This document shows positions 1 to 64,000 of a stretch of 64,000 nucleotides of DNA, in pieces; positions within the stretch are counted from its first letter, which is position 1, and each line of letters starts with the position of its first letter. Location of the stretch: the NCBI GenBank assembly GCA_965208125.1, contig OZ242320.1, forward strand, positions 2,752,001 through 2,816,000. The letters run 5' to 3'. The notes under the pieces were generated by a model. The model did no database searches, had not been told where the DNA came from, and was given only the letters and a program-made list of their open reading frames with translations. This DNA is from Candidatus Latescibacterota bacterium (GTDB lineage: Bacteria; Latescibacterota; UBA2968). The position numbers and the translations under genes are program-made.

Positions 1-1816
1 GACCTACCGATATTTGTTCCAAAACGGAGATCAGGCCGCCAATATGATCGGCATGTGGATGAGACCCAACTACGACATCTATATGATCAATACTCTGACT
101 TTTGAGAAATGGCAGAATCACGCGCTCTCCCATGTCGGTGTATTGCGTGCGAACACCACCATCGACCAGAAGTGTTTGCCCATTCGGATATTTAAAAAAA
201 ATTGCATCGCCCTGGCCGACATCGAGGAAATAGATTTCAAGGGCTGACTCTGTTTGCCAGATATTTTGCCAAATTCCGATATTTGTCAGAACAAGGGCGA
301 TTATGAGACAATAAGTACCCCAAAGCCGTCTGGCGGTGGGGTGAATCAGAGGAATCAGGACCAGGTAAATAGCAAAGATAATCCAGGAGGGACGCGCAAC
401 TTCAAAGGCGGACCACTCTGGCTCGGCCATAAATTCTGTACATTTGATTGCCGTGCTCAGAATGAGCCAATTCGCGGCGTTTAATATCGTCGCCAGAGGT
501 TCCCAACAGGCGAAGGCCAATACAGTCAGGAGTCCCAGCCCAACGCCAACGCCTATGAGAGGTACGACAATTAAATTTGCAATTAAGCCAATGACCGATA
601 CCAGCCCAAAATATGCCACAATAAAGGGTAGGGTCGTTGCCTGAGCAGCGAGAGAAACCGCCAGCGGTCCTGCGATAAAGGTATCGTACCATCCCTTTTT
701 TTGGGGTAACAGATCGCGCAAGGGCCGATAAAAAATCAAAATGCCGCCCGTGGCTACAAATGACAGTTGAAAACCCACGTCGAATAAATCCTGAGGTCGA
801 GCGATTAACAGTCCCAAACCCGCTATGCCCAGGATGTTTCTTCCATCTATATCGCGTTGTCCCACTATGCCCAAAAGTGCCACACAGCCCATTGTCGAAG
901 CGCGCACAACCGAGGGGGGTAATCCGGTTATCAGCGCGTAAAATACCAGCGCGCAGATCGTCAATGCGGCAGTGATACCTCGCCCGATTCCCAGTATCTT
1001 TAGCGAGAAAAATACAGCTCCAGCAATCAATCCTACGTGAAGTCCAGATACCGCTAAGACGTGATTGACGCCGGTTTGCGTAAATGCGGTTTTGACTTCT
1101 TCAGGCACAGCGTGCTTTGCGCCCAAAAGCACTCCTTTTAAGAGGCCAGCAGGTCCTCCGGAAAGATTCTGATCAATTGCCTGGCGAATGAGATTTCTGA
1201 CGGGTAATACGATCTGCGCCCACCAGTCGTCTTTTTCCCGTCGCTGTTCAATAATCTGAGCGCGCTTATGCACTGTGCCCAGAGCATCAATGCCTCTTCG
1301 CTTCAGGAATTCCCGGTAATCAAATGCGCCCGGATTTCGCGGAAAACCCGGTTGATAGAGCTGCATCTGCAATTGCATTCGATCCCCGTAGGTGGGCAAT
1401 GCTGTACCCGCCTTAAATCTTATCAGCGCCCTGCCGCTTACAGCGCGTGCCGTGTCTTTGAAGACGATTTGAAACACGTCAAAGACGGTGCGATAATCGC
1501 CATCGATGCGTTCGGGGTCTGATGAGACCAATCCTTCGACTTCGACAAGTGTGCGATCTGTGGGTAAAAACTGGACAAAGTGATCTGCAGCGCGTTCCAA
1601 GCTCTGCGCGCTTCTCAATGCACCCAGCAAAATGAGAAGGCCCGCAAAAAGGATGCTCATTTTTCCCTTATTCCATTGCCACCACAGCCCTACACCACAA
1701 ATACAAATAAGGGTAAAGGCGCAGAGTATGGTGGGTACTGGAAACACCCCAATATACCTGTGTAAACCGATGCCCAAAGCAAAGTACAGCGCAGTCCACA
1801 ATGCGGGTCGTCTCAT
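1..1816 (-). CDS. comEC: DNA internalization competence protein ComEC/Rec2 (3' end runs off window)
   Basis: Absent from the ORF track because no stop lies in the window. Manual translation from ATG 1816 gives MRRPALWTALYFALGIG, GVNHVLAVSGLHVG (Competence domain), FLDVGQGDAIFF..LLVDGG and SHPHADHIGG (metallo-beta-lactamase domain, in frame with the start). Confidence 0.95.
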   Translation of the reverse strand, partial: MRRPALWTALYFALGIGLHRYIGVFPVPTILCAFTLICICGVGLWWQWNKGKMSILFAGLLILLGALRSAQSLERAADHFVQFLPTDRTLVEVEGLVSSDPERIDGDYRTVFDVFQIVFKDTARAVSGRALIRFKAGTALPTYGDRMQLQMQLYQPGFPRNPGAFDYREFLKRRGIDALGTVHKRAQIIEQRREKDDWWAQIVLPVRNLIRQAIDQNLSGGPAGLLKGVLLGAKHAVPEEVKTAFTQTGVNHVLAVSGLHVGLIAGAVFFSLKILGIGRGITAALTICALVFYALITGLPPSVVRASTMGCVALLGIVGQRDIDGRNILGIAGLGLLIARPQDLFDVGFQLSFVATGGILIFYRPLRDLLPQKKGWYDTFIAGPLAVSLAAQATTLPFIVAYFGLVSVIGLIANLIVVPLIGVGVGLGLLTVLAFACWEPLATILNAANWLILSTAIKCTEFMAEPEWSAFEVARPSWIIFAIYLVLIPLIHPTARRLWGTYCLIIALVLTNIGIWQNIWQTESALEIYFLDVGQGDAIFFKYPNGQTLLVDGGVRTQYTDMGERVILPFLKSQSIDHIDVVVGSHPHADHIGGLISVLEQISVG

Positions 1817-1939
1817 GTTTTTTCCTTTTTCGATCCCGTATTATGGCAATTTTCGTGCCATCTCTCATGGCGTGCTCATTTCCGCTATTTGAGGAAAAAA
1901 CTGTTCACATGACGAAAAAAAATGTTCCCCTTTTCGTCA

Positions 1940-1968
1940 TTGACTTTCCCCATGTGAGATGGTATATT
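1940..1968 (+). promoter_or_regulatory. sigma70-type promoter for the truA operon
   Basis: TTGACT-N17-TATATT with TG extension, in the comEC/truA divergent intergenic region. Confidence 0.6.
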
Positions 1969-2035
1969 TCCAAAACTGTATGCTTTAGTGGAAGTTAGGA
2001 TTGTTCTCTCTTTGCGTTTGGTGCGGGCCGTTATC

Positions 2036-2776
2036 ATGCAGATTCGCCTGACGCTCGAATACGATGGGACCGACTTTAAAGGCTGGCAAATTCAGCCCGA
2101 CCAACGCACGGTCCAGGGCGAGCTTCAGGCACGCCTTGAGCAGCTCTATGGCGCACCGGTCCCGGTTATGGCGTCTGGTCGCACAGATGCAGGCGTTCAC
2201 GCACTCGGGCAGGTCGTCAATTTTACGCCTGCACGCGATATTCCGCTCGATCGCTTGCAGCACGCGCTCAATGGCATGCTGCCACCCGATGTTGCGGTCA
2301 AAAATGCCGATTATGTCGGCCCTGACTTTCACGCGCGTTTCGATGCCCAACGCCGTCATTATTTTTATTGCATCCGGCATAACAAGCAGCCTATTGGTCG
2401 GCATTATGCGTGGTATATGCGCGGCGAACTCAATCTCAATGTAATAAAACGGGCGAGCCAAATTCTCATTGGCCAACACGACTTTACGTCCTTTTGTGTG
2501 GCGGCCAACGAAAAAGAAAATCGAGTCTGTCAGGTCTATACTTGCGATTGGCAACGACAGGGCGATGAACTCATATTTTATATTTCCGGTAATCGCTTTT
2601 TGCGCGCAATGGTGCGCAGCATCGTTGGCACCCTCGTAGAAATGGGTCGAGGGGCGCGACCAGCCGAATCTATGCGCGATATTCTCGGTGCTCGCAACCG
2701 CCAAAGTGCCGGAGAATCCGCTCCTGCCCAGGGTTTGTTTCTCGAAAGGGTGATTTACGACGATGAACTCCCGTGA
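2036..2776 (+). CDS. truA: tRNA pseudouridine(38-40) synthase TruA
   Basis: YDGTDFKGWQIQP, SGRTDAGVHA catalytic motif, GNRFLRAMVR, APAQGLFL; start placed at ATG 2036. Confidence 0.97.
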   Translation: MQIRLTLEYDGTDFKGWQIQPDQRTVQGELQARLEQLYGAPVPVMASGRTDAGVHALGQVVNFTPARDIPLDRLQHALNGMLPPDVAVKNADYVGPDFHARFDAQRRHYFYCIRHNKQPIGRHYAWYMRGELNLNVIKRASQILIGQHDFTSFCVAANEKENRVCQVYTCDWQRQGDELIFYISGNRFLRAMVRSIVGTLVEMGRGARPAESMRDILGARNRQSAGESAPAQGLFLERVIYDDELP

Positions 2777-3894
2777 GGATGAGTGCCGTGAAGCACCCCC
2801 TACTGATTTTGCTATTGGGCCTGTGCATTGGCCTGGCGCTATTTCCCCTGCTCAATCGGTCTTCGTCCAACACGAGCGCGGTAAGTACAAGTATTGAGAC
2901 TTCGCGCCGAAATGCCATTGTTCGAGCGGTTGAAAATGTGGCGCCAGCAGTCGTTAGCATCAATACGGTTTACGATCGGGATTATCCCCGATATCCCGAT
3001 AGCTTTTTTGAACCCTTTGAACCCTTTTCCAACAGGCAGCGCATTCCCGGAATTGGCTCGGGGTTCGTGATACAGACCGATGGTTATATCCTGACCAGCA
3101 GCCATGTTGTCGATGGTGCGCAGGAAATTTTTATAATCTTTCCCGACGGTCGTCGCTTTGATGTTCTCGATGTTTTTATAGATCGTCAATGGGATCTTGC
3201 CGTTGTGCAGATCGATGCCGATAGTCTCTATGTCCCCGAGATTGGGACATCTGAAAGCGTTATTATTGGCGAATGGGCAATCGCGCTTGGAAATCCTTTT
3301 GGCTTGCACTTTGAAGATCTCAATCCCACCGTTACGGTTGGTGTTATTAGTGCAGTAGATCGCATTGTTCGCCCAGAGCAAAACGAGCGCGCCTACAAAG
3401 GCATGATTCAAACAGACGCTTCAATTAACCCCGGCAACAGCGGTGGTCCTTTGGTGAACAGCCTCGGCCGGGTTATTGGCGTTAATTCGTTTATTTTTTC
3501 ACAGGGTGGATCGCTGGGCATCGGTTTTGCAGTGCCCATTGATCGCGCAATCCAGGTGGCCTGTCAGCTCATTGATCAGGGTAGCCGCGAGTTCTGGACT
3601 GGGCTGGACATTCACAACCTCAACTCGCATATTGCCAGCACCCTTGGGGTTCGGACACTTAAAGGTGCTTTGATCACCGTCGTCGATCCCCTCAGCCCGG
3701 GTGAAAGCGCCGGGTTGCTGCTCGGTGATGTGATTGTGATGGTCAACGACAAAAACACCAGTAGTGCTGATGACGTCTTAGATGCTTTTCGGTACGCGGC
3801 TGTTGGCGATACATTTAATCTCAAAATTTTGCGTGGTCGAGGCCACTTCTTTGATACCCAACTCGTCTTAGAAGCCGACCCGCGCAACGAGTAA
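2773..3894 (+). CDS. HtrA/DegP-family trypsin-like serine protease with one PDZ domain
   Basis: N-terminal TM anchor, GSGFVI, TSSHVV, IQTDASINPGNSGGPL, C-terminal PDZ. Confidence 0.93.
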   Translation: MRMSAVKHPLLILLLGLCIGLALFPLLNRSSSNTSAVSTSIETSRRNAIVRAVENVAPAVVSINTVYDRDYPRYPDSFFEPFEPFSNRQRIPGIGSGFVIQTDGYILTSSHVVDGAQEIFIIFPDGRRFDVLDVFIDRQWDLAVVQIDADSLYVPEIGTSESVIIGEWAIALGNPFGLHFEDLNPTVTVGVISAVDRIVRPEQNERAYKGMIQTDASINPGNSGGPLVNSLGRVIGVNSFIFSQGGSLGIGFAVPIDRAIQVACQLIDQGSREFWTGLDIHNLNSHIASTLGVRTLKGALITVVDPLSPGESAGLLLGDVIVMVNDKNTSSADDVLDAFRYAAVGDTFNLKILRGRGHFFDTQLVLEADPRNE

Positions 3895-3909
3895 TCCCCG
3901 ATTGGAGCC

Positions 3910-4656
3910 TTGTCAATGAATGCCAAAGCAGCTCTGCCCAGCCTCTTTACCATTAGCAGTTTGTTTTGTGGTTTTTTATCTATGTACTACGCTGTGAATG
4001 GGAATTTTATCGGTGCAGCACTTCTCATCGTTATTGCGGGGTTTCTCGATGCATGCGACGGAAAAATTGCGCGATATTTCCATACGTCCAGCAACTTTGG
4101 CGTCCAATTTGATTCTATTGTCGATGTCTGCTCTTTTGGCGTGGCTCCGGCTTTGCTCATGTTGTACTATCTCAAGCCGTACTATCTCAATGTCTTGCCG
4201 GCCATTCCCTGGTTGCATTTTGTCGTTTGTTTTTTATTTTTGCTTTGCGGTGCGCTGAGGTTGGCGCGTTTCAATACACAATTAAAGGGATTTGACAAAG
4301 AAAATTTTTCTGGACTCCCGATTCCAACGGCAGCGGGTACCCTGGCCGCATATATTCTTTTTACAGAACGTGTGTGGCAGAGCAGCACCCACGCGCCTCA
4401 TTTTGCCATCGCCTTGTGTGTTATGCTCTCATTTCTCATGATCAGTACAATTGAATACAGTGCGTTTTCGAGGTTATCTATAGAAACCAGACGTGGTCGC
4501 ATACGCTTGATTTTTCTACTATGTATTATTGTGCTTATGTTTTTTTATACTTATGAAGTATTCTTTCCCGTGGCACTCGCCATTTCCCTATCTGGCCTGT
4601 TCAGATGGTTGTATTGTACCATCACAGATCGTGAAGTGGCAGATGTACGGGACTAA
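3910..4656 (+). CDS. pssA: CDP-diacylglycerol--serine O-phosphatidyltransferase
   Basis: LPSLFT, DACDGKIAR..SNFGVQFDSIVDVCSFGVAPA, ALRLARFN, FSGLPIP motifs. Confidence 0.92.
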   Translation: MSMNAKAALPSLFTISSLFCGFLSMYYAVNGNFIGAALLIVIAGFLDACDGKIARYFHTSSNFGVQFDSIVDVCSFGVAPALLMLYYLKPYYLNVLPAIPWLHFVVCFLFLLCGALRLARFNTQLKGFDKENFSGLPIPTAAGTLAAYILFTERVWQSSTHAPHFAIALCVMLSFLMISTIEYSAFSRLSIETRRGRIRLIFLLCIIVLMFFYTYEVFFPVALAISLSGLFRWLYCTITDREVADVRD

Positions 4657-4679
4657 AAATTCACCTTTTTTTACAAAGC

Positions 4680-4964
4680 GTGGTTATGGGTCGAAGAAGT
4701 CTGGGGATTCTCATTGTTGCGATTTTTGTCGGCATTCTTGCCGGCAACGTGGTTGGTCAGGTTCTGGCTGTTATTTTTACCAGTCTTGGCCTGGAAAATA
4801 ATGTAGCACAAAAAGTACTTGTTGAATCTTATGTCTATAAGCTCAATCCCATTGAGATCAACTTGATCATTATGACTTTTACATTGGGTTTTTCGCTCAG
4901 CTTCAATGTGTTGAGCTTTCTCGGTATTGGGATAGCCTGGTACTACGTCAAGTATTCTTATTGA
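4680..4964 (+). CDS. small membrane protein, DUF4321-like
   Basis: 94 aa, hydrophobic, with the 'INLIIMTFTLGFSLSFNVLSFLGI' pattern typical of DUF4321. Confidence 0.65.
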   Translation: MVMGRRSLGILIVAIFVGILAGNVVGQVLAVIFTSLGLENNVAQKVLVESYVYKLNPIEINLIIMTFTLGFSLSFNVLSFLGIGIAWYYVKYSY

Positions 4965-4984
4965 GTTATTTCAGGAGGTGTGAC

Positions 4985-5230
4985 ATGTTCGGCATGGGAC
5001 CGTGGGAAATCGTATTGATTTTGGTTGTTGTCCTGCTGGTGTTTGGTGCAAAACGCATTCCCGAAATTGCCCAATCTCTCGGCAAGGGCATTACCGAATT
5101 TAAGCGCGGTGTAAAGGACGTTCAGACGGAAATAGAAAATAACGTCAATACTGCTCCGCCTCCCGAACCACAACCCACACAGACCACACAGACCACACAG
5201 ACCACATCGGGTACAGAAACAAAATCGTAA
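4985..5230 (+). CDS. tatA: Twin-arginine translocase TatA/TatE subunit
   Basis: MFGMGPWEIVLILVVVLLVFGAKRIPEIAQSLGKGITEFKRG; SD AGGAGGT before ATG 4985. Confidence 0.95.
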   Translation: MFGMGPWEIVLILVVVLLVFGAKRIPEIAQSLGKGITEFKRGVKDVQTEIENNVNTAPPPEPQPTQTTQTTQTTSGTETKS

Positions 5231-5242
5231 TCTGGAGGCAGG

Positions 5243-6700
5243 GTGGCTGACGATTCTGTTTTTTCCGCCCAAACAGCGCGGGGGCTTGTACACAGTATTC
5301 GCAGGGGAACGCACACAGCCCGCGAAATAACGGAAGAGATCCTCGCGCACATCCACAATACAAATCCCGATATCAATGCCTTCATCACCATTGATGAAGA
5401 AGGTGCACTCAAAGCCGCAGATGCTGTCGATCAAAAGGCCTCGGAGGGTCAGGTCCTCGGCCCTCTCGCAGGCGTCCCGATTGCCCTGAAAGATGTGTTG
5501 TGTACCAAAGGTCTGCGCACGACCTGCGCTTCAAGAATTCTCGACAATTTTATCCCACCTTATGATGCAACCGTTGTTTCCCGTCTGCGTCAGGCCGATG
5601 CAATCATCCTGGGCAAACTCAATATGGATGAGTTTGCCATGGGCTCTTCCAGCGAAAATTCCCATTTTGATGCGGTCAAAAATCCACGCGATCAGACCCG
5701 CGTAACAGGCGGATCCAGCGGTGGCTCTGCTGCTGCCATTGCTGCTGGTCAGGCTCTTATGACTCTGGGGTCTGACACTGGGGGATCTATTCGTTTGCCC
5801 GCTTCTTTCTGCGGTGTGGTGGGGCTTAAACCCACTTATGGTCGCGTTTCTCGTTATGGCTTGATCGCTTATGCTTCTTCGCTCGACCAGATTGGTCCAT
5901 TTTCGCGTACTGTCGAAGATGCGGCCACTCTGCTCGGCGTCATTGCCGGGCACGATCCCCGCGATTCTACCTCTGCCCATGTACCCGTGCCCGATTACCT
6001 TTTGGCCTGTCAAAGAGGTGTTGATGGCCTTACCATTGGCTTGCCGACAGAATTTTTCGGAGAGGGTCTGCAAGCCGATGTTCGCGATGCCGTTATGCAA
6101 GGGGTTGAAATTTTGCAAAAAAATGGCGCGTCTATTCGCGAAGTTTCGCTGCCTACTGCCGGACATCCCGCTTTTGCTATTGCCGCATATTATATTGTCG
6201 CTACGGCTGAGGCATCGTCAAATCTGTCGCGTTATGATGGGGTGAAATACGGCTTCCGCGATGAGGCAGAAAACCTGATTGATATGTATGTTCAAACGCG
6301 TAGCAAGGGTTTTGGCGCAGAGGTCAAGCGTCGCATTATGCTGGGTACTTATGCGCTGAGTGCAGGGTATTACGATGCGTATTACCGCAAGGCGCAACAG
6401 GTGCGTACGCTTATTCGTCGGGATTTTGAGCGCGCGTTTGAATCCTGCGATCTCCTCGCGTCGCCCGTATCGCCTACTCCGGCATTTAAGCTGGGTGAAA
6501 AACTCGACGATCCGCTTCAGATGTATCTTTCCGATATTTATACTGTTTCCGTGAATCTCGCGGGTATTCCCGGTATTTCGGTGCCTTGTGGCATATCGAC
6601 CGAAGGCTTGCCCGTAGGCTTGCAGTTGCTCGGCAATACTTTTGCCGAAGAAACCATTTTGAGCGCGTCTGCGGTTGTTGAAAGAGAATTGGCGTCATGA
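5243..6700 (+). CDS. gatA: Asp-tRNA(Asn)/Glu-tRNA(Gln) amidotransferase subunit A
   Basis: Amidase signature [48 protein letters not shown]. Confidence 0.98.
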
Positions 6701-8151
6701 AGAATTACGAGTCTGTCATCGGCCTGGAAGTACACGCCCAACTTGCGACTACTACTAAAATTTTTTGTGAATGTAGTGCCGAATTTGGGGGGGATCCCAA
6801 TACCCATGTTTGTCCGGTGTGTTTGGGCTTGCCTGGCGCGCTTCCCGTGTTGAATCAAAATGTGGTTGAACTGGCGATGCGCATTGCGCTGGCCGCGGGT
6901 TGTACTATTCAACCACGCAGCCGTTTTTTGCGGAAGAATTATTTTTATCCCGATCTGCCCAAGGGGTATCAGATCTCGCAGTTTCAATCGAATGAAGAAA
7001 TGCCTCTGGCTACTGGTGGAGGTGTTGATGTGCCCACGGCTGACGGTGGTAGAAAGACAATTTGCCTTACGCGTATCCACATGGAAGAAGATGCTGGCAA
7101 GAGCATCCACCAGGAGGCTTTTGTGGCTGCAGGGGAGTCTCTCGTGGATGTCAATCGCTGTGGCGTGCCGCTTATCGAGATTGTGAGTGAGCCGGATCTT
7201 TCGACGCCGGAGGAAGTTTTTTACTATCTGACGAGTTTGCATCAGTTGCTGGTGTACACGGGGGTGTCCGAAGGCGATATGGAAAAAGGACATATGCGGA
7301 TTGATGCCAATGTGTCGATTCGGCCCGTTGGGGAAACACGACTTGGTACGAAGGTTGAGATCAAAAATGTCAATTCTTTTCGCAATTGCCAGCGCGCTAT
7401 TGAGTCCGAGATTCAGCGGCAGATTGATTTGCTTGAAACGGGTGGTGAAATTGAGCAGGCGACGATGCTCTATGATCCCGATCGCAATATTTTACGGGCT
7501 ATGCGTACAAAAGAGGAGTCGGACGATTATCGCTATTTTCCCGATCCGGATCTGGTTCCCCTTGTCGTAGATGATGCCTGGGTCGAGCGCGTTCAGAGCC
7601 AGATTCCAGAGCTGCCAGAGGCAAAACGCGCGCGGTTTGCAGAGGTTTACGATATTTCCGGCGATCAGATCGATGTGATCACTGCAGATCGAGATATTGC
7701 GGATTATTTTGAAGCCGCGGTTGCGGTGGGTGTGCAGAGCAGGCTTGCAGCCAATTGGATACAGGGCGATGTGATGCGCGTTCTCAATGATCGGAAGATC
7801 GCGATTGGCGATTTGCGCGTTTCAGCCGAATATCTCGCAGAATTGATTGGTTTGATTGATAAGGGTGATATTAGCACCAGTATCGCCAGGACGGTTTTTG
7901 ACGATATGGTGGAGACAGGTGATAGTCCTGCGGCTATTGTGGAGAAAAAGGGGCTTGTGCAGATTAGCGATGCGGGTGAACTCGATGGTGTGATCGATCA
8001 GATTATTGCGGATAATCCCGAGGAGGTTGAGCGGTTCAAAGGCGGGGACCAAAAGCTTATGGGTTTCTTTATGGGGCAGCTTATGAGAGCTACAAAGGGC
8101 CAGGCCAATCCCCAAAAAGCCAGTCAGTTGTTGCGGGAGAAATTGGGGTGA
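6697..8151 (+). CDS. gatB: Asp-tRNA(Asn)/Glu-tRNA(Gln) amidotransferase subunit B
   Basis: [43 protein letters not shown]. Confidence 0.98.
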
Positions 8152-8172
8152 TGTAAATCGAACATCATCTCC

Positions 8173-9693
8173 TTAAGCCATTACTGGCGCACTCCGTCCC
8201 TCGCGCTCATATTTTTCCAACAAAGCCGTCAGTTCTGCTATCACTTCAGGATGTTCTTCATACACATTCGTGGTTTCTTCTTTGTCTGTTTCCATATCGT
8301 AGAGCTGTCCCTCAGTTTCAACTGTGCGGTCAGTCTGAGTCCCTCCCGACTCCTGTCCCAACACCAGCTTCCACTTGCCCTTCCTGATTGCGAACATCCC
8401 CTGACCTGAGTGATGGACCGTCGCCTCTCGAATCGGTTTTTCAATTTCTTCGCCCAATATCAATGGTAGTACATTATAGCTGTCCTCTCCTGCATCTTCA
8501 GGCAAATTCTCGCCCAACAGCGCCGCCACAGTCGCCAGCATATCCGTCATGCAAATCGTCTCATCACAAACTGTTCCCGCCGTCACTTGACCTGGCCAGC
8601 GTACCAAAAAAGGCACGCGGTGTCCGCCTTCATATATATCCGTTTTGTAACCAAAAAACTGCCCATTGCACCGATGGCTATACGTCAACTGTTTGCTTCC
8701 GCGCACATTGTGAATCCCTTCATCGATTCTATCCAACAATTGTTGTGAAGGCCAAATCTGACCATACCCATTGTCCGCCAATTTCTGTAACGCTTGCTCG
8801 GGATCGCCTGCAAGCCCGCCGTTATCACTTGAAAAGATCACCAGCGTGTTATCGAGCGCGCCGTGTTTTTCCAGTTCTCCCAACAAACGTCCGACAATAT
8901 CATCTAATTCTGCAACCTTATCACCTCTCAATCCCGCCTGACTTTTTCCGATCCACTTATGGGATGGCAAACACGGACGGTGGATCGCCGACGATGGAAA
9001 ATACAAAAAGAAAGGATCATTCTGCCGCTCTTCAAAATGCGTATTCAGCCACGCTTTTGCTTTGCTAAACAAGACCTGATCAATTTTCTCCGACGTATAA
9101 TCCGGCGACATCAATCCCACAGGCGATTCGGTATCATACACTGGCCACTTCCGCTCATCCGGTTCCAAAACTGCGCGATCATTTTCAATAAAACAATACG
9201 GCAACATATTGTTTGACGCGTTCAATCCAAAAAAATAATCAAACCCGTGATCCAGTGGGCTTCCTTTTAATGGTTTGGTAAAATCAATCGCGTCAATCTG
9301 ATGCGGTGTCCAGACCTCCGGATCAAACGTCTCGCCATCTTTTGCCTGCCACCCCAAACCCAGATGCCATTTGCCAACCGCTGCGGTCGCATATCCATGC
9401 GATTTTAAAAGCGACGCCAGTGTCATTCGTCCTTCGTCTATCAGGGGTTTCGAAAAGTGTGGCAACACGATCCTCTTTAACCAGGTGCGCCACGCATATC
9501 TTCCCGTCATCAATCCGTATCGCGTAGGCGAACACATCGCCGAGTTGGTATGTGCATCAGTAAACCGCATCCCTTCCGCTGCTATCCGATCCAGATTTGG
9601 TGTTGGAATCTTCGACCCGGGATTATTTGCTCGTACATCACCAAACCCGAGGTCATCTGCCAGAATAAAAACGATATTGGGTTTACTCATCAT
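8173..9693 (-). CDS. Arylsulfatase (Cys-type formylglycine sulfatase)
   Basis: PNIVFILADDLG, CSPTRYGLMTGR, GKWHLG, SSDNG, YEGGHRVP; no signal peptide. Confidence 0.93.
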   Translation of the reverse strand: MMSKPNIVFILADDLGFGDVRANNPGSKIPTPNLDRIAAEGMRFTDAHTNSAMCSPTRYGLMTGRYAWRTWLKRIVLPHFSKPLIDEGRMTLASLLKSHGYATAAVGKWHLGLGWQAKDGETFDPEVWTPHQIDAIDFTKPLKGSPLDHGFDYFFGLNASNNMLPYCFIENDRAVLEPDERKWPVYDTESPVGLMSPDYTSEKIDQVLFSKAKAWLNTHFEERQNDPFFLYFPSSAIHRPCLPSHKWIGKSQAGLRGDKVAELDDIVGRLLGELEKHGALDNTLVIFSSDNGGLAGDPEQALQKLADNGYGQIWPSQQLLDRIDEGIHNVRGSKQLTYSHRCNGQFFGYKTDIYEGGHRVPFLVRWPGQVTAGTVCDETICMTDMLATVAALLGENLPEDAGEDSYNVLPLILGEEIEKPIREATVHHSGQGMFAIRKGKWKLVLGQESGGTQTDRTVETEGQLYDMETDKEETTNVYEEHPEVIAELTALLEKYEREGRSAPVMA

Positions 9694-9704
9694 GATCTCC
9701 TTTC

Positions 9705-11063
9705 TCAGCCGCGCAACCAGGCACCTTCTGTGAATCTCTCGTCTAACCGATGGCTAAGTTTTTTTGCGATATCTGAGTTTTCATTAGCAATATTGTTCAG
9801 TTCATCTGGATCGTTTTCCAGGTCGTAAAGCTCATTGATATCGTTTTGGTTTTCGATCAGTTTGTGTGTTTTCGTGCGGATCAACCTGAAACGACCAATT
9901 TGGCTGACCGATTCTGTGCGGTGATCATCCGTCTCGCCTCTCAAGACGGGTCCCAGTGACTGCGCGTCGATATTTTCCTGTGGTGACAACCCGGCCCATT
10001 CGCAGATTGTCGCGTTGGTATCGATCAGTTCTACTGGTTCTGCCGATACTCTGCCCCCTTCAATGCCAGGTCCAGCCACGATAAGCGGCACGCGCAACGA
10101 AGCTTCATAGGGCATACTCTTGCCATAAAGTCCGTGGTCGCCGAGCATTTCACCGTGATCGCTGGTAAAAATAATGTACGTGTTGTCCATCATTCCGCGC
10201 TTTTCAACCGCGTCTAATATTTCGCCAATTTGAGCGTCAATGAGTTCGATGTACGCACAATATTGTCGTCGCGTCTCCAGGATCTCAGCCCCGGTTAGAC
10301 CTTTTCTGCTATTTTCAACATTTCTGGGTTTACCTTTGCTCGTTGCTGGGATCGGAGCTGGCATTTCGGCATTGCGATATCGTTCGGCATATTCGGTCGG
10401 GGGATCAAATGGGCTGTGTGGTCCCACAAAACTCACGAATAAATGCCAGGGGAAATCGTCTGGTATGTCTTCAATCCACTGCACAGATCGCTGTCCGATG
10501 TACGTATCTGCAAATGCTTCGGTCGGCAGTACCGAATCGTGACTTGTTCTGGGGCCACTTCGCGCTGAATAATCATCGACAAATGCATCGAGTAACCCTT
10601 TTTCTTTTAAAAAATGATTATAAGGTCCCTGGGGAATTCTGCCTCTGCCCGCATGGCTTTTGCCTTCAACTTCAACGGGATGCGTAAACCCCCACATATA
10701 CGTAGCTGGCCTATCTCCGTCGCGTCCATTGTACCCATCGGGTTTTGCCAGATCCAGTTTGCCCACGCATCCCACGTAGTAATTGTGATCGCGTAGCCGT
10801 TGGTAATACGTTGTGGCTGTGCGTGGCAGAAAATTGTTGTTACCAAGCGCTCCCAGGCGAACGGGTTGCAGGCCCGATGCTACCGCAATGCGAGATGGCG
10901 CGCAAACCGGGCAATTTGTCGTGCATTGTGTAAACTGAACACCGCACTCGGCCAGCCGATCCAGATTGGGCGTTTTGACAAAATCAGCGCCCATCGATCC
11001 CAGATAATCCCATCGGTGCTGATCGTCCATGATGTAAAGAATATTTGGTCGATTCTGAGACAT
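9705..11063 (-). CDS. Sulfatase-like hydrolase (choline-sulfatase-like clade)
   Basis: PNILYIMDDQHR, CAPSR, PHSPF, TSDHGEMLGDHG, ELYDLENDPDE. Confidence 0.92.
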   Translation of the reverse strand: MSQNRPNILYIMDDQHRWDYLGSMGADFVKTPNLDRLAECGVQFTQCTTNCPVCAPSRIAVASGLQPVRLGALGNNNFLPRTATTYYQRLRDHNYYVGCVGKLDLAKPDGYNGRDGDRPATYMWGFTHPVEVEGKSHAGRGRIPQGPYNHFLKEKGLLDAFVDDYSARSGPRTSHDSVLPTEAFADTYIGQRSVQWIEDIPDDFPWHLFVSFVGPHSPFDPPTEYAERYRNAEMPAPIPATSKGKPRNVENSRKGLTGAEILETRRQYCAYIELIDAQIGEILDAVEKRGMMDNTYIIFTSDHGEMLGDHGLYGKSMPYEASLRVPLIVAGPGIEGGRVSAEPVELIDTNATICEWAGLSPQENIDAQSLGPVLRGETDDHRTESVSQIGRFRLIRTKTHKLIENQNDINELYDLENDPDELNNIANENSDIAKKLSHRLDERFTEGAWLRG

Positions 11064-11088
11064 AGGTTCTCCATTCTTTGATGTGTTT

Positions 11089-13002
11089 TCAGAGGTTGTT
11101 AAATTCTGATACGGTGTCCAGACTGAGGCCTCCGCGGATGAAGGTTTCCCAACTGTGTACGGGGAGTTCTTTTAAGATATCCAAAAGATTTTCCCGGTTG
11201 ATTTGAGAAATTTCTTCTGGGCTCAATTTGACCAGGCGAATCAGCGCGTCCATGGCGAATCCGACGTCGATGACATTTTTGTCGGTTCGGATAATGTCCT
11301 TTAAGGTTTCAGTTGTGGGTCCAAGTGCATTGCCGAGGATTTTGGTGCCGTGGGAACAGAGGATGACGATGGACCACAGGGCGTTTTCCCGGACGGCAGA
11401 GCGAACGGGCTCAAAGCGGTCGAGGCCAAAATCGACGCCACTGCCTTCGCAGACGTCGCAGTCGTCGGTTGGGCGGACAAATTTGATGCTTCGTTTTTGC
11501 GCTTTGTCCATGCTGGGGCGGTTTTTTTCTCGGCTGAGGCTTTGTAAGAGCGCATTGATGCAAGCGGGGATCAGATCAGTGCCTTTACCAGTAGCTACAG
11601 CACGGCGTCCCAAACAGCCCAGGGTTCCCGCAGCGACTGAGCGGACATAAACTGAGGAGTCGTTGTGTAAGCAGGTGGTAACTGCGTCGAGTACATCCTT
11701 TGTGAGATGGCTGGCGTCGCCCAGGCCATAGACGCCTGCTTTGCGAATCCATTTGATGGGTGATCGGGTTGCTTCGATGAGTGTGTCTGTCGCATCTGGT
11801 CCTAAGGCGATCAGGCCGTATGTGGCTGCGCGTCGCACATTTTCGCGGTCGGTGTAGAGCGCGCGTCCGAGGAATTTGGTGGCCAATGCCGGGTCGCCAA
11901 TTGAGGCGAGTTTGTAAGCTGCTCCAATTCGGATGGGTTCAGCTTCGTCATATTTGGCGTGGAGTTGTTCGAAAAGGGCTTTGGCTTCGCGCTCTTTTTG
12001 TTGGGGTGAAGCAGATTCTGATTCGGGACGCGGTGGCGGTGCCTGGCCGGTTTTGATCCAGTGATGATGATAGCGCCACACTTCGGTGGCATCGTCTGGT
12101 GCCTCAGAGAGGTTGACGCGGGTGATGGGGTCTATGCCGAGGTCGTTCATTGGTACAACGGTGGTTGACCCGTTGGGTGATGGATCAGTGGTGCGATAGA
12201 GCCAGAAGCGCCACATAAAGCGCGGGTTGTCTTCCCAGGTGCGCCAGTCATCGCGCCGGTGGTTGCCCCTGTGGAAGGTGTTGTGCGAGTAGATGATCAC
12301 GCTGCCTGCGCGGAGTGGCTCTGCTTCAAAGGGGAGTACGAGAGGCCATTGTGTGTCGGTGACGGCATCGCGCATGCGAATGTCGTGGGCGGTGCGCTGG
12401 TTGACGATGTCTTCGATATCGTATTTGGAGTTGGGACCACTGACGTGTTCGCTTTGCATGTCGAAGAAGTAGGCAAAATCGAGGTGGTCTGCGCCCGCAA
12501 AGTTGTCGTGGTTTTCTTCGTGGTTAAAGGTCCAATATTGTGAGTAGGGTATGGTTGCCGTGGGCCCCATTTCTGCGGTGACATCTTGAGGATAATACAG
12601 CATTTCCAGTTGGACGGCCTGATGGTGGCGCTGTTTTCGGCCGTTGTAGGGACCGTTGTCGTCTTTGTGCCAGTGTTGATCTCTGGGGCCACTGGTAAAG
12701 ACTGCGTTGTGGGTAAAGGGGACGATGGCCCAATTTTTACCTGCGAGCTGGTCACAGGCTGAGACGAGGCCGGGTGCGTTGAGGACTTCGAGTACGTCGG
12801 GGATGATGCCCGTTGTGACGCGTTTTTTCTCTTTTTTAGCCTTTTTTTCGAAGTCGTAAACGCGTTTGTGGATTTCAGCGGGGATGCCCAGGTCTTCGGG
12901 GGCGAGTATGACTATGCCCCGGCTTGCAAAATCTGTGACCAGACGGTCGGGTGTGGTATATGTGAGGGGGGTAAAATCAGATGTTCGGGCGCGGGAACTC
13001 AT
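11089..13002 (-). CDS. PhyH-like 2OG-Fe(II) dioxygenase domain fused to HEAT repeats
   Basis: QHWHKD (HxD), GPTATIPYSQ, TFHRG distal His; C-terminal HEAT-like repeats (VRRAATYGL, IRKAGVYGLG, VRSVAAGTLG, VRENALWS). Confidence 0.75.
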   Translation of the reverse strand: MSSRARTSDFTPLTYTTPDRLVTDFASRGIVILAPEDLGIPAEIHKRVYDFEKKAKKEKKRVTTGIIPDVLEVLNAPGLVSACDQLAGKNWAIVPFTHNAVFTSGPRDQHWHKDDNGPYNGRKQRHHQAVQLEMLYYPQDVTAEMGPTATIPYSQYWTFNHEENHDNFAGADHLDFAYFFDMQSEHVSGPNSKYDIEDIVNQRTAHDIRMRDAVTDTQWPLVLPFEAEPLRAGSVIIYSHNTFHRGNHRRDDWRTWEDNPRFMWRFWLYRTTDPSPNGSTTVVPMNDLGIDPITRVNLSEAPDDATEVWRYHHHWIKTGQAPPPRPESESASPQQKEREAKALFEQLHAKYDEAEPIRIGAAYKLASIGDPALATKFLGRALYTDRENVRRAATYGLIALGPDATDTLIEATRSPIKWIRKAGVYGLGDASHLTKDVLDAVTTCLHNDSSVYVRSVAAGTLGCLGRRAVATGKGTDLIPACINALLQSLSREKNRPSMDKAQKRSIKFVRPTDDCDVCEGSGVDFGLDRFEPVRSAVRENALWSIVILCSHGTKILGNALGPTTETLKDIIRTDKNVIDVGFAMDALIRLVKLSPEEISQINRENLLDILKELPVHSWETFIRGGLSLDTVSEFNNL

Positions 13003-13136
13003 GCTTCAGGTTCTCCTTTGGGATTGAGAGAGCGACTCAATAAGTTGATTTTTAGATTGTTTTCAGGTACTATGTCCGTTGGCTTTGTTATGATACAAAA
13101 ATTTTATGTTTGCGTAAACAGCGTATCAACTCTTAT

Positions 13137-13817
13137 ATGACAGCCCTTATTGTCTTTGTCAAAAATCCAATTCCCGGTGCGGTCAAGACCCGGTTGCAGA
13201 CGCGCTATGCACCCGATCAGGTTGCAGCCCTGTACACTGCGTTTGTGCGCGATGTGCTGGCGCGGGCCGAAAGTATTGATGTCGATCGACAGGTGATCGC
13301 TTTTGATCCGCCCGATGCAGAGTCCGAGGTTCGCGCGCTTTTTGGTGGGGGGGTGAAGGCTCTATGGGAGTACGTTCCCCAGGTGCAGGAGGACCTCGGT
13401 GCGCGTATGCGCGAAGCACTGGTTCAACAACTCGACGCTGGTGCGTCAGCAGCCGTTCTCATTGGTACGGATATCCCTTCTCTGCCAGCTCACCATATTA
13501 CACAGGCATTCGATCTGCTGCACACAGTGGATGTTGTTTTAGGTCCGAGTACAGATGGCGGATACTATCTCGTTGGTGTTTCAAAATCCATACCGGAGAT
13601 TTTCGAGGGTGTGGAATGGAGCACGTCCAGCGTTCTGTCGCAGACCATTGACCGCGTTCAGCGTGCTGGACATACGCTCGGTCTCGTTCCTCCCTGGTTT
13701 GATGTCGATACATCCGATGAATTCGATTTTCTTCTCGCCCATGCGCGCGCTACAATATTTGCTACAGGTATAGATCCCTTACCGCATACCCATGCCTGCT
13801 TGTCAAACTTGACTTGA
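13137..13817 (+). CDS. DUF2064/TIGR04282-family glycosyltransferase-like protein
   Basis: VFVKNPIPGAVKTRL, QEDLGARM, LIGTDIP, LGPSTDGGYYLVG, WFDVDT. Confidence 0.85.
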   Translation: MTALIVFVKNPIPGAVKTRLQTRYAPDQVAALYTAFVRDVLARAESIDVDRQVIAFDPPDAESEVRALFGGGVKALWEYVPQVQEDLGARMREALVQQLDAGASAAVLIGTDIPSLPAHHITQAFDLLHTVDVVLGPSTDGGYYLVGVSKSIPEIFEGVEWSTSSVLSQTIDRVQRAGHTLGLVPPWFDVDTSDEFDFLLAHARATIFATGIDPLPHTHACLSNLT

Positions 13818-13852
13818 TCTTTTTGGGCGCGTATCTTGAATTTCCTCCAAAA

Positions 13853-13880
13853 GCGGGCGACCACAAGGGTCGCCCCTACA
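13853..13880 (-). repeat. GTAG-type REP-like palindrome
   Basis: Minus strand TGTAGGGGCGACC-cttgt-GGTCGCCCGC; related copies at 26166 and 58788-58860. Confidence 0.75.
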
Positions 13881-13932
13881 GGTGTATTGTCCTGCCTGAC
13901 GTTATGTAATACCCATAATCAAGAGGACTTAC

Positions 13933-14901
13933 ATGACCGTTCGCTATATTCTCGCGCTTTTTTTAGCCTTCTCGTGTCTGCATTCTGCAATTGCTCAGGA
14001 GCGCTACAAATTTGCTTTTGTCACGCATGGGGGACCGGGAAATCCATTCTGGAATGTGGTGATTAAGGGTATGGAAGATGCGGCCAGGCGCTATGATGTG
14101 GATGTGCAATGGTTGAGCAATCCCACCTTTTCAATTGCGGATATGCCCAATTTTCTCGATGATGCGATCGCAAATAAGGTTAATGGCATTGGTATTACGT
14201 GTCCGGATCCCGAAGCTATTCGGGAGAGCGTTGTGCGCGCACACGCGGCGGGTATTCCCATTATTGTGCTCAATACGGCAGATCCCAACGCGGGGGGAGA
14301 TAATGCATTGCCCACGCAATTTTACGTGGGTGCCAGCGAGTATCTCGGCGGTCAATCCAATGCAAGAGCTATTCTCGCTGAGGCAGAAAAGCGCGGTGTC
14401 TCGGTTCGGCGCGCGGTATGCCCTATCCAGGAACTCGGGCACAGTGGTCTCGAAGCGCGGTTTGCCGGATTTTCGAGTATTTTTCAGGAGAGAGGTATTG
14501 TTGTTGATGGCTTGACCATATCTAACGATGTTGAGCAGTCCGCAGGCTTGTTGCGCGACTATTTTCTCGGGCATCCCGAGACCAATGCCATCGCTACCCT
14601 GGGACCACTGCCAGCGGATGCTTTTTATCTTTTTGTTGAGGAAGAGAGAAAAAAAGCCGGGGAAATTTTGCATGTTACCCACGATACGAGTACGTCTATA
14701 TTTGACCATATTCGGAGGGGATATACGGTTCAGGCTGTTGATCAACAGCCCTATTTGCAGGGTTATCTGACTGTTTCTTTTTTGTATTTAAATAATGCTT
14801 ATGGTCTCACTCTCGCACAGGATGTGCTCACAGGTCCTTTCGCCATTAATGCATCAAATGTTGACCGCATTGCCAGATTAGTGGGTACAGGTCACAGATA
14901 G
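13933..14901 (+). CDS. Sugar/polyol ABC transporter substrate-binding protein (RbsB-like)
   Basis: Signal peptide, NPFWNVVIKG, AVDQQPYLQGY. Confidence 0.9.
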   Translation: MTVRYILALFLAFSCLHSAIAQERYKFAFVTHGGPGNPFWNVVIKGMEDAARRYDVDVQWLSNPTFSIADMPNFLDDAIANKVNGIGITCPDPEAIRESVVRAHAAGIPIIVLNTADPNAGGDNALPTQFYVGASEYLGGQSNARAILAEAEKRGVSVRRAVCPIQELGHSGLEARFAGFSSIFQERGIVVDGLTISNDVEQSAGLLRDYFLGHPETNAIATLGPLPADAFYLFVEEERKKAGEILHVTHDTSTSIFDHIRRGYTVQAVDQQPYLQGYLTVSFLYLNNAYGLTLAQDVLTGPFAINASNVDRIARLVGTGHR

Positions 14902-14909
14902 GGTTTCTG

Positions 14910-16088
14910 TTGAAGACTTATGACGCTATTCGCACCCGCCTTGCGCGCTCTCCAGAAGCTGGCGCCGCAGCGGGTTTTTCCGTTATATTTTTGATCTTTG
15001 CACTTGCTACGCCAGATACATTTCTCTCCCATAGCGCGATTTCTTCCATTCTCAATAGTCAGGCTGTTCCGGGCATCCTCGCTATCGGTATTACGCTTTT
15101 GATGATTTCTGGAGAGTTTGACCTTTCAGTTGGTTCTATTCTGGGGGTGTCTTCTCTCGCATTTCTCTATGCTACCGTAAATGGTGTACCTGTTTTACTC
15201 GCGGCAGCAATTGGATTAATTGTCGGCGGTGTGCTCGGTTTGATCAACGGCTTGCTTCTGGTATCCACTGGCATTCCATCGTTTATTATTACGCTGGGGA
15301 CGATGCTCGCGTATCGCGCCATTCCTCTTACGGCTATTTCTGGCGGGCGCATTATTCGATATGCCGACTATTCGCGCGAGTCTCCAGTTCTCGAAGTGCC
15401 CGGTCTCGTGGTTTTTATTTTTACGCTTGTACTTTTTTTTCTCGTTCTGTGGATAGCGCGAGATATCTGGCGGGCGAGAAATCAATCCATAAAGTCCAAA
15501 ATCCTGGTTGCGACTGCGCTTCTTTTTGTTGCTTATCTCGTCATTGAGACACTTGCACCCCATCCTTTGATGCCGGTTAAAATTGACTTTTTTTATCTAC
15601 TCAACGGACGCATTGAACCTGGGAATTACCGCACTGGCATTCTGTGGTGGATAGGGCTTACTTCAGTTTTTGCAATCGCGTTGAGTCAAACGCGCTTTGG
15701 GAACGCTGTTTTTGCTACGGGGGGCAATGCCCAGGCGGCGCGTTTACAGGGCATTCGTATTGATCGTGTGCGCGTGACCAATTTTGTCATTTCGGGATTT
15801 CTCGCCGCACTCGCGGGTATTATTCAGGTCGCACGACTCAAGAGCGTCGATCCTCTGCGCGGTACGGGGCTGGAACTCGAGGTTATCGCTGCGGTCGTCA
15901 TTGGCGGGACGCTTCTGACAGGGGGTTATGGCAGTCTGATCGGTTCGGCTATAGGCACTGCGCTGACGGGTATGTTGCGCACGGGGCTTGTGCTTATGCA
16001 GGTCCCCTCGAATGCCTTTCGAGGTGCTATTGGCGCTATTATGATCGCGGCTGTTGTGATTAACAATTTTGTGCGGAAAGAACGCTGA
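14910..16088 (+). CDS. Sugar ABC transporter permease (RbsC-like)
   Basis: ISGEFDLSVGS, IPSFIITLG, TRFGNAVFATGGN, ELEVIAAVVIGGT. Confidence 0.92.
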   Translation: MKTYDAIRTRLARSPEAGAAAGFSVIFLIFALATPDTFLSHSAISSILNSQAVPGILAIGITLLMISGEFDLSVGSILGVSSLAFLYATVNGVPVLLAAAIGLIVGGVLGLINGLLLVSTGIPSFIITLGTMLAYRAIPLTAISGGRIIRYADYSRESPVLEVPGLVVFIFTLVLFFLVLWIARDIWRARNQSIKSKILVATALLFVAYLVIETLAPHPLMPVKIDFFYLLNGRIEPGNYRTGILWWIGLTSVFAIALSQTRFGNAVFATGGNAQAARLQGIRIDRVRVTNFVISGFLAALAGIIQVARLKSVDPLRGTGLELEVIAAVVIGGTLLTGGYGSLIGSAIGTALTGMLRTGLVLMQVPSNAFRGAIGAIMIAAVVINNFVRKER

Positions 16089-16096
16089 GGCTGCAT

Positions 16097-16846
16097 GTGG
16101 CTTTGCTCGAACTGAAAAATATCGGTCGTCGCTTTGGGCATATTGTCGCGCTGAAAGGCATTGATTTCACGCTTGAGGATGGTGAAGTTCTCGCGCTTTT
16201 AGGCGATAATGGGGCGGGTAAATCTACGCTGATTAAGGTGATTACGGGTGTTTATCCGCCGAGCGAAGGCGATATGTATTTTGGAGGCGAGGTCATTCGA
16301 TTCCACTCGCCACAGGATGCTCGAGATCTGGGGATTGAGACTGTTTATCAGGACCTCGCGCTCGTGCCGAATATGAGCATTGCGCGCAATTTTTATCTGG
16401 GTAGAGAACTCGTCAAGCAGGTCGGTCCGTTTACGCTTTTCGATCAGGTAGCGATGGATGCAGGTGCGGCTGTGGCGCTGGGTGAGATAGGTATTCACAT
16501 TCGCAATGCTGGCGAATCCGTTGCCCGTCTTTCCGGTGGCGAGCGACAGTCGATTGCCATCGCTCGCGCCCTTCACTTTGGGTCTCGCGTGCTGATTCTC
16601 GATGAACCGACTTCTGCTCTTTCTGTTGGCGAAACGCGCAAGGTGCTGGGCTATATTGCGGCTGCTAAAGAAAAAGGATTGGGAGTTATTTTTATTACGC
16701 ATAATATTACCCATGTGTTTGAGGTTGCTGACCGGGCAACTATTCTCAGCCACGGCGAAAAAGTCGGCGATTTTCCGATCTGCGATGTCACGCAGGACGA
16801 TGTCGCAGCTATGGTGATGGGACAGGGTATTCCCGAACATCTTTAA
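16097..16846 (+). CDS. Sugar ABC transporter ATP-binding protein (single domain)
   Basis: GDNGAGKST, LSGGERQ, LILDEPT. Confidence 0.95.
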   Translation: MALLELKNIGRRFGHIVALKGIDFTLEDGEVLALLGDNGAGKSTLIKVITGVYPPSEGDMYFGGEVIRFHSPQDARDLGIETVYQDLALVPNMSIARNFYLGRELVKQVGPFTLFDQVAMDAGAAVALGEIGIHIRNAGESVARLSGGERQSIAIARALHFGSRVLILDEPTSALSVGETRKVLGYIAAAKEKGLGVIFITHNITHVFEVADRATILSHGEKVGDFPICDVTQDDVAAMVMGQGIPEHL

Positions 16847-16850
16847 TCTC

Positions 16851-18233
16851 ATGTCCAAACCACTCGAAACGACAGTAGAATCCACCGAGCGCAAAGTCGA
16901 TCTTTCGCTAACAGGGAAGATCCTCGGGATGACCTTGCCCGTTGCTGCGGGCGGTCAGATCGAGAGTGTTGTACTCATGGTTCAACTCATTTTTATCGGG
17001 ACGCTCGGTCCGGTCGCCCTTTCTGCGGTGGGTATTGCTCAGGTGTTTACGCGCGTTCTTTTTACGGCGATGATGTCCATTTCGAGAGGCGCGCTGACGA
17101 TGGTCGCACAGGCGATTGGCGCAGATTCTATGCGCGAAGCCAGTGCATCGGCGAAGCAGGCGTTTTCCCTGCTTTTTTTCTTTAGTATCGCTTTTGGTCT
17201 GGGCAGTTTGGCTCTTTCGCCTTTTTTGATTCCGATGATGACCTCTGATTCCGAGGTAGCAGCTATGGGTACGCCGTATTTACAGGTTTTTTTTCTGGGC
17301 GTTCCTTTTATGACGCTAAATCGTGCGATTGCGAGTTGCTTTCAGGGTGCTGGGGATACGCGCACGCCTTTCTATTTGAGTTTGATGAGTAGTAGCATTC
17401 AAATTGTGATGTGTTATCTCCTAATCTTTGGTCACTGGGGTTTGCCGGAATTGGGCGTTGTGGGGGCTGCTGTTGGCGGTCTTTTGGGGCGCAGTGCGGC
17501 AACCCTGATTGGGCTTGGGTGTCTTTATAGCGGGCGTTTTGCGCTCACACTTTTGCCCGATACATCTTACAGGTTTAACTGGGATGTTGCGCGGCGCATT
17601 CTCAAAATTGGCGTGCCTTCTGGCTTGCAAGGCATTTTGCGCAATGGCTCAGGTGTGGTTTATCTCAAATTTATTGCCATGTCCTCATTATCTACAACCG
17701 CGGTTGCAGCGTATGCGATTGGGAGTCAGTTGGAACACATTTTGCGGCGAACCGGTCTGTCTTTTGGTACGGTTGCAACGGCTATGGTGGGGCAGCATTT
17801 GGGGGCGAAAGATCCCGCAGGTGCAGAGCGCCACGGTTGGACTATTCTCTTTATTTCAGTTGTGACCAATATTGCCCTGTCGCTGCCCGCCGTTGTGTTT
17901 GCTGGAGTTTTTATGGCGGTATTTACGGATGCACAAGAGGTGATCAGTACCGGTGTCATTTATCTTTATGCGATGGTCGTTGCCGAACCATTTTTGTGTG
18001 CTTCCAATACGAGTAGCGGCAGTCTCAGAGGTGCTGGCGATACGATGCCTCCAATGTATTATACCCTGATTGCGCAGTGGCTGGTTCGCCTGCCTGTCGC
18101 TTATATTCTGGGGTTTACTCTTGGATTTGATATCTACGGGATATGGGCCGCGCTTATTGTTTACAGTATTGTGCAGGGAGTCCTTACTGTTCGCAAGTTT
18201 GCTCAGGGCCATTGGAAGATGCATCAGATTTAA
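16851..18233 (+). CDS. MATE family efflux transporter
   Basis: About 12 TM segments, duplicated GAGDTRTP/GAGDTMPP, ELGVVGAA, ILKIGVP. Confidence 0.92.
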   Translation: MSKPLETTVESTERKVDLSLTGKILGMTLPVAAGGQIESVVLMVQLIFIGTLGPVALSAVGIAQVFTRVLFTAMMSISRGALTMVAQAIGADSMREASASAKQAFSLLFFFSIAFGLGSLALSPFLIPMMTSDSEVAAMGTPYLQVFFLGVPFMTLNRAIASCFQGAGDTRTPFYLSLMSSSIQIVMCYLLIFGHWGLPELGVVGAAVGGLLGRSAATLIGLGCLYSGRFALTLLPDTSYRFNWDVARRILKIGVPSGLQGILRNGSGVVYLKFIAMSSLSTTAVAAYAIGSQLEHILRRTGLSFGTVATAMVGQHLGAKDPAGAERHGWTILFISVVTNIALSLPAVVFAGVFMAVFTDAQEVISTGVIYLYAMVVAEPFLCASNTSSGSLRGAGDTMPPMYYTLIAQWLVRLPVAYILGFTLGFDIYGIWAALIVYSIVQGVLTVRKFAQGHWKMHQI

Positions 18234-18343
18234 TTATTTTTGTTTTTTGCAGTGCGGGGATATTGTACTACAATCTGCTGTTATTAAAATTATAGCTTGG
18301 GTAATCAAAACACTATGCTTCCCGTCAGAGGAGGTGAGGTCTA

Positions 18344-19594
18344 TTGGTTTTAAAAGTTCTCCAAATATTGACCGATTTCTTTGATTTTCTCTGGTTATCG
18401 TTCCTGTTGTTAGCACCTATGCTAATGCTGGGGTTATTTCTTTCAGGTCTGATTCACGTATTTATCTCGCGTGAGGCCATTCTGCGATGGTTGCGTGAGG
18501 ATAGCTTGAAATCCGTAAGCACAAGTGCTGCCGTCGGTGTGCCCGTGCCGCTTTGCAGTTGCTCGGTTGTGCCTGTAGTTGCCGAGATGCGCAATAAGGG
18601 CGCGTCCCGTTCGTCCTGTATGTCTTTTCTGATCACGGCACCGGAAACAGGTGCGGATTCGATTCTGGTCACGAACGCGTTTTTTGGATTTATTGTCGCT
18701 ATTGTCAGGCCCTTCATCAGTTTTATTACCGCGGTCATCGCCGGTATTTTTTGTATGGGTCTCATACGAGATGATCGCGTTGAGGCTGAGGGGAGCGATC
18801 TCGGTCAAGGCTATGGTCATGACTGCGATCATGAATGTGACCACGACCATGGGCACGAACCTCTGGTGTCTGGAAGCGACGATTGCTACGTTAGTCCCTC
18901 ACAATTGAAGGCGCTATTTTTTGGCTGGGTGAGGATGATCAATCACCACAAACGCGATATGGTTCGGGCCGACGACAAACAAATTTCTGCGGACAATTTG
19001 ACTTTTAAAAAAGTCGTCAGGCATATTTTTCGCTATGGTTTTGTAGAAATAGCGGACGATATTCTGTTTGCGTTGATTGTGGGTATCGCACTGGGAGGCG
19101 TGATCTATCTGGCGATTCCGAGCGATTTGATGTCAAATGAGTATGCGCGCTGGTTGTCCTACCCCGTTATGGTGCTGGTTGGGGTACCTCTCTATATCTG
19201 TGCGTCCGCGAGTACTCCGATAGCCGCCGCGCTGGTCGCCAAGGGGTTCAGCCCCGGAGCGGCGCTGATTTTTCTCATGACCGGACCGGCGACTAATACG
19301 GGTACTATCGCGATCATCGTCAGTCAGTTTGGGTCGCGCTTTGCATCCATCTATGTCTCATCGGTGATCGCAGTTACTGTCGTACTGGGCATTGCAGTTG
19401 ATATTCTGCTGCTCGCCCTCGGCGTGACGATTCCCGTGTACCTTGGTCCCTCGGAGTCAGAGACCATTCAGCTCATCCAATGGGGCAGTGCTTTTGCCAT
19501 GATCGCCCTGATTGTTTGGCGATTTCGCGCAGGTGCTTTTAAGAGTGGCTATGAGGATATGTTGTTCAATGTCCGACCTCTGTTCAAACTGTGA
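18344..19594 (+). CDS. ArsP/DUF318-type permease (SO_0444-like metal transporter) with His/Cys-rich loop
   Basis: PLCSCSVVP, TAPETGADS, HDCDHECDHDHGH loop, PLYICASASTPIAA, GPATN; SD GGAGGTGA. Confidence 0.85.
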   Translation: MVLKVLQILTDFFDFLWLSFLLLAPMLMLGLFLSGLIHVFISREAILRWLREDSLKSVSTSAAVGVPVPLCSCSVVPVVAEMRNKGASRSSCMSFLITAPETGADSILVTNAFFGFIVAIVRPFISFITAVIAGIFCMGLIRDDRVEAEGSDLGQGYGHDCDHECDHDHGHEPLVSGSDDCYVSPSQLKALFFGWVRMINHHKRDMVRADDKQISADNLTFKKVVRHIFRYGFVEIADDILFALIVGIALGGVIYLAIPSDLMSNEYARWLSYPVMVLVGVPLYICASASTPIAAALVAKGFSPGAALIFLMTGPATNTGTIAIIVSQFGSRFASIYVSSVIAVTVVLGIAVDILLLALGVTIPVYLGPSESETIQLIQWGSAFAMIALIVWRFRAGAFKSGYEDMLFNVRPLFKL

Positions 19595-19652
19595 TATCTA
19601 TAATCAATCCAGATCATTTGAGTTTTTGGTTTAAATCACTGCGGATTCGAAT

Positions 19653-20498
19653 TTGCTACCTCTTTTTATAGGATACTCTATCGCTATCATTGCCGCGTCT
19701 TTGCTCGGCGGATATTTGCCAGCAAAGATTACCATGACGCATACGCGCATCCAGACGGTGATGAGTTTTGTTGCGGGTTTCATTCTGGGGATTGCCCTGT
19801 ATCATCTCCTGCCGCATGGTCTGGTATGGATTCCCGGGCCGGGTGCTGTTGAAAAAGCCATGGGATTGATGATGTTCGGCATCATACTGATGGTCCTGTT
19901 GCTGCGTATCTTTCATTTTCACCAGCACGATTTCAGCGATGAGGCAGGTGATTTTCTCCACGAGCATGCCCGCGAGCATACCAGTCCCGAAAGCAGGTTG
20001 ATCGGCGTCTGCCTGGGTCTGGGGCTGCATACTGTGACCGAGGGCATCGCTTTGGGTACCAGCATCCGGGTTGGTGAACTGCATGAAGGCGAAGCCGGTT
20101 TAGCAGGACTTGGGGTGTTTCTTGCGATTCTTTTCCACAAGCCACTCGACGCGTTCTCCATTATCGGTTTGTTGCAGGCCGCGGGCCATAGTCTCCGCGT
20201 TCGTGTAGCAGTTAATATCGGATTCGCCCTGCTCTGTCCAGTGGTGGCTTTATTGACTTTTTGGGGGATTGGGTTCCTGGGGCATTGGGAGGAACGAGTA
20301 ATCGGGTATGTGCTGGTCTTTGCAGCCGGCGCGTTTCTGTGTATTTCCCTGAGCGATCTGCTGCCGGAAATCCATTTCCACAGTCACGACCGCGGTAAGC
20401 TCACTGTGTCCTTACTCTTGGGGATCGCTCTTGCGTATGGGCTGTATTTTATCGAGTCCGGAGCTATGCACGGGTTGGAGACGCACGAAATGCATTGA
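19653..20498 (+). CDS. ZIP family divalent metal transporter
   Basis: HLLPH, His-rich loop, LHTVTEGIALG, ILFHKPLD, DLLPEIH. Confidence 0.9.
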   Translation: MLPLFIGYSIAIIAASLLGGYLPAKITMTHTRIQTVMSFVAGFILGIALYHLLPHGLVWIPGPGAVEKAMGLMMFGIILMVLLLRIFHFHQHDFSDEAGDFLHEHAREHTSPESRLIGVCLGLGLHTVTEGIALGTSIRVGELHEGEAGLAGLGVFLAILFHKPLDAFSIIGLLQAAGHSLRVRVAVNIGFALLCPVVALLTFWGIGFLGHWEERVIGYVLVFAAGAFLCISLSDLLPEIHFHSHDRGKLTVSLLLGIALAYGLYFIESGAMHGLETHEMH

Positions 20499-20520
20499 CG
20501 CTGAGGAATGTTAAAAAAAG

Positions 20521-20555
20521 AAAAGGCGGTCCATTACGCGATGGATCGCCTTTTT
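20521..20555. terminator. Intrinsic terminator after the ZIP gene
   Basis: AAAAGGCGGTCCAT-tacgcg-ATGGATCGCCTTTTT hairpin with A/T flanks. Confidence 0.75.
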
Positions 20556-20577
20556 GCTAATCCATAAAGGAGGCGCT

Positions 20578-21585
20578 ATGGGATCAATAAAGGCAGCAGT
20601 AGTGGGGCTTGGATTGGGCCAGCATTTCGTTCGTGGACTGGTTGGGCATCCGGATGTAGATAGGCTTGTCCTGGTAGATCTGGACGCCGATCGAGCCGAA
20701 ATGGTTCAAAGGGAGCACGACGAGGTGGCTGCCGTCTATGAGATGCTCGACGTCATGCTCGAAAAGGAGCGTCCTGATGCGGTGTGTGTCGTGACTCCCG
20801 ACCATCTCCATCGGCCACATTCAATCGCTTGCTTCGAGGCTGGAGCCCATGTGTTGCAGACAAAACCGCTTGCGACAAATCTTGAGGACGCGCGTGCAAT
20901 TTTGGCTGCGGCGAAGGCGGCTGGGAAGAAAGTGATGGTAGCGCACGAGCGCAGGTTTCGGCCACGCGTCAAGCGAATCAAAGCGATTCTCGATGCTGGC
21001 GAAGTGGGCGATTTGATTCACCTCCGTATCGATGCGGTCCAGGACAAACGCGGGCAGTTTGCGCGTTCGCCGTGGTATGCGTCGGTAGAGGCGGGTCGGA
21101 GTGCCCTGAACGGTTCGGGCATTCATGAAGTGGATCTTGCGCGACATTACGCAGGCCTACCTGTCGAGTCTGTCTGTGCTTTCGCCAATCGGCTCGGCAA
21201 TCTGGAGTTCCCAAGAGACAAAACAACATCCGCCCTGTTCCAGTTTGCAGGTGGCGTCGTGGGTCAGGTCACGGTGACCTACGAGGCGCGCTGGCCGCGT
21301 TCGAATTCTCTCGATGATACGTTCCGAGTGGTTGCTTCTGAAGGCATGATTGTGGGAACGCATGTCTATCGTGAAGGGGCAGAGGACTGGGAAGATTTAA
21401 GCGGTTTGGACAACAGTACAGCGTCGGGGATCACGGGGGCCGTTCATGCGTTTGTCGATTCGGTTGTGAACGATGCACCGATCGCGGTGACCGGTGAAGA
21501 TGCCTTCGACTCGCTCGCGGCGGCATGCGCGGCCGATACATCGGCTGAACGGGGCGAGGTGGTGCGCCCAGAAACGCTGGATTGA
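20578..21585 (+). CDS. Gfo/Idh/MocA family oxidoreductase
   Basis: VVGLGLG Rossmann motif, VTPDHLH, TKPLA, GIHEVD; SD AAGGAGG. Confidence 0.9.
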   Translation: MGSIKAAVVGLGLGQHFVRGLVGHPDVDRLVLVDLDADRAEMVQREHDEVAAVYEMLDVMLEKERPDAVCVVTPDHLHRPHSIACFEAGAHVLQTKPLATNLEDARAILAAAKAAGKKVMVAHERRFRPRVKRIKAILDAGEVGDLIHLRIDAVQDKRGQFARSPWYASVEAGRSALNGSGIHEVDLARHYAGLPVESVCAFANRLGNLEFPRDKTTSALFQFAGGVVGQVTVTYEARWPRSNSLDDTFRVVASEGMIVGTHVYREGAEDWEDLSGLDNSTASGITGAVHAFVDSVVNDAPIAVTGEDAFDSLAAACAADTSAERGEVVRPETLD

Positions 21586-21587
21586 TG

Positions 21588-22841
21588 TCAAGTCCGCCAC
21601 AATCTGGGGACCCTGACGGGTGTTTCAGTTACGGGCCAGTATTCGGGGGGTGCGTCTTCCCAATGGGGTACGGTGCGCGCGTCTCGATCAAAAATGATTT
21701 GTCCATTGCGAATTGTGAGCCGACAGATCAGGCGTTGATCCGTATCTATTCGCGTATAGCCGCAGTCTTGAAATGAGAAGTTTCCGGTTTCGAGGGCCAA
21801 TACTGCGATGTCCGCTTCTGCGCCTATCGATAGTGTGCCCAATTCCGGGCGTCCGATTGCACGCGCTGGCGTCGCGGTTGATCTGTAAATTACGTCTTCG
21901 AGGGTCATGCCCATTGCCAGACATTTTGACATGGTGTCTTGCATGCTGAATACGGTACCAGAAATATTACCCATGTGCAGGTCTGTGCTGATGGAGTCGG
22001 GAGCAAATCCATTGGCAATGGCTCGCGCTCCGTTTCGATACCAGAAGCTCGCGGCACCGTGCCCCAGGTCAAACCAGATTCCGCGTTCTCTGGCTTCAAA
22101 CATATACGGCTGGACGTTTCCGTTGTCATCTACTACGGGGAATTGCCTCGCATAGACATGGGTGTGAATATCACCGGGACGGAGTTTGTCGAGGATTAAT
22201 GCGGGGTAGGACCGTTCGGGTGGTCGCGGCCAAAAATCGACCATGACGGGCATGTCGCATCCATCGCCCGCTTCAACTGCTTTTTCCACCGATTCCCAAG
22301 GCGGGTGCATTTCGTCAAATGGCGCGCTTGTCCAGTAATGTGCTGTTTTGATGCCGACGACCACTTCGCTGTGTTCGAGAGCGGCTTTTGCCGCGCCATC
22401 TACGTCAAAAGTTCGGATATCCTGCTCTGGCGCACCCATACCGGGGGCAGAAATATTTACATAGGCCAGGACCCGCGTTTTTGCATGTTCCATGACGGTT
22501 TGGCGAAAATGCGCTATTTCCTCGCATCCCGCGGTTCCCGTATCTACGCATGTTGTTACGCCAGAATGTGGGAAATGTGCATCCGGATTCAGGCTTGAAC
22601 TGAAGAGGCCCTCTCCTAATGCTCGGGTGAAGTAGGCGTGGATGTGAATATCGATCAATCCGGGCGTTACTATCAGGTCTGCCACATCTACCACATGGTC
22701 TGCTTCTTCTGCGGCGATATCCGCTTCTACCTTTGCAATTTTCCCATGTGCAATTCCCACATCGCATAATCCATTTATCTTATTGGCGGGATCAATCACC
22801 CGTCCGCCTTTTAACAGCAGGTCGAATTTACCTTCGGCCAT
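21588..22841 (-). CDS. Amidohydrolase/deacetylase family metallohydrolase (dihydroorotase-like, EF_0837 type)
   Basis: LLKGGRVIDP, PGLIDIHIH, GVTTCVDTG, VGIK, FDLGHG, ISTDLH. Confidence 0.88.
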   Translation of the reverse strand: MAEGKFDLLLKGGRVIDPANKINGLCDVGIAHGKIAKVEADIAAEEADHVVDVADLIVTPGLIDIHIHAYFTRALGEGLFSSSLNPDAHFPHSGVTTCVDTGTAGCEEIAHFRQTVMEHAKTRVLAYVNISAPGMGAPEQDIRTFDVDGAAKAALEHSEVVVGIKTAHYWTSAPFDEMHPPWESVEKAVEAGDGCDMPVMVDFWPRPPERSYPALILDKLRPGDIHTHVYARQFPVVDDNGNVQPYMFEARERGIWFDLGHGAASFWYRNGARAIANGFAPDSISTDLHMGNISGTVFSMQDTMSKCLAMGMTLEDVIYRSTATPARAIGRPELGTLSIGAEADIAVLALETGNFSFQDCGYTRIDTDQRLICRLTIRNGQIIFDRDARTVPHWEDAPPEYWPVTETPVRVPRLWRT

Positions 22842-22985
22842 GACTTACCTCCAATTGCGTTTTTCGGATATTCATCTACTTGAGTATTATGTGCCATAAT
22901 CGTATATTTAACAAGAGTTGTATGGTGTGAGCCAATTGGTCGGGAAAGGATTTCCCTCTGCAAAACGTTTACAATCAGAAAATTT

Positions 22986-23822
22986 TTGGGAATTAAACCA
23001 TTGATTGCCAATGCCAAAAGATGTGTTCGTGGTTTCTCTATTTGTTGGTGCATTTTCTTTTTTACGACGTGCAACCAGACGCCGCCTCTTCCGGGTGCAG
23101 ATTCACCCGCTTCTGAATCTGCGCTTCCGTCCAGCTATACTTATACTGTTGTCAATACCTATTTACACGATCCCAATGCTTTTACGCAGGGTTTGGTTTT
23201 TGAAGATGGTTTTTTTTATGAAGGTACCGGACAATACGGCGCTTCAACTATTCGCAGGGTTATGCCTGCCACAGGCGCAGTTTTGGCGCAGAAAAGCATT
23301 GCACCCAATTTTTTTGGGGAAGGCATCGCGATTTTTGGCGACCGCCTGTATCAACTTACATGGAAATCGGGTATATGCTTTGTGTACGACAAAAACACAT
23401 TTGAGTTACAGGCTCAATTTACATATTCCACGGAGGGTTGGGGGCTTACACACGATGGTGAAAAGCTGATTATGAGCGATGGTACAAATATTATTTATTT
23501 TCGGGATCCCAATACATTTAGAGAAATTGGGCGTATCGAAGTGACCGATAGCACGGGTCCGGTTCACTATCTCAACGAGCTTGAATATATCAAGGGGCAG
23601 ATTTTCGCCAATGTTTGGCAAACCGATCGCATTGCCCGCATCGATCCCAAAAGCGGTAAGATTACGGGCTGGGTCAATCTCGCGGGTATTCTCTCTCAAA
23701 CCGATCGCTTGAATCACCGCGTTGGCGTGCTAAATGGCATTGCTTATGCTGCTGCGACTGATCGCATTTTTGTTACGGGTAAATGGTGGCCCAAATTGTT
23801 TGAAATCAAACTCGTTCAGTAA
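22986..23822 (+). CDS. Glutaminyl-peptide cyclotransferase (probable lipoprotein; start uncertain)
   Basis: AFTQGL, FGEGI, EGWGLT, MSDGT, LNELE, VLNGIAY, TGKWWP. Confidence 0.92.
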   Translation: MGIKPLIANAKRCVRGFSICWCIFFFTTCNQTPPLPGADSPASESALPSSYTYTVVNTYLHDPNAFTQGLVFEDGFFYEGTGQYGASTIRRVMPATGAVLAQKSIAPNFFGEGIAIFGDRLYQLTWKSGICFVYDKNTFELQAQFTYSTEGWGLTHDGEKLIMSDGTNIIYFRDPNTFREIGRIEVTDSTGPVHYLNELEYIKGQIFANVWQTDRIARIDPKSGKITGWVNLAGILSQTDRLNHRVGVLNGIAYAAATDRIFVTGKWWPKLFEIKLVQ

Positions 23823-23834
23823 CAGGAGTTACCC

Positions 23835-24581
23835 ATGAAATGGACAGACGAACAACTCGCACAATACGATGAACAGGGTTATCTTTTTATGCCCGGTTTG
23901 CTCTCATCCGATGAGGTCGATGCACTCAATGGCGATGTTCCGCTTTTGCTCAATGGTGAGAACGACGGGTTGCATCGGGAACGCGAACGCGGCGGTGCTG
24001 TGCGTCAGGTTTATCTTGCTCATCGGAGTGTTGATGCGTTTCAGGAACTCATTGGCTATCCAAAAATCCTGTATCCCGTTCGGCAGATTCTCAATGATGA
24101 CGTGTATGTCTGGCACTCGAAACTCAATGTCAAAGATGCGTTTGAAGGCACGGTATGGCTGTGGCACCAGGACTATGGGTACTGGATGTGGGATGGGGTT
24201 GATCCGCGTCTCGTATCTGCTATGGTTTTTCTGGATCGGGCCACGCTCAACAATGGTTGTTTGATGGTGGTATCGGGGTCCCATAAATGGGGACGGCAGG
24301 AGCACTATGCGGATACGGTTACGACGAGCTATAAGCAGTGGTGTATTGATACAGATACTCTAAAAGAAAAAATTTGTGAGGAAGATATTGAGCATATTAC
24401 GGGAAAGCCGGGTGATGTGCTGTTTTTTGATTGCAATATCGTGCATGGCTCAGGTCACAACATGTCGCCGTTGCCCCGCAAGACATTTATCATCGCGTAC
24501 AATGCCATATCCAATAAGCCCCGTGCGGTCGAAAATCCCCGACCCGACTGGGTGGTGGCTCGCACGTTTGATATTGTTTGA
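23835..24581 (+). CDS. Phytanoyl-CoA dioxygenase (PhyH/EctD-like) family protein
   Basis: SKLNVK, WHQDYGYW (HxD), NGCLMVVSGSH, VHGSGHN..R. Confidence 0.9.
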   Translation: MKWTDEQLAQYDEQGYLFMPGLLSSDEVDALNGDVPLLLNGENDGLHRERERGGAVRQVYLAHRSVDAFQELIGYPKILYPVRQILNDDVYVWHSKLNVKDAFEGTVWLWHQDYGYWMWDGVDPRLVSAMVFLDRATLNNGCLMVVSGSHKWGRQEHYADTVTTSYKQWCIDTDTLKEKICEEDIEHITGKPGDVLFFDCNIVHGSGHNMSPLPRKTFIIAYNAISNKPRAVENPRPDWVVARTFDIV

Positions 24582-24582
24582 C

Positions 24583-24611
24583 TTGACATTGAAAAGGAAG
24601 TAATCTATTCT
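24583..24611 (+). promoter_or_regulatory. sigma70-type promoter for the amidohydrolase-Rieske pair
   Basis: TTGACA-N17-TATTCT; SD AGGAGG before ATG 24637. Confidence 0.7.
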
Positions 24612-24636
24612 CCTGACCATCACATAGGAGGCTGCG

Positions 24637-25749
24637 ATGTCTGCTACTACAACTGCTCCACGTACAAATGGCAGGGCAAATTCTCTTACAAAGATGACGA
24701 TTGTAGATTGCGATGTACACCATTCTCCGGACAAAGGCGATGCGCTATATCCGTATATGCCGCGTCATTTTGTCGAGTATATCAAAGATTTTGGTACGAT
24801 GATGCCAAGACTCGGATATACGAATATGCCGGGAGGCGGTGCGCGAAAAGATTTGTGGGAAAATCCAAAGGAAAATCCCGCCCATCAGCCACAGGTCTGT
24901 ATTGAGAAGCACCTCGATATGTATGATATAGATTACGCGGTTCTCACGGGTGGGCCTTATGCAGCAGCTGTTCACAACAACCCGGATTACGCGTCGGCTT
25001 ATTGCAGTGCTTTTAACGATTGGACAAAAGACCACTGGATCAGTGCCGATCCGAGGTTTCGGGCTTCGATTCATATTTGCCCCGTAGATCCGCAACTCGC
25101 GGTAAAGGAAATTGACCGTCTGGGTCCCGATCCGGCTTTTGTGCAGGTTATGATGCCCGCGGGTGCTCGCATGCCTTTTGGCAATCGCCACTACCATCCC
25201 ATTTACGAAGCCTGTGAAAGACACGGATTGCCTGTTTCGGTTCACTTTGGGGCCGAAGGTGCTGGTCTTGCAGCACCGCCCACTGCTGCGGGTTATCCCA
25301 CCTATTATCTCGAGATGCGGATGGCGCGGCCCCAAATTGCACAGGCTCATGTCACGAGTCTCGTTGTGGAGGGCGTGTTTGAGAAATTCCAGAATTTCCA
25401 CTTTATATTTGTCGAGATGGATACTTTCTGGCTGCCGGGTCTTATGTGGCACCTCGATCTCGATTGGCGCGCGCTGCGCGATTACACGCCGTGGGTCAAA
25501 CGCCTGCCCAGCGAGTATATTCGCGAGCATATCCGCCTGGGTACGCAACCTATGCCCGATATACCGGGCGGAAAGGAAGATCTGGAGACGTATTTGCGCT
25601 GGATGCACGCCGAGGATACCCTTGTTTTTGCCAGTGATTATCCACATTGGGACTGGGATGAACCCGGTCACGTCCTTCGCAATATTGACCGCGATCTGAA
25701 AAAGCGTATTATGGGCGAGAATGCCGCCGAGATATTTGGGCTTTTCTGA
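24637..25749 (+). CDS. Amidohydro_2-fold protein, probable amidohydrolase-related dinuclear oxygenase
   Basis: DCDVHH, AFNDW, PVSVH, FVEMD, RLPSEY, FASDYPHWD; stop overlaps the start of the Rieske gene. Confidence 0.8.
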   Translation: MSATTTAPRTNGRANSLTKMTIVDCDVHHSPDKGDALYPYMPRHFVEYIKDFGTMMPRLGYTNMPGGGARKDLWENPKENPAHQPQVCIEKHLDMYDIDYAVLTGGPYAAAVHNNPDYASAYCSAFNDWTKDHWISADPRFRASIHICPVDPQLAVKEIDRLGPDPAFVQVMMPAGARMPFGNRHYHPIYEACERHGLPVSVHFGAEGAGLAAPPTAAGYPTYYLEMRMARPQIAQAHVTSLVVEGVFEKFQNFHFIFVEMDTFWLPGLMWHLDLDWRALRDYTPWVKRLPSEYIREHIRLGTQPMPDIPGGKEDLETYLRWMHAEDTLVFASDYPHWDWDEPGHVLRNIDRDLKKRIMGENAAEIFGLF

Positions 25750-26123
25750 TGTCGAAACACAGGGTAGCGAAAATAGCGGATTTGCCCCCTGGCGAGCGCA
25801 AGATCGTGACGATTAATAACCGGGAGATTGGTGTTCTCAATGTGGATGGCAATCTGTATGCCCTGCGCAATATTTGCCCCCACCGCCTGGGTCCGATCTG
25901 CAAGGGCCGTGTACGCCCACTCGTTGTGTGGGAGGGCGAAGAGGTGCGCGATGGGCGCTTTACCGATATCGGCCATGAACGCGAGAACGAAATTATCAAG
26001 TGCCCCTGGCACAACTGGGAATTTGATCTGAAGACCGGCAAATCCATTACAGATGACGATTTGCGCGTGCGTACCTATCGCGTGGAGGTCGAGGATGATG
26101 ATGTTGTGCTTTATCTGAGGTGA
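25749..26123 (+). CDS. Rieske [2Fe-2S] ferredoxin
   Basis: NICPH ... KCPWHNWEFDLKTG. Confidence 0.93.
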   Translation: MSKHRVAKIADLPPGERKIVTINNREIGVLNVDGNLYALRNICPHRLGPICKGRVRPLVVWEGEEVRDGRFTDIGHERENEIIKCPWHNWEFDLKTGKSITDDDLRVRTYRVEVEDDDVVLYLR

Positions 26124-26165
26124 GATGTAAAATCCACTAAGGACACGAAGAAACACAAAGGGATC

Positions 26166-26229
26166 GTAGGGGCGATTCCGTGAACTGGTCTGGACTGCGA
26201 CCAGTTGTACATCGCCCGTGGTCGCCCTC
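26166..26229 (+). repeat. Composite GTAG-type REP-like palindrome with nested hairpin
   Basis: GTAGGGGCGA...AACTGGTC/GACCAGTT...TCGCCC..TCGCCCT. Confidence 0.6.
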
Positions 26230-26298
26230 GAAATATTAAGATACAAGAGGCGGGGAAGGGTGGACTTGATTACTGACAACTTTTTAAAGAGAAATCTT

Positions 26299-27069
26299 AT
26301 GCAGCTTACTTTTAGCACGACTGTTTGCTCCGATTTACTTTTGCCCGATGCGCTGAATATTGCCACAGAAGCAGGTTTTAGTCGCATTGAACTTTTCCGC
26401 ACGTTTACCGAGAGTTCACCCGTTCATGCGGATACGTCGGTGCGTATGGTGCGCGAGCGTCTGGACAATGCGGGCGTTACGCTCACGGGTCTCAATATTC
26501 GCAATATCACGGGACGCAATTCCAGCAAGGACGAACGCGATTTGGGATACAATATGCGCCAGGTCGAATGGGATATCCATCTTTCTCGCGCTCTGCGGCT
26601 GCAGTGTGCCAATCTCAAAGGCGGTGATCGCACAGACGAGGCGCGCGAAGATTTTATTAAAGGCATTAATCACGTGCTCGGGCGCGTTTCTGACTTTACC
26701 CTCAATATAGGCAATCACAAGGGAAATTTGTTCGAGAATATCGATGACTATCAGCGCATTTTGCCCGAGCTTCCCGATCGCGCCAAAGTGCTGATGGATA
26801 CGGGTCATCTTCTTTCAGCAGGGGTTGATGTGCGGGCTTTTGCAGAAGCTTTTGCCGATCGCATTGGCCTTGTTCATCTGAGAGATCAGAAGGGTGAAAC
26901 TCCCGTGCCTTTTGGCGAGGGCGATTTGCCTTTTGGAGATGTGATCGGTATTCTCAAGGGCGCAGGTTATGATGGCGAACTCGTCATCGAATTGGAAAAA
27001 GTCACCTGGAGTGAACCGGTCCAGGCCTGTGCTGCTGCGCGTGAATATGTCGAAAAAATCCTATTCTGA
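26299..27069 (+). CDS. Sugar phosphate isomerase/epimerase (AP-endonuclease-2 TIM barrel)
   Basis: AGFSRIEL, DTGH, LVHLRD, PFGEGDLPF, GYDGELVIE; start placed at ATG 26299. Confidence 0.85.
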   Translation: MQLTFSTTVCSDLLLPDALNIATEAGFSRIELFRTFTESSPVHADTSVRMVRERLDNAGVTLTGLNIRNITGRNSSKDERDLGYNMRQVEWDIHLSRALRLQCANLKGGDRTDEAREDFIKGINHVLGRVSDFTLNIGNHKGNLFENIDDYQRILPELPDRAKVLMDTGHLLSAGVDVRAFAEAFADRIGLVHLRDQKGETPVPFGEGDLPFGDVIGILKGAGYDGELVIELEKVTWSEPVQACAAAREYVEKILF

Positions 27070-27077
27070 ATGAGCCT

Positions 27078-27479
27078 ATGTCCCATGCACTGAGCAAACA
27101 TCTGCTCGTCGATTTGTACGGTTGTTCCGCCGATATGCTCAATGATGTCACTGCGCTTGAAAAGGTTATGATTGAAGCTGCCCAACGCGCAGGTGCCACG
27201 GTTATTAATAGCATGTTTCATCACTTTTCGCCTTTCGGTGTATCGGGTGTTGTGGTCATTCAGGAAAGCCACCTGACCATCCACACATGGCCAGAGCAGG
27301 GTTTTGCAGCGGTTGACCTTTTTACCTGTGGCACGCAGACCAAACCACGGCGCGCTTTGATCCACTTAAAACGCGCACTCCAATCTACACGGATCGAAGT
27401 GCGACAATTCAGGCGTGGGCAAGGTGATTCATCGGCTGCAAAGATCAACCGCAACTTTGAGGAAGATAGTGACCCATAA
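27078..27479 (+). CDS. speD: S-adenosylmethionine decarboxylase proenzyme (class 1B)
   Basis: HHFSPFGVSGVVVIQESHLTIHTWPE (ESH cleavage site), DLFTCG. Confidence 0.9.
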   Translation: MSHALSKHLLVDLYGCSADMLNDVTALEKVMIEAAQRAGATVINSMFHHFSPFGVSGVVVIQESHLTIHTWPEQGFAAVDLFTCGTQTKPRRALIHLKRALQSTRIEVRQFRRGQGDSSAAKINRNFEEDSDP

Positions 27480-27497
27480 CTTTTTAATATAAAAAGT

Positions 27498-27546
27498 AAG
27501 CGCCCGTCGATTGGTGTACAACTGCAATATGACGGGCGTTCTTTAT
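27498..27546 (+). terminator. Possible terminator hairpin after speD
   Basis: GCGCCCGTC...GACGGGCGT inverted repeat, long loop, weak T tail. Confidence 0.45.
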
Positions 27547-27589
27547 ATACACGCCTATTTTTCACGATTCTAAATACAATGGAGGGCGT

Positions 27590-27841
27590 ATGACCTCAGA
27601 TCAAGCTACAGATATTCGATCCATACTTATTGCGATGTTTGAGGCTATTGATAAAAAAGAAAATATCGCCGAGCATTTGCTCAAACTCGACGATATTCAG
27701 CGCAGCCTTGACCGGGATACGCCAGCACAACTCAGACATTTTCTCGAGCGCCGTAGTTATACCAAAGCTCTCGAATATCTCGATACGGGTACGTTTACCG
27801 ATGATCCCAACCGCCCCGACTGCGACGACCATCCCCATTAA
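27590..27841 (+). CDS. Small hypothetical helical protein
   Basis: SD GGAGGG; 83 aa containing PAQLRHFLERRSYTKALEYL. Confidence 0.7.
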   Translation: MTSDQATDIRSILIAMFEAIDKKENIAEHLLKLDDIQRSLDRDTPAQLRHFLERRSYTKALEYLDTGTFTDDPNRPDCDDHPH

Positions 27842-27858
27842 TTTTCAGGAGTTCAGCT

Positions 27859-28164
27859 ATGTCTGTCACAACCCGCACCGATATCAAGGGCATTTCTCGT
27901 TTTCTATTTACCGAAGGCACAGATGCCGACCGTCTGCACTTACATGTTTCAGAAGTTGGTCCAGGTCAGCGCGCCCACCCGCCACACCGGCACGATGGGT
28001 GGGAGATTTTCTACGTTATTAAAGGCAATGGTGAAGTTCTTTACGGAGATCAAGCACATCCGGTCAATACGGGTGAAGCCATGCATCTCGAATGCAGTAT
28101 TTTGCACGGGATAAAAAATATCGGCGATGCCCCGCTTCAATACGCCGTGATTATTAGAAAATGA
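27859..28164 (+). CDS. Cupin domain protein
   Basis: HPPHRHDGWEIFYVIKGNG ... HGIKN cupin motifs. Confidence 0.88.
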   Translation: MSVTTRTDIKGISRFLFTEGTDADRLHLHVSEVGPGQRAHPPHRHDGWEIFYVIKGNGEVLYGDQAHPVNTGEAMHLECSILHGIKNIGDAPLQYAVIIRK

Positions 28165-28172
28165 GTAGGGAA

Positions 28173-29312
28173 TCAGTAGCGTTTTCGCAACACATCCATA
28201 ATATGTGCCGAGAGCGATTGCACGGTTTCGTCAAAATTTATATTTTCAACAGTTATGATGCGATGTGCTTCGCCCACTTTGAGGATATGTTGCTGAATCT
28301 GTAAAATGGCATCGAGGTTTTCTACATAGCGATGTGATGTCCTTTGTATTGCCTCTTCACTGCGGAATTCAAAACGCTCGGCATATTGCTTTTTGTCATC
28401 TAAGTACAAAGTCATCCAGATAAATGTTGCCTGATCTTTATAAGTGCTCAAATCGATCAAATCGGGCAAGAGATGCACGCCGTCAATCACCAGATTAACA
28501 TGCTCTTCAATGGCGCGCTCAATCATCGCTCGCACGCCAACGCCAACGCGAACAGCCTGTTCGCGAAATGCCTGCACAACCGGTGGGTGCTCATCGCCCA
28601 ACTCTGCGCCCGTATGTTTCCATGCAAAAAATGAAGAGGCGTGTAATGCGGGCATCAGTTCGGGTGAGATCATCAATCGCATAATCTGTCTAATGGCATC
28701 GGTGGATGCGACGCGCGAAATTTTTAGCTGATTGGCCAGTGCCAATCCCACAGAGGTTTTGCCCACTCCAGTTGCGCCGCTGATGAGAATAATGAGTGGT
28801 TTGTGCTGTTGGTCCCTGCGAAATCTGTACCAGGCCTCATAGCGCTCGGCATACTGAGAGCCATAGCCATCTTTTAAGCTTTTCAGCGTTATCTTGAAAA
28901 GCTGTGGCCGCTTAATTACTCTGTTTTGTGAACTCGAAAGTTTTTGTGCGACCTCTGAGGCAATCTGGTGTGTGAGGTCGTGATCCAGCCCTATGGCTTC
29001 GAGTGAATCGGCGAGCCGCTCCAGAGAAAATAGCGCCCTGTCTTCGCCTTCTTCGATAAAAATTTGCCGCGATGTGGGTTCCCAAAAGATGGCATCGCCA
29101 ATTATCCGATCACCAAATTCGCGCTTCACCTGTTTTCGCACCAGGTCGGCCATATCTTCGGCGTTGATGTCTTTCGCTTTTTGAAGTGACCGACGGATGC
29201 CATCTGCGAATTTGTATGCCTCTTGAAATGCGAATCCATGCTCAATTAAATAATGCGCCAGCATGCCCCGCAAAAATGGAATCCTTTTTTTGCCATCAAC
29301 AATTGTCGCCAT
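28173..29312 (-). CDS. 2-phosphoglycerate kinase-like P-loop kinase with tandem N-terminal ATP-cone-like domains
   Basis: PFLRGMLA and FSLERLADSL cone-like starts; ISGATGVGKT, STDAIRQIMR, LHASSF, IDGVHL. Confidence 0.8.
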   Translation of the reverse strand: MATIVDGKKRIPFLRGMLAHYLIEHGFAFQEAYKFADGIRRSLQKAKDINAEDMADLVRKQVKREFGDRIIGDAIFWEPTSRQIFIEEGEDRALFSLERLADSLEAIGLDHDLTHQIASEVAQKLSSSQNRVIKRPQLFKITLKSLKDGYGSQYAERYEAWYRFRRDQQHKPLIILISGATGVGKTSVGLALANQLKISRVASTDAIRQIMRLMISPELMPALHASSFFAWKHTGAELGDEHPPVVQAFREQAVRVGVGVRAMIERAIEEHVNLVIDGVHLLPDLIDLSTYKDQATFIWMTLYLDDKKQYAERFEFRSEEAIQRTSHRYVENLDAILQIQQHILKVGEAHRIITVENINFDETVQSLSAHIMDVLRKRY

Positions 29313-29460
29313 GGCAGTCTCCCACAAAACGCAGCTTTTTCAAAAATAACTGCTCGTACTCGAACTTAGCGAACCTTTTGCACGGTGTCAAGTCTCTGTA
29401 TTACGGCTCGCTAAAGAGGCGAGCAGGGATTACGTGACCAACCAAAATGCGAGGAATTTT

Positions 29461-30936
29461 ATGTCTGTACAACCGAACGTCTTGTTGATTTCGACAGATC
29501 ACTGGCCGGCGCATCTTTTGGGATGTGCTGGTCATCCTATTATTCAGACGCCAACGCTGGATGAATTAGCGCGAAGTGGTGTGCGTTTTTCCAATTGTTA
29601 TGCCGAATGCCCGGTGTGTATTCCGGCGCGGCGCACGTTGATGACGGGTACCACGCCGCGGACGCACGGGGATCGCGTGTTTAAGGAGACACTCGAAATG
29701 CCCGATATGCCAACTCTGGCGCAGACGTTTCGCAATGCGGGATATCAGGCGTATGCCGTGGGTAAGTTGCATGTGTATCCCCAGCGAGATCGCATTGGGT
29801 TTGACGATGTGATTTTAGATGAGGAGGGGCGCACGCAGTATGGGGTTCTCGACGATTACGAGCTTTTTTTAGGCGATCAGGGCTATGCGGGTCAGCATTT
29901 TAATCACGGCATGAGCAATAACGAGTATGGCGCGGTGCCCTGGCATTTGTCTGACGAAACCCATGCGACGAATTGGGCGACTCAAAATATGGCGCGATTT
30001 ATTAAAAGGCGAGATCCCACGCGCCCATCGTTCTGGTTTATTTCCTATCGGCATCCACATCCGCCGATTGTGCCGTTGCAAAAGTATCTGGATTTTTATC
30101 GGGATATGGAGATTGATACGCCGTTTATGGGCGATTGGGTTCGGTCAGAAAATCTTCCCTATAGTCTCCAATCGATGACTGCGCGGGGGGACAAGCACAG
30201 TGCAATTCAAATCGAGATGGCGCGGTGTGCGTTTTATGCGCTGTGTACGCATATTGACCACAGTCTGCGCGTGCTGATTGGTACGCTGAGGGAAGAAGGC
30301 TTGCTCGACAGTACTATTATTTGTTTTACGTCGGATCACGGCGATATGTTGGGCAATCACAATATGCTGGCGAAGCGGCTTTTCTACGAGGGGTCGGCCA
30401 ATATTCCGATGATTTTGCTCGGTACGGCTGGCGATGAGCGGGTCGGGTTCAATCGCGTGGATGATCGCCTGGTGGGGTGGCAAGATGTGATGCCCACGTT
30501 GTTGGATCTGGCGGGTGTAGATATTCCCGATACTGTGGAGGGAATGTCGATGGTTGGCGAGCAAAAACGGGATTGGTTTTACGGCGAGGTTGGCGAAGAT
30601 GCTCACGCGACGCGGATGATTTGCGATGGCCGCTACAAGTTGATTTACTATTCTGTGGGAAATTACCGGCAGCTTTTTGATCTAAAAAATGATCCCTGTG
30701 AACTCGTGGATTTGTCGTCCGATCCGCAACACGCCGAGATTCTGACGCGGTTGACAGAGCTTTTGGTTGGCGAGCTTTACGGCGAGGATGAAGCATGGGT
30801 CGAGGATGGACAGTTGGTGGGTCTGCCAGACCAGCCGTATCACCCCGGTCCCAACCGGGGGCTGACCAGCCAGCGCGGGCAGCACTGGCCCCCACCCCCA
30901 AAATCCGATATGCCTCAGATACAATGGCATGCGTGA
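29461..30936 (+). CDS. Sulfatase-like hydrolase (Cys-type)
   Basis: PNVLLISTDHW, CIPARRTLMTG, GKLH, TSDHGDMLG. Confidence 0.92.
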   Translation: MSVQPNVLLISTDHWPAHLLGCAGHPIIQTPTLDELARSGVRFSNCYAECPVCIPARRTLMTGTTPRTHGDRVFKETLEMPDMPTLAQTFRNAGYQAYAVGKLHVYPQRDRIGFDDVILDEEGRTQYGVLDDYELFLGDQGYAGQHFNHGMSNNEYGAVPWHLSDETHATNWATQNMARFIKRRDPTRPSFWFISYRHPHPPIVPLQKYLDFYRDMEIDTPFMGDWVRSENLPYSLQSMTARGDKHSAIQIEMARCAFYALCTHIDHSLRVLIGTLREEGLLDSTIICFTSDHGDMLGNHNMLAKRLFYEGSANIPMILLGTAGDERVGFNRVDDRLVGWQDVMPTLLDLAGVDIPDTVEGMSMVGEQKRDWFYGEVGEDAHATRMICDGRYKLIYYSVGNYRQLFDLKNDPCELVDLSSDPQHAEILTRLTELLVGELYGEDEAWVEDGQLVGLPDQPYHPGPNRGLTSQRGQHWPPPPKSDMPQIQWHA

Positions 30937-30948
30937 GAAGGAGGAATT

Positions 30949-31959
30949 ATGCCATCGCGATTGTTCAATTCACATCCAGACCACGGGATTCGCGTGCCAT
31001 GCGAGGTGATGGAAGCTTATGTGTGTGCGCTCTTTCTCGCTGTGGGTACGTCTGAGGAACACGCACAGCATATGGCGGTTACGTTGACGGCAAATGATTT
31101 GCGCTGTGTGTTCAGTCACGGTACGCGCCAGGTGCAGAGCTATATATCTGAAATAAAAAATGGGCATACCAATCCGCGGCCCAATGTGACGGTGGTGTCC
31201 GAGTCAGATGCGACGGCTATACTGGATGGGGATGGTGGGTTGGGGTATTTTCCATCGCATCGGGGAACGGAGATGGCGATTGAAAAGGCGTTAAAGGTGG
31301 GGGTGAGTACGGTGACGACGCGGAATCACTTCCATTTTGGGGCAGCGGGCAATTATTCTCGCATGGCCCTTGCCAGCGATTGTATTGGGATGGCTCTGTC
31401 TTCTCATCGCTATCGCCCGCGTCCAGATGCGACGGTTATGAGTGCGTCGGGTGGGTCGCCGATTAGCATTGCCGTGCCCACTGGCGAACAACCCCCTCTA
31501 ATTATGGATATGGCGGCGCACTTTATACCTTATAGTGAAGAATCATTTGAGAAGTTTCCCGCGGCAGTTTTCAAGGGTTTGGGGCTGGCGGCTGTGCTTC
31601 AGGCGATGGGGGGTATTTTGGCTGGTATCTGGAATGAAGGGTATGAGTTTACAGGTGAAGGCGAGGGGGCAGTGCCGCATCAAGGTGCGTTTATTGCGGT
31701 GTTTGACGTGAGGCGATTTGCCGATGTGGAGATATTTAAGCGAGAGATGGATCGCTATGTCGGCGAGGCGCGTGCCACAAAACCCCTGCCGGGACACGAC
31801 CGCGCTGAATTAGCTGGCGGCATGGAATGGCAATGGGAAAAAGAGCACCGCGAGATCGGTATTCCCATGACCGATGAGCACCGCGATCTGCTGGAGAAAG
31901 TGGGCGATAGTGTCGGGGTTTCATCGCCGTTTGGACAATTTGAAGGGTCGCGGTTTTAG
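30949..31959 (+). CDS. Ldh_2 family (AllD/ComC/YiaK-type) oxidoreductase
   Basis: DLRCVFSHG, LDGDGGLG, NHFHFGAAG, SPISIAVP, MDMA, FKGLGL. Confidence 0.85.
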   Translation: MPSRLFNSHPDHGIRVPCEVMEAYVCALFLAVGTSEEHAQHMAVTLTANDLRCVFSHGTRQVQSYISEIKNGHTNPRPNVTVVSESDATAILDGDGGLGYFPSHRGTEMAIEKALKVGVSTVTTRNHFHFGAAGNYSRMALASDCIGMALSSHRYRPRPDATVMSASGGSPISIAVPTGEQPPLIMDMAAHFIPYSEESFEKFPAAVFKGLGLAAVLQAMGGILAGIWNEGYEFTGEGEGAVPHQGAFIAVFDVRRFADVEIFKREMDRYVGEARATKPLPGHDRAELAGGMEWQWEKEHREIGIPMTDEHRDLLEKVGDSVGVSSPFGQFEGSRF

Positions 31960-32001
31960 GCTGTAAAATTCAAAGGTATTACCTAACAGGAGGAGCAATA
32001 G

Positions 32002-33294
32002 ATGAGCGATAGACCGAATATTCTTTTTCTTTTTGCCGATCAGATGCACGCTTTTGCGATGGGGTGTATGGGGACGGAGGATATTCATACGCCAAATCTG
32101 GACAAGTTGGCGCGAGAAGGGGTTTTGTTTCGAAATTGTTATTCCAATGCACCGGTTTGTACGCCGTTTCGCGCGACGCTGATTTCGGGGCAGTACGGGT
32201 CGCAGACAGATACGTTGCGCAATGGGCGGTATATTCCCGAGGGGACGCGTACACTGGCGGGTGCGCTGAATGATGCGGGATATCGAACCGGTTGGGTGGG
32301 TAAGTGGCATTTGGGCGCAACGGGTAATGTGTGGATTCCACCCGAGTTGCGAGCGAATTTTACGGAGTTTATCGGGTATCAGTGCTATAACGATTTTTTG
32401 CACAGTGTGAAATTTTACGATGAAGCAGGCGATGAGCATTGGTACGATCATCACCGAACAGATGTGACGAGTGATATTGCGATTGAGCGCATGGAGAAGA
32501 TGGTGGAAGACGCGCCTTTCGCGCTGTTTGTGTCTTATCAGAATCCGCATTATCCCGAGCAGCCGGGATACGAATACGACGAGGTGTATCGGGGCGTGAC
32601 CCTTGCGCGACGTCCAAATTGCGTGGCGGTTGATCCCTATACGAGAACGCATAGTCCGCCGAGTCCCAAGCCCCAGGAGAACGATCCGGTTTATCAACGC
32701 TATGGCAATGATCTGGATGAATATCTGCGTGCGTATTACGCGATGGTGACGCAGTTGGATGCAAATGTGGGGCGGATGATGGATGCGCTGGATCGCATGG
32801 GGTTGCGAGATAATACGGTGGTGATGTTTACGTCGGATCACGGGGATTTGCAGGGCAGCCACGGAGAGACGAATAAGGGCAAGGCGTGGGAGGAGTCGAG
32901 TCGCATTCCCTTGATTGTTCGCGCACCGGGGGGCGCGGCAGGTGCGGTGGTGGATGATCTGGTATCTGGCGTGGATTTTTTTGCGACGTGTGTAGATTAC
33001 GCTGGAGAATCTCCTGAGCCTTCGGTTGAGGGCGATAGTTTCGCGCCTGTAGTGAGCGACCCTTCTCAGACCTTAGACCGACCGGTGTTTTCAGAGATGC
33101 AACCCTGGTGTATGGTGCGCGAAGGCGCGTTTAAGCTGGTGGTGGAAAAAGAAGGCTTTGAGGCAACACATTTGTTCGATTTGGAAAATGATCCCTACGA
33201 GATGAATAATCTGCTGAACGATTCCAATTATAACGAGAAACAGGCGCATTTGTACGATGTGTTGCAAAATTGGTACAGGCGTGTGAAGAGGTGA
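32002..33294 (+). CDS. Sulfatase (Cys-type)
   Basis: PNILFLFADQMH, CTPFRATLISG, GKWHLG, TSDHG. Confidence 0.92.
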   Translation: MSDRPNILFLFADQMHAFAMGCMGTEDIHTPNLDKLAREGVLFRNCYSNAPVCTPFRATLISGQYGSQTDTLRNGRYIPEGTRTLAGALNDAGYRTGWVGKWHLGATGNVWIPPELRANFTEFIGYQCYNDFLHSVKFYDEAGDEHWYDHHRTDVTSDIAIERMEKMVEDAPFALFVSYQNPHYPEQPGYEYDEVYRGVTLARRPNCVAVDPYTRTHSPPSPKPQENDPVYQRYGNDLDEYLRAYYAMVTQLDANVGRMMDALDRMGLRDNTVVMFTSDHGDLQGSHGETNKGKAWEESSRIPLIVRAPGGAAGAVVDDLVSGVDFFATCVDYAGESPEPSVEGDSFAPVVSDPSQTLDRPVFSEMQPWCMVREGAFKLVVEKEGFEATHLFDLENDPYEMNNLLNDSNYNEKQAHLYDVLQNWYRRVKR

Positions 33295-33319
33295 TTGTGG
33301 AGCGTGGTGGGGATAGTGA

Positions 33320-34042
33320 GTGGAACAATGGAGGACTGGCGTGGAGAGATCAAATAGTAAAGGTCCAGATTTGAAATTCTGGTATCGCTTTTCGAGCTAC
33401 AAATACACCGTTCTCACCCTTTCAGTGGTGTTTCTTTTTTTGACAATGCCGTTGTTAGAGCGCGAGGGAGAACATTATTTAATACCGTTTCTTTTTTTAC
33501 CGATTATGGCCGCGGTGCTCTGGACGTTGAGCCTTCATAGGGGGCTATTGGCGTTGTGTTTGGTGCTCGGGGTTCTGGGATTTGGTTTTCATTTAATTGT
33601 CGAGACTATTGATCTGTCTGAGGAAATATCCAGAGTGCTTGAGATGGCAGAGGCGGGTGTTTATAAACTGTTTTACGGGATATGCCTCCTGGTCTTTTTG
33701 CACCGGATTTTCTCTGAGACGACGGTCACAGCAGATACCATCCAGGGGGGGATAGCCATTTATTTTTTGAGTGGCTTGTTGTGGGCATTTTTTTATGAAA
33801 CTCTGTTATTATTTAATCCAGATGCGATTTTGTTTTCGAATCATGTCCTGGGTAAGTTTTCAGATCTAATTTATTTTTCTTTTGTTACAATAACCACTCT
33901 GGGCTATGGGGATATAACGCCTGTGAGCCGAATGGCGAAAAATCTGGCGCTTTTGGAAGCTGTTTGGGGACAAACCTATCTGGCGGTGCTGGTTGCTCGT
34001 CTGGTGGGACTGCATTTAAGTCGCAGCGGTCGATTCGATTGA
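33320..34042 (+). CDS. Potassium channel family protein (Ion_trans_2)
   Basis: YFSFVTITTLGYGDITP selectivity filter, YLAVLVARLVG; start uncertain. Confidence 0.88.
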   Translation: MEQWRTGVERSNSKGPDLKFWYRFSSYKYTVLTLSVVFLFLTMPLLEREGEHYLIPFLFLPIMAAVLWTLSLHRGLLALCLVLGVLGFGFHLIVETIDLSEEISRVLEMAEAGVYKLFYGICLLVFLHRIFSETTVTADTIQGGIAIYFLSGLLWAFFYETLLLFNPDAILFSNHVLGKFSDLIYFSFVTITTLGYGDITPVSRMAKNLALLEAVWGQTYLAVLVARLVGLHLSRSGRFD

Positions 34043-36136
34043 GGATGGTGTTTGGGCAAAAAAGTCCGGGATATCGACGGGTTCGCCCAGAGACAGATTC
34101 ATGAGCATGTCGTGCATGCAGAATGCAGATTCGTTTTGGGCGGGTTCAATGTGACAGTCCGTCCCATCGGGCAGTAGTTCGCGCGATTTGACATTGTCGG
34201 CAAAGCATGTGCTGAGGAGTTCTGTTTTTATCCGATTGATCAGGTCGGGGTCTTCAATGGGACAAAGCGTTTCTACGCGGCGGCGCAAATTTCGAGGCAT
34301 CCAATCCGCACTGCCGATGTACACATCGGGATTTCCGTCATTTTCAAAGTAATAGACGCGGCTGTGTTCCAGGAATCGCCCGATGATGCTACGCACTCTG
34401 ATGTTGTCGCTTATACCGGGAACCCCCGCACGCAGACAGCATATACCGCGCACAATCAGGTCAATTTGCACGCCGTTTTGCGATGCGCGATACAGCGCGC
34501 GAATGACTTTGGGATCTTGAAGTGAATTCATTTTCGCGACAATACGGGCTGTGCGTCCTTTGCGGGCATGGTGGATTTCGCGGTCGATTTTTTGAAGAAT
34601 AGAATCGAGCATGGTAGAGGGTGCAATGAGAAATTTGCTGACCTGGGGATGTGCAGATTGCGTGGTGAGCAAGTTGAAAACTTCGGCCACATCATTTGTG
34701 ATGTCTTCGCGTGCTGTGAACAATCCCAGGTCCGTATAAAGTCGGGCTGTTGAGGGGTTGTAATTGCCCGTGCCGATGTGGGCGTAGCGGCGTAGCCCGT
34801 TGTTGGCTTCGCGCCTGACCAGCATCGAGAGTTTGCAGTGCGTTTTAAGGCCCACAACCCCATATACGACGCATACACCCGCATCCTGAAGGCGGCGCGC
34901 CCATCGAATATTGGATTCCTCGTCAAATCGCGCTTTGAGTTCAACGACCACAGTTACTTCTTTACCCACCTCTGCTGCGCGGATCAGTGCATCGATAACG
35001 GGCGAATCTTCGCTGGTGCGATAGAGCGTTTGTTTGATGGCGAGCACATCGGGATCGGTTGCCGCTGAATTGACGAATTGAACAACGGGTGTAAAAGCAT
35101 CGTAGGGATGGTGAAGCAACATATCTTTTTGTTTAATCTGGTCAAAGAGGGTATCGACTTCCTCATACGTGTGGTCGGGCGGGTGATAGGGTGAATATTT
35201 CAAATCGGGTCTGGGGGTCGCGCTATAGAGTCCCATTAAACGGTTGAGATTCACCGGTCCGTTGACCTGATACACCTGGTTGTTTTTCAGACTGTATGTC
35301 GATTGTAAGCGCTTGACAAGTGCCCTGCTGGCATCGGCTTCGATTTCGAGGCGGACCGTGTCGCCTTTGCGTCGATTTTGCAATTCGTCTTCAATGGCGA
35401 GCAATAAGTCGTCGGCTTCTTCTTCGTCCAGATAAAGATCGCTGTTTCGGGTGATGCGAAAAGCAGCCGAGTCGAGAATTTGATATCCCCGGAAAAGTTC
35501 GGGAATATGTGCCTGAACAATATCGGCGAGAAAGACAAAGTCGATGCGCTGGCTGTCTTCTTCTCGAGGCAAGCGAATCAGACGCGGCAATAGACGGGGA
35601 ACCTGCACGACGCCGAGCAGTGTTTCACCTTCGCGGTTTTTGAGCAAAAGGGCGATGCAGAGGGCTTTGTTGATCAGGCGTGGCAATGGGTGTGCAGGGC
35701 TTATGGTGAGTGGGGTTAAAACCGGGTAGAGTTCTGCGTGGCAGTAGTCGTCAAGGAAGGATTTTTCGCGTTTGGAAAGCGTGCTGATGGTGCGTATGTG
35801 AACATCTGCATCGCGCAATGCGGGAAGGAGTTCATCATTCCAGCAGGCGTATTGCTCATCGACCATGCGATGGGCTTCTTTTGCAATGGCTGAAATTTGC
35901 TCTTCGGGCAGTAGGCCATCGGGACCGTAGTCGGAAATGCCCGCTTCTACTTGCTGGAGCAGTCCCGCTACGCGCACTTCAAAAAATTCGTCGAGGTTGT
36001 TGGCTACAATGCCCAGGAATTTGACCCGTTCCAACAGGGGATTTTCAGGGGTGCGGGCTTCTTGTAATACGCGCTGATTAAAGCGCAACCACGAAAGTTC
36101 CCTGTTAAAATAGAGACTGGTATCGCCGAGGTCCAT
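34016..36136 (-). CDS. ppk1: Polyphosphate kinase 1
   Basis: FNRELSWLRFN, NLDEFFEVRVAGL, LLHHPY, ELKARFDEE, KTHCK, GRFLEHSR, SADWMPRNL. Confidence 0.98.
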   Translation of the reverse strand: MDLGDTSLYFNRELSWLRFNQRVLQEARTPENPLLERVKFLGIVANNLDEFFEVRVAGLLQQVEAGISDYGPDGLLPEEQISAIAKEAHRMVDEQYACWNDELLPALRDADVHIRTISTLSKREKSFLDDYCHAELYPVLTPLTISPAHPLPRLINKALCIALLLKNREGETLLGVVQVPRLLPRLIRLPREEDSQRIDFVFLADIVQAHIPELFRGYQILDSAAFRITRNSDLYLDEEEADDLLLAIEDELQNRRKGDTVRLEIEADASRALVKRLQSTYSLKNNQVYQVNGPVNLNRLMGLYSATPRPDLKYSPYHPPDHTYEEVDTLFDQIKQKDMLLHHPYDAFTPVVQFVNSAATDPDVLAIKQTLYRTSEDSPVIDALIRAAEVGKEVTVVVELKARFDEESNIRWARRLQDAGVCVVYGVVGLKTHCKLSMLVRREANNGLRRYAHIGTGNYNPSTARLYTDLGLFTAREDITNDVAEVFNLLTTQSAHPQVSKFLIAPSTMLDSILQKIDREIHHARKGRTARIVAKMNSLQDPKVIRALYRASQNGVQIDLIVRGICCLRAGVPGISDNIRVRSIIGRFLEHSRVYYFENDGNPDVYIGSADWMPRNLRRRVETLCPIEDPDLINRIKTELLSTCFADNVKSRELLPDGTDCHIEPAQNESAFCMHDMLMNLSLGEPVDIPDFFAQTPSSIESTAAT

Positions 36137-36182
36137 AACACACTCCGGGGAAGAGGCGACGGAATTGCGTTAAAGGTCTGGT

Positions 36183-36212
36183 ATTATAATGCGATGGGGG
36201 GCAGATTGTCAA
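36183..36212 (-). promoter_or_regulatory. sigma70 promoter of ppk1
   Basis: Minus strand TTGACA-N18-TATAAT, both hexamers consensus. Confidence 0.8.
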
Positions 36213-36232
36213 ATAAAAACGGCGATCTTGAG

Positions 36233-36269
36233 GAAAAGGTCGGATGGGCAAAAATCCATCCGACCTTTT
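36233..36269. terminator. Perfect 15-bp inverted repeat, terminator-like on both strands
   Basis: GAAAAGGTCGGATGG-gcaaaat-CCATCCGACCTTTTC. Confidence 0.7.
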
Positions 36270-36326
36270 CTTTTGAGAAGAGAGTTAGCGGGAAGAATCC
36301 CCGAAGAAAGGATGAAATGGCGTATT

Positions 36327-36403
36327 TGTAACAAAAATGTCACGTTTTTGTGACCAAAGCGTAACCGTTTTGGAGGCGATTTGTAACATTATAGCGATAT
36401 CTT
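36327..36403 (+). promoter_or_regulatory. Pho-box-like direct-repeat array and -10 for the porin-pst operon
   Basis: TGTAACA 36327, TGTCACG 36338, TGTGACC 36349, CGTAACC 36360 and TGTAACA 36382 all sit on an 11-bp grid; -10 TATCTT at 36398. Confidence 0.8.
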
Positions 36404-36447
36404 ATCGCGGAGAACGTCGTTTATTCACCAATTCGGAGGGAGAGCAC

Positions 36448-37401
36448 ATGCGCATTTGTAAAGCAATTTGGGGAATACTGTTGTGTTTGAGTTTTGTATT
36501 GGCAGGACGGGGTGAAGCTGTCGATACCAGACTCCAGGGTGTTATGTTTGCCGATTATTATATCGTCAGAGGAAATGGAGAAGAAGAGAATGGCTTTCGG
36601 TTTCGACGCATTTATCTCACCCATGATCTGAAGTGGAGTGATACCTTTTCTGGACGGGTTCGGCTGGAAGCCAAGGATGCGGGCTTTAATAGTGAGAAAA
36701 AAATAGAACCTTTTGTAAAGCACGCGTATTTGCGCTATCGCAAAAATGGCCATGCGATCTATATGGGGCTGTCGGGTACGCCAACATGGAACGTATCGGA
36801 GTCTGTTTGGGGTTATCGCTCGGTCGAGAAGACCCTCATGGATCGAAAAAAAATTGCCTCTTCTGCTGATTTAGGCATTGCATATCGCACGCGATTAGAT
36901 GAAGCTGGAAAGTTAAATGCCCAGATTATGCTGGCCAATGGCAGTGGGCAGCAGTCCGAGTCAGATCACTACAAGAAAATTTACGGTCTGTTGCATTTTA
37001 ATCCCGGCACTCTAAATGTGACGACTTATGTAGATTGGGAAAAACGCGCAGGCAATCGAGATCGCACGACTTTTGCTACGTTTATTGGGTGGAAAAAGAA
37101 AATTTTCCACGGCGGTTTGGAAGCCTTTATGCACTGGCGCAACCATACCGCACAGATGCGAGGACTTTCACTGTTCGGCTCAGGACAGATTAGCGAGAAG
37201 ATAAAGGTGTTTGCTCGCGGCGATTTCTTTGATCCAGACGATAAGTCTGACGACGATGGGGAATATTGTTTTCTCGGAGGGCTTGACATTGAGCCGGTAA
37301 AGGATATTCACATCATGCCCAATGTGATGGGCACAAATTTTCAGGCTCCAGATGTAGATATTGAGGTGATTCCCCGGCTGACGCTATATGTTAAGTTTTG
37401 A
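36448..37401 (+). CDS. Outer-membrane beta-barrel, probable phosphate-selective porin (OprO/P-like)
   Basis: Signal peptide, FRFRRIYL, FVKHAYL, alternating beta pattern, C-terminal Phe; first gene of the pst operon; SD GGAGGGAG. Confidence 0.75.
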   Translation: MRICKAIWGILLCLSFVLAGRGEAVDTRLQGVMFADYYIVRGNGEEENGFRFRRIYLTHDLKWSDTFSGRVRLEAKDAGFNSEKKIEPFVKHAYLRYRKNGHAIYMGLSGTPTWNVSESVWGYRSVEKTLMDRKKIASSADLGIAYRTRLDEAGKLNAQIMLANGSGQQSESDHYKKIYGLLHFNPGTLNVTTYVDWEKRAGNRDRTTFATFIGWKKKIFHGGLEAFMHWRNHTAQMRGLSLFGSGQISEKIKVFARGDFFDPDDKSDDDGEYCFLGGLDIEPVKDIHIMPNVMGTNFQAPDVDIEVIPRLTLYVKF

Positions 37402-37409
37402 GTACAGGT

Positions 37410-37447
37410 TATCACATAAATGTCGTGTTTTTGTCACATGTGTAACG
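37410..37447 (+). promoter_or_regulatory. Second Pho-box-like array upstream of pstS
   Basis: TATCACA 37410, TGTCGTG 37421, TGTCACA 37432 (11-bp spacing), plus off-phase TGTAACG 37441. Confidence 0.6.
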
Positions 37448-37498
37448 CGATATAGGTTTATTTTTTGTATGCTATCACACTACGCCAAGGGAGATTGA

Positions 37499-38476
37499 AT
37501 GACCAGATTTATTTTTATGATTGCATGTATGGCTGTTTTGATACCGGCTACAGCTCAGGCACAACAAGATTCGCCTGTTTCCGCGTATCAAAAAGTGAGT
37601 GGGATTTCCGGAAGTGCCAATAGCATTGGCTCCGATACGATGAATAATTTGATGACGCTCTGGTTGGAAGGCTTTCGCAAGTACTATCCCAGTGTAACTA
37701 TTCAGGTTGAGGGCAAGGGATCGAGCACGGCGCCTCCCGCACTGATCGAAGGCACCGCGCAATTTGGGCCTATGTCGCGCCCGATGAAGGCTTCGGAAAT
37801 TGACAAGTTTGAAAAGCATTTTGGATATCCCCCTACAGTGTTGCGAACCTCGTTGGATGCACTGGCTATTTTTGTCAATAAAGATAACCCAATTAATGGG
37901 TTGACTTTGCAGCAGGTAGATGCGATTTTTTCCAAGACGCGACGCGGTGAGTACAGGGAAAATGTTACGAGATGGGGACAGTTGGGTCTGGGAGACGATT
38001 GGAAAAATGCCGCATTCAGCCTTTATGGTCGCAATTCCGCGTCGGGCACTTATGGGTTCTTCAAAGATCACGCGCTGTTTAAGGGCGATTTCAAAGATGA
38101 AGTAAAAGAGCAGCCCGGGTCTGCTTCGGTTGTACAGGGTGTGGCCGAAGACAGGTACAGCATTGGTTATAGTGGCATTGGTTACAAGACCTCTGGCGTG
38201 CGTGTCGTACCTCTGGCGCTGGAAACTGGCGAACCCTTTAGAGAGGGTACGATAGAAAATGTGATCGATGGATCTTATCCTCTGGGGCGTTTTTTGTATT
38301 TGTACATCAACAAGGTGCCCAATAAACCACTCGATCCGCTGGTGAGAGAATTTTGTAAATTTATTTTTTCTAAAGAAGGGCAAGAGATTGTCGTTAAAGA
38401 TGGCTATATGCCCGTGCCCTATCAGGTGGTTAAAGAGGAACTCGAGAAGTTACAGTTACCCATCCAAACACCCTAA
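37499..38476 (+). CDS. pstS: Phosphate ABC transporter substrate-binding protein
   Basis: GSDTM, GKGSSTAPPAL, PMSR, YGRNSASGTY, IGYSGIGY, YPLGRFLYLY. Confidence 0.95.
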   Translation: MTRFIFMIACMAVLIPATAQAQQDSPVSAYQKVSGISGSANSIGSDTMNNLMTLWLEGFRKYYPSVTIQVEGKGSSTAPPALIEGTAQFGPMSRPMKASEIDKFEKHFGYPPTVLRTSLDALAIFVNKDNPINGLTLQQVDAIFSKTRRGEYRENVTRWGQLGLGDDWKNAAFSLYGRNSASGTYGFFKDHALFKGDFKDEVKEQPGSASVVQGVAEDRYSIGYSGIGYKTSGVRVVPLALETGEPFREGTIENVIDGSYPLGRFLYLYINKVPNKPLDPLVREFCKFIFSKEGQEIVVKDGYMPVPYQVVKEELEKLQLPIQTP

Positions 38477-38571
38477 CTGCCAGCGGTGAGACGTTAGAGG
38501 GCCAGCCAACTTCCATCCCAGAGGCGAGAGAAAGCCCCAGCCCCTGTTTCTCACCTCTTATCTATAGCAAT

Positions 38572-38667
38572 CGTCACGCCGGCAGGATTTAATCCGGCGT
38601 CCAGCTTCTACATTACTGCATAGCTAAAACATACTGGATTGCGGCTAAACACCATACCGCGATGACG
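38572..38667. repeat. Composite palindromic element between pstS and pstC
   Basis: CGTCACGCCGG..CCGGCGTCCAG ... CTGGATTGCGG..CCGCGATGACG: two hairpins in inverted arrangement. Confidence 0.65.
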
Positions 38668-38694
38668 AGCACCTTTCCCGTCTCACTCTTTATT

Positions 38695-40935
38695 ATGGCA
38701 CTTCCATTGAAACCATTATCAAAGCGACAATTGCCCGGCATCACGCCAAAGGCACGTCTGATGGATCGCACTGGACAGTGGGTGATCACTGCTGGCGGCA
38801 TCGGGGTGATCCTGTCGGTGTTGGGCATTTTTCTTTTTGTGTTGATGGAGTCCTATCCCCTGTTTTTGAAGCCGAGCGTGTCCAGGGTGCATACCTTTGA
38901 TTTTTCGCACCGTCAGCCGGTTCTGTGTACGGGGGTTGACCCCTATCAGGCGGTGATGTTTGTCGTGCATGAAGCGGGGATTGATTTTGTGGATATGACT
39001 ACAAAGTCTGTGACAAAGTCTGTGTATCCCCCAGAACTACAGGGACGGCGTATTCGGGCAGCTTATCGCGCTCTGGATAACACGCATGTTGGTCTGGGGC
39101 TGGAAGACGGTACAATGCTGGGCTGCCGCGTGAATTTTGCCGTGGATTACGATGCGGAGGGAAAACAGATTGTGACGCCGTCTTTTTCTGTTGAGTCGTC
39201 GATGGTTCTAACCGATCAAGCTCTTGCACATCTCGTATTTCGGCACGATGGGGAATCCCGAAGTACGGTACTTGGTATTGCGGATTCCGGGCAACTCGTT
39301 TTGGGAATTTCCGAAACACAGCGCGGTCTTTTGGGCGGTGGTACAACAACAGTTCGCACATACGATTTGACTGATGAGATCAAAGGGCGCGCCAGGGTAG
39401 GTGCTGTGGCAAAATCGGGACGCTATGTTCTGGTGGGCACAGACCGCGGTGAAGTATTTCGGTGGGAAATTGGACGGAGGGGTTCCAATCCCAGGCTGTT
39501 GGATTATTTTCGGGTTTCCGACCAGGAGGTGACTGCGCTGGATTTTGTGCTGGGTGATGTGTCGCTCGTTGTGGGCGATTTGGGTGGTCGCGTATCTGTC
39601 TGGATGCCCGTCAGGGCGAGCGAGGGCGACAATAAAAGGGCGTTCAAAAAGATCCATACTTTGCGGTCTCATCGCGCGGCGGTGGTTGCACTGGCGTCGT
39701 CTGCTCGCGACAAACAGTTTTTATCGGGCGATGTAGCGGGAATGGTTGCATTGCATCACATGACATCGGAACAAACGTTTTTCGAATTGTCCGGTGATGG
39801 CCCCATTCGAGCCATGGCTTTCGCGCCCAAAGTGGATGGCTTTTTGACAGTGAGCGGGTCGGGGCAGGTGACGGATTTCGACCTCCAAAATCCACATCCT
39901 GAAGTGACGTTACAAACGCTTTTTGGCAAAGTGTGGTACGAGGGATATACGGAGTCTCAATACGTGTGGCAATCCACGGGGGGATCGGATGATTTTGAGC
40001 CCAAGTTGAGTATTGTACCTTTGATATTTGGCACATTTAAGGGCACGCTTTACGCCATGTTATTCGCGCTGCCTCTGGCAGTTCTGGCGGCGATTTACAC
40101 ATCGGAATTTGCGTCTCCCAACGTGCGTGGTGTGGTCAAACCCGTGGTGGAGTTGATGGCTTCGCTTCCCAGTGTGATTCTGGGCTTTTTAGCTGGTTTG
40201 TGGTTGGCACCGCTTCTGGAGACGAGGATTGTCGGTGCCCTGTTGTTGTTACCCTGTGTGCCCATTGTGGTGGTGGTATGTGCGTGGGCGTGGAGACAGA
40301 TGTCCGAAGATTTTGCGCGCAGAATACCGGATCACTGGATTCTAACTTTGTTGGCTGGTATCGCGTTGTTCGCGCTCTATCTGTCGTTCGCGCTCGGTCC
40401 GGTAGCTGAGTCGCTTTTGTTTGGCGGCAATTTTCAAGGCTGGCTGCTCGGCACAACGGGTACGCGCTACGATCAGCGCAATTGTCTGGTGGTGGGCTTT
40501 GCGATGGGATTTGCCGTAGTGCCCATTATTTATACGATCTGCGAAGATGCTCTGTCGAGTGTGCCACAGCATCTGCGCGCTGGATCACTCGCGCTTGGCG
40601 CAACGCCTTGGCAAACCGCTATCCGCGTGGTGTTGCCCACGGCGAGCCCGGGTATTTTTTCCGCGACTATGATTGGATTCGGTCGCGCTGTGGGCGAAAC
40701 GATGATTGTGTTGATGGCTACGGGCAATACTCCGATTCTGGATTGGAGCATTTTTAACGGCATGCGCACGATGTCGGCCAATATCGCCGTGGAGATTCCC
40801 GAAGCACCCCATGAAGGTACGCTTTATCGCGTGTTGTTTTTGACAGGGGTTTTGCTGGCGGCGATTACTTTTTTGGTGAATACGCTGGCAGAAGTGGTGC
40901 GGCAGCGTTTGCGCGAGAAGTATAGCAGGATCTGA
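38695..40935 (+). CDS. pstC: Phosphate ABC transporter permease PstC, long form with beta-propeller-like domain
   Basis: WD40-like repeats; KPVVELMASLPSV, GSLALGATPWQT, GRAVGETMIVLMATGN; start 38695 or 38761. Confidence 0.92.
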   Translation: MALPLKPLSKRQLPGITPKARLMDRTGQWVITAGGIGVILSVLGIFLFVLMESYPLFLKPSVSRVHTFDFSHRQPVLCTGVDPYQAVMFVVHEAGIDFVDMTTKSVTKSVYPPELQGRRIRAAYRALDNTHVGLGLEDGTMLGCRVNFAVDYDAEGKQIVTPSFSVESSMVLTDQALAHLVFRHDGESRSTVLGIADSGQLVLGISETQRGLLGGGTTTVRTYDLTDEIKGRARVGAVAKSGRYVLVGTDRGEVFRWEIGRRGSNPRLLDYFRVSDQEVTALDFVLGDVSLVVGDLGGRVSVWMPVRASEGDNKRAFKKIHTLRSHRAAVVALASSARDKQFLSGDVAGMVALHHMTSEQTFFELSGDGPIRAMAFAPKVDGFLTVSGSGQVTDFDLQNPHPEVTLQTLFGKVWYEGYTESQYVWQSTGGSDDFEPKLSIVPLIFGTFKGTLYAMLFALPLAVLAAIYTSEFASPNVRGVVKPVVELMASLPSVILGFLAGLWLAPLLETRIVGALLLLPCVPIVVVVCAWAWRQMSEDFARRIPDHWILTLLAGIALFALYLSFALGPVAESLLFGGNFQGWLLGTTGTRYDQRNCLVVGFAMGFAVVPIIYTICEDALSSVPQHLRAGSLALGATPWQTAIRVVLPTASPGIFSATMIGFGRAVGETMIVLMATGNTPILDWSIFNGMRTMSANIAVEIPEAPHEGTLYRVLFLTGVLLAAITFLVNTLAEVVRQRLREKYSRI

Positions 40936-40945
40936 TGTTCTGGAG

Positions 40946-42553
40946 ATGGATGTGAAAAATTTTTGGAAAACAGGTGTGCCATTTATCTGGTTGACCGGTA
41001 GCGCGCTGGCGCTTTGTTTGCTTATGATTACAGGGCTGATCGCGCTGGTTATGTACAATGGCACCGGATTTTTCTGGCCCTCGGATATCGAAGCAGTGAT
41101 ACTCAAAGATGGTCGGAAAGCGATGGGGCAGCGGTGGGGCAAACAGGAGATTCCAGCATCGCATCGAACGGGATCCGGGCTATTTCGCATTCAGCTCAAA
41201 GTGGGCAATCGCGATGTGTATAGCAGCGATTTTCAATGGATAGATGAATCGGATATTCAATCGACGGACTATCCCGTAGATGCGGTGGTTTTTGAGCGGC
41301 GCGAGTGGGGCAATTTTTACGGGTTTATCGAAGCTCTGTACGAAGGTGAAACCCAGATGTCGAATACATGGGATGTGCTGCAAGCACAATTGGATAATAC
41401 CCGGCAACGACACGAACAGATTCGGCGAATTGAAAAAGATGCGATTGGCGACTTAAATCGGCAAATTGAAAATCTGCGACTAAAAAAACGCGAGATAGAA
41501 TTGGGTGGTGGAAATGCCGATGAAGTGGATGCGATTGATCGAGAGAACCGAACCTATTGGGAAGCTTATGAACAATTGGCTGACCAACTGGCGCAATTGC
41601 GTGCAGCCAACGAGACCTACCGCATAGATGTGCGGTTAATTGGCGGCGAGGTGCGGCAGATTGCCACGGCCGATATCGTGCGTGCTTATCGTCCCAATCG
41701 GCTGGGGATTTTGGGAAAAATGAGCGTTTATTTTGAGCGCGTTGGGGAATTTTTATTTGCTGAACCCCGTGAATCCAATACAGAAGGCGGGGTATTTCCC
41801 GCGATCTTTGGCACTGTTATGATGGTTTTTTTGATGAGTTTGGCGGCTGTGCCATTTGGTATCTTGGCCGCGCTCTATTTGCGCGAATACGCCAGGCAAG
41901 GTATTTTAGTTAGAGTGATTCGCATTGCGGTTAATAATCTGGCGGGTGTACCTTCTATTGTTTTTGGGATGTTTGGACTGGGATTTTTTGTTTATGGCAT
42001 TGGCGGAAGTATTGATCAACTCTTTTTTCCCGAAGCGTTGCCCACGCCCACATTTGGTACTGGCGGCATTTTGTGGGCTTCGTTGACCCTGGCATTGCTG
42101 ACAGTGCCGGTGATGATCGTTTCTGCTGAAGAAGCCCTTTCTGCCGTGCCGAGCGATGTGCGTGCCGGGTCGCTGGCTCTGGGGGCGACCAAGTTGCAGA
42201 CCATTTTGCGCGTGGTTTTGCCCGGCGCGCTGCCGGGTATTCTCACAGGCATTATTCTCGTGATTGCGCGCGGTGCTGGCGAAGTGGCTCCGCTGATGAT
42301 TACTGGCGTTGTGAAATTGGCTCCTGCGTTGCCCATGGATGGTATCTGGCCCTTTTTTCACCTGGAACGCAAGTTTATGCATCTGGGGTTTCACATTTAC
42401 GATGTGGGTTTCCAGTCGCCCAATGTCGAGGCGGCTCGTCCCATGGTATATACGACGACTTTATTGCTGATGGGAATTGTACTGGCTCTGAATCTGGTGG
42501 CTATTCTGGTTCGCAATCGGCTTCGCAAGCGCGTTGGTGGTGCGACGTTTTGA
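40946..42553 (+). CDS. pstA: Phosphate ABC transporter permease PstA, long form with coiled coil
   Basis: PRESNTEGGVFPAIFGT, NNLAGVPSIVFG, ARGAGEVAPL. Confidence 0.95.
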   Translation: MDVKNFWKTGVPFIWLTGSALALCLLMITGLIALVMYNGTGFFWPSDIEAVILKDGRKAMGQRWGKQEIPASHRTGSGLFRIQLKVGNRDVYSSDFQWIDESDIQSTDYPVDAVVFERREWGNFYGFIEALYEGETQMSNTWDVLQAQLDNTRQRHEQIRRIEKDAIGDLNRQIENLRLKKREIELGGGNADEVDAIDRENRTYWEAYEQLADQLAQLRAANETYRIDVRLIGGEVRQIATADIVRAYRPNRLGILGKMSVYFERVGEFLFAEPRESNTEGGVFPAIFGTVMMVFLMSLAAVPFGILAALYLREYARQGILVRVIRIAVNNLAGVPSIVFGMFGLGFFVYGIGGSIDQLFFPEALPTPTFGTGGILWASLTLALLTVPVMIVSAEEALSAVPSDVRAGSLALGATKLQTILRVVLPGALPGILTGIILVIARGAGEVAPLMITGVVKLAPALPMDGIWPFFHLERKFMHLGFHIYDVGFQSPNVEAARPMVYTTTLLLMGIVLALNLVAILVRNRLRKRVGGATF

Positions 42554-42576
42554 ATAGGTGAGAGAAAGGAATCGCG

Positions 42577-43389
42577 ATGGCTGAAGCAGAACTTGCAAAT
42601 ACACGGTCCGATGAAGCAATTGTTCCAGATATTCAGAATCCCATTGTCACCATATCTAATCTGAGCCTGTATTACGGCGAGACGCAGGCCCTTTTTGACA
42701 TTGACATGCAGATTCCCGAGTATCAGGTAACGGCTTTGATCGGTCCTTCGGGGTGCGGGAAGTCAACGCTGTTGCGGTGCATGAATAGGCTGAACGATTT
42801 GATCGATTCGGTGCGTATCGAGGGTGCGGTTGAAATTGATAATGACGACATTTACAGTTCTGGTTATGATGTGATTTCGTTGCGCCGCCGGGTCGGGATG
42901 GTATTTCAAAAGTCCAATCCTTTTCCCAAGTCGATCTATGAGAATCTCGTTTACGGTTTGCGAATTGCAGGTGAAAATCGGCGGGCGGTGCTCAATGAGG
43001 TGGTGGAACGCAGTTTGCAGGCTGCCGCGCTTTGGGATGAAGTAAAAGACCGGCTCGATGACAGTGCTCTGGGGCTTTCGGGAGGACAACAGCAGAGGTT
43101 GTGCATTGCGCGTGCAATTGCCGTTGAGCCTGCGGTGATCTTGATGGATGAACCCTGTTCAGCACTGGATCCAATTGCGACAGGGCGCATTGAGGAGACA
43201 ATAGAAGAGCTCAAAAAGCAATATACGATTGTAATTGTAACACACAATATGCAACAAGCGTCGCGCATTTCGGACTATACGGCGTTTTTCTATTTGGGGC
43301 GTTTGATTGAGATGGCCGAAACGAGTGAGATGTTTACCAATCCGCAGCTCAAACAAACCGAAGATTATGTGACGGGGCGGTTTGGCTAA
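42577..43389 (+). CDS. pstB: Phosphate ABC transporter ATP-binding protein
   Basis: [42 protein letters not shown]. Confidence 0.98.
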
Positions 43390-43400
43390 GCAGAGGAGTA

Positions 43401-44084
43401 ATGATTATGGAGCGTACTCTTGACCAGCATCTCGACCACCTCAAAGGTGAGTTGTTGAAGATGGGCAGTGCGGTGGAAGAGTCGATTGAACAGGCAGTAC
43501 AATCGCTTGTAGAACGCGACAATCACCTCGCCGATGTGGTTGAAGAGGGTGGGCATCACATTGACGATTGGGAAGTGGAGATAGAAGAAGAGTGTTTGAA
43601 GTTGCTGGCTGTGCAGCAACCGGTGGCTGGCGATTTGCGCCTGGTGGCGAGTATGATAAAGATCAATTACGATCTCGAGCGCATCAATGATCAGGCGGTG
43701 AATATCGCGCAGCGCGCCCGCTTGCTCAATCAGATGCCGCAATTGAAACCGCTGATCGATATTCCGCGGATGGCTGTGTTAGCACGGGGTATGGTCAGGG
43801 ATGCTTTAGATGCTTTTGTCAATCGCGACGTGGAATTGGCCAATAAGGTGCGTAAAATTGACGATACAATGGATGCGTTGCGCGATCAAATTTTTCGGGA
43901 GTTGTTGACGTACTTAAACACGGGTATGTCCGCGACTGTAGATCAGGCAATTTTGCTCATTCTCGTGTCCCGGCATTTGGAGCGCATAGGCGATCATTCA
44001 TCCAATATTGCCGAAAATGTCGTCTATCTCGTTCAGGGACGCATTGTGAGACATCAAAAGGAGGAATTGCGCGCAGAGGAGTAA
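43401..44084 (+). CDS. phoU: Phosphate signaling complex protein PhoU
   Basis: QQPVAGDLR, DLERINDQAVNIA, HLERIGDHSSNIAE. Confidence 0.97.
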   Translation: MIMERTLDQHLDHLKGELLKMGSAVEESIEQAVQSLVERDNHLADVVEEGGHHIDDWEVEIEEECLKLLAVQQPVAGDLRLVASMIKINYDLERINDQAVNIAQRARLLNQMPQLKPLIDIPRMAVLARGMVRDALDAFVNRDVELANKVRKIDDTMDALRDQIFRELLTYLNTGMSATVDQAILLILVSRHLERIGDHSSNIAENVVYLVQGRIVRHQKEELRAEE

Positions 44085-44104
44085 TCCCTCTTTGTGGCGA
44101 ACAC

Positions 44105-44148
44105 TGTCGCGTAAATGACACGCGATTGTAACACCGCGATGATATCAT
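44105..44148 (+). promoter_or_regulatory. Third Pho-box-like array with extended -10, downstream of phoU
   Basis: TGTCGCG 44105, TGACACG 44116, TGTAACA 44127, then TGn-TATCAT 44143; same box-to-(-10) spacing as the porin promoter. Confidence 0.7.
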
Positions 44149-44154
44149 ATCCAA

Positions 44155-44211
44155 AGCACGACGTATTCTCCCTCTTGGGAACCGGCCCGCGACCCGGTTC
44201 CCATTTTTTTT
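44155..44211 (+). ncRNA. Candidate ~55-nt small RNA (Pho-regulated, CU-rich seed)
   Basis: Lies between the Pho-box promoter and a strong terminator; single-stranded TTCTCCCTCT; no ORF fits inside the predicted unit. Confidence 0.5.
44176..44211 (+). terminator. Intrinsic terminator (pst operon and candidate sRNA)
   Basis: TGGGAACCGG-cccgcgac-CCGGTTCCCA followed by T8. Confidence 0.9.
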
Positions 44212-44240
44212 GCCCCGAACATGAATTCGGGGCTTTTTCG

Positions 44241-44269
44241 TTGACCCAAAATTGGTACCTGTGTATTTT
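44241..44269 (+). promoter_or_regulatory. sigma70-type promoter for the Nudix-cox operon
   Basis: TTGACC-N17-TATTTT. Confidence 0.55.
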
Positions 44270-44318
44270 ACTATCTGGAGATGCTACTATATTATATTAG
44301 TATTAAAAAATAAGGTGG

Positions 44319-44867
44319 TTGACCTCTTTGCCCAATTGCATAAAATCCGAAGCCCGATTTTGCGAGCGCTGTGGGACTTTGCTGGTTGTAAAAGCAGTTG
44401 AAGATCGGGAGAGGCCTTGTTGTCCGTCGTGTGGATTTGTGGCCTATCTCGATCCCAAGGTAGCAGCCGGGGTTATTGTAACCCTCGATGGTGGCGTTGT
44501 CCTGCTCAAGCGCAATATTGATCCCGGGTTTGGCAAGTGGGTGTTCCCCGGCGGATATGTGGATGCGGGCGAGCCTACCGATGTCGCGGCTGTGCGCGAA
44601 ACCCGCGAGGAAGTGGGGTTAGAGGTCGAGATCGGCGAGTTGCTCGGTGTGTTGTCTTATGAAGGGGAGCGGGTGGTGCTGATTGTTTATACCGGACGGG
44701 TTGTGGGCGGAAAGTTGGAAGGCAATTTTGAATCGCAGGCTGTGGCTACATTTGCCCCTCGGGATATTCCATGGAATGATCTGGCTTTTGACACAACGAG
44801 AGAGGCATTGCAAATTTGGGTGGCGCAGTATGGCGAAGTGTACGAAAAAGAAAGGTTATTATGCTGA
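44319..44867 (+). CDS. NUDIX hydrolase with N-terminal zinc ribbon
   Basis: FCERCG..CPSCG, PGGYVDAGE..AAVRETREEVG Nudix box. Confidence 0.92.
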   Translation: MTSLPNCIKSEARFCERCGTLLVVKAVEDRERPCCPSCGFVAYLDPKVAAGVIVTLDGGVVLLKRNIDPGFGKWVFPGGYVDAGEPTDVAAVRETREEVGLEVEIGELLGVLSYEGERVVLIVYTGRVVGGKLEGNFESQAVATFAPRDIPWNDLAFDTTREALQIWVAQYGEVYEKERLLC

Positions 44868-45772
44868 ATTCTATTGAAGATGTTGAAGAGCGGTTTGCCG
44901 AGCAGGGTTATATCACTGACCGCACATTGGCAACGACGATTTTTTTGGCACAGTCGCTTGGCAAACCAATTTTTCTGGAGGGAGAACCAGGCGTTGGAAA
45001 GACAGAAGTGGCCAAAGTTATGGCCAGTATTTTTGATACTGAATTGATTCGATTGCAGTGCTATGAAGGCATTGATGCCAATACGGCATTGTACGAGTGG
45101 AACTATCCGCGCCAGATGCTGGAGTTAAGGCTTGAAGAAGCGCAGGGGATCGACAAGGCCGAAATTGGTCAGAATATTTTTCGCGAAGATTTTTTGCTCA
45201 AGCGCCCCCTTTTGTCGGCTCTTGAGGGTAGCGCAGAAAAGCAACAGGTGTTGTTGATTGACGAAGTGGATCGGTCGGATGAAGAGTTTGAAGCGTTTTT
45301 GCTCGAAGTGTTGTCCGATTTCCAGATTACGATTCCCGAAATTGGTGCGATAAGAGCGATGCAAGTGCCGTTTGTCGTGCTTACGTCCAACCGCACGCGC
45401 GAGTTGCACGATGCACTGAAGCGCCGGTGTTTGTATTTGTGGATTGATTATCCCACGTTTAGCAAAGAAATGGATATTGTGCGGTCGCGTGTGTCGGGCG
45501 TGCAGAACGAATTGGCACAACAGGTTTGCGGGTTTATGCAATTGTTGCGCAATCGCGATTTTTACAAAAAACCCGGCGTTGCCGAAACGATTGATTGGGC
45601 GCTGGCTCTAATGGCTATGCAAGTTGACGAATTGGATCCTCAGACAGTTGATGCGACATTGGGATGCGTTTTGAAGTATAAAGAAGATATTGAAAAAATT
45701 CAGGAAGACGGCCTGCCACAACTGATTGAGAAGGCCCGATTGTTAAAAGAACGCACGCAAGTTGCCGTTTAG
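44861..45772 (+). CDS. MoxR family AAA+ ATPase (CoxD-like)
   Basis: LEGEPGVGKTE, RLQCYEGID, LLIDEVDRSDEEFEAFLLE, TSNRTRELHDALKRRC. Confidence 0.93.
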   Translation: MLNSIEDVEERFAEQGYITDRTLATTIFLAQSLGKPIFLEGEPGVGKTEVAKVMASIFDTELIRLQCYEGIDANTALYEWNYPRQMLELRLEEAQGIDKAEIGQNIFREDFLLKRPLLSALEGSAEKQQVLLIDEVDRSDEEFEAFLLEVLSDFQITIPEIGAIRAMQVPFVVLTSNRTRELHDALKRRCLYLWIDYPTFSKEMDIVRSRVSGVQNELAQQVCGFMQLLRNRDFYKKPGVAETIDWALALMAMQVDELDPQTVDATLGCVLKYKEDIEKIQEDGLPQLIEKARLLKERTQVAV

Positions 45773-45780
45773 GAGATTAT

Positions 45781-46917
45781 ATGCCAAGGACTATGCTGGG
45801 ACGAGTTGTCGGTTTTTCAAGGGCTTTGCACAGTGCAGGTGTTGAAGTCAATGCGGGCAATCTCATCGATTTGTGCGACAGTTTTCAATATATCAGCCTG
45901 CACAATCGAAGCGATTTTTACGCTGCTGCGCGTGCAACACTGGTGTCGCGTTACGACGATCTGGAGACTTTTGACGAGGTTTTCAGGACTTTCTGGGCGC
46001 GGCCGATTTTGCCCGACGATATGACGCTGACCGATACGGATGCTGGCGGAGATCCAGATCTCGATGTGCAGGCAGATGTCAATGAGGTGGTGGATACCGC
46101 AGATTTGCAGGAAGAGGCCGAGGGGGAGGGCGAATCCGAGGAGGTTGGGTATAGCCCCGATGAGGCCTTGATGGCGAAAGATCTGGCGGCAATGTCCGAT
46201 CGCGAGATTGAGCAGGCCCGAAAGGTGATTCACGAGATTGTGAATATTATTGCCAATCGCCGCAGTCGCAGGCGCGTGCCCGAAAATCGGGGGGCTGAAC
46301 TGGATTTCAGGCGCACATGGCGGCGCAATGCACTATATGGTTCTGATGGTGTGGAATTGATGATGAAGCGGCGGCGCATCAAAAAGACCAAGCTGATGTT
46401 GTTGTGTGATGTGAGTGGGTCTATGGATTGTTATAGCCGCTTTTTAATCCGCTTTATCTACGCGCTCAAGCGCGAAATCCGAGATGTGGAGGTCGGGGTG
46501 TTTTCCACGCGGATGACCGCGATTTCGCGGCTGCTGAAAACAAAAGGTATTGAAGAGTCACTCGTGGAAGTGGCTGATACAGTACACGACTGGGCAGGTG
46601 GAACAGATATTGGCGGGTGTTTGCGCGAGTTTAACGATCAGTTTGCGCGCGATATGTTGCACTCGCGCACTGTGATGATTATTGTGAGCGATGGCTGGGA
46701 TCGGGGTGATCCCGATTTGATGCGGCAAGAGATGGCGCGCTTGCGAAAGCGCGTGCATAAGTTGATGTGGCTCAACCCGCTTTTGGGTACGCCGGGGTAT
46801 CAGCCCCTGTGTTTGGGGATGAAGACAGCACTTCCATATCTGGATTATTTTTTGCCCGCACACAATCTGGAGAGTTTGATTCAACTTGCCCGAACACTGC
46901 GGTCTGTTTGGAAGTAG
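45781..46917 (+). CDS. VWA domain protein (CoxE-like)
   Basis: DVSGSM MIDAS, WAGGTDIG, VSDGWDRGD, WLNPL. Confidence 0.92.
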   Translation: MPRTMLGRVVGFSRALHSAGVEVNAGNLIDLCDSFQYISLHNRSDFYAAARATLVSRYDDLETFDEVFRTFWARPILPDDMTLTDTDAGGDPDLDVQADVNEVVDTADLQEEAEGEGESEEVGYSPDEALMAKDLAAMSDREIEQARKVIHEIVNIIANRRSRRRVPENRGAELDFRRTWRRNALYGSDGVELMMKRRRIKKTKLMLLCDVSGSMDCYSRFLIRFIYALKREIRDVEVGVFSTRMTAISRLLKTKGIEESLVEVADTVHDWAGGTDIGGCLREFNDQFARDMLHSRTVMIIVSDGWDRGDPDLMRQEMARLRKRVHKLMWLNPLLGTPGYQPLCLGMKTALPYLDYFLPAHNLESLIQLARTLRSVWK

Positions 46918-46926
46918 GGGGATGTT

Positions 46927-48018
46927 ATGGCTGGTCGTGATGTTTTTCAAGAGGCACTGACTCTGATTTCTCAGGGGGAAAAGGCCGCCTTATCGACTAT
47001 TGTATCGAGTAAGGGGTCTTTGCCGATGAGCAAAAAGGCCAAGATGCTCGTGCGTCCCGATGGCGTGATTATAGGTACGGTGGGCGGCGGTTGTTTGGAA
47101 GCCGATGTGTGGGCCGAAGCCCGTCATGTGATGGAAACCGAAGCACCGACGTTGCAGAAGTTTATTTTGACGGAGAAACACGCGGGCGAAAATGGCCTCA
47201 ATTGCGGTGGCAATGTCGAGATTTTTACCGAACCTCTGCTGCCCGATCGCGCAGATGATATGCTCGCCGAGATTGCGCGAGTTCGCAAAGTGCGCGGTTC
47301 GGCTGTGTTGGCGACACTGGTTTCGGGCGGCGATCAGGTGGGTGCGAAGTTACTGGTACATCCCGATGGTAGAACAGTGGGGAGCCTGGGCCATGATCTT
47401 GCCGAAGCCTGTGTGCGCGAAGAGGTGGCGGCTTTTGAGGCGATTCCGGAGAGTTTGCTCAAAGTTATAAAGATCGGCTCGGAACCCGTTGTGGTCTTTT
47501 TGGAATCTATTTGTCCCGAACCCACGCTGTTTTTGTTTGGTGGGGGGCATGTGTCCTATGCCATTGCACAGATTGCACATTCGGTCGGGTTTCGGATTGT
47601 GGTTATTGACGACCGGCCCATGTTTGCCAACAAAGAGCGGTTTCCCATGGCGAGTGAGACGCTGACGCTGGAGATGGAGACGGCTTTTGATCATCTAATT
47701 GTTGACGATTTGTCTTATGTGGTGGCTGTGACGCGGGGACACCAGCACGACAAGCCGGTCATTGAGCAGGCAATAAATACTCAGGCGGCGTATGTCGGTA
47801 TGATTGGCAGCCGTCGCAAGATCGCATTGATGTGGAAAGAGTTTGAGGCCAAAGGCATTCCGCGAGAAAAATTGGATGCGGTTCACGCGCCGATTGGATT
47901 GGATATCGGTGCAGATACGCCCGAAGAAATCGCCGTGAGTATTGTGTCAGAACTCATTCAGGTGCGCCGGTCACAAGGGAAACCCATTCACCAGGGTATG
48001 TCGCTGTCATCGGTGTGA
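46927..48018 (+). CDS. XdhC/CoxI family molybdenum-hydroxylase accessory protein
   Basis: GTVGGGCLE, CGG, FGGGHV, VIDDRP, TRGHQHD, YVGMIGSRRK, APIGLDIGADTPEEIAVSI. Confidence 0.93.
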   Translation: MAGRDVFQEALTLISQGEKAALSTIVSSKGSLPMSKKAKMLVRPDGVIIGTVGGGCLEADVWAEARHVMETEAPTLQKFILTEKHAGENGLNCGGNVEIFTEPLLPDRADDMLAEIARVRKVRGSAVLATLVSGGDQVGAKLLVHPDGRTVGSLGHDLAEACVREEVAAFEAIPESLLKVIKIGSEPVVVFLESICPEPTLFLFGGGHVSYAIAQIAHSVGFRIVVIDDRPMFANKERFPMASETLTLEMETAFDHLIVDDLSYVVAVTRGHQHDKPVIEQAINTQAAYVGMIGSRRKIALMWKEFEAKGIPREKLDAVHAPIGLDIGADTPEEIAVSIVSELIQVRRSQGKPIHQGMSLSSV

Positions 48019-48039
48019 AGTGAGAAGCATAAAGACGGA

Positions 48040-50319
48040 ATGGAGAGAGATCAGGCCCTGAAAAGTTTTTTCAAAATATGTTGTGGCGTGATGCTATCTA
48101 CAATTCTGACGTTGGCTTCGATGAGCGTGAGCACGGTTGGTATTGCGCTGGCAGCGGCGCCCTCGCAAAAGCCACGGCTGGGTAAAGTTAGCTTTGATCA
48201 AGTGATCGATGTGAACAATATCGCGATGTTTGTGACCAATCAGGGATCGTTTGCCTGGAATCTGACGACTGGATATTCGGGTCTTGAATTTCCCAAGGGC
48301 ACGTACGGGCAAACTGCGGTCTTTGCCGCGGGACCGTGGATTGCGGGCAAGGTCAATGGCGAGATTCGCGTGGCGATTGCCGAGTATTCATTTGAGTTTG
48401 CGCCCGGGCCTATTTTGCCCGATGGCACACCCGCTGACCCACAACTCGACCGCTATCGCGTGTATAAGATCAACAAAGGCGATGGTCCGGAAAATCCGGA
48501 TTACGCGCAGTGGCCGGTTGAAGACGGTGCGCCAGTTAATCCCGACGGTACGCCAATGGTGCTGGGTGATCAGACCCTGTGGGCGGTGTATAACGATGCC
48601 GATCCCGGCGTTCACGTCAATATGCAGACCGCGCCTTTGGGCATTGAAATACAGCAGACGACATTTGGGTTTGACCGCACAGATCCACTTGGCAATGTGG
48701 TATTCATCAAATTTTTAATCATCAACAAGGGTGGTAATACCATCGACAGCACGTATGTGTCGCTGTGGTCTGATCCCGATCTGGGGCAGTTAGATAACGA
48801 CCTGGTGGGTTGTGATGTGGAGACCAGCTTTGGGTTTTGTTATAACGGATCGAATACAGACTCGCAGTATGGTTCGTCACCTCCAGCCGTGGGGTATGAC
48901 TTTTTTAAGGGTCCGATTGGCGATGACGGTGTGGAATTGCCGATGACGTCGTTTAACAAATATATCAACGGTACCGATCCATACACCGCAGAACAGGTCT
49001 ATAACTATATGAAGGGCCTTGATCCAGATGGCGGTGTGGCTCTGCACACTGATCCGATTACGGGTCAGGTGAAGGCATTTATGGTCGATGGCGATCCGGT
49101 TGCGGGTACGGGCTGGCTTGACGAAAATCCGGCTGACCGGCGTTTGATGCTCACGGCGGGTCCATTTACCTTCGCACCTGGCGATACGCAGGAAGTGGTG
49201 GTGGGGATTATTATGGGTCAAGGTCAAGATCGTCTCACGTCGATTACGGCTGTGCGGGTTAACGATACGTTTGCACAATCGGCTTTTGATGCCGATTTTG
49301 TTGTATTTCCTCCGCCTCCGCCTCCGTCTCCTCCGACGCCTCCGCCCCCTCCGCCCCCACCTCCTGTTGGTATAAAGGATTGGGATATTCCATCGGGCGG
49401 GCGCTGGTACACCTGGGCAAATACCGATTGGGGGGCCGAAGGCTTCGGTGGTGCAATGACGGGCGATATTGCCCATCAATGGTTTGGCCCGACGAGTGTG
49501 CCACCTTCGCGCTTGGTCAATGTGGAATTGCGATTTACCAGTGTGATTGAAGATGAAGGCGAAGATCAGTACAAACCCATTGACTTGACCAATCCCAATG
49601 TGTCGTGGGGATATCGGTATTTGCGCAGCGCAGGTGCTCCTGCTCCTGCACCGGCAGATCAGACGACTACAAAATCACCTTATGACTGGAGCAATTATAT
49701 CATCAATACATCGGGTCCCGGTGAATATGTGTATCAGGAGCGCAATCCAATCGCGCTTTCGGCCTGGGATGTTGAAAATAACCGCCGTCTCGAAGTGGGT
49801 TGGCTGGAAAACAATCAGCCCGGCGGCCTGGTCAATGGTGCGTATGGTCCGGCCTATTACAACGATGTGAGCAATCTGGCGACCAGTGGACCGCGCGAGT
49901 GGCTGTTCATTTTTGATCGGGATTATACCGAGCCGGATGATGATTCCAATTTGGCGGAGTTGTCACAGGGCTTGATCAACGACAACCCGGCGCCGCCCAT
50001 TATGTATATCATTTTTGCTGCGCGCCGTATCGCGGATCGGTTTCCGCAGGATGGCGATTCGTTTTTGATTCTGGTCAATCGCGTCAACGACACCAATCCC
50101 GGCGATTTTAATGGCGATGGCACGATTAACTTTTCCGATTTTCTTTTGTTCATTGTGGCTTTTGGTACAGGTTCAGGAGATGCAGGTTTCGATGCTCAGA
50201 TGGATCTCAATGGCGATGGCATGATTGACTTTTCCGATTTTCTGATCTTTGTCGGTCATTATGGGAGTGGTACCTCTGGTTCGAAGGCCGCGCTGCCACT
50301 GCCCTTTCCCTATAGGTAA
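48040..50319 (+). CDS. Secreted protein: rearranged paralog of 53455..56577 with poly-Pro linker and C-terminal dockerin-like double EF-hand
   Basis: Signal peptide; two blocks near-identical to 53455..56577; PPPPPPSPPTPPPPPPPPP; GDFNGDGTINFSDF...DLNGDGMIDFSDF. Confidence 0.85.
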   Translation: MERDQALKSFFKICCGVMLSTILTLASMSVSTVGIALAAAPSQKPRLGKVSFDQVIDVNNIAMFVTNQGSFAWNLTTGYSGLEFPKGTYGQTAVFAAGPWIAGKVNGEIRVAIAEYSFEFAPGPILPDGTPADPQLDRYRVYKINKGDGPENPDYAQWPVEDGAPVNPDGTPMVLGDQTLWAVYNDADPGVHVNMQTAPLGIEIQQTTFGFDRTDPLGNVVFIKFLIINKGGNTIDSTYVSLWSDPDLGQLDNDLVGCDVETSFGFCYNGSNTDSQYGSSPPAVGYDFFKGPIGDDGVELPMTSFNKYINGTDPYTAEQVYNYMKGLDPDGGVALHTDPITGQVKAFMVDGDPVAGTGWLDENPADRRLMLTAGPFTFAPGDTQEVVVGIIMGQGQDRLTSITAVRVNDTFAQSAFDADFVVFPPPPPPSPPTPPPPPPPPPVGIKDWDIPSGGRWYTWANTDWGAEGFGGAMTGDIAHQWFGPTSVPPSRLVNVELRFTSVIEDEGEDQYKPIDLTNPNVSWGYRYLRSAGAPAPAPADQTTTKSPYDWSNYIINTSGPGEYVYQERNPIALSAWDVENNRRLEVGWLENNQPGGLVNGAYGPAYYNDVSNLATSGPREWLFIFDRDYTEPDDDSNLAELSQGLINDNPAPPIMYIIFAARRIADRFPQDGDSFLILVNRVNDTNPGDFNGDGTINFSDFLLFIVAFGTGSGDAGFDAQMDLNGDGMIDFSDFLIFVGHYGSGTSGSKAALPLPFPYR
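48103..49299 (+). repeat. Direct repeat block 1, copy A (copy B at about 53473..54666)
   Basis: Colinear, near-identical DNA and protein (ILTLA...FAQSAFDA[DN]F) with scattered, mostly synonymous changes. Confidence 0.95.
49369..50088 (+). repeat. Direct repeat block 2, copy A (copy B at about 55462..56190)
   Basis: G[IM]KDWDIPSG...FPQDGDSFL shared, interrupted by divergent patches. Confidence 0.9.
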
Positions 50320-50550
50320 AAATTGGAACAACAAGTATGGAGGCCATTATGTCATCTGGTTGTGAGTTGTCTTTATGAGAGATTTATGCAAGTGAGGTTC
50401 GGCAAGAACTTTCACAATGGTTTACTGTCGGGGGAGAACAAGGAGGTGATGCAAGCGACATAGTTGTAAACGATTTACGTGAGGGGGGAAGAATGAGAGG
50501 CGCGTGTCTTTAAGTCTGGTTTTCGAAATTATTTCAGAAGGGAGTTAACC

Positions 50551-53439
50551 ATGACAAGATGGATAATCGCACTTGTTGCGATGTCGTTTTTATCCGCATC
50601 GGCGATGGCCGGGGTGACGGGTAAAATTGTGGGTCAGGTTGTTGACAAAGATGACGGTGGTAGTTTGCCCGGTGCCAATGTGGTGGTTCTGGGCTTGCAC
50701 AGTGTCTTTGGTGCGACATCCGATACCGAAGGTAATTTTGTGATTTTGAATGTGCCAGCAGGCACTTTTGACGTAAAATGCAGCTTTATCGGGTATCAAG
50801 ACGTGGTGCTCAAGGGCATCAAGGTGTTACCCGATTTGACTACGGAAGTAGATTTTGTGCTTACAGCACAGGCTCTGGAAGGCGAAACTATTGAAGTGGT
50901 GGCGGAGCGTCCGCTGGTGCAGAAAGACAAGACCAGCTCGATGCGCCTCGTAACCAGCGAAGAACTCGAGTATATGCCGGTTCGCGGGTATGCAGCGGCC
51001 ACGTCCTTGCAGGCGGGTGTGACGAATCGGAACGGCTCTCTTTACATACGCGGTGGGCGGTTTTCAGAAGTTGACTACATTGTCGATGGCGTATCGCAGA
51101 AGAATTTGCAGTATGGCTCATCGACCACGGCCCTGAGCAATGGTGCTATAGATCAGGTATCCGTGATTGTGGGTGGGTTTGAAGCGGAGTATGGGCGCGT
51201 GATGTCGGGCGTTGTCAAGGTGGTGACGCGCGAAGGCGGGCAGAACTATTCGGGGTCTGTGGAACACATCACCGATGAGTGGAATGACCGCAGTTGGGCC
51301 GGTGCGCCCTCTTATGGGTATAACACTACCGAAGCGACACTGGGTGGTCCACTCATTCCCGGGACGAACGGGCCTTCGTTTTTTGTCTCTGGAGACCGCG
51401 TCGATCGCCTCGACCGCAGTCCGCGCTGGGGTGTGGAAGCCCACGAGTGGGAAAAAGACCTTTTGCCAAAGGAAGATTACGATCTGCTCAGCGAGGGCAT
51501 ATTGCCGCATTATACGCTCGACAGCTGGAGCTGGCAGGGCAAACTGGCGTATCGATTGTCCGACGAAATCGATCTGAAAGCAGGGATTATAGGCTCAAAA
51601 TATGATCGCTTGAGCTATAGTCACTCATATCGCTATAATTTGCGGCATGCGCCGCGTGCCAAAAGCAATAACTATTCGGCGTTTGCTCGCGTGACCTACA
51701 CGCTCGGAGCAAAGACCTTCTTCACCTTGCAAACAAGTATGTTCGATCAGAATTTCAAGGCGGGTGACGGGGTTCATTTCGACAATTTGCACGACTATGC
51801 CCGTCCCCAGGGCAATCCGCGTTATGACGCGGAAAGTTTGTTTGCCCGCGGCGATGTGGATTCCACCGAGATTACGCGGACAACGGAAACCATCAATGAT
51901 CGCTCTATAACGTATTTTGAAGGCGATGAAGGGCGCATATATAATAGCTTTACGCAAAGCAGTTCATTTTATCTCACGCCTATCGACTTTGATTTGACCA
52001 GTCAGGTCAGCCGCAATCACCAGTTCAAGCTCGGTTTTGACGTGCAGATGCATCGGTTGCGTTATTATCGTCATCTGGTCCCCAGTTTGATCTTTCGCGG
52101 TCCATTCGTCAGCACAGACGACAGGGGTGGCTTTCAGGATGTAGATCGCTACGGGTATGATTACAACTGGAATAAACAGGGCATTGAGCCTCTGGATTCT
52201 ACCCGCGACGCGCAAAAAGAACCCATTTTGGCCTCGTTTTACGTGCAGGACAAGATGGAATACGACGGTTTGATCATCAATGCGGGCGTGCGATACGATT
52301 ATTTGAATGCGAGTACCGATGTGCTGGCGAATGAAGGCGTGCCACTGGGTGGCGATTCGACATTGGATCCATCGGATCTGGCTGGCAACAGCGTGTATCA
52401 CAAGATCAGCCCGCGTCTGGGCGTTGGATTTCCCGTTACAGATAAGACCGTGTTTCACATGAACTACGGTATTTTTTATCAGCAACCCAAGCTGGAAGAC
52501 CTGTATGTTGGTCTGGATTATCTGGAATACAAAGCGCCACTGGGGGGATATTATTACGCTTTTGGCAATCCGAATCTCAGACCGGAAAAAACCACGGCTT
52601 ATGAAGTGGGTGTGGTGCAGCAGGTGGGTGACCATGCCAGTGTCGATGTGACGGCGTATTACAAAGCCGTGGAAAACCTCGTCCAGGTGACGACAATTCC
52701 GTCTGATCCCGTGGCTTTTGCCTCGTTCCGCAACAACGACTACGGAACCATTAAGGGGCTGGACTTTGGTTTGCTAATGCGTCGCATAGGGCGCACAACA
52801 GCACGCATCTCTTATTCACTGGCTTATGCGACGGGCACGGGATCATCGCCACAAACCCAGCGGCGGATCGCCTGGAGCTTCCAACCCGGCGTGACCGAGC
52901 CGCCCAAATCGACCTCACCGCTCGACTTTGATCAACGCCACAAAATTTCGGCATCGATCGACTATCGCTTTGTAGATAAAGACGGCCCGAGGTTCCTGGG
53001 CGGTCAGCCGCTGTCCAATGCCGGGATCAATGTGTTGTTCACAGCCGGGAGTGGATTCCCCTATACCCCCACGTTTACGTTTAATGAAGTGACTACAGGG
53101 GCTTCGGCGTCACGTCCTTCGGGACCGGTGAATTCCAGCTATGGTCCCTGGACATTCAGGACTGATGTGAAGGCGAATAAGCGTTTCAAAATTATAGGAC
53201 TTCAGGGTGACATATACGTATGGGTGCTCAATTTGCTCAACCGCGCCAACGCAACCAGTCCCGTGTATTCGAGCACGGGTAGCCCAATGACTTCGGGCTG
53301 GTTGAATACAGCTGAAGGCCGCAAATTTGTGGAGCGCTTTGGTCAACTGGGCGAAGACAAATACAAGCTCAAAGAGAACAGCCCATTCAACTTTGGCACG
53401 CCGCGGCAGGTTCGCTTCGGACTCGCGCTCAGCTTCTAA
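50551..53439 (+). CDS. TonB-dependent receptor with N-terminal carboxypeptidase-regulatory-like domain
   Basis: Signal peptide, GKIVGQVVD..LPGANVVV, plug IRGGR..YIVDG, GGFEAEYG, GNPNLRPEKT, C-terminal PRQVRFGLALSF. Confidence 0.95.
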   Translation: MTRWIIALVAMSFLSASAMAGVTGKIVGQVVDKDDGGSLPGANVVVLGLHSVFGATSDTEGNFVILNVPAGTFDVKCSFIGYQDVVLKGIKVLPDLTTEVDFVLTAQALEGETIEVVAERPLVQKDKTSSMRLVTSEELEYMPVRGYAAATSLQAGVTNRNGSLYIRGGRFSEVDYIVDGVSQKNLQYGSSTTALSNGAIDQVSVIVGGFEAEYGRVMSGVVKVVTREGGQNYSGSVEHITDEWNDRSWAGAPSYGYNTTEATLGGPLIPGTNGPSFFVSGDRVDRLDRSPRWGVEAHEWEKDLLPKEDYDLLSEGILPHYTLDSWSWQGKLAYRLSDEIDLKAGIIGSKYDRLSYSHSYRYNLRHAPRAKSNNYSAFARVTYTLGAKTFFTLQTSMFDQNFKAGDGVHFDNLHDYARPQGNPRYDAESLFARGDVDSTEITRTTETINDRSITYFEGDEGRIYNSFTQSSSFYLTPIDFDLTSQVSRNHQFKLGFDVQMHRLRYYRHLVPSLIFRGPFVSTDDRGGFQDVDRYGYDYNWNKQGIEPLDSTRDAQKEPILASFYVQDKMEYDGLIINAGVRYDYLNASTDVLANEGVPLGGDSTLDPSDLAGNSVYHKISPRLGVGFPVTDKTVFHMNYGIFYQQPKLEDLYVGLDYLEYKAPLGGYYYAFGNPNLRPEKTTAYEVGVVQQVGDHASVDVTAYYKAVENLVQVTTIPSDPVAFASFRNNDYGTIKGLDFGLLMRRIGRTTARISYSLAYATGTGSSPQTQRRIAWSFQPGVTEPPKSTSPLDFDQRHKISASIDYRFVDKDGPRFLGGQPLSNAGINVLFTAGSGFPYTPTFTFNEVTTGASASRPSGPVNSSYGPWTFRTDVKANKRFKIIGLQGDIYVWVLNLLNRANATSPVYSSTGSPMTSGWLNTAEGRKFVERFGQLGEDKYKLKENSPFNFGTPRQVRFGLALSF

Positions 53440-53454
53440 ATGGGAGGTTAGAAC

Positions 53455-56400
53455 ATGAAAAGCTTTTTGAATATTCTGACGCTGGCTTTGATGAGCGTGA
53501 GCATGGCTGGCATTGCGCTGGCTGTATCGCCCTCGCAAAAGCCGCGATTGGGTAAAATTAGCAATGATCAAGTGATTGATGTGAACAATATCTCAATGTT
53601 TGTGACCAACCAGGGATCATTTGCCTGGGATCTGGCGACCGGGGCTTCGGGTCTTGAATATCCCAAGGGCACGGGCAAAACCGCGGTATTTGCCTCCGGT
53701 CCGTGGATTGCGGGGAAGGTCAATGGAGAGATTCGGGTGGCGATTGCCGAGTATTCATTTGAGTATGCGCCCGGGCCGATTTTGCCCGATGGCACACCCG
53801 CCGATCCGCAACTCGACCGCTATCGGGTGTATAAGATCAGCAGAGGTGATGGCCCGGAAAACCCGGATTATGCGCAGTGGCCGGTTGAAGACGGCGCGCC
53901 GGTCAATCCCGACGGTACGCCGATGGTGCTGGGCGATCAGACCCTGTGGGCGGTGTATAACGATGCCGATCCCGGCGTCCACGCCAATATGCAGACCGCA
54001 CCTTTGGGCGTTGAAATACAGCAGACGACATTTGCGTTCGACCGCACAGGTCCTCTTGGCAATGTGGTGTTCATCAAATTTTTGATCATCAACAAGGGTG
54101 GCAATACCATCGATAGCACGTATGTGTCGCTGTGGTCTGATCCCGATCTGGGTCAGTTCGATAACGACCTGGTGGGCTGCGATGTTGAGACCAGCTTTGG
54201 GTTTTGTTATAACGGGTCAAATGTAGATGCGCAGTACGGTTCGTCACCTCCAGTCGTGGGATATGACTTTTTCAAGGGTCCGATTGGCGATGACGGTGTG
54301 GAATTGCCGATGACGTCGTTTAACAAATATATCAACGGCACGGATCCTCAAACCGCAGAAGAGACCTTTAATTATATGAAGGGCCTTGATCCGGATGGCG
54401 GCGTTGCCGATCACACCGATCCAATTACAGGTCAGGTGAAGGCATTTATGGTCGATGGAGATCCGGTTACGGGCGCGGGCTGGCTTGACGAAAATCCGGC
54501 TGATCGCCGCTTTATGCTCACGGCGGGTCCGTTTACCTTTGCGCCCGGCGATACGCAGGAAGTGGTGGGCGCCATTATTATAGGTCAAGGTCAAGATCGT
54601 CTCACGTCGATTACAGCCGCGCGTTTTAACGATACATTTGCACAATCGGCTTTTGATGCCAATTTTGAATTGCCATCGCCTCCGCCTGCACCCAAAGTAT
54701 CCGTGGGGATAACAGGGGATCACGGAGGCAATGGTAGAATTCAGTTGACCTGGGGTAGTGACTCAGAAGTTGCCTCGGGCGATTATGCATTCGAAGGTTA
54801 TAACGTGTACCAGGGCGAGTCGGTTGCTGGTCCCTGGAGGCGTCTTGTGACTTATGACGTGGTCAATGGCTCGGCCATTATTTTTGACAGTCAGTTCGAT
54901 GAAGGTGCCGGTGTGGTGATCAACTCGCCCGTGCAATTTGGCGGCGACTCGGGTATTCGGCGCTTTATTGAACTCACCGAGGATAAGGTTTTGGGTGGTC
55001 GTCTGGTGACGGGTAAAACCTATTATTTTGCAGTGACGGCCTATTCGTTGAATGAGAGCAGGTCGCCAAAAACGCTCGAGACATCCATCACACCTCTGGC
55101 CGATGGGCGCATGACGTTTAAGCCCCTTTCGGATGAGATGATTCCGGCCAATGGCATTGTGCCGCGCGGACCCACTGCGGGTACGCGCTTCAATACCGTG
55201 GGTGTGGATAGTGTTGTTGAACACACATCGGGTGTAAGCGATGGTATTGTGGCTGTGGAGGTGGTTGACGATACACGGGTCACGGGCGCGTCTTACGAAG
55301 TGCGCTTCCGCGATACCGAGGCCGGAACGGTTTGGGATCTGATCAATCTGTCGAGTGGTCAGGCCGTGCTTTCAGATATGCAGCAGCACGCAAATATAGA
55401 TGATGCGATTACCAATCCAATTGTCGAGGGTTTGCTCGTGCGCGTTACCGGTCCTCCCCTTGGCATGAAAGATTGGGATATTCCATCGGGTGAGCGGTGG
55501 ATGACGTGGTTTCATACCAGTCCCTATTTGGCTGGTTTTTCTACTGAAGGCTTCGGAGGTGCGATAACGGGCGATGTTGCCCATAGTTGGTTTGGTCCCA
55601 CGAGCGTGTCACCTTCGCAGTTGGTCAATGTGGAATTGCGATTTACCAGTGTGATTGAGGATGATGGCGAAGATCAGTACAAACCCCTCGACCTGACCAA
55701 TCCCAATGTGTCGTGGGGATATCGGTATTTGCGCGCCGCGGGCAGACCTGCACCTGCTCCCGAAGAACTAACCCTGTCCCATGTGCCTTATGACTGGAGT
55801 GATTACATCGTCAATACAGAAGGTCCCGGTGTTTATGTGTATCAAGACCGGAGGCCCATTGCACTGTCTGCATGGGATGTTGAAAATAATCGGCGCCTTG
55901 AAGTGGGCTGGCTGGAAAACAATCTGGCCGGTGGCCTGGTCAATGGAGCCTGGGGACCGCCACTTGGTGACGATGTGCCCCATACGTTTGTCGCCCGTGA
56001 GTGGCTGTTCATTTTTGATCGGGATTATACCGAGCGGAACGATGATTCCAATTTGGCGGAGTTGTCTCAGGGCTTGATCAACGATGCGCCGGCACCGCCC
56101 ATTATGTATATCCTTTTTGTTAATCGCCGCACGGCAGATCGTTTCCCGCAGGATGGCGATTCATTTTTGATGATCGCCAATAAAATCAATACCCCCAACG
56201 ATGTGTTTTTATTTAACACGCAGGGGACTCTCCGCGGTGATCAGGAGTTGGCGGTGGAGGATTTGACAAAAATTCTGGCGGTGCCCAATCCGTATCTGGG
56301 GCGTTCGTCTTATGAATTTAACTCTCTTGCACGCCAGATGCGTTTTACCAATCTTCCCGCGCAGTGTACGATCCGAATTTTCAGTCTGTCGGGCGATCTG

Positions 56401-56577
56401 GTGCGAACGATTGAGCACAATAACGGTCTGTCGTTTGATACCTGGGATCTAAAAACAGATCAGGGCGTGCTGGTTGCCAGCGGCATTTATATCGCGCATT
56501 TTGACGCGCCAAATATCGGTACGCATTTTATCAAGTGCGCGGTGTTCATGGAAGCTGAGACGCTGAACACATTTTAA
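53455..56577 (+). CDS. Large secreted protein with FN3-like domain and C-terminal T9SS type-A-like sorting domain
   Basis: Signal peptide; IQLTW..FEGYNVY..YYFAVTAY (FN3-like); VPNPY..FTNLP..IRIFSLSGDLVRTI..WDL..VASGIYI. Confidence 0.85.
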   Translation: MKSFLNILTLALMSVSMAGIALAVSPSQKPRLGKISNDQVIDVNNISMFVTNQGSFAWDLATGASGLEYPKGTGKTAVFASGPWIAGKVNGEIRVAIAEYSFEYAPGPILPDGTPADPQLDRYRVYKISRGDGPENPDYAQWPVEDGAPVNPDGTPMVLGDQTLWAVYNDADPGVHANMQTAPLGVEIQQTTFAFDRTGPLGNVVFIKFLIINKGGNTIDSTYVSLWSDPDLGQFDNDLVGCDVETSFGFCYNGSNVDAQYGSSPPVVGYDFFKGPIGDDGVELPMTSFNKYINGTDPQTAEETFNYMKGLDPDGGVADHTDPITGQVKAFMVDGDPVTGAGWLDENPADRRFMLTAGPFTFAPGDTQEVVGAIIIGQGQDRLTSITAARFNDTFAQSAFDANFELPSPPPAPKVSVGITGDHGGNGRIQLTWGSDSEVASGDYAFEGYNVYQGESVAGPWRRLVTYDVVNGSAIIFDSQFDEGAGVVINSPVQFGGDSGIRRFIELTEDKVLGGRLVTGKTYYFAVTAYSLNESRSPKTLETSITPLADGRMTFKPLSDEMIPANGIVPRGPTAGTRFNTVGVDSVVEHTSGVSDGIVAVEVVDDTRVTGASYEVRFRDTEAGTVWDLINLSSGQAVLSDMQQHANIDDAITNPIVEGLLVRVTGPPLGMKDWDIPSGERWMTWFHTSPYLAGFSTEGFGGAITGDVAHSWFGPTSVSPSQLVNVELRFTSVIEDDGEDQYKPLDLTNPNVSWGYRYLRAAGRPAPAPEELTLSHVPYDWSDYIVNTEGPGVYVYQDRRPIALSAWDVENNRRLEVGWLENNLAGGLVNGAWGPPLGDDVPHTFVAREWLFIFDRDYTERNDDSNLAELSQGLINDAPAPPIMYILFVNRRTADRFPQDGDSFLMIANKINTPNDVFLFNTQGTLRGDQELAVEDLTKILAVPNPYLGRSSYEFNSLARQMRFTNLPAQCTIRIFSLSGDLVRTIEHNNGLSFDTWDLKTDQGVLVASGIYIAHFDAPNIGTHFIKCAVFMEAETLNTF

Positions 56578-56603
56578 CGAACCGCTGAATGGAGGAATAA
56601 CTT

Positions 56604-57659
56604 ATGTTCAGGCAGATGATTTTTCTGTTTGCCGCGCTGGCATTGATCGTTCAGGATGCCCGTGCAGGCGATGAGAGCCGTATCGGCACAGCCGCAGCAC
56701 AAGAGTTGCGCATTCCAATTGGTTCGCGCGGTACAGCACTTGGAGGCGCCATACTGGCTCATGTAAAAGGTGCGGAGGCATTGCAGTGGAATCCTTCGGG
56801 ATTGGTATTTGGAACGCACAAACGCGAAGTCTTGTTTTCATATCTGGATTATATTGCAGATATGAATGTGAACTATTTTGCGATTACCACGCGTCTGCGC
56901 GATGATATTTCGGTGGGGATCAGTGCCCGTGCGTTAGCAGTGGGCGATATTATTGTGACGACCGAGGAATCGCCCGAAGGTACGGGTGAGATACTCTCTC
57001 CGAGGTTTTCGTGTGTGACATTTACGTATTCGCAATTGTTGACAGATCGCGTGTCGTTTGGCACTACGATTAAATATATCCACGAGGCGATTAAGCGAGA
57101 GGTTGCCAATGGCCTGGCGTTTGATTTTGGTTTCCAGTACAAAACCGCACTCAAAGGTTTAACGCTGGGTATTGCTATGCGCAACTATGGTCCAGACATG
57201 CGGTTTGATGGTCCGGATCTGGATCGGGTGGTGAGATTGCAAGACGCGATTCCAGAGGCTGATCCCCAAGCCGGGTCGCGCACTTTCCGCACGTCACTGG
57301 CATCTGCGGAGTTGCCCACGTCCATAGAAATCGGTTTTTCCTATGCTTTCTATGAAGACGCGCTGGGCAAAGCTGCTTTTTCTGCGACCTTCCGCAATAA
57401 CAATCTGGCGACTGACGAGTATCAGGCTGGCGTTGAGTATTCGATGAAGCAAATTCTTCAGTTGCGCGGAGGGTATGTGACGTCTCCAACCGGTGATGCC
57501 CTGCCCAACGGGTTTAAGAAGGAATATATTCTCGGTCCGACGTTTGGGTTTGGTCTCAATGTGCCTATGGGCAATATGGCTTTTCAAGTGGATTATGCCT
57601 ATGGCAGAACTGAGTACTTTCAGGATAATCACTGGGTGACTGTGGGGCTTGGGTTTTAG
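56604..57659 (+). CDS. PorV/PorQ family outer-membrane beta-barrel protein
   Basis: Signal peptide, AAQELRIPIGSRGTALGGA, WNPSGL, AFDFGFQY, LRGGY, DYAY, C-terminal Phe. Confidence 0.85.
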   Translation: MFRQMIFLFAALALIVQDARAGDESRIGTAAAQELRIPIGSRGTALGGAILAHVKGAEALQWNPSGLVFGTHKREVLFSYLDYIADMNVNYFAITTRLRDDISVGISARALAVGDIIVTTEESPEGTGEILSPRFSCVTFTYSQLLTDRVSFGTTIKYIHEAIKREVANGLAFDFGFQYKTALKGLTLGIAMRNYGPDMRFDGPDLDRVVRLQDAIPEADPQAGSRTFRTSLASAELPTSIEIGFSYAFYEDALGKAAFSATFRNNNLATDEYQAGVEYSMKQILQLRGGYVTSPTGDALPNGFKKEYILGPTFGFGLNVPMGNMAFQVDYAYGRTEYFQDNHWVTVGLGF

Positions 57660-57729
57660 AAGTGTGAAGTATGAAGTGTGAAGTATGAAGGGTGGCCTTC
57701 TCTTCTAACTTCTCACTTCTTTCTTCTCA
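57659..57729. repeat. Heptamer tandem repeats with an inverted partner array
   Basis: (GAAGTGT GAAGTAT)x2 GAAG, then ggtggc, then CTTCT/CTTCTAA/CTTCTCA units. Confidence 0.75.
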
Positions 57730-57740
57730 TAGGTGTATTT

Positions 57741-57785
57741 AACCGCCTGCATTGGTTTTTATTACCAATGTCAGGCGGTTTTTTT
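57741..57785 (+). terminator. Intrinsic terminator of the TBDR-PorV cassette
   Basis: AACCGCCTG-CATTGGT...ACCAATG-t-CAGGCGGTT followed by a T run. Confidence 0.85.
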
Positions 57786-57841
57786 CTTCTTTGAAAATCC
57801 TATTTATATAAAAAACAATAAGATAGGGTCTGAAGAGTGTT

Positions 57842-57858
57842 TTGGCACAGATATTGCA
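57842..57858 (+). promoter_or_regulatory. sigma54 (-24/-12) promoter of pspA
   Basis: TTGGCACAGATATTGCA matches TGGCAC-N5-TTGCA, about 50 bp upstream of pspA. Confidence 0.85.
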
Positions 57859-57910
57859 AAGAGATAGATGTGAATTTGATCGATAACCAATAACCAGAAG
57901 GAGATATACC

Positions 57911-58579
57911 ATGGGTGCCTTTTCAAGGATAAGCAATGTGGTTCGCGCTGAGGTTGACGATGTTCTGAATAAGATAGAGGATCCAAAGAAGATGGTGCGG
58001 CAGATGGTGCGGGATATGGAGGACGCGCTGGATGATGCGGTGGTTGCTGTGGCACAGGCGATGGCCAGTGAGAAGTTGCTGGCGCGTCGGATTGCACAGA
58101 AGCGGGAAGAGTCGGCTTTGTGGGCGCGCAAGGCAGAGGATGCTATGGATGCTGGTGAAGAGGAACTGGCGCGCAAAGCACTATTTCAGAAGGTGGCGGT
58201 TGATGAAGCGGTCAATACCCTGCAAAAAGCGCGGGGGGAAGCGGAAGAGGTGACGGCGACCCTGAAGCAGCGACTCGCAGAACTGAAGGCCAAATTGGCG
58301 TCTGCCCGCGCACGGCAGAGCACGCTGGCGATTCGCAGACAGGTGGTGCAGGAGGTGCGACAGGATGCGCGTGTAGAAGCTTATGATCGGTTTGTTCGGG
58401 ATGTGGCGCGCGAGGAAGCGACTGCTGAAGTCTATGCCGAGATGGTGGATGATGCACAGTTGCAAGAAGAGTTTGATCAACTGGAACGAAAGCAGCGCGT
58501 TGAAGCCGAGATGCAGGTGTTGAAGGAGAAAGTGAAACAAAGTGCGCGCCAGAATGATGAATCTGAAGAGGAGAAGTAA
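57911..58579 (+). CDS. pspA: PspA/IM30 family protein
   Basis: MGAFSRISNVVRAEV..KIEDPKKM, GEEELARKAL, coiled coil. Confidence 0.9.
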   Translation: MGAFSRISNVVRAEVDDVLNKIEDPKKMVRQMVRDMEDALDDAVVAVAQAMASEKLLARRIAQKREESALWARKAEDAMDAGEEELARKALFQKVAVDEAVNTLQKARGEAEEVTATLKQRLAELKAKLASARARQSTLAIRRQVVQEVRQDARVEAYDRFVRDVAREEATAEVYAEMVDDAQLQEEFDQLERKQRVEAEMQVLKEKVKQSARQNDESEEEK

Positions 58580-58581
58580 TT

Positions 58582-58770
58582 ATGTTCGCAAAATTATTCG
58601 GCATTGCCTTGCTGGTCGTCGGTGGGTTTGTTGCTTTTTGCTTGCTGATGGCTCTCGTTGGAACAGTTTTGAGTATTTTGATTTTTGCGTTGAAGGTGGC
58701 AATTCCCATTTTGCTGGTGTATCTGGGATATCGGTTGATCACGAGAGATAGACACCAGGTTACGTATTGA
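58582..58770 (+). CDS. Small two-TM membrane protein, probable PspA partner
   Basis: 62 aa, hydrophobic, starts 2 bp after the pspA stop, SD GAGGAG. Confidence 0.75.
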   Translation: MFAKLFGIALLVVGGFVAFCLLMALVGTVLSILIFALKVAIPILLVYLGYRLITRDRHQVTY

Positions 58771-58787
58771 ATGGTTGGCTGACTGCC

Positions 58788-58860
58788 GGGACGGCACAGG
58801 GGCCGTCCCCTACATAGACACGATCATTGCATGTAGGGGCGACCACAGGGGGTCGCCCGC
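58788..58860. repeat. Inverted doublet of GTAG-type REP-like palindromes
   Basis: GGGACGGC-acaggg-GCCGTCCCCTAC ... GTAGGGGCGACC-acaggg-GGTCGCCC. Confidence 0.75.
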
Positions 58861-58877
58861 TGCACGCGAATGAATAG

Positions 58878-58911
58878 AAGCCCTGGGCGTTGGATGACGT
58901 CCAGGGCTTTT
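58878..58911 (+). terminator. Terminator hairpin after the psp operon
   Basis: AAGCCCTGG...CCAGGGCTTTT. Confidence 0.65.
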
Positions 58912-58974
58912 GTGTACAAACGCTTGACAGAGAGACATATTGCAGATTATTTTTTTCACTCAGTGGAGTGGTTT

Positions 58975-59118
58975 ATGATCGCTTATCTAAAAAAAATGAA
59001 AAATCGAACATACGAAATTCTCGAAGTCGCTGATCTTACCCGCCGCATTAAAAAGGAATTGTCCAGGCGCAAGCTCATTCCGTCTGATGTGCGTTTTACC
59101 GATGTTGTTGATGATTGA
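58975..59118 (+). pseudogene. 47-aa ORF, possible deletion remnant of an ion-transporter gene
   Basis: TTGACA at 58924 and SD GGAG upstream; KNRTYEILEVA recalls K+ channel N-termini; overlaps the start of the next gene. Confidence 0.3.
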
Positions 59119-61106
59119 TAAGGTGGCTTGTATTGGAAAATTTTTTTTTCAAACTACGATCGCGAACTACTGACCCGTTTGCGCGATTGAAAAATTATCT
59201 GAAATTTCGCGTTGAGCGATTGTTGTTGAGCGGAGCACATTCTCGATTGCTATTTATCGCGTCCTTAATTGGCATTGTCGCTGTTGGTGGGGGGTTGCTG
59301 GTGCAAGAAACGGATGCGCCTTTTGATGATAGCGAAACAGCTATCTGGTGGGCATTTTTGCGTTTGACCGATCCGGGTTATTTGGGGGATGACGAAGGGC
59401 TTGCCCGCCGCGTGATTTCAACGGTGGTAACGGTGCTTGGGTACGTGCTTTTTATGGGGTCGTTGATCGCGATTATGACGCAGTGGCTCAATCAGACAAT
59501 TCGCGATTTTGAGCGCGGGCTTACGCCCATTGTGCGTCGCAATCACATTTTGATTTTGGGATGGACCAATCGCACGTCTGAAATTGTCAGCGAGTTGATG
59601 CGCGCCGAAGGTCGCGTGCGCCGGTTTTTACAACTGCTCGGTGCGCGCGGATTACATGTGGTGATTCTTTCCGAAGACGTGAGTTTAGAGCGCACAATGG
59701 AATTGCGGAGAGCACTGGGTCCTTTGTGGAATCCTAAGAAGATTACATTTCGGTCGGGGATACCCCTGCGGATAGAACATCTGGAGCGCGTGGATTTCCA
59801 AAACGCGGGTGCCATTATTTTGCCCGGTGCTGATTTTGCTTATGGCAGTGCGGATGAATCGGATACGCGTATCATAAAAACACTGTTGTCGATATCGACT
59901 CAGCGGGAAAAAGAAGATGAGATAGAAGTTCTGCCTTTGCTGGTGACAGAAATTTTCGATTCCGACAAAGTGTTTATGGCAAAGAGAGCCTATCGGGGTA
60001 TTTTAGAGATTTTGGCGAGTGATCTTTTTATTACGCGATGTATGGCGCAAAATGTGCGTCATCCGGGATTGTCACAGGTGTTCCACGATATCTTGTCGCA
60101 CGGGGTTGGCAATGAGGTCTATGTGCGAATGTGCGAGGAGTTTATAGGTTTTCGTTTTGGCGATCTATCAGCTGCGTATCCCAAAGCGATTTTGCTGGGC
60201 GTGGTGCGTCCTCAAGGTGAAACATTTTGCCCCCTGCTCAATCCACCCGGGGATCTGATTTTGGAATCAGAAGACCGTCTGGTCTTTTTGGCAGAAGGAT
60301 ACGAGGATTGTGAACCTCTGAGAAATTATCAGTTAGAACGTGTATCGCGTAAATTTCAAGAGGTGCCCCATGTGACGGAAAAAGGCAAACGACGCATCTT
60401 AATTTTAGGATGGAATCACAAAGCTGCGGTTTTGCTTAAAGAATTCGGCAGGCAAATGCGCGAACAATTTGAGATCGCGGTTTTGTCTCTTATACCCCCG
60501 GCACAAAGAGAAGCTGAAGTGGCGCAAAAAGGTATTGACCCGCGCCGAGTCGTTGTCACCCATCGCGAAGGCGACCCCACTTCTCTATCAGATTTAAGAG
60601 AAATGGATCCAGGTGGGTATGACAATGTGGTGATTTTGGGCAGTGACTGGGTAGAGACACAGGAAGAGTCAGATGCGCGGACGATTGTGGGACATCTGGT
60701 GCTGAGGAATGTGCTGGATGAGAGCACGCATGAACCAGAAATTCTGGTTGATTTGATGGATTCCGAAAATGTGGCGCTATTTGAAGATTACGATACAGAG
60801 GTTCTGGTTACGCCAATGATCGCAAGCCATGTGCTGGCACAGGTTGCGTTGCGTCGGGAGATCAATGTCGTTTATGAAGAGTTATTTGCCGCCGGTGGTG
60901 CAGAAATTTTCTTTCGCCGGGTTTCAGATTACGGCATAGCAGGTAAAAATGTGAACTTTGGAGAAATAAAAGAGATGTCGGCCTGGCGGGGCGAAATCGC
61001 GCTGGGTATTCGCCAAAACGGCGGGGTTGCGCTCAATCCGACGCCTGATGAGCCATGTGTGCTAAGTGAATCGGATGATCTTATTGTATTGGTTCGGGAG
61101 GATTAA
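59115..61106 (+). CDS. CASTOR/POLLUX/DMI1-like ion channel (2 TM + tandem RCK)
   Basis: WWAFLRLTDPGYLGDD pore region, NHILILGW twice, SDTRIIKTLL / SDARTI. Confidence 0.85.
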   Translation: MIRWLVLENFFFKLRSRTTDPFARLKNYLKFRVERLLLSGAHSRLLFIASLIGIVAVGGGLLVQETDAPFDDSETAIWWAFLRLTDPGYLGDDEGLARRVISTVVTVLGYVLFMGSLIAIMTQWLNQTIRDFERGLTPIVRRNHILILGWTNRTSEIVSELMRAEGRVRRFLQLLGARGLHVVILSEDVSLERTMELRRALGPLWNPKKITFRSGIPLRIEHLERVDFQNAGAIILPGADFAYGSADESDTRIIKTLLSISTQREKEDEIEVLPLLVTEIFDSDKVFMAKRAYRGILEILASDLFITRCMAQNVRHPGLSQVFHDILSHGVGNEVYVRMCEEFIGFRFGDLSAAYPKAILLGVVRPQGETFCPLLNPPGDLILESEDRLVFLAEGYEDCEPLRNYQLERVSRKFQEVPHVTEKGKRRILILGWNHKAAVLLKEFGRQMREQFEIAVLSLIPPAQREAEVAQKGIDPRRVVVTHREGDPTSLSDLREMDPGGYDNVVILGSDWVETQEESDARTIVGHLVLRNVLDESTHEPEILVDLMDSENVALFEDYDTEVLVTPMIASHVLAQVALRREINVVYEELFAAGGAEIFFRRVSDYGIAGKNVNFGEIKEMSAWRGEIALGIRQNGGVALNPTPDEPCVLSESDDLIVLVRED

Positions 61107-61108
61107 GT

Positions 61109-61996
61109 ATGAATCCCTGGGATAATTTACGCACGGTAATTGAGGAACCAATCGTTTCTTTCGGCGAAATAGAAATAACGCCAGCTATTTTGCTGACGGC
61201 TACGCTGATTATCCTTATTGCGTATGGTATATCGCGGTTGTTGCAGCGGATGTTGCGGCGTGGCGTATTTGAACGGCTACGCTTAAACGAGGGTTCGCAG
61301 TCAGCTATATGTCGCCTATTGCACATTGTTATTATGTGCATCGGCGTATTTATCGCCATAGAATATACCGGGATTAATCTGACGACATTGGCTGCGGTCA
61401 GTGCGGTATTGCTGGTGGGGATTGGTCTGGGGTTGCAAACTATTACCCACAATTTTATCAGCGGACTCATTATGTTATTTGAGCGCCCCGTGCAGGAGGG
61501 AGATTTTGTGGAGGTGGGCGGCGTGCAAGGTAGTGTGCAGGCGGTCAATGCATATAGCACGAAAGTCGAGACCCTGGATAATGTGACGATTATTGTGCCC
61601 AATTCAAAATTTCTATCTGAAAATGTCACAAACTGGAGCTTTCAAGAGTCAAAAGTGCGTATTCATGTGTCTGTGGGGGTGTCCTACGGTTCCGATGTGG
61701 AACTGGTCGCGAAGACGTTGTTGGAGGTGGGACGGGCGCATCCAGAGGTTTTGTCCAATCCCGAGCCGCAGATGCAGTTTCTGGGCTTTGGCGATAGTTC
61801 GCTGAATTTTGATTTGCTGGTGTGGATTGAGGATCCGACCCGTCAGTATTTTGTGATTAGCGATTTGAATTTTGCAATCGTCCAGGCATTTCGAGAGCGG
61901 GATATCGAGATTCCATTTCCGCAGCGGGATTTACACGTGCGAAGTGCCGTGCCCATGCATTTGCCGACATCATCTGAAAATGAGCGGGAAGAATAA
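61109..61996 (+). CDS. Small-conductance mechanosensitive channel (MscS family)
   Basis: GIGLGLQ..NFISG..LFERP..GD, IIVPNS, NWS, VGVSYGSD, FGDSSL, IEIPFPQRD. Confidence 0.95.
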   Translation: MNPWDNLRTVIEEPIVSFGEIEITPAILLTATLIILIAYGISRLLQRMLRRGVFERLRLNEGSQSAICRLLHIVIMCIGVFIAIEYTGINLTTLAAVSAVLLVGIGLGLQTITHNFISGLIMLFERPVQEGDFVEVGGVQGSVQAVNAYSTKVETLDNVTIIVPNSKFLSENVTNWSFQESKVRIHVSVGVSYGSDVELVAKTLLEVGRAHPEVLSNPEPQMQFLGFGDSSLNFDLLVWIEDPTRQYFVISDLNFAIVQAFRERDIEIPFPQRDLHVRSAVPMHLPTSSENEREE

Positions 61997-63258
61997 TGTC
62001 ATTAGATAGACGACCTGTTGCCGGTGCATTGATGGTGGGATTTGCAGCGAGTTTTTTGTTGTGTGGTTATGAGTTTGTGCGGAGTGTATCCACGTCGTTG
62101 TTCATCGGGGCGTATGGGGCGCACAATTTGCCTTTTGTTATGACGCTGACGCCTCTGGGTACGTTTGGTATGGTTTGGATGTATGGGGTGTTGTTGTCGC
62201 GATTTGGGTCGCGGCAGACTTTGTTTTTGACGTCGGTGCTTTCGGGTGGGGGTATTCTGGCGTGTTATGGGGGGATTTTATCTGGTTTTCATCCAGCGAT
62301 CGGGGTGTTATATGTGCTGCGCGAAGCGTATATTGTGCTGATTATTGAGCAATACTGGTCGTTTATCAATAGCGTCTTGCGCGATGATCAGGGGCGAAAG
62401 TACAATGGTCCGATCTGTGGGATTGCATCGGTGGGTGCGATTTGTGGAGGTTTGATTGTAGGGCAAACGGCGAAGGTGATAGGCAGTGAACATCTGTTGA
62501 TTTTTGCAGGGTTATCGCTTTTGCCAGCAGCGGTTCTGGCGTGGTGGGCTTATGGTTTAGGGGGTGTGCCGGTTCAGGAGCCGGAAAAGCGGGGCAAGCT
62601 GGCATTGGGTTTGTTTCGGGATATTCCGACTTTGCGCTATCTCGCAGGTTTGATTTTTGTGACGCAGATGGTGTCGGCGGTGCTGGATCTGCGGTTCAGT
62701 GGGCTGGTGGAAACGGCTTTGCCGATGCAGGACGAACGCACTGCGTATCTTGGGCATTTTTATGCGTTGTTGAATGCATGTGCATTTGTGTTTCAATTTG
62801 GCGTTGCGCCCTTGTTGCTGCATTTTGTGTCGTTGCGAACCGCACATCTCGGTATTCCGGTGGTTCATCTGATAACGTGTGGGGTGTTGTTGGCATATCC
62901 GACTCTGACTACTGGTGCGTTGGCTTATCTGGTGTTTAAGACGCTGGATTATTCGGTATTTCGGGCGGCAAAAGAGTTGCTCTATATTCCGCTTTCGTTC
63001 GATGCGAGGTACCGGGCAAAAGAAGTGATCGATGCTTTTGGTTATCGCGCGTCAAAGGGGATGACTTCGGGGTTGATCGCTCTGGCGGGGACCATTTCTT
63101 ACAGGGTTTTCAATATTGGACGGTTGCCGGGATCAGTATATCCGCTTGTCGCTTTGGGCGCGCTGGGTGTATGGAGTTGGATCGCGTGGGCAATTACAAG
63201 ATCGGAGGATGATAGGGGCCGGCGACTACGGGTTTCAGAGGAAGTTGCTGATTTTTAG
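61996..63258 (+). CDS. NTT/TLC (Npt1/Npt2-like) nucleotide-transporter-family MFS carrier
   Basis: YEFVRS, EQYWSF, K..DYSVFRAAKELLYIPL..RYRAKEVIDAFGYR. Confidence 0.75.
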   Translation: MSLDRRPVAGALMVGFAASFLLCGYEFVRSVSTSLFIGAYGAHNLPFVMTLTPLGTFGMVWMYGVLLSRFGSRQTLFLTSVLSGGGILACYGGILSGFHPAIGVLYVLREAYIVLIIEQYWSFINSVLRDDQGRKYNGPICGIASVGAICGGLIVGQTAKVIGSEHLLIFAGLSLLPAAVLAWWAYGLGGVPVQEPEKRGKLALGLFRDIPTLRYLAGLIFVTQMVSAVLDLRFSGLVETALPMQDERTAYLGHFYALLNACAFVFQFGVAPLLLHFVSLRTAHLGIPVVHLITCGVLLAYPTLTTGALAYLVFKTLDYSVFRAAKELLYIPLSFDARYRAKEVIDAFGYRASKGMTSGLIALAGTISYRVFNIGRLPGSVYPLVALGALGVWSWIAWAITRSEDDRGRRLRVSEEVADF

Positions 63259-63266
63259 ATGAATGC

Positions 63267-63295
63267 TTGACACAAAATACCAAAACCTCTATTTT
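63267..63295 (+). promoter_or_regulatory. sigma70 promoter of the ileS leader
   Basis: TTGACA-N17-TATTTT. Confidence 0.7.
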
Positions 63296-63325
63296 TAATC
63301 GCGCTGATAGGAAAAGGATAAAAAT

Positions 63326-63463
63326 ATGAACACAACCCGTCAAACATCCCCACAACTGAGAAAGGGTCCTGCCCAGGTGACAGGTTATCTGACACCGGGC
63401 AGTGCCATTGGGGTTATACGTATATATGCCGCGGAGATGCCTGTGGGGTGTTGTTTGTCTTAA
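63326..63463 (+). CDS. Putative ileS leader peptide (45 aa; Ile codons ATT, ATA, ATA clustered near the 3' end)
   Basis: SD AAAGGA; MNTTRQTSPQLRKGPAQVTGYLTPGSAIGVIRIYAAEMPVGCCLS*; overlaps the antiterminator arm. Confidence 0.65.
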   Translation: MNTTRQTSPQLRKGPAQVTGYLTPGSAIGVIRIYAAEMPVGCCLS

Positions 63464-63486
63464 GCTATATACTTTTTGTATGACAC

Positions 63487-63518
63487 ACCGCCAGAGGCGT
63501 TTGCCGTGGCGGTTTTTT
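63487..63518 (+). terminator. Conditional (attenuator) terminator upstream of ileS
   Basis: ACCGCCA-gaGGC-gttt-GCC-g-TGGCGGT followed by T5; mutually exclusive with the 63428-63451 pairing. Confidence 0.8.
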
Positions 63519-63562
63519 GTTGTACGCAGGGATGTTCTTTGAACGACTTCAAGGAGTTTTTA

Positions 63563-64000
63563 ATGTTTAAAAAAGTAGATACAAATGTGAATTTTCCCCA
63601 AGAGGAAGAAAAGGTGCTCGCTTTTTGGGATGAGATCAGGGCATTTGAAAAATCGCTCGAGATCAGAAAGAATAACGATGAATACGTTTTTTACGATGGG
63701 CCGCCTTTTGCGACGGGTCTGCCGCATTACGGACATTTGCTGGCCGGGACGATCAAAGATGTGATCCCGCGCTATCAAACTATGAATGGCAAATACGTAG
63801 ATCGCGTCTTTGGATGGGACTGTCACGGCTTGCCCGTAGAATACGAGCTTAGCCAAGAATTGGGCCTGAATAGCAAAAGCGAGATTGAAGAGTACGGGAT
63901 TGCGGAATACAATGAGGCCTGTCGGGGTATTGTTTTGCGCTATACTGCCGAATGGCGACAATTTGTCAAACGCATTGGGCGCTGGGTCGATTTTGAGAAT
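63563..64000 (+). CDS. ileS: Isoleucine--tRNA ligase, type 2 (partial, runs off window)
   Basis: Manual translation: [57 protein letters not shown]; SD AAGGAG. Confidence 0.96.

Follow-up and report, generated by a model that had tools for sequence, protein, structure and literature searches.

A candidate small RNA gene with its own Pho-box-type promoter downstream of phoU in Latescibacterota

Introduction

In the genome of a Candidatus Latescibacterota bacterium (assembly GCA_965208125.1), promoter-like elements of the phosphate-regulon type follow the last gene of the pst operon and point away from it. The question raised by this locus is what such a promoter would serve there: a separate RNA gene, the 3'UTR of the operon that it follows, the leader of the next operon, or a transcript of the opposite strand. 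The window analysed is the whole stretch of 64,000 nucleotides (contig OZ242320.1, positions 2,752,001 to 2,816,000 of the forward strand), and coordinates given without a genome or locus label refer to it.

In the window, ppk lies on the minus strand (34016-36136), ahead of a plus-strand porin-like gene and the pst locus. The plus-strand order after ppk is porin-like gene, pstS, pstC, pstA, pstB, phoU. A gap of 234 nt separates phoU from a nudix gene, with AAA-ATPase and VWA genes further on. The features on which the analysis turns are the following.

36327..36387, plus strand: promoter of the porin-like gene (reference), with TGTNAC boxes at 36327, 36338, 36349, 36360 and 36382 in a single 11-bp phase
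37410..37446, plus strand: pstS promoter (reference), with boxes at 37410, 37421 and 37432 and TGTAAC at 37441
43401..44084, plus strand: phoU, last gene of the pstSCAB-phoU operon (PhoU domain, E 1e-47)
44085..44104, plus strand: variable spacer 3' of the phoU stop, with indels, 4% of its columns invariant, and larger insertions in genomes G001 and G018
44105..44132, plus strand: three Pho-box-like hexamers, TGTCGC (44105-44110), TGACAC (44116-44121) and TGTAAC (44127-44132), at an exact 11-bp period
44140..44148, plus strand: TG-extended -10 (TG at 44140-44141, one base, TATCAT at 44143-44148), 10 nt past box 3
44156..44175, plus strand: predicted +1 (G 44156, an inferred 5' end) and unpaired 5' part of the putative RNA, with a CU-rich stretch at 44166-44175
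44176..44211, plus strand: terminator hairpin T1 and T8, 3' end of the putative RNA (hairpin 44176-44203; 10 bp, 7 of them G-C; loop of 8)
44212..44240, plus strand: second terminator T2 (hairpin 44212-44233 of 8 bp, then T5), its structure kept across genera, its sequence not
44241..44269, plus strand: the nudix operon's own promoter, TTGACC-17-TATTTT, from a promoter scan, its -35 block invariant in 13/13 columns

Two short open reading frames overlap the region of interest and were rejected as genes: a plus-strand ORF of 61 aa (44115-44300) had no family match, and a minus-strand ORF of 65 aa (43957-44154) spans the indel-rich spacer.

Several features of the neighbouring genes were also recorded. 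The porin-like gene (36448-37401, true start ATG 36448) is the first of the pst locus; it encodes 317 aa without a Pfam family, "porin" being the label of an earlier note on this DNA, and it stands under the strongest box array of the genome. The products of pstC (757 aa) and pstA (535 aa; both genes within 38662-42553) are much above the usual length. In pstC, residues ~242-433, ahead of the permease domain, give weak beta-propeller/WD40-like Pfam matches, all of them below cut-off. At one related locus (L017, genome G009) the nudix ribosome-binding site is set off from the nudix promoter by ~120 inserted nt.

Results

A box promoter after the last pst gene

The earlier note had reported a Pho-box array and an extended -10 after the last pst gene, and both are present where it had placed them. 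The promoter has no -35 hexamer and is therefore omitted by a generic sigma-70 scan, which is what activator dependence predicts.

The rarity of the array was assessed with a score for three TGTNAC hexamers at an 11-bp period (maximum 15), applied to both strands of the 5.75-Mb genome. Scores of at least 13/15 were found at 10 positions in 6 loci genome-wide. The promoter of the putative RNA (13/15) is among them, and two of the 6 loci fall in this pst locus. Among the 6, only the RNA promoter has TANNNT 9-11 nt past box 3, and there the element is TG-extended. Exact two-box sites occur at 6 positions in the genome, 2 of which lie in the porin promoter. The box array is beyond chance.

The same design is found at the phosphate-uptake genes. 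In three genera the pstS promoter is made up of four boxes in 11-bp phase and a -10-like hexamer 10 nt beyond the last of them. The spacing from box to -10 is identical in the RNA module, where the 10 nt are followed by TAT(C/T)NT. Overall the porin and pstS promoters carry 4-6 in-phase TGTNAC boxes. Since the GTNAC core is palindromic, the orientation of a box is ambiguous and can be read from the -10 only.

Some variation around these arrays was observed. In three sponge RNA runs, the contigs of relatives are 22 nt shorter at 37412, by exactly two 11-bp units of the pstS boxes. Before box 1 of the RNA module there is an AT-rich element ending in TTAACGG, kept across genera (e.g. loci L007-L013, L221, L222). 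It overlaps the stop of the upstream gene in differing frames (phoU in genus g1, an uncharacterised gene in genus g9) and, standing 11 nt upstream, could be a fourth box in degenerate form. A further three-box array (13/15) lies on the minus strand at G000:C1:4988558-4988569, upstream of a small HU/IHF-like ORF.

Fold of the putative RNA and its separation from the nudix operon

The stretch downstream of the -10 is short and ends in the 10-bp stem and T8 that had been described before (44176-44211). Folded as a 57-nt RNA (44155-44211), it consists of 21 unpaired nt and the hairpin, at -18.7 kcal/mol with a z-score of -3.1; the first 21 nt are unpaired in both the minimum-energy and the centroid fold. 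In the alignment of relatives 98.9% of the cells of the T1 stem are paired, and two pairs covary, with compensatory replacement of A-U by G-C. Most of the T1 loop is kept across genera, and T2 keeps its hairpin-plus-T shape only. A search of positions 35000-46000 against Rfam 15 returned 7 weak matches, all far under the gathering thresholds (best 20.4 bits vs 45).

The following operon has a promoter of its own at 44241, as had been proposed; TTGACC-17-TATTTT is found there with an invariant -35 block. T1, T2 and this conserved nudix promoter set the module apart from the nudix gene, which agrees with the earlier view that the boxes serve no protein gene.

Conservation in relatives

Across 17 species of the genus, the alignment is rich in indels after the phoU stop and becomes nearly fixed from box 1 onwards. 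As a yardstick, 41% of the 4-fold degenerate phoU sites are invariant among the 16 species with a complete phoU. In the same 16 species no change is seen in 16/17 columns from box 2 through box 3, in 19/23 columns of the 5' part of the putative RNA, and in 78% of the -10 block. The share of invariant columns is 20% for the 5 nt that separate the -10 from the RNA, 4% for the spacer after the stop, 0% for the T2 loop and 8% for the nudix 5'UTR. Conservation in relatives had been suggested as a check on the RNA, and it takes the form of boxes, -10 and RNA that are kept amid variable spacers and flanks.

A covariance model of the RNA detected one strong copy in each of 20/20 genomes of the genus. 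Family-wide the RNA occurs in 24/31 genomes from three genera, one copy each (g1 20/20, g4 1/1, g9 2/3; g2 0/2, g3 0/3, g5 0/1). In 16 genomes of the sister family the model found no copy, save one weak match (E 0.015). A pattern scan of public genomes matched 120 stretches, and 80 loci were rescanned with the RNA model. The RNA was present in 6 of these 80, all titled Latescibacterota or Latescibacteria, and the remaining 74 were chance matches in other phyla.

Genomes in which the surroundings have changed

Informative cases are the lineages in which the neighbourhood of the module differs. In G001, 1.9 kb with three ORFs without Pfam families lie between phoU and the RNA module, and the module itself comprises three boxes at the 11-bp period, a 10-nt gap, TATTAT, six variable nt and the same RNA. 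In genus g9 (G042 and G043) the gene upstream of the module is not phoU, it encodes an uncharacterised 305-aa protein; in G043 pstS lies ~10 kb upstream of the module on the same contig. Both genomes have kept the boxes, the gap, the -10 and the RNA, and every spacer differs. G023 (genus g4) shows the same kept pattern up to the end of its contig.

In all four of these genomes the 11-bp period and the 5' part of the RNA are preserved and all spacers are different. The element TG, one base, TAT(C/T)NT stands 10 nt after the last box with the same spacing in 5 lineages. In these lineages the conserved RNA begins at the same G, 6-7 nt past the -10, the expected position of a transcript start; this G is taken as the predicted +1. 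The boxes go with the RNA and not with phoU in G001, G042 and G043. This comparison of genomes demonstrates that the candidate RNA gene is independent of phoU.

Three other genomes of the genus (G010, G016 and G018) have kept the RNA with small variants in the seed, and at most one box can be recognised. In G018, 3.1 kb are inserted and no boxes were seen.

The G001 locus (L171, reverse strand) has a further peculiarity: the promoter of boxes plus -10 is present twice, at ~820-900 and ~2720-2790, flanking the 1.9-kb insertion. The copy that adjoins phoU is followed by a different hairpin and T7.

Pairing with ribosome-binding sites

The earlier note had also proposed that the unpaired part of the RNA pairs with ribosome-binding sites of the operon itself. 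The pairs exist exactly as they had been counted: the porin ribosome-binding site GGAGGGAGAG (36435-36444, ATG 36448) forms 8 Watson-Crick and 2 G:U pairs, and that of pstS, AGGGAGA (37488-37494), forms 7 bp with the RNA. Their weight was judged by computing duplexes between the 22-nt 5' part and the translation-initiation regions of ~4462 crude gene calls (energies in kcal/mol). The genome-wide mean is -11.5 kcal/mol with an sd of 3.7. The pstS duplex (-12.0 kcal/mol, rank 1818 of 4462) lies at the genome mean. The porin duplex (-20.9 kcal/mol, rank 40 of 4462) is within the reach of 16 shuffles; among relatives it ranges from -16.5 to -21.3 in 11/14 species and is weak in G011, G001 and G010. 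The porin and pstS matches are not beyond chance, and they lend no support to the suggested feedback on the operon's own ribosome-binding sites.

The same comparison limits the search for targets in general. The best duplex of the RNA is -27.7, vs -26.3 +/- 1.6 for the 16 shuffles, and partners at -20 or below number 87, vs 63 +/- 24. Real duplexes are no better than shuffled ones, and therefore single-genome target prediction has no power here.

Conservation of a duplex across the genus was a further guide. The best conserved target candidate is prs (PRPP synthetase), where the predicted site covers the ribosome-binding site and the start codon. The duplex has -25.2 in 15/21 genus genomes and -20.9 or stronger in 19/21, and -12 to -13 in g9.

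Two other candidates were rejected. The top duplex partner, a gene for a 903-aa PLD-domain protein (-27.7 kcal/mol), is present in 2/21 genus genomes and was dismissed as a conserved target. In G005 and G011 a variant seed matches a 9-nt stretch of their own pstS leader. As co-variation of seed and pstS this was discarded: the own seed gives -11.8 vs -10.0 for the swapped one, the case is a single lineage, and the variant seed pairs better still with the pstS of G000 (-13.0).

Regulator, RNA chaperones and RNA data

The best PhoB-like gene, an OmpR-family member at G000:C1:2414423-2415094, matches the full length of the model with 261 bits, under the 296-bit cut-off. No boxes were found upstream of this gene, where autoregulation would place them, and the motif stands at almost no other promoter in the genome. 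Because the motif is nearly absent elsewhere as well as upstream of the PhoB-like gene, the link to phosphate comes from the pst locus alone.

Neither Hfq nor ProQ (PF17209, PF04352) had a match in the single-contig genome, which is 96% complete. Such a chaperone is no strict requirement for trans-acting base-pairing small RNAs. Among 4462 crude gene starts of G000, GGAGG was observed upstream of 833 and AGGAG upstream of 1266; with these motifs before many starts, Shine-Dalgarno initiation is therefore in use.

The RNA data consist of assembled contigs from four sponge metatranscriptome runs of one study (X1-X4), a form in which starts, ends and strand are not visible. Relatives 90-99% alike cover the pst locus in the four runs. 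Contigs continuous with phoU end inside the module, at 44157 (X3) and at 44187 (X4), and the next listed contigs start at 44287 or 44291, so that 44188-44286 is uncovered among the pieces listed. Since phoU-continuous contigs enter the module, there is also transcription past the end of phoU, or else these contigs derive from DNA. The contig pattern is evidence neither for nor against a 5' end at 44156.

Discussion

What the module encodes

The module is probably a separate small RNA gene of ~55 nt (~44156-44211) with its own Pho-box-type promoter, which would be induced when phosphate is scarce and act in trans by base-pairing. The earlier note had proposed a phosphate-starvation sRNA that feeds back on the operon. 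From that proposal, the RNA gene with its own promoter has strong support from comparative genomics, its 5' end being a prediction, and the operon feedback has no support from the duplex energies.

Transcription would start from an activator-dependent promoter in which three or four TGTNAC boxes at the 11-bp period replace the -35 and a TG-extended -10 follows ten nt on. Most likely a PhoB/OmpR-type regulator turns the RNA on together with the phosphate-uptake genes when phosphate is scarce. The start site and the identity of this regulator are predictions. As this is the design of the pstS and porin promoters, the RNA is most likely co-induced with the phosphate-uptake genes, and its response to phosphate limitation is likewise a prediction. 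The 5' 20 nt of the predicted transcript are unpaired, pyrimidine-rich and near-invariant, and the remainder would be terminator hairpin and U-tail. Most likely the RNA acts in trans, independently of Hfq and ProQ, by pairing with mRNAs at purine-rich ribosome-binding regions, a mode of action that is itself a prediction. In most species the RNA would share its terminator with the pst-phoU mRNA.

Alternative explanations

Another origin would be that the pst-phoU mRNA simply ends here, the module being no more than its 3'UTR with terminator. The RNA, if released, would then arise by processing, and the boxes would be non-promoter sites for titration or looping. Such an arrangement would fit the adjacency of phoU and the module in 18/20 other genomes of the genus, the phoU-continuous contigs that reach 44157 and 44187, and the persistence of the RNA in G010, G016 and G018 without a clear box array. 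It is nevertheless unlikely: it gives no account of a TG-extended -10 exactly 10 nt off the last box in 5 lineages or of conservation that sets in at the predicted +1. Furthermore, the boxes stay by the RNA where the upstream gene is not phoU, and the part between the phoU stop and box 1 is the least conserved.

The module is also linked to what lies downstream. In 24/24 genomes having the RNA it is joined to the nudix-type promoter region, and T1, T2 and the -35 follow each other without a spacer. The box promoter could make a leader of the nudix-AAA-VWA operon, with regulated read-through of the two terminators as the means of phosphate control. This is quite improbable. The missing spacer alone predicts tight linkage, the two tandem terminators are strong, an antiterminator would not fit into the ~20 nt before T1, and the nudix operon is served by an invariant promoter of its own. 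More improbable by far is that the conserved block is a minus-strand promoter whose transcript would be antisense to the phoU 3' end, with an extended -10 formed by the reverse complement of the box-3 region. Such a site does appear in the promoter scan, at 44153..44125 on the minus strand (TGGATA-17-TACAAT, the latter with a TG ahead of it). In G001, however, box 3 is TGTCAC, which kills the minus-strand -10 and leaves the plus-strand geometry intact; the would-be 5' region (44085-44110) is the most variable, with indels, and the -35 region is variable too. The separate RNA gene read from the plus strand is the preferred interpretation.

Comparison with known systems

An RNA of similar architecture is PhoS of Bacillus velezensis and B. 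subtilis. PhoS is 66 nt long and has an extended -10 promoter of its own within the phoR 3'UTR; it is PhoP-dependent, induced by phosphate scarcity, and has a Rho-independent terminator and a conserved seed (PMC11522486). The seed acts on the phoP leader, at the ribosome-binding region of the mRNA, and PhoS activates phoP by opening a hairpin (PMC11522486). PhoS is the closest analogue of the candidate Latescibacterota RNA: both are short RNAs after the last gene of a phosphate-regulon operon, with their own extended -10, a terminator and a conserved seed. Unlike PhoS, which belongs to the phoPR operon, the Latescibacterota RNA follows pstSCAB-phoU in a different phylum, and the likeness to PhoS is one of architecture, no relationship in sequence having emerged from the Rfam search.

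The promoter resembles those bound by PhoB in enterobacteria, with repeats at 11 bp, no -35, a constant 10-nt gap before the -10, and occurrence of the motif at pstS. In enterobacterial PhoB promoters, e.g. that of pstS, 7-bp repeats with an 11-bp period replace the -35 and lie ~10 bp upstream of the -10. The Latescibacterota unit differs in being a TGTNAC hexamer with a palindromic GTNAC core, and arrays contain 3-6 units.

Small RNAs embedded in 3'UTRs with their own promoter are exemplified by DapZ and MicL, and C/U-rich seeds that bind Shine-Dalgarno regions by RsaE/RoxS. The candidate RNA is like DapZ and MicL in its position at the operon end and in a terminator common with the operon. 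With RsaE/RoxS it has in common a seed that is pyrimidine-rich, left unpaired in the fold, and complementary to ribosome-binding sites of the GGAG type. It differs from all of these in that no Hfq or ProQ was found in the host genome and that it has no similarity to an Rfam family. A full-text literature search for 'Latescibacter' with 'sRNA' found no regulatory RNA of Latescibacterota.

Implications

A more far-reaching picture can be drawn for these sponge-associated Latescibacterota. The TGTNAC regulon would consist of the porin, pstS and RNA promoters, with the RNA as its sole regulatory output beyond phosphate uptake. Under starvation this anti-Shine-Dalgarno RNA would shut down phosphate-costly translation independently of Hfq and ProQ, prs being the best conserved candidate. 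Taken as a whole this picture is rather unlikely. If the reading of prs and a small regulon is true, this candidate phylum would have its first assigned regulatory RNA.

The case illustrates that comparative genomics alone can delimit promoter, start point, seed and terminator in unculturable organisms. It provides a first working definition of the Latescibacterota phosphate box (TGTNAC repeated every 11 bp and ending 10 nt before the -10). As its genome lacks detectable Hfq and ProQ, the RNA is a candidate for studies of chaperone-free RNA regulation. With the unrelated PhoS of Bacillus as the first example, it would be the second small RNA gene that ends a phosphate-regulon operon and is under the control of that regulon, which suggests that the design is recurrent.

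Follow-up and report, generated by a model that had tools for sequence, protein, structure and literature searches.

The unit studied here lies on the forward strand of the window, by which we mean the whole stretch of 64,000 nucleotides that was analyzed from a Candidatus Latescibacterota genome. It encodes a TonB-dependent receptor, a secreted protein of 1040 residues and an outer-membrane barrel of the PorV/PorQ family, with gaps of 15 nt between the receptor and middle genes and 26 nt between the middle and barrel genes. Signal peptides can be read directly at the N-termini of all three proteins.

48040-50319, + strand: 759-residue paralog of the middle protein, outside the trio, with a dockerin replacing the tail domain (sequence identity, Dockerin_1)
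50551-53439, + strand: TonB-dependent receptor, 962 residues (Pfam PF13620, PF07715, PF00593, PF25183)
receptor residues 1-20, + strand: signal peptide (sequence)
50626-50892, + strand: CarboxypepD_reg domain, receptor residues 26-114 (Pfam)
50884-50907, + strand: TonB-box-like ETIEVVAE, receptor residues 112-119 (read from the sequence)
50923-51204, + strand: plug, receptor residues 125-218 (Pfam), with the receptor barrel from there to the C-terminus
53455-56577, + strand: secreted middle protein, 1040 residues (structure model and profile searches)
middle protein residues 1-23, + strand: signal peptide, no lipobox cysteine
53551-54669, + strand: beta-supersandwich, middle protein residues 33-405 (fold match)
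middle protein residues 382-401, + strand: helix (predicted structure)
54697-55119, + strand: FN3-like domain, middle protein residues 415-555 (predicted structure)
55132-56259, + strand: variable domain, middle protein residues 560-935 (no fold match)
56263-56550, + strand: tail domain, middle protein residues 937-1032, seven predicted strands (94.4 bits with the cassette-tail HMM described below)
56551-56574, + strand: conserved end ...ETLNTF, an 8-residue extension behind the tail
56604-57659, + strand: PorV/PorQ-family outer-membrane barrel, 351 residues, predicted partner of the tail (NF033709)
57659-57726, + strand: imperfect long purine-rich/pyrimidine-rich hairpin immediately behind the barrel stop codon (fold of 57657-57795)
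57741-57787, + strand: intrinsic-terminator-like hairpin (57741-57780; 16 pairs and one bulge) with U7 behind it, closing the unit

The ORF coordinates, both gaps and the terminator agree with the preliminary description, which had presented a three-gene, SusD-free unit. No SusD-like gene is found in the trio, and the only SusD_RagB match in the genome is weak (31.2 bits) and falls in an ORF with an in-frame TAG. The stretch 57657-57795 folds with -57.8 kcal/mol (z -8.85), a stability equaled by none of 200 shuffled sequences. A terminator pattern scan missed the 57741-57780 hairpin, and we take the loop length or the bulge to be the reason. The promoter scan returned 15 sites against 10.9 ± 3.0 expected, which is so close to expectation that it is uninformative. 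RNA-library contigs of relatives diverge behind the barrel gene, with loose ends at 57654-57694; these data consist of contigs from relatives that are 90-99% alike, in which gaps and depths are uninformative, and they hint weakly at expression of the cassette.

The receptor passes the Pfam thresholds for PF07715 (30.3 bits, cut-off 23.9) and PF00593 (90.6 bits, cut-off 27), which at sequence level assigns the product of the first gene to the TonB-dependent receptors. The motif ETIEVVAE resembles a TonB box. Membership of the SusC/RagA subfamily was considered and rejected, since no SusC/RagA-named model occurs among the 16 NCBIfam families listed at E ≤ 0.01 and the unit has no SusD_RagB gene.

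The predicted structure of the middle protein (pLDDT 82.3, pTM 0.67) starts with a supersandwich that matches 9ju0 (Z 19.6, rmsd 3.2, 251 aligned residues), 1ulv (Z 19.5) and 1lf6 (Z 19.4), and which in the model appears to be of the sugar-enzyme type. The best fold match of residues 560-935 has a Z of 8.9 over 89 of 376 residues, with flagellar junction proteins, and Foldseek gave none at E ≤ 0.001; we do not take this missing match as evidence for a new fold. The protein belongs to no Pfam family, is matched by no PDB sequence profile and retrieves only unnamed clusters from a protein atlas, and for eight of its paralogs Pfam gave nothing beyond two weak CHU_C matches. The middle protein could be an enzyme displayed beside the receptor, such as a hydrolase or lyase acting on glycans or the cell wall, instead of a passive binder. 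This would fit the occurrence of the beta-supersandwich as an accessory domain in GH15, GH116, GH94 and GH65 enzymes and in polysaccharide lyases, as well as the many invariant positions in the middle-protein family, and an active site could hide in the 376-residue variable domain. However, neither Pfam, NCBIfam, the PDB sequence profile nor the fold search recognized a catalytic domain or family, and the supersandwich lies outside the catalytic part of the enzymes it matches, which counts against a catalytic role. We consider such a role quite unlikely.

The 759-residue protein encoded upstream is a close relative of the middle protein: its residues 22-420 are 90% identical to residues 7-404 of the latter, and residues 443-696 are 72% identical to residues 669-926. 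The FN3-like part is missing, and Pfam places Dockerin_1 at residues 687-736. In ten Latescibacterota loci (L041-L045, L047-L049, L052, L097) the distance from the end of the XdhC gene to the middle gene is 3.0-4.3 kb. In the seven of these that remain when L047, L048 and L097 are left out there is space for the receptor alone, so the paralog is absent there. It is also absent from the RNA-library contigs, which join 48018 to 50416.

Copies, conservation and co-divergence of the cassette

In total 15 such cassettes, each with a receptor, a middle protein and a PorV/PorQ-family barrel, are present in the genome. By phmmer 15 receptor paralogs score at least 147 bits and the next ORF 49 bits, and 15 of the 18 PorV/PorQ-family ORFs above the cut-off sit 2-4 kb from one of these receptors. 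Three barrels lie outside cassettes. One of them (G000:C1:424420-425484) reaches 163 bits with the PorV equivalog model NF033710, the highest score in the genome although still under the cut-off of 250, which makes it the leading candidate for the role of a housekeeping PorV. The barrel of the window is thus not the only PorV-like protein of the organism, in line with the private paralog proposed earlier. When the window middle-protein family was aligned with nine paralogs by hhalign (probability 99.5, E 4.7e-23, 309 columns), the result suggested that the middle proteins of all cassettes form one superfamily. The cassette at 3.06 Mb has a 399-residue ORF and shorter ORFs between receptor and barrel, and was excluded from the tail and Mantel analyses, which used the other 14.

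Behind paralogous cassettes there are genes for inner-membrane DUF6785/6784 proteins, an MFS sugar transporter and sulfatases. The window copy has XdhC, CoxE, MoxR and PspA as neighbors, with no catabolic or inner-membrane transport genes adjoining. A classification as polysaccharide utilization locus was rejected because there is no SusC/SusD pair and the window copy has no CAZyme neighbors.

Of 599 candidate stretches from species-representative genomes, 548 were confirmed to encode relatives of the 1040-residue protein. Among the best 79 loci, the receptor gene is found upstream wherever there is room for it (63/63) and the barrel gene downstream likewise (73/73). The order is kept in all 60 loci that offer space on either side, which belong to several FCB phyla, so that the trio described as a unit is indeed conserved as one; this supports a dedicated anchor. 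The three parts also diverge together. Over 14 cassettes the distance matrices correlate with r 0.89 for receptor and barrel, 0.72 for receptor and tail and 0.72 for barrel and tail, values as high as these being found in 0 of 5000 permutations. In the trees the window trio type, represented by 26 rows (the window and 25 of the 60 loci), falls on one side of a branch with SH-aLRT 99 for barrels and 98 for receptors, and the remaining 14 cassettes of the genome form another side (98 for barrels, 99 for receptors). The barrel tree has a separate lineage for each cargo type, across phyla. The same split in the receptor and barrel trees supports a dedicated anchor, but duplication as a unit can yield co-divergence without physical contact.

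The barrel, the tail and the export route

With 170.4 bits against a cut-off of 90 the barrel is a member of the PorV/PorQ family NF033709. It scores 70 bits with the PorV equivalog (cut-off 250) and 83.3 bits with the PorQ equivalog NF033711 (cut-off 220); an identity as PorV proper or PorQ was rejected, since both cut-offs are missed and the cargo has no PorZ-like body. Its profile matches the solved PorV of F. johnsoniae with E 1.5e-20. No match to TIGR03519 (PorP/SprF) is listed for the window barrel, and some of its paralogs score 19.5-35 bits (cut-off 90.55). There is a weak match to BamG (E 8e-4, 18.5 bits), the partner of BamH in the Bacteroidota BAM complex. BamG, however, is essential, occurs in single copy as a partner of BamA, and binds the N-terminus of a lipoprotein, not a C-terminal Ig-like domain.

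The tail is less easily classified. The preliminary description had called it a T9SS C-terminal domain; seven strands are predicted at residues 941-1030, in keeping with that label, but the score of 19.6 bits with TIGR04183 (type A sorting domain) is under the curated cut-off of 23. In NCBIfam it is best matched by the C-termini of the PorZ and PorU models, the match to the PorZ model NF052228 being confined to the tail (25 bits, cut-off 260). PF13860 FlgD_ig is present in some homologs. In Pfam the window protein has no CHU_C match, and two paralogous tails reach 18.4 and 21.3 bits (cut-off 27). Assignment as a type B sorting domain with a PorP/SprF partner was rejected, as CHU_C is unmatched in the window protein and the barrel belongs to the PorV/PorQ family. 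An HMM of the cassette tails gives 94-131 bits for the 14 intact middle proteins, from which it was itself built, and 27.5 bits for the next ORF of the genome. All 14 intact middle proteins share this tail subclass, which occurs nowhere else in the genome, and each of them has a PorV-like ORF at a distance of 4-59 nt. The restriction of the tail class to the cassettes supports a dedicated anchor.

For the barrel together with residues 930-1040 of the middle protein, a complex was predicted with ipSAE values of 0.86, 0.87 and 0.86 against 0.00 for the best of three controls, a score to which the solved PorV-substrate structures (6h3i, 8gl6 and others) may have contributed in part. The prediction used alignments built in this analysis; the partner pLDDT is 78, and the runs share at least 84% of their contacts. 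In the calibration of the complex score the mark was reached by 58 of 80 solved complexes and by 2 of 110 mismatched pairs. The predicted interface takes in the invariant family positions P944, N945, P946, F976, G980, G1010, F1031 and E1033. A contact between tail and PorV-like barrel, as the preliminary description had proposed, is therefore predicted, which again speaks for a dedicated anchor.

This interface bears on two other roles for the barrel. It could be a FadL-like substrate channel beside the receptor, with the tail recognized only by a general PorV: PorV-family barrels are FadL homologs, and the barrel profile weakly matches TodX and TbuX (E 2.5e-4 to 7e-3). The specificity of the predicted interface, the tail class found only beside such barrels and the separate barrel lineage of each cargo type argue against a channel, which we regard as hardly probable at all. 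The barrel could also be a dedicated secretion adaptor like PorP/SprF, in which case the cargo would be released or attached elsewhere and the receptor would merely be co-regulated. The type B cargo proteins of Flavobacterium and Porphyromonas set a precedent: according to PMC10202324 their genes cluster with those of PorP/SprF barrels, which are proposed as anchors. The cassette differs in its PorV/PorQ-family barrel, in a tail that does not match CHU_C above the cut-off, and in the TonB receptor within the unit. The weak CHU_C likeness of two paralogous tails would fit an adaptor, and complex prediction cannot separate transient from permanent binding. However, co-regulation alone would hardly account for the fixed gene order and for receptor and barrel trees that match, and the tail comes nearest to those that PorZ and PorU retain. 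An adaptor function is unlikely.

Retention by a cognate barrel has its closest parallel in the attachment complex of the Porphyromonas gingivalis T9SS, where PorQ anchors PorZ and PorV anchors PorU (PMC5562754). In those pairs a surface protein is kept in place by its retained Ig-like C-terminal domain, to which a PorV/PorQ-family barrel binds (PMC5562754, PMC10202324). A role of cognate PorV-like barrels in shielding tails from cleavage has been proposed (PMC10202324). The cassette resembles them in the affinity of its tail and in the predicted interface. It differs in that the pair is co-encoded, occurs 15-fold per genome, shares an operon with a TonB-dependent receptor and is found outside Bacteroidota, with a barrel that misses both equivalog cut-offs and a cargo body that is not PorZ-like.

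Less can be said for the export route. SprA is present (641 bits, over the cut-off), as is a PorU-like ORF (265 and 80 bits, under the cut-off of 420), and other proteins with canonical tails are encoded in the genome. GldK gave only domain-level matches (100 bits or less, cut-off 350). GldL and GldM were not detected in the genome with models that matched none of the control genomes either; the GldM model, which has no positive control, was also unmatched in five other cassette-bearing genomes and in all 12 genomes of the phylum to which the genome of cassette locus L100 belongs, searched as positive control because its record is titled 'Bacteroidia', a title that is doubtful. T9SS-type export is not established, because GldL and GldM are undetected and GldK is found at domain level only. 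The preliminary reading is partly supported: the predicted interface, the additional PorV-like barrels of the genome and the conserved trio agree with a private anchor, and SprA and a PorU-like gene were recovered, but T9SS-type export is not established, and a role of the 1040-residue protein as a lid on the receptor is hypothetical.

The apparent lack of GldL and GldM would suit another possibility, namely that the receptor itself secretes the middle protein over the outer membrane and the barrel receives it, independently of a T9SS motor. The TonB-dependent transporter Oar of Myxococcus xanthus is required for PopC secretion (PMC6434023) and, like the receptor here, is long, of non-SusC type and carries an N-terminal CarboxypepD_reg domain; it is implicated in protein export and is not known to have a co-encoded PorV-like barrel or tailed partner. 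SprA, the PorU-like gene and the other canonically tailed proteins speak against such a route, and the inner-membrane transporters and catabolic enzymes behind paralogous cassettes fit import instead. Moreover, we know of no structural precedent for a folded protein of 1040 residues passing a plugged 22-strand barrel. Export by the receptor is highly improbable.

A proposed uptake module and its substrate

In view of the above we favor, with a probability of roughly 55%, a modular uptake cassette in which the receptor imports a substrate that is captured or presented by the barrel-anchored 1040-residue protein, in a role like that of SusD or an SGBP. The window trio would be one copy of an outer-membrane nutrient-uptake module of non-Bacteroidota FCB phyla. 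The middle protein would be exported with its C-terminal Ig-like tail, probably via an SprA-type translocon, and would stay on the surface because the uncleaved tail remains bound in the adjoining cognate PorV/PorQ-like barrel, comparable to PorZ in PorQ. Its supersandwich, FN3-like and variable domains could then capture the substrate or present it to the receptor. The direction of transport is suggested to be import by the TonB-box-like motif and by the transporters and sulfatases behind paralogous cassettes. What computation supports directly is the gene unit with its copy number, conservation and co-divergence, the tail class restricted to the cassettes and the predicted barrel-tail interface, whereas retention on the surface, cooperation with the receptor, transport direction and substrate are inferred.

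The cassette probably does without a lipoprotein what SusC/SusD (RagA/RagB) does in Bacteroidota. In both systems a transporter with an N-terminal CarboxypepD_reg-type domain adjoins the gene of a surface partner, paralogs are numerous, and copies have sulfatase, sugar transporter and further catabolic genes as neighbors, here those of the paralogous cassettes. In contrast to SusC/SusD, the cassette lacks a SusD fold, a lipoprotein and a SusC/RagA match; its partner is beta-rich and carries a sorting tail, and a third gene would provide the anchor. A literature search, in which subscription journals were thinly covered and supplements lay outside the scope, found no published description of the cassette.

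A lead to the substrate comes from other phyla, where the window trio type adjoins genes of cell-wall peptide enzymes (NlpC/P60-SH3, Amidase_3); these neighbors point to cell-wall peptide fragments. A phmmer search of the present genome with the NlpC/P60-SH3, Amidase_3 and PopA-like neighbors gave no match at E ≤ 1e-5; LdcA-like and weak enolase-superfamily matches occur away from the cassette. A bolder and distinctly speculative version would see this trio type as an ancient muropeptide-scavenging machine of at least five FCB phyla, with a surface receptor protein held by a private PorQ-like barrel, and the class as a whole as an equivalent of SusC/SusD that has no lipoprotein and relies on a reduced sorting system of the SprA/PorV/PorU type, without a GldLM motor.

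If the proposed uptake module is correct, the phyla in records titled Latescibacterota, Zixibacteria, Eisenbacteria, Ignavibacteria and Gemmatimonadota would hand nutrients to a TonB importer in a way unlike that of Bacteroidota: a barrel-anchored, tail-sorted protein would replace the SusD lipoprotein in large, mostly uncultured phyla, and type IX-style sorting would be tied to the import of nutrients. Thousands of proteins annotated as 'hypothetical' would gain a function, and the cassettes, 15 of them in this one genome, would be a marker for the substrate range of these phyla. That this trio type is linked to murein-peptide enzymes in other phyla suggests that debris of bacterial cell walls is recycled.

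The three-gene unit and its copies in the genome

The preliminary description had read the trio as a SusD-free surface capture and uptake unit, made up of a receptor, a tailed secreted protein and a private PorV paralog. Its layout, with gaps of 15 nt between genes 1 and 2 and 26 nt between genes 2 and 3 and a terminator behind them, was confirmed from the ORFs and the fold.

50551–53439, + strand: gene 1, TonB-dependent receptor, 962 aa (ORF call)
53455–56577, + strand: gene 2, middle protein, 1040 aa (ORF call)
56604–57659, + strand: gene 3, PorV/PorQ-family barrel, 351 aa (ORF call, family model)
57659–57726: long imperfect hairpin 3′ of gene 3, between its stop codon and the terminator
57741–57787: 16-pair hairpin with U7 tail, 3′ of gene 3

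The region spanning both hairpins folds at −57.8 kcal/mol (z −8.85), a value equalled by none of 200 shuffles. The 57659–57726 hairpin is formed by a purine-rich repeat (GAAGTGTGAAGTAT, two copies) paired with a pyrimidine-rich stretch, and the contigs of relatives diverge exactly there.

The receptor has CarboxypepD_reg, plug and barrel domains (Pfam) and a TonB-box-like ETIEVVAE at residues 112–119; the SusC/RagA name is absent among the 16 NCBIfam families that it matches. The middle protein has a signal peptide and lacks a lipobox cysteine. No Pfam family was found for it, and its Pfam and NCBIfam matches are confined to the last ~100 residues, the tail, which scores 19.6 bits against the type A sorting domain (below the cut-off of 23) and also matches the C-terminal ends of PorZ and PorU. 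Gene 3 belongs to the PorV/PorQ family (170 bits, cut-off 90) and falls below the equivalog cut-offs of both PorV (70 vs 250 bits) and PorQ (83 vs 220 bits).

In the genome, a single 5.75-Mb contig that is 96.4% complete by marker genes, 15 receptor paralogs score at least 147 bits with phmmer and the next ORF 49. According to our own ORF calls all 15 are followed by a gene of 694–1040 aa and then by a PorV-family barrel, except in the cassette at 3.06 Mb (L021, G000:C1:3062591–3068736). There the 2.1 kb separating receptor from barrel contain only a 399-aa ORF and shorter ORFs, which may mean a disrupted or truncated middle gene. A small OMP_b-brl protein is encoded upstream of many cassettes. 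Downstream of two sampled cassettes are a DUF6785/DUF6784 membrane protein, sulfatases and an MFS sugar transporter, and in a third a GWxTD-domain protein follows the barrel. The DUF6785/DUF6784 protein (~650–670 aa) is often found downstream of cassettes (L022, L018, L019 and others); the literature searched gave no mention of these family names or of GWxTD.

The PorV/PorQ family model detects 18 ORFs above cut-off, three of them outside cassettes. One of these, G000:C1:424420–425484, has the highest PorV-equivalog score of the genome (163 bits, cassette barrels at most 70) and is, judged by sequence, the likeliest housekeeping PorV. The window barrel is therefore not the sole PorV.

The sorting machinery invoked in the preliminary description was recovered in part. 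SprA is present (2094-aa frame, 641 bits), as is a PorU-like ORF of 1,905–1,909 aa (265 + 80 bits, below the cut-off of 420), and PorU-tail-like ends occur on ~19 further ORFs of the genome. For PorK–N the GldK model matched at domain level only, and the GldL and GldM models were unmatched here, GldM also in five other trio-carrying genomes. Since none of these models matched any control genome, the negatives do not establish absence of the motor, which would be notable if true. In the PorU-like ORF (G000:C1:5504671–5510388) the sortase-model pieces 5–737 and 873–1094 are separated by ~700 extra residues.

Conservation and inheritance of the cassette

Of 7,999 candidates that were scored, more than 1,695 proved to be relatives of the middle protein at E ≤ 0.001; they are full length with 40–94% identity. 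The source names shown are all 'hypothetical' except for one UniRef entry beginning 'T9SS type A s...', and the organisms named are Latescibacteria, Zixibacteria and Eisenbacteria, with a few doubtful labels. A relative is encoded in 548 of 599 candidate stretches, taken from contigs of one genome per species. The closest of the best 79 loci (82–96% identity) are in records titled Latescibacterota, the others in records titled Zixibacteria, Eisenbacteria, Ignavibacteria and Gemmatimonadota. The title 'uncultured Bacteroidia' of locus L100 (genome G001) is probably wrong: its phylum has only 12 species genomes in the set.

Within these best 79 loci the receptor lies directly upstream wherever there is room for it (63/63) and a PorV-family barrel downstream (73/73), and all 60 loci with room on both sides keep the order receptor, middle gene, barrel, so the trio is conserved as a unit. 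The parts also share their history. For the 14 intact cassettes the distance matrices correlate with r 0.89 (receptor and barrel), 0.72 (receptor and tail) and 0.72 (barrel and tail), values not reached in any of 5000 permutations for each pair. Quick maximum-likelihood trees, in which the trio type was represented by 25 of the 60 loci, hand-picked for spread and clean starts, place the window trio type on one side of a branch and the 14 other cassettes on another, with SH-aLRT values of 99 and 98 for the barrel and 98 and 99 for the receptor. In both trees nine of the paralogous cassettes form a strongly supported group, which leaves out par7, par10, par12 and the pair par3 + par15. From these matching matrices and trees it follows, at the level of sequence, that the cassette parts are inherited together without shuffling between cassettes; contact between them is not thereby proven.

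The three genes are covered by contigs, 90–99% alike, from four RNA libraries, which come from four studies and carry the labels sponge, marine or plain metagenome. One contig of 7,597 nt runs uninterrupted from the end of XdhC through the receptor and reaches the beginning of the barrel gene. Such contigs establish presence in these libraries rather than a single transcript, and they could stem from DNA carry-over.

The middle proteins and predicted barrel–tail binding

All 14 intact middle proteins end in a domain of ~100 residues with the consensus VPNP(F/Y)...RFxNLP..C.I.IF...GDLV...SGIYF...G.F.I.(K/R), and each of their genes lies 4–59 nt from a PorV-like ORF. A cassette-tail HMM gives 94–131 bits for these tails, at most 27.5 for every other ORF of the genome and 16.5 for the PorU-like ORF; because it was trained on the same 14 tails, its informative result is the absence of other matches. 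The tail is predicted to form seven strands, the number described for solved sorting domains (PMC11285876).

A complex of the barrel (36-sequence alignment) with residues 930–1040 of the middle protein (45-sequence alignment) was modelled with ipSAE values of 0.86, 0.87 and 0.86, against 0.00 for the best of three controls, with a partner pLDDT of 78 and at least 84% of contacts agreeing between runs. In the tool's calibration, 58 of 80 solved complexes attained its mark, as did 2 of 110 mismatched pairs; because our own alignments were used, these counts are only rough here. Since solved PorV–substrate complexes exist (6h3i, 8gl6 and others), the score may in part mirror likeness to known structures. 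The predicted contacts include the conserved N-terminal segment 24–37 and the 111–126 loop of the barrel, and 941–949 (VPNPY), 974–983, 1001–1017 and 1023–1034 of the tail, with invariant family positions among the latter. The proposed interface between sorting domain and PorV is thus predicted for the window pair.

By BLAST the window middle protein has the tail alone in common with the other middle proteins. Profile–profile comparison of its family with nine main-type paralogs gives a probability of 99.5 and E 4.7e-23 over 309 columns, spanning the N-terminal core and the first part of an FN3-like domain. In the full-length model (alignment of 44 of 120 listed homologs, pLDDT 82.3, pTM 0.67) residues ~33–405 form a galactose-mutarotase-like β-supersandwich, followed by a helix and the FN3-like domain. 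The best structural match is the non-catalytic N-domain region of dextran dextrinase (Z 19.6, rmsd 3.2, 251 aligned), next to the N-domains of glucodextranase (Z 19.5) and glucoamylase (Z 19.4); GH116, GH94 and GH65 enzymes and lyases rank lower. Residues 560–935, the least conserved region, were modelled alone with pLDDT 85.4 and pTM 0.84, and gave no convincing match in the fold search (best Z 8.9, 89 of 376 residues) and nothing at E ≤ 0.001 in Foldseek. Family and fold searches recognised no catalytic domain in the middle protein.

Neighbouring genes, substrate lead and proposed mechanism

Upstream of the window copy are pstCAB-phoU, MoxR, CoxE-VWA, XdhC and the dockerin paralog, and downstream PspA, a Castor/Pollux-like channel and MscS; none points to a particular substrate. 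XdhC upstream is common to ten Latescibacterota loci and PspA downstream to six. The first permease gene of the pstC/pstA/pstB/phoU-like cluster (38662–40935, +, 757 aa) shows several weak β-propeller/WD40 matches, all below cut-off, at aa ~242–433 before BPD_transp_1. The 663-aa protein between PspA and the MscS-type channel (59115–61106, +) has Castor/Pollux-type and RCK domains (68 bits).

The dockerin paralog (48040–50319, +, 759 aa) is a middle-protein paralog with a terminal dockerin in place of the sorting tail. The supersandwich (90% identity) and the distal portion of the variable domain (72%) are both retained, and the FN3-like part is missing. The paralog is absent from seven Latescibacterota relatives, as XdhC lies immediately next to the receptor there, and RNA-library contigs join 48018 to 50416, skipping it. 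It appears to be a recent insertion or duplication by which the same body comes with another anchor. Two giant ORFs (1610- and 2172-aa frames) at G000:C1:2266947–2271767 (L120) and ~2271800–2278400 (L121) contain cohesin domains (38 and 36 bits, cut-off 24.1) and end in PorU-tail-like sorting domains; they may serve as surface scaffolds for dockerin proteins, this paralog being one example.

A substrate lead comes from other phyla, where 22 of the 79 loci have within the fetched flanks at least one of three gene types. These are an NlpC/P60 endopeptidase carrying SH3 domains, an N-acetylmuramoyl-L-alanine amidase and an enolase-superfamily gene that resembles L-Ala-D/L-Glu epimerase closely. 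In four loci (L094, L102, L104, L106) the trio is followed by the NlpC/P60-SH3 endopeptidase, an LD-carboxypeptidase-like gene (142 bits, short of the 378-bit cut-off), the epimerase-like gene and the amidase; L105 has the same order, its amidase not being found within the fetched flank. Together these genes make up the enzyme set that degrades murein peptides, which is why cell-wall fragments are a plausible substrate for the window trio type. The NlpC/P60-SH3 and amidase genes had no match in the window's genome, so for the window copy this lead comes solely through orthology.

Among known systems, the anchoring predicted for the window trio resembles PorQ–PorZ and PorV–PorU, where retained tails are described as sitting in PorV-like barrels (PMC5562754; PMC10202324), and is similar to that of type B cargo with co-encoded PorP/SprF barrels (PMC10202324). 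BamG–BamH is likewise reported as a case in which a FadL-like barrel serves a surface protein as its platform (PMC12578637). The cassette is similar to SusC/SusD in overall logic but has none of that pair's defining features. A rival reading, in which the receptor exports, has its basis in Oar of Myxococcus (PMC6434023). No paper describing the cassette was found in the literature searched, whose coverage was incomplete, and it is apparently undescribed so far.

The three-gene module is real, strongly conserved and one of 15 in this genome. We favour, at slightly better than even odds (about 0.55), a mechanism in which the TonB-dependent receptor would act as an importer and the middle protein as its surface partner, held by the cognate PorQ-like barrel; for the pairing of barrel and tail by itself our confidence is higher.

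Follow-up and report, generated by a model that had tools for sequence, protein, structure and literature searches.

The ileS gene at the end of a 64,000-nucleotide stretch of DNA from a Candidatus Latescibacterota bacterium (the window, to which all positions refer) is probably preceded by a ribosome-mediated leader-peptide transcription attenuator, which would match transcription of ileS to how much charged tRNA-Ile is available. A leader-peptide attenuator sensing Ile-tRNA had been proposed in a sequence-only reading of this DNA, and our sequence comparisons and folding models support that proposal: the upstream open reading frame (uORF) and its Ile codons are conserved, the helices are kept and no match to a T-box was found. 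The leader is most likely a textbook mechanism in a new place, in which the ribosome lets the bacterium gauge its need for isoleucyl-tRNA synthetase (IleRS).

A gene for a 420-aa membrane protein (61996-63258) stands 5' of the leader region, and all of the leader parts fit into the 296 bases that separate the stop codon of this gene from the ileS ATG at 63563. The parts are the following.

63267-63295, + strand: sigma-70-type promoter, with −35 TTGACA at 63267-63272, a 17-nt spacer and −10 TATTTT at 63290-63295 (10 of 12 consensus matches)
63314-63318, + strand: Shine-Dalgarno (SD) sequence of the leader ORF, AAGGA, 7 nt 5' of the ATG at 63326
63326-63463, + strand: leader ORF, ATG at 63326, 45 codons, then TAA at 63461
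63326-63354, + strand: candidate 'segment 1', weakly supported, which can pair with 63436-63458 in the untranslated leader
63365-63406, + strand: inner hairpin P1 inside the leader ORF, 16 pairs, stable, identified from folds
63407-63424, + strand: regulatory window with ATT at 63407 (codon 28), ATA at 63416 (codon 31) and ATA at 63422 (codon 33)
63428-63455, + strand: antiterminator 5' strand ('segment 2') inside the leader ORF, from the minimum-energy fold and masked folds
63482-63510, + strand: antiterminator 3' strand, overlapping both terminator arms
63487-63518, + strand: intrinsic terminator, with a stem at 63487-63513 (7 + 3 pairs, −16.9 kcal/mol) and a six-U tract to 63518
63551-64000, + strand: ileS SD sequence AAGGAG (63551-63556) and ileS from its ATG at 63563, the gene extending beyond the window

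Direct reading and a promoter scan confirmed the promoter, the SD sequence, the 45-codon uORF and the three Ile codons at the positions proposed earlier, and all of the earlier coordinates were correct to within a few bases. The transcript is expected to start at about 63302. Ile is absent from the leader ORF except at codons 28, 31 and 33, as seen by direct reading; three dispersed Ile codons among 45 are unremarkable in a lone sequence. The region contains a uORF with its own SD sequence and start codon, codons cognate to the downstream synthetase, an intrinsic terminator and a mutually exclusive antiterminator within reach of the ribosome.

The minimum-energy fold of 63300-63530 is made up of P1 and a helix between 63428-63455 and 63482-63510. 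At −79.4 kcal/mol (z = −2.71), this fold was matched in stability by 3 of 200 shuffled sequences. The long helix contains the pairing of 63428-63451 with 63485-63510 that the sequence-only reading had put forward as the antiterminator. The inner hairpin had been placed at about 63369-63402; it is present, and its extent had been drawn slightly too narrow. In the terminator stem, 63487-63493 pair with 63507-63513 and 63496-63498 with 63503-63505. A consensus terminator scan did not list this terminator and returned only a weak site at 63429-63446, because its rule takes loops of 3-8 only and the stem has an internal loop. Folds were used for the terminator instead, and the hairpin claimed at 63487-63518 was recovered in them at the energy given above, with 99.6% of 232 cells paired in 24 sequences. 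The terminator hardly varies among these sequences.

We infer ribosome stalling, its timing through a pause at hairpin P1 and its effect on regulation from these parts, from their conservation, and from the mutually exclusive folds and their position relative to the ribosome footprint. Transcription would start at about 63302, and a ribosome would load at the SD sequence at 63314 and the ATG at 63326, unwind P1 and arrive at the Ile codons directly 3' of this hairpin. When Ile-tRNA is scarce, the ribosome would stall with the codon at 63407 or 63416 in the A site and with its leading edge short of 63428. The free 63428-63455 segment could then pair with 63482-63510 as the latter emerges, both terminator arms would be sequestered, and RNA polymerase would continue into ileS. 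When Ile-tRNA is plentiful, the ribosome would pass 63428-63455 on its way to the stop codon at 63461, occupying or unwinding the antiterminator strand. With that strand blocked, the hairpin at 63487-63513 and its U-tract would form and transcription would end at about 63518. P1 takes no part in the competition between antiterminator and terminator, and we propose that it is an RNA polymerase pause or synchronising hairpin.

The position of the ribosome was modelled by masked folding, in which only RNA 3' of the ribosome was folded, 12 nt were masked past the first base of the A-site codon, and the fold ended at the last base of the terminator stem. With the first Ile codon (Ile1) in the A site, the antiterminator formed in 17 of 21 leaders; the corresponding counts were 19 of 21 at Ile2 and 14 of 21 at Ile3. 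With the A site at 63431 or later, the stop codon included, the terminator formed in all 21. The sequence-only reading had suggested ribosome-footprint-constrained folding as a check, and the outcome, antiterminator upon a stall at the first two Ile codons and terminator later, agrees with its statement that stalling at Ile frees the antiterminator and that reaching the stop codon masks it. The terminator was preferred despite a stall at Ile1 in four leaders (L009, L016, L019 and L022) and with a stall at Ile2 in two (L204 and L206). In the leaders of genus g9, the antiterminator formed in 3/3 at Ile1 and in 1/3 at Ile2. The antiterminator and terminator energies are close in the distant leaders, and the predicted switch is less clean there. 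Equilibrium folds that allowed pairing across the bound ribosome were also considered; these were inconsistent among relatives and sterically doubtful, and folds of the 3' RNA only were used instead.

An ileS gene is present in 41/41 relatives, and the leader is carried by 21 of the 30 ileS loci that were retrieved. Among these 30 loci it is absent from seven loci of family f2 and from one locus of genus g3. One genome of the same genus as the window (G019) has kept ileS and shows a clean deletion that removes the whole leader, beginning just past the stop codon of the upstream gene and reaching the SD sequence of ileS. When the family was searched at the DNA level, the leader turned up in 24 of its 31 genomes, belonging to three genera: g1 (19/20 plus the genome of the window itself), g4 (1/1) and g9 (3/3). 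The same search did not find it in g5 (0/1), g3 (0/3) or g2 (0/2). A pattern derived from P1 matched 19 stretches in a collection of species genomes, all of them in metagenome-assembled genomes (MAGs) of Latescibacterota/Latescibacteria. The leader always adjoins ileS on its 5' side, and no paralogous copy was found elsewhere in the genome, where it is present once. The distance from the terminator to ileS ranges from 33 to >300 nt among the relatives. Both promoter hexamers and their spacing are kept in g1, g4 and g9. Because g9 has a different upstream neighbour gene and yet keeps the promoter hexamers, the leader and ileS together, the terminator is not merely the end of the upstream gene. 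A crude scan of the 80 nearest metagenome ileS loci (56-73% identity) gave no convincing Ile leader, and terminator-like hairpins were seen upstream of ileS in 19 of them. Two metagenome loci (L097 and L104) have short ORFs with Ile or Val upstream of ileS.

Several features of the aligned leaders point to translation of the uORF. An ATG-started ORF was present in all 21 leaders scanned, with 45 codons in 20 of them and 42 in the remaining one (L022), and an SD sequence of the AAGGA or TGGA type precedes the ATG in these 21, weaker in L019 and L022. For the three g9 leaders the start codon and ORF were read by eye. The stretch from P1 to the stop codon is free of insertions and deletions in 24/24 leaders (alignment A2), and the position of the stop codon is constant in all 24 (TAA in 20, TGA in 4). 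The only length change in the N-terminal part is one of 9 nt, or three codons, in g4. The first Ile site (63407) encodes Ile in 24/24 leaders (ATT in 23, ATC in one). The second (63416) does so in 22/24, always as ATA, the other two having ATG, and the third (63422) does so in 20/24. Each leader has 2-4 Ile codons between P1 and the stop codon. The codons between and after the Ile sites change non-synonymously, the intervening positions encoding G/E/W/I, V/I/S/R/G and R/C/L. Conservation of the uORF and its Ile codons, another check suggested by the sequence-only reading, was found across three genera, with Ile retained in all 24 leaders. The order of conservation, Ile1 > Ile2 > Ile3, loosely matches the effectiveness predicted by the masked folds (17, 19 and 14 of 21), the least-conserved site, Ile3, being the least effective.

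The pairing of P1 and the antiterminator was examined in the same alignment. Of 1000 cells in these two helices, 94.9% are paired, compared with 35-58% in slid controls. Both sides of the pair change in 4 of 42 pairs (9 cells). As to the covariation suggested as a check by the sequence-only reading, the pairing itself is kept and changes on both sides are few. Covariation is thin because the leader sequences are close. The covariation score of the two helices was reached by 0 of 500 shuffles; this control is lenient, and related sequences may pass it even when no structure is present. The antiterminator helix by itself has 93.2% of its cells paired, and both partners change in 3 of its 26 pairs. 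The clearest individual example is the pair 63434-63504, with G-C in 16 sequences, A-U in 5 and G-U in 2; its 3' base (63504) also remains able to pair with its partner in the terminator (G-C in 17, G-U in 7).

In P1, 97.7% of cells are paired in the 24 sequences of three genera, and 12 of the 16 pairs are invariant. One pair changes from U-A to C-G in two sequences, with one C·A intermediate. P1 is conserved well beyond the needs of a plain pause hairpin and far above the rest of the leader. We considered whether the P1 loop could be an anticodon-loop mimic and rejected this idea, the loop letters differing between genomes. The degree of conservation of P1, with pairs that never vary in 24 sequences, speaks for an RNA bound by a protein such as IleRS or by a small ligand, with P1 as the binding site and the frame and Ile codons incidental; in addition, genes for RNA-binding proteins are described as often attenuated in the part of Naville and Gautheret available to us (PMC2965389). 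We nonetheless regard such an RNA as improbable. The loop of P1 is variable and so no anticodon-loop mimic, there is no match to an Rfam family, and the SD sequence, start codon, frame, stop position (including the TAA/TGA switch) and Ile codons are kept, none of which a non-coding element would require. Furthermore, three other leaders in this genome bear codons cognate to their own downstream genes.

The sequence-only reading had also assigned an anti-antiterminator role to pairing between the start of the uORF and the antiterminator strand (the 1:2 helix of classical attenuators). Pairing of 63341-63354 with 63442-63453 does appear in a co-transcriptional prefix fold, and the prefix folds place the helix in two registers, 63343-63354 or 63326-63348, with 63436-63458. 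In the alignment this helix has 88.3% of its cells paired, and in 4 of its 19 pairs both partners change. The duplex energies range from −17.6 to −24.0 kcal/mol and the means for shuffled sequences from −14.6 to −20.6 kcal/mol. Over the 24 leaders, the duplex was no stronger than with a shuffled segment 1 (mean z = −0.94), and this part of the earlier proposal is left as a weak candidate that the control does not support. Since the 1:2 helix is not above chance, the layout is better given as hairpin, Ile codons, antiterminator strand, stop codon and terminator. If the full leader of the window is not translated, its minimum-energy fold holds the antiterminator, and default termination would need the 1:2 helix, a point against the attenuator reading. 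Without it, the device would work by the ribosome either sparing or overrunning the antiterminator strand.

Failure of the 1:2 element in the shuffle control also bears on the idea that the uORF is translated and acts in some other manner, by constitutive damping, by translational coupling or reinitiation, or through a small functional peptide. Such a role would suit an ORF of 45 codons, which is long for a leader peptide, with Ile codons that are few and non-consecutive, and the spacer of 33 to >300 nt among the relatives could hold extra promoters. We give it only a slim chance. The peptide varies freely outside the RNA-constrained parts while the Ile sites are kept, the Ile codons lie exactly where a stalled ribosome would spare the antiterminator strand, and sister leaders share the same logic with Asn/Asp and Trp codons.

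A different way of sensing tRNA-Ile would be a divergent T-box riboswitch that binds the uncharged tRNA directly. This genome does use one T-box, at pheS, and in Firmicutes and Actinobacteria T-boxes commonly control ileS (PMC1262725). We searched 62500-64000 against the T-box model and all other Rfam families (cmscan, E ≤ 10); no credible match was obtained, the search returning four unrelated matches with E values of 0.93-9.4. As a positive control, the same T-box model (RF00230) gave 102.1 bits, against a gathering score of 93, at G000:C1:857054-857305, just upstream of pheS in the same genome. Twenty related ileS loci likewise had no Rfam match at the gathering score. The statement of the sequence-only reading that the ileS leader is not a T-box accordingly stands, RF00230 being unmatched at E ≤ 10 before ileS. 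To the extent that a covariance model can decide the matter, the T-box is refuted, and the probability that a divergent member is present is vanishingly small.

The leader-peptide attenuator at ileS has counterparts in the same genome. We scanned the genome for a short ORF with SD sequence and ATG followed by a strong terminator and a nearby gene, and also looked upstream of 22 synthetase genes. A 29-codon ORF with a run of five Asn and two Asp codons precedes a gene for a non-discriminating aspartate-tRNA(Asn) ligase (aspS; NF003483, 501.6 bits, cut-off 353). Among 22 loci examined from four genera, 19 retain the Asn/Asp run, with synonymous AAT/AAC and GAC/GAT changes. Upstream of a second trpS-like gene stand two leaders in succession, one with WW(W) and one with WWW, and a terminator follows each of them; trpE is preceded by a leader rich in Trp, Tyr and Phe. 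The remaining synthetase genes among the 22 viewed had no cognate-codon leader in the scan. No Ile/Val/Leu leader was seen before biosynthetic operons in the genome scan, which may miss such leaders because it demanded an ATG, an SD sequence, a strong terminator and a nearby ORF. Together with the leaders of non-discriminating aspS and the second trpS, the ileS leader would form a set of cognate-codon leaders shared across the family, beside the single T-box of pheS.

The codons used at the Ile sites are biased: the second and third sites nearly always carry the rare codon ATA. Of the 68 Ile codons that lie between P1 and the stop codon in the 24 leaders, 43 are ATA. Across 1853 long ORFs of the genome, a rough collection in which some frames are spurious, the share of ATA among Ile codons is about 16%. 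The genome carries a single tRNA-Ile(GAU) gene and three tRNA(CAU) genes; no tRNA-Ile(UAU) gene was found in it. The tilS gene is present (187 bits, cut-off 93.6). Tuning of the attenuator to the minor, lysidine-dependent tRNA-Ile2 rather than to the general Ile supply is conceivable, and we hold it to be rather unlikely. If it were true, IleRS output would follow the charging, and indirectly the modification by TilS, of the isoacceptor that is hardest to charge. That the leader specifically senses lysidine-tRNAIle2 or inhibitors of IleRS is a matter of speculation. A model of attenuators and a theory of codon choice within them are presented in the accessible part of PMC1183508, and the conserved ATA codons offer a testable case for that theory of attenuator sensitivity.

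The ileS gene encodes an IleRS of 1039 aa (TIGR00392, 988 bits, cut-off 621) and is the single IleRS gene of the genome. The protein resembles the MupA/MupB (type 2) kind, with scores below the cut-offs of those models. Contigs from RNA libraries, of coral and sponge origin by their run labels and derived from relatives with 88-99% likeness, cover the leader. One contig of 1494 nt runs from 63274 through the leader and a 90-nt variant spacer into ileS. Because the contigs show neither ends, strand nor transcription, they are merely compatible with read-through transcripts. Gaps or breaks in contig cover near 63303, 63436 and 63518 are not evidence. None of the 19 RNA runs listed contained half of the query words.

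The findings have a bearing on annotation as well as on the spread of attenuation. With the ileS leader recognised, the hairpin at 63487-63513 would not be an end-of-operon terminator and the 45-codon ORF would not be a usual protein gene, and the annotation of MAGs would improve by reinterpreting both. Classical ribosome-mediated attenuation would be extended to the sole, essential IleRS gene of the uncultured phylum Latescibacterota. The interest of the system lies in clean comparative evidence, in the bias toward the rare ATA codon, and in a T-box that coexists with several synthetase leader peptides. In our literature search, which excluded subscription journals and supplements, we found no description of the mechanism of an ileS leader-peptide attenuator and nothing on Latescibacterota.

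The E. coli pheST attenuator, with its pheM leader peptide, is the classical leader-peptide attenuator of a synthetase operon. Like pheST, the ileS leader places before a synthetase gene a short uORF containing codons for the cognate amino acid, with a mutually exclusive antiterminator and terminator after it. Unlike pheST, it would sense Ile rather than Phe, and it has neither a sequence relation nor an Rfam match, leader-peptide families included. Its ORF is also much longer (45 codons), with a large internal hairpin and 2-4 non-adjacent regulatory codons, and it belongs to another phylum. The trp, thr and ilvGMEDA leaders of E. coli and Salmonella are ribosome-mediated attenuators too, and E. 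coli ThrRS binds its own leader. In the ileS leader, as in trp, thr and ilvGMEDA, ribosome and polymerase are predicted to race each other, the regulatory codons lie just 5' of the antiterminator strand, a hairpin may serve for pausing and the terminator is intrinsic. In contrast to those leaders, the Ile codons here follow a self-contained hairpin and form no part of segment 1, the regulated gene is a synthetase and not a biosynthetic operon, and there is no support for a competing 1:2 helix.

Among leaders named in the literature, pheST is given as a gamma-proteobacterial leader-peptide example in the part of PMC1262725 available. The nearest item in the literature search was an 'ileS leader CDS' of Caulobacter crescentus, CCNA_03934, named in PMC4117421, where it served as a negative control; a Caulobacter trpS leader is mentioned there as well. 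Like the uORF described here, CCNA_03934 is a small translated ORF annotated as an ileS leader in a bacterium without an ileS T-box, as far as the accessible text of PMC4117421 goes, and it provides a precedent for the idea of an ileS leader ORF. It differs in belonging to another phylum and is known by name only, the same text giving no mechanism, codons or structure (PMC4117421).

T-boxes stand upstream of ileS in Firmicutes, and translational variants occur in Actinobacteria, according to the portion of PMC1262725 at hand. These T-boxes share with the Latescibacterota leader both the regulated gene and the signal, the charging of tRNA-Ile; unlike the leader, a T-box needs no ribosome and recognises the tRNA through direct contact between the two RNAs. 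Switching between T-box and leader peptide is reported for hisS in the available part of PMC2965389. A single genome that mixes a T-box (pheS) with leader-peptide attenuators (ileS, non-discriminating aspS and second trpS) provides a compact natural example of two gauges of tRNA charging replacing each other.

In one relative of the same genus (genome G019, locus L017), the entire promoter-leader-terminator unit upstream of ileS is gone, and the upstream gene's stop codon is immediately followed by the ileS Shine-Dalgarno (SD) sequence. We take the ileS locus of this relative as a naturally occurring unregulated variant. In the window, a spacer of 33 nt (63519-63550) separates the terminator from the ileS SD sequence; in many of the relatives compared (loci L002-L021) it measures ~90 to >300 nt. 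The added sequence is repetitive and either G- or C-rich, and resembles inserted small repeats.

Comparison of the IleRS N-terminus bears on the origin of this arrangement. The 146 residues encoded within the window (63563-64000) are 69-73% identical to the products of genes found on metagenome contigs of diverse origin (L050-L063), and the same residues share only 53-57% identity with the ileS products of two sister genera (g2 and g3) and of family f2. The presence of ileS, together with its leader, may reflect an acquisition or a replacement in the ancestor of g1, the genus of the window, and of g4 and g9, two other genera of the family. The upstream neighbor of ileS was also compared with known families.

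Window 61996-63258, + strand: gene for a 420-aa polytopic membrane protein

The encoded protein resembles NTP/NDP exchange transporters only faintly (TIGR00769, E = 2.8e-5, 23 bits versus a cut-off of 387). Two unrelated ileS genes on metagenome contigs (L097 and L104) are preceded by a short ORF with Ile or Val codons, followed by a terminator-like hairpin; these ORFs may be independent ileS leader peptides.

Leaders were also found upstream of other genes in the genome of the window (contig G000:C1).

G000:C1:835221-835459 (L131 1522-1760), - strand, outside the window: predicted leader-peptide attenuator of aspS
G000:C1:418345-418528 (L132), - strand: trpE leader
G000:C1:172301-172719 (L130 1002-1420), - strand: two predicted tandem attenuators before a second trpS-like gene
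G000:C1:171554-172300 (L130 255-1001), - strand: the trpS-like gene behind the tandem leaders

The gene downstream of the first leader is a non-discriminating aspS. Its 29-codon leader ORF contains an N-N-N-D-D-N-N run, 3' of which lie a strand able to pair with the terminator and then the strong terminator itself (-20.4 kcal/mol), 28 nt upstream of the gene. Of 22 loci from four genera, 19 retain the Asn/Asp run, and its codons differ synonymously among them.

The 34-codon trpE leader ORF is rich in Trp, Tyr and Phe, including two W and a run of four Y, and its terminator (-19.4 kcal/mol) lies 12 nt 5' of trpE, a gene identified by TIGR00564 (602 bits). The tandem trpS leaders share the promoter form of the ileS leader (TTGACA-17-TATTTT). 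The first unit consists of a 36-codon ORF with WW..W and a terminator, and the second of a WWW ORF, the WWW codons of which can pair with downstream CCACCACC, followed by a second terminator. Both leaders are kept throughout the genus and beyond. The trpS-like product is just 248 aa, and its match to TrpRS profiles spans the first ~190 residues; the gene may be a truncated paralogue, or its short length may stem from a frameshift or from an error in the assembly. The same genome also carries a full-length trpS at ~4400935.

One synthetase gene is preceded by a T-box.

G000:C1:857054-857305, - strand: T-box upstream of pheS (102.1 bits)

As this T-box, the only one in the genome, occurs in a genome that also has synthetase leader peptides, we conclude that the organism uses both types of control for its synthetase genes.
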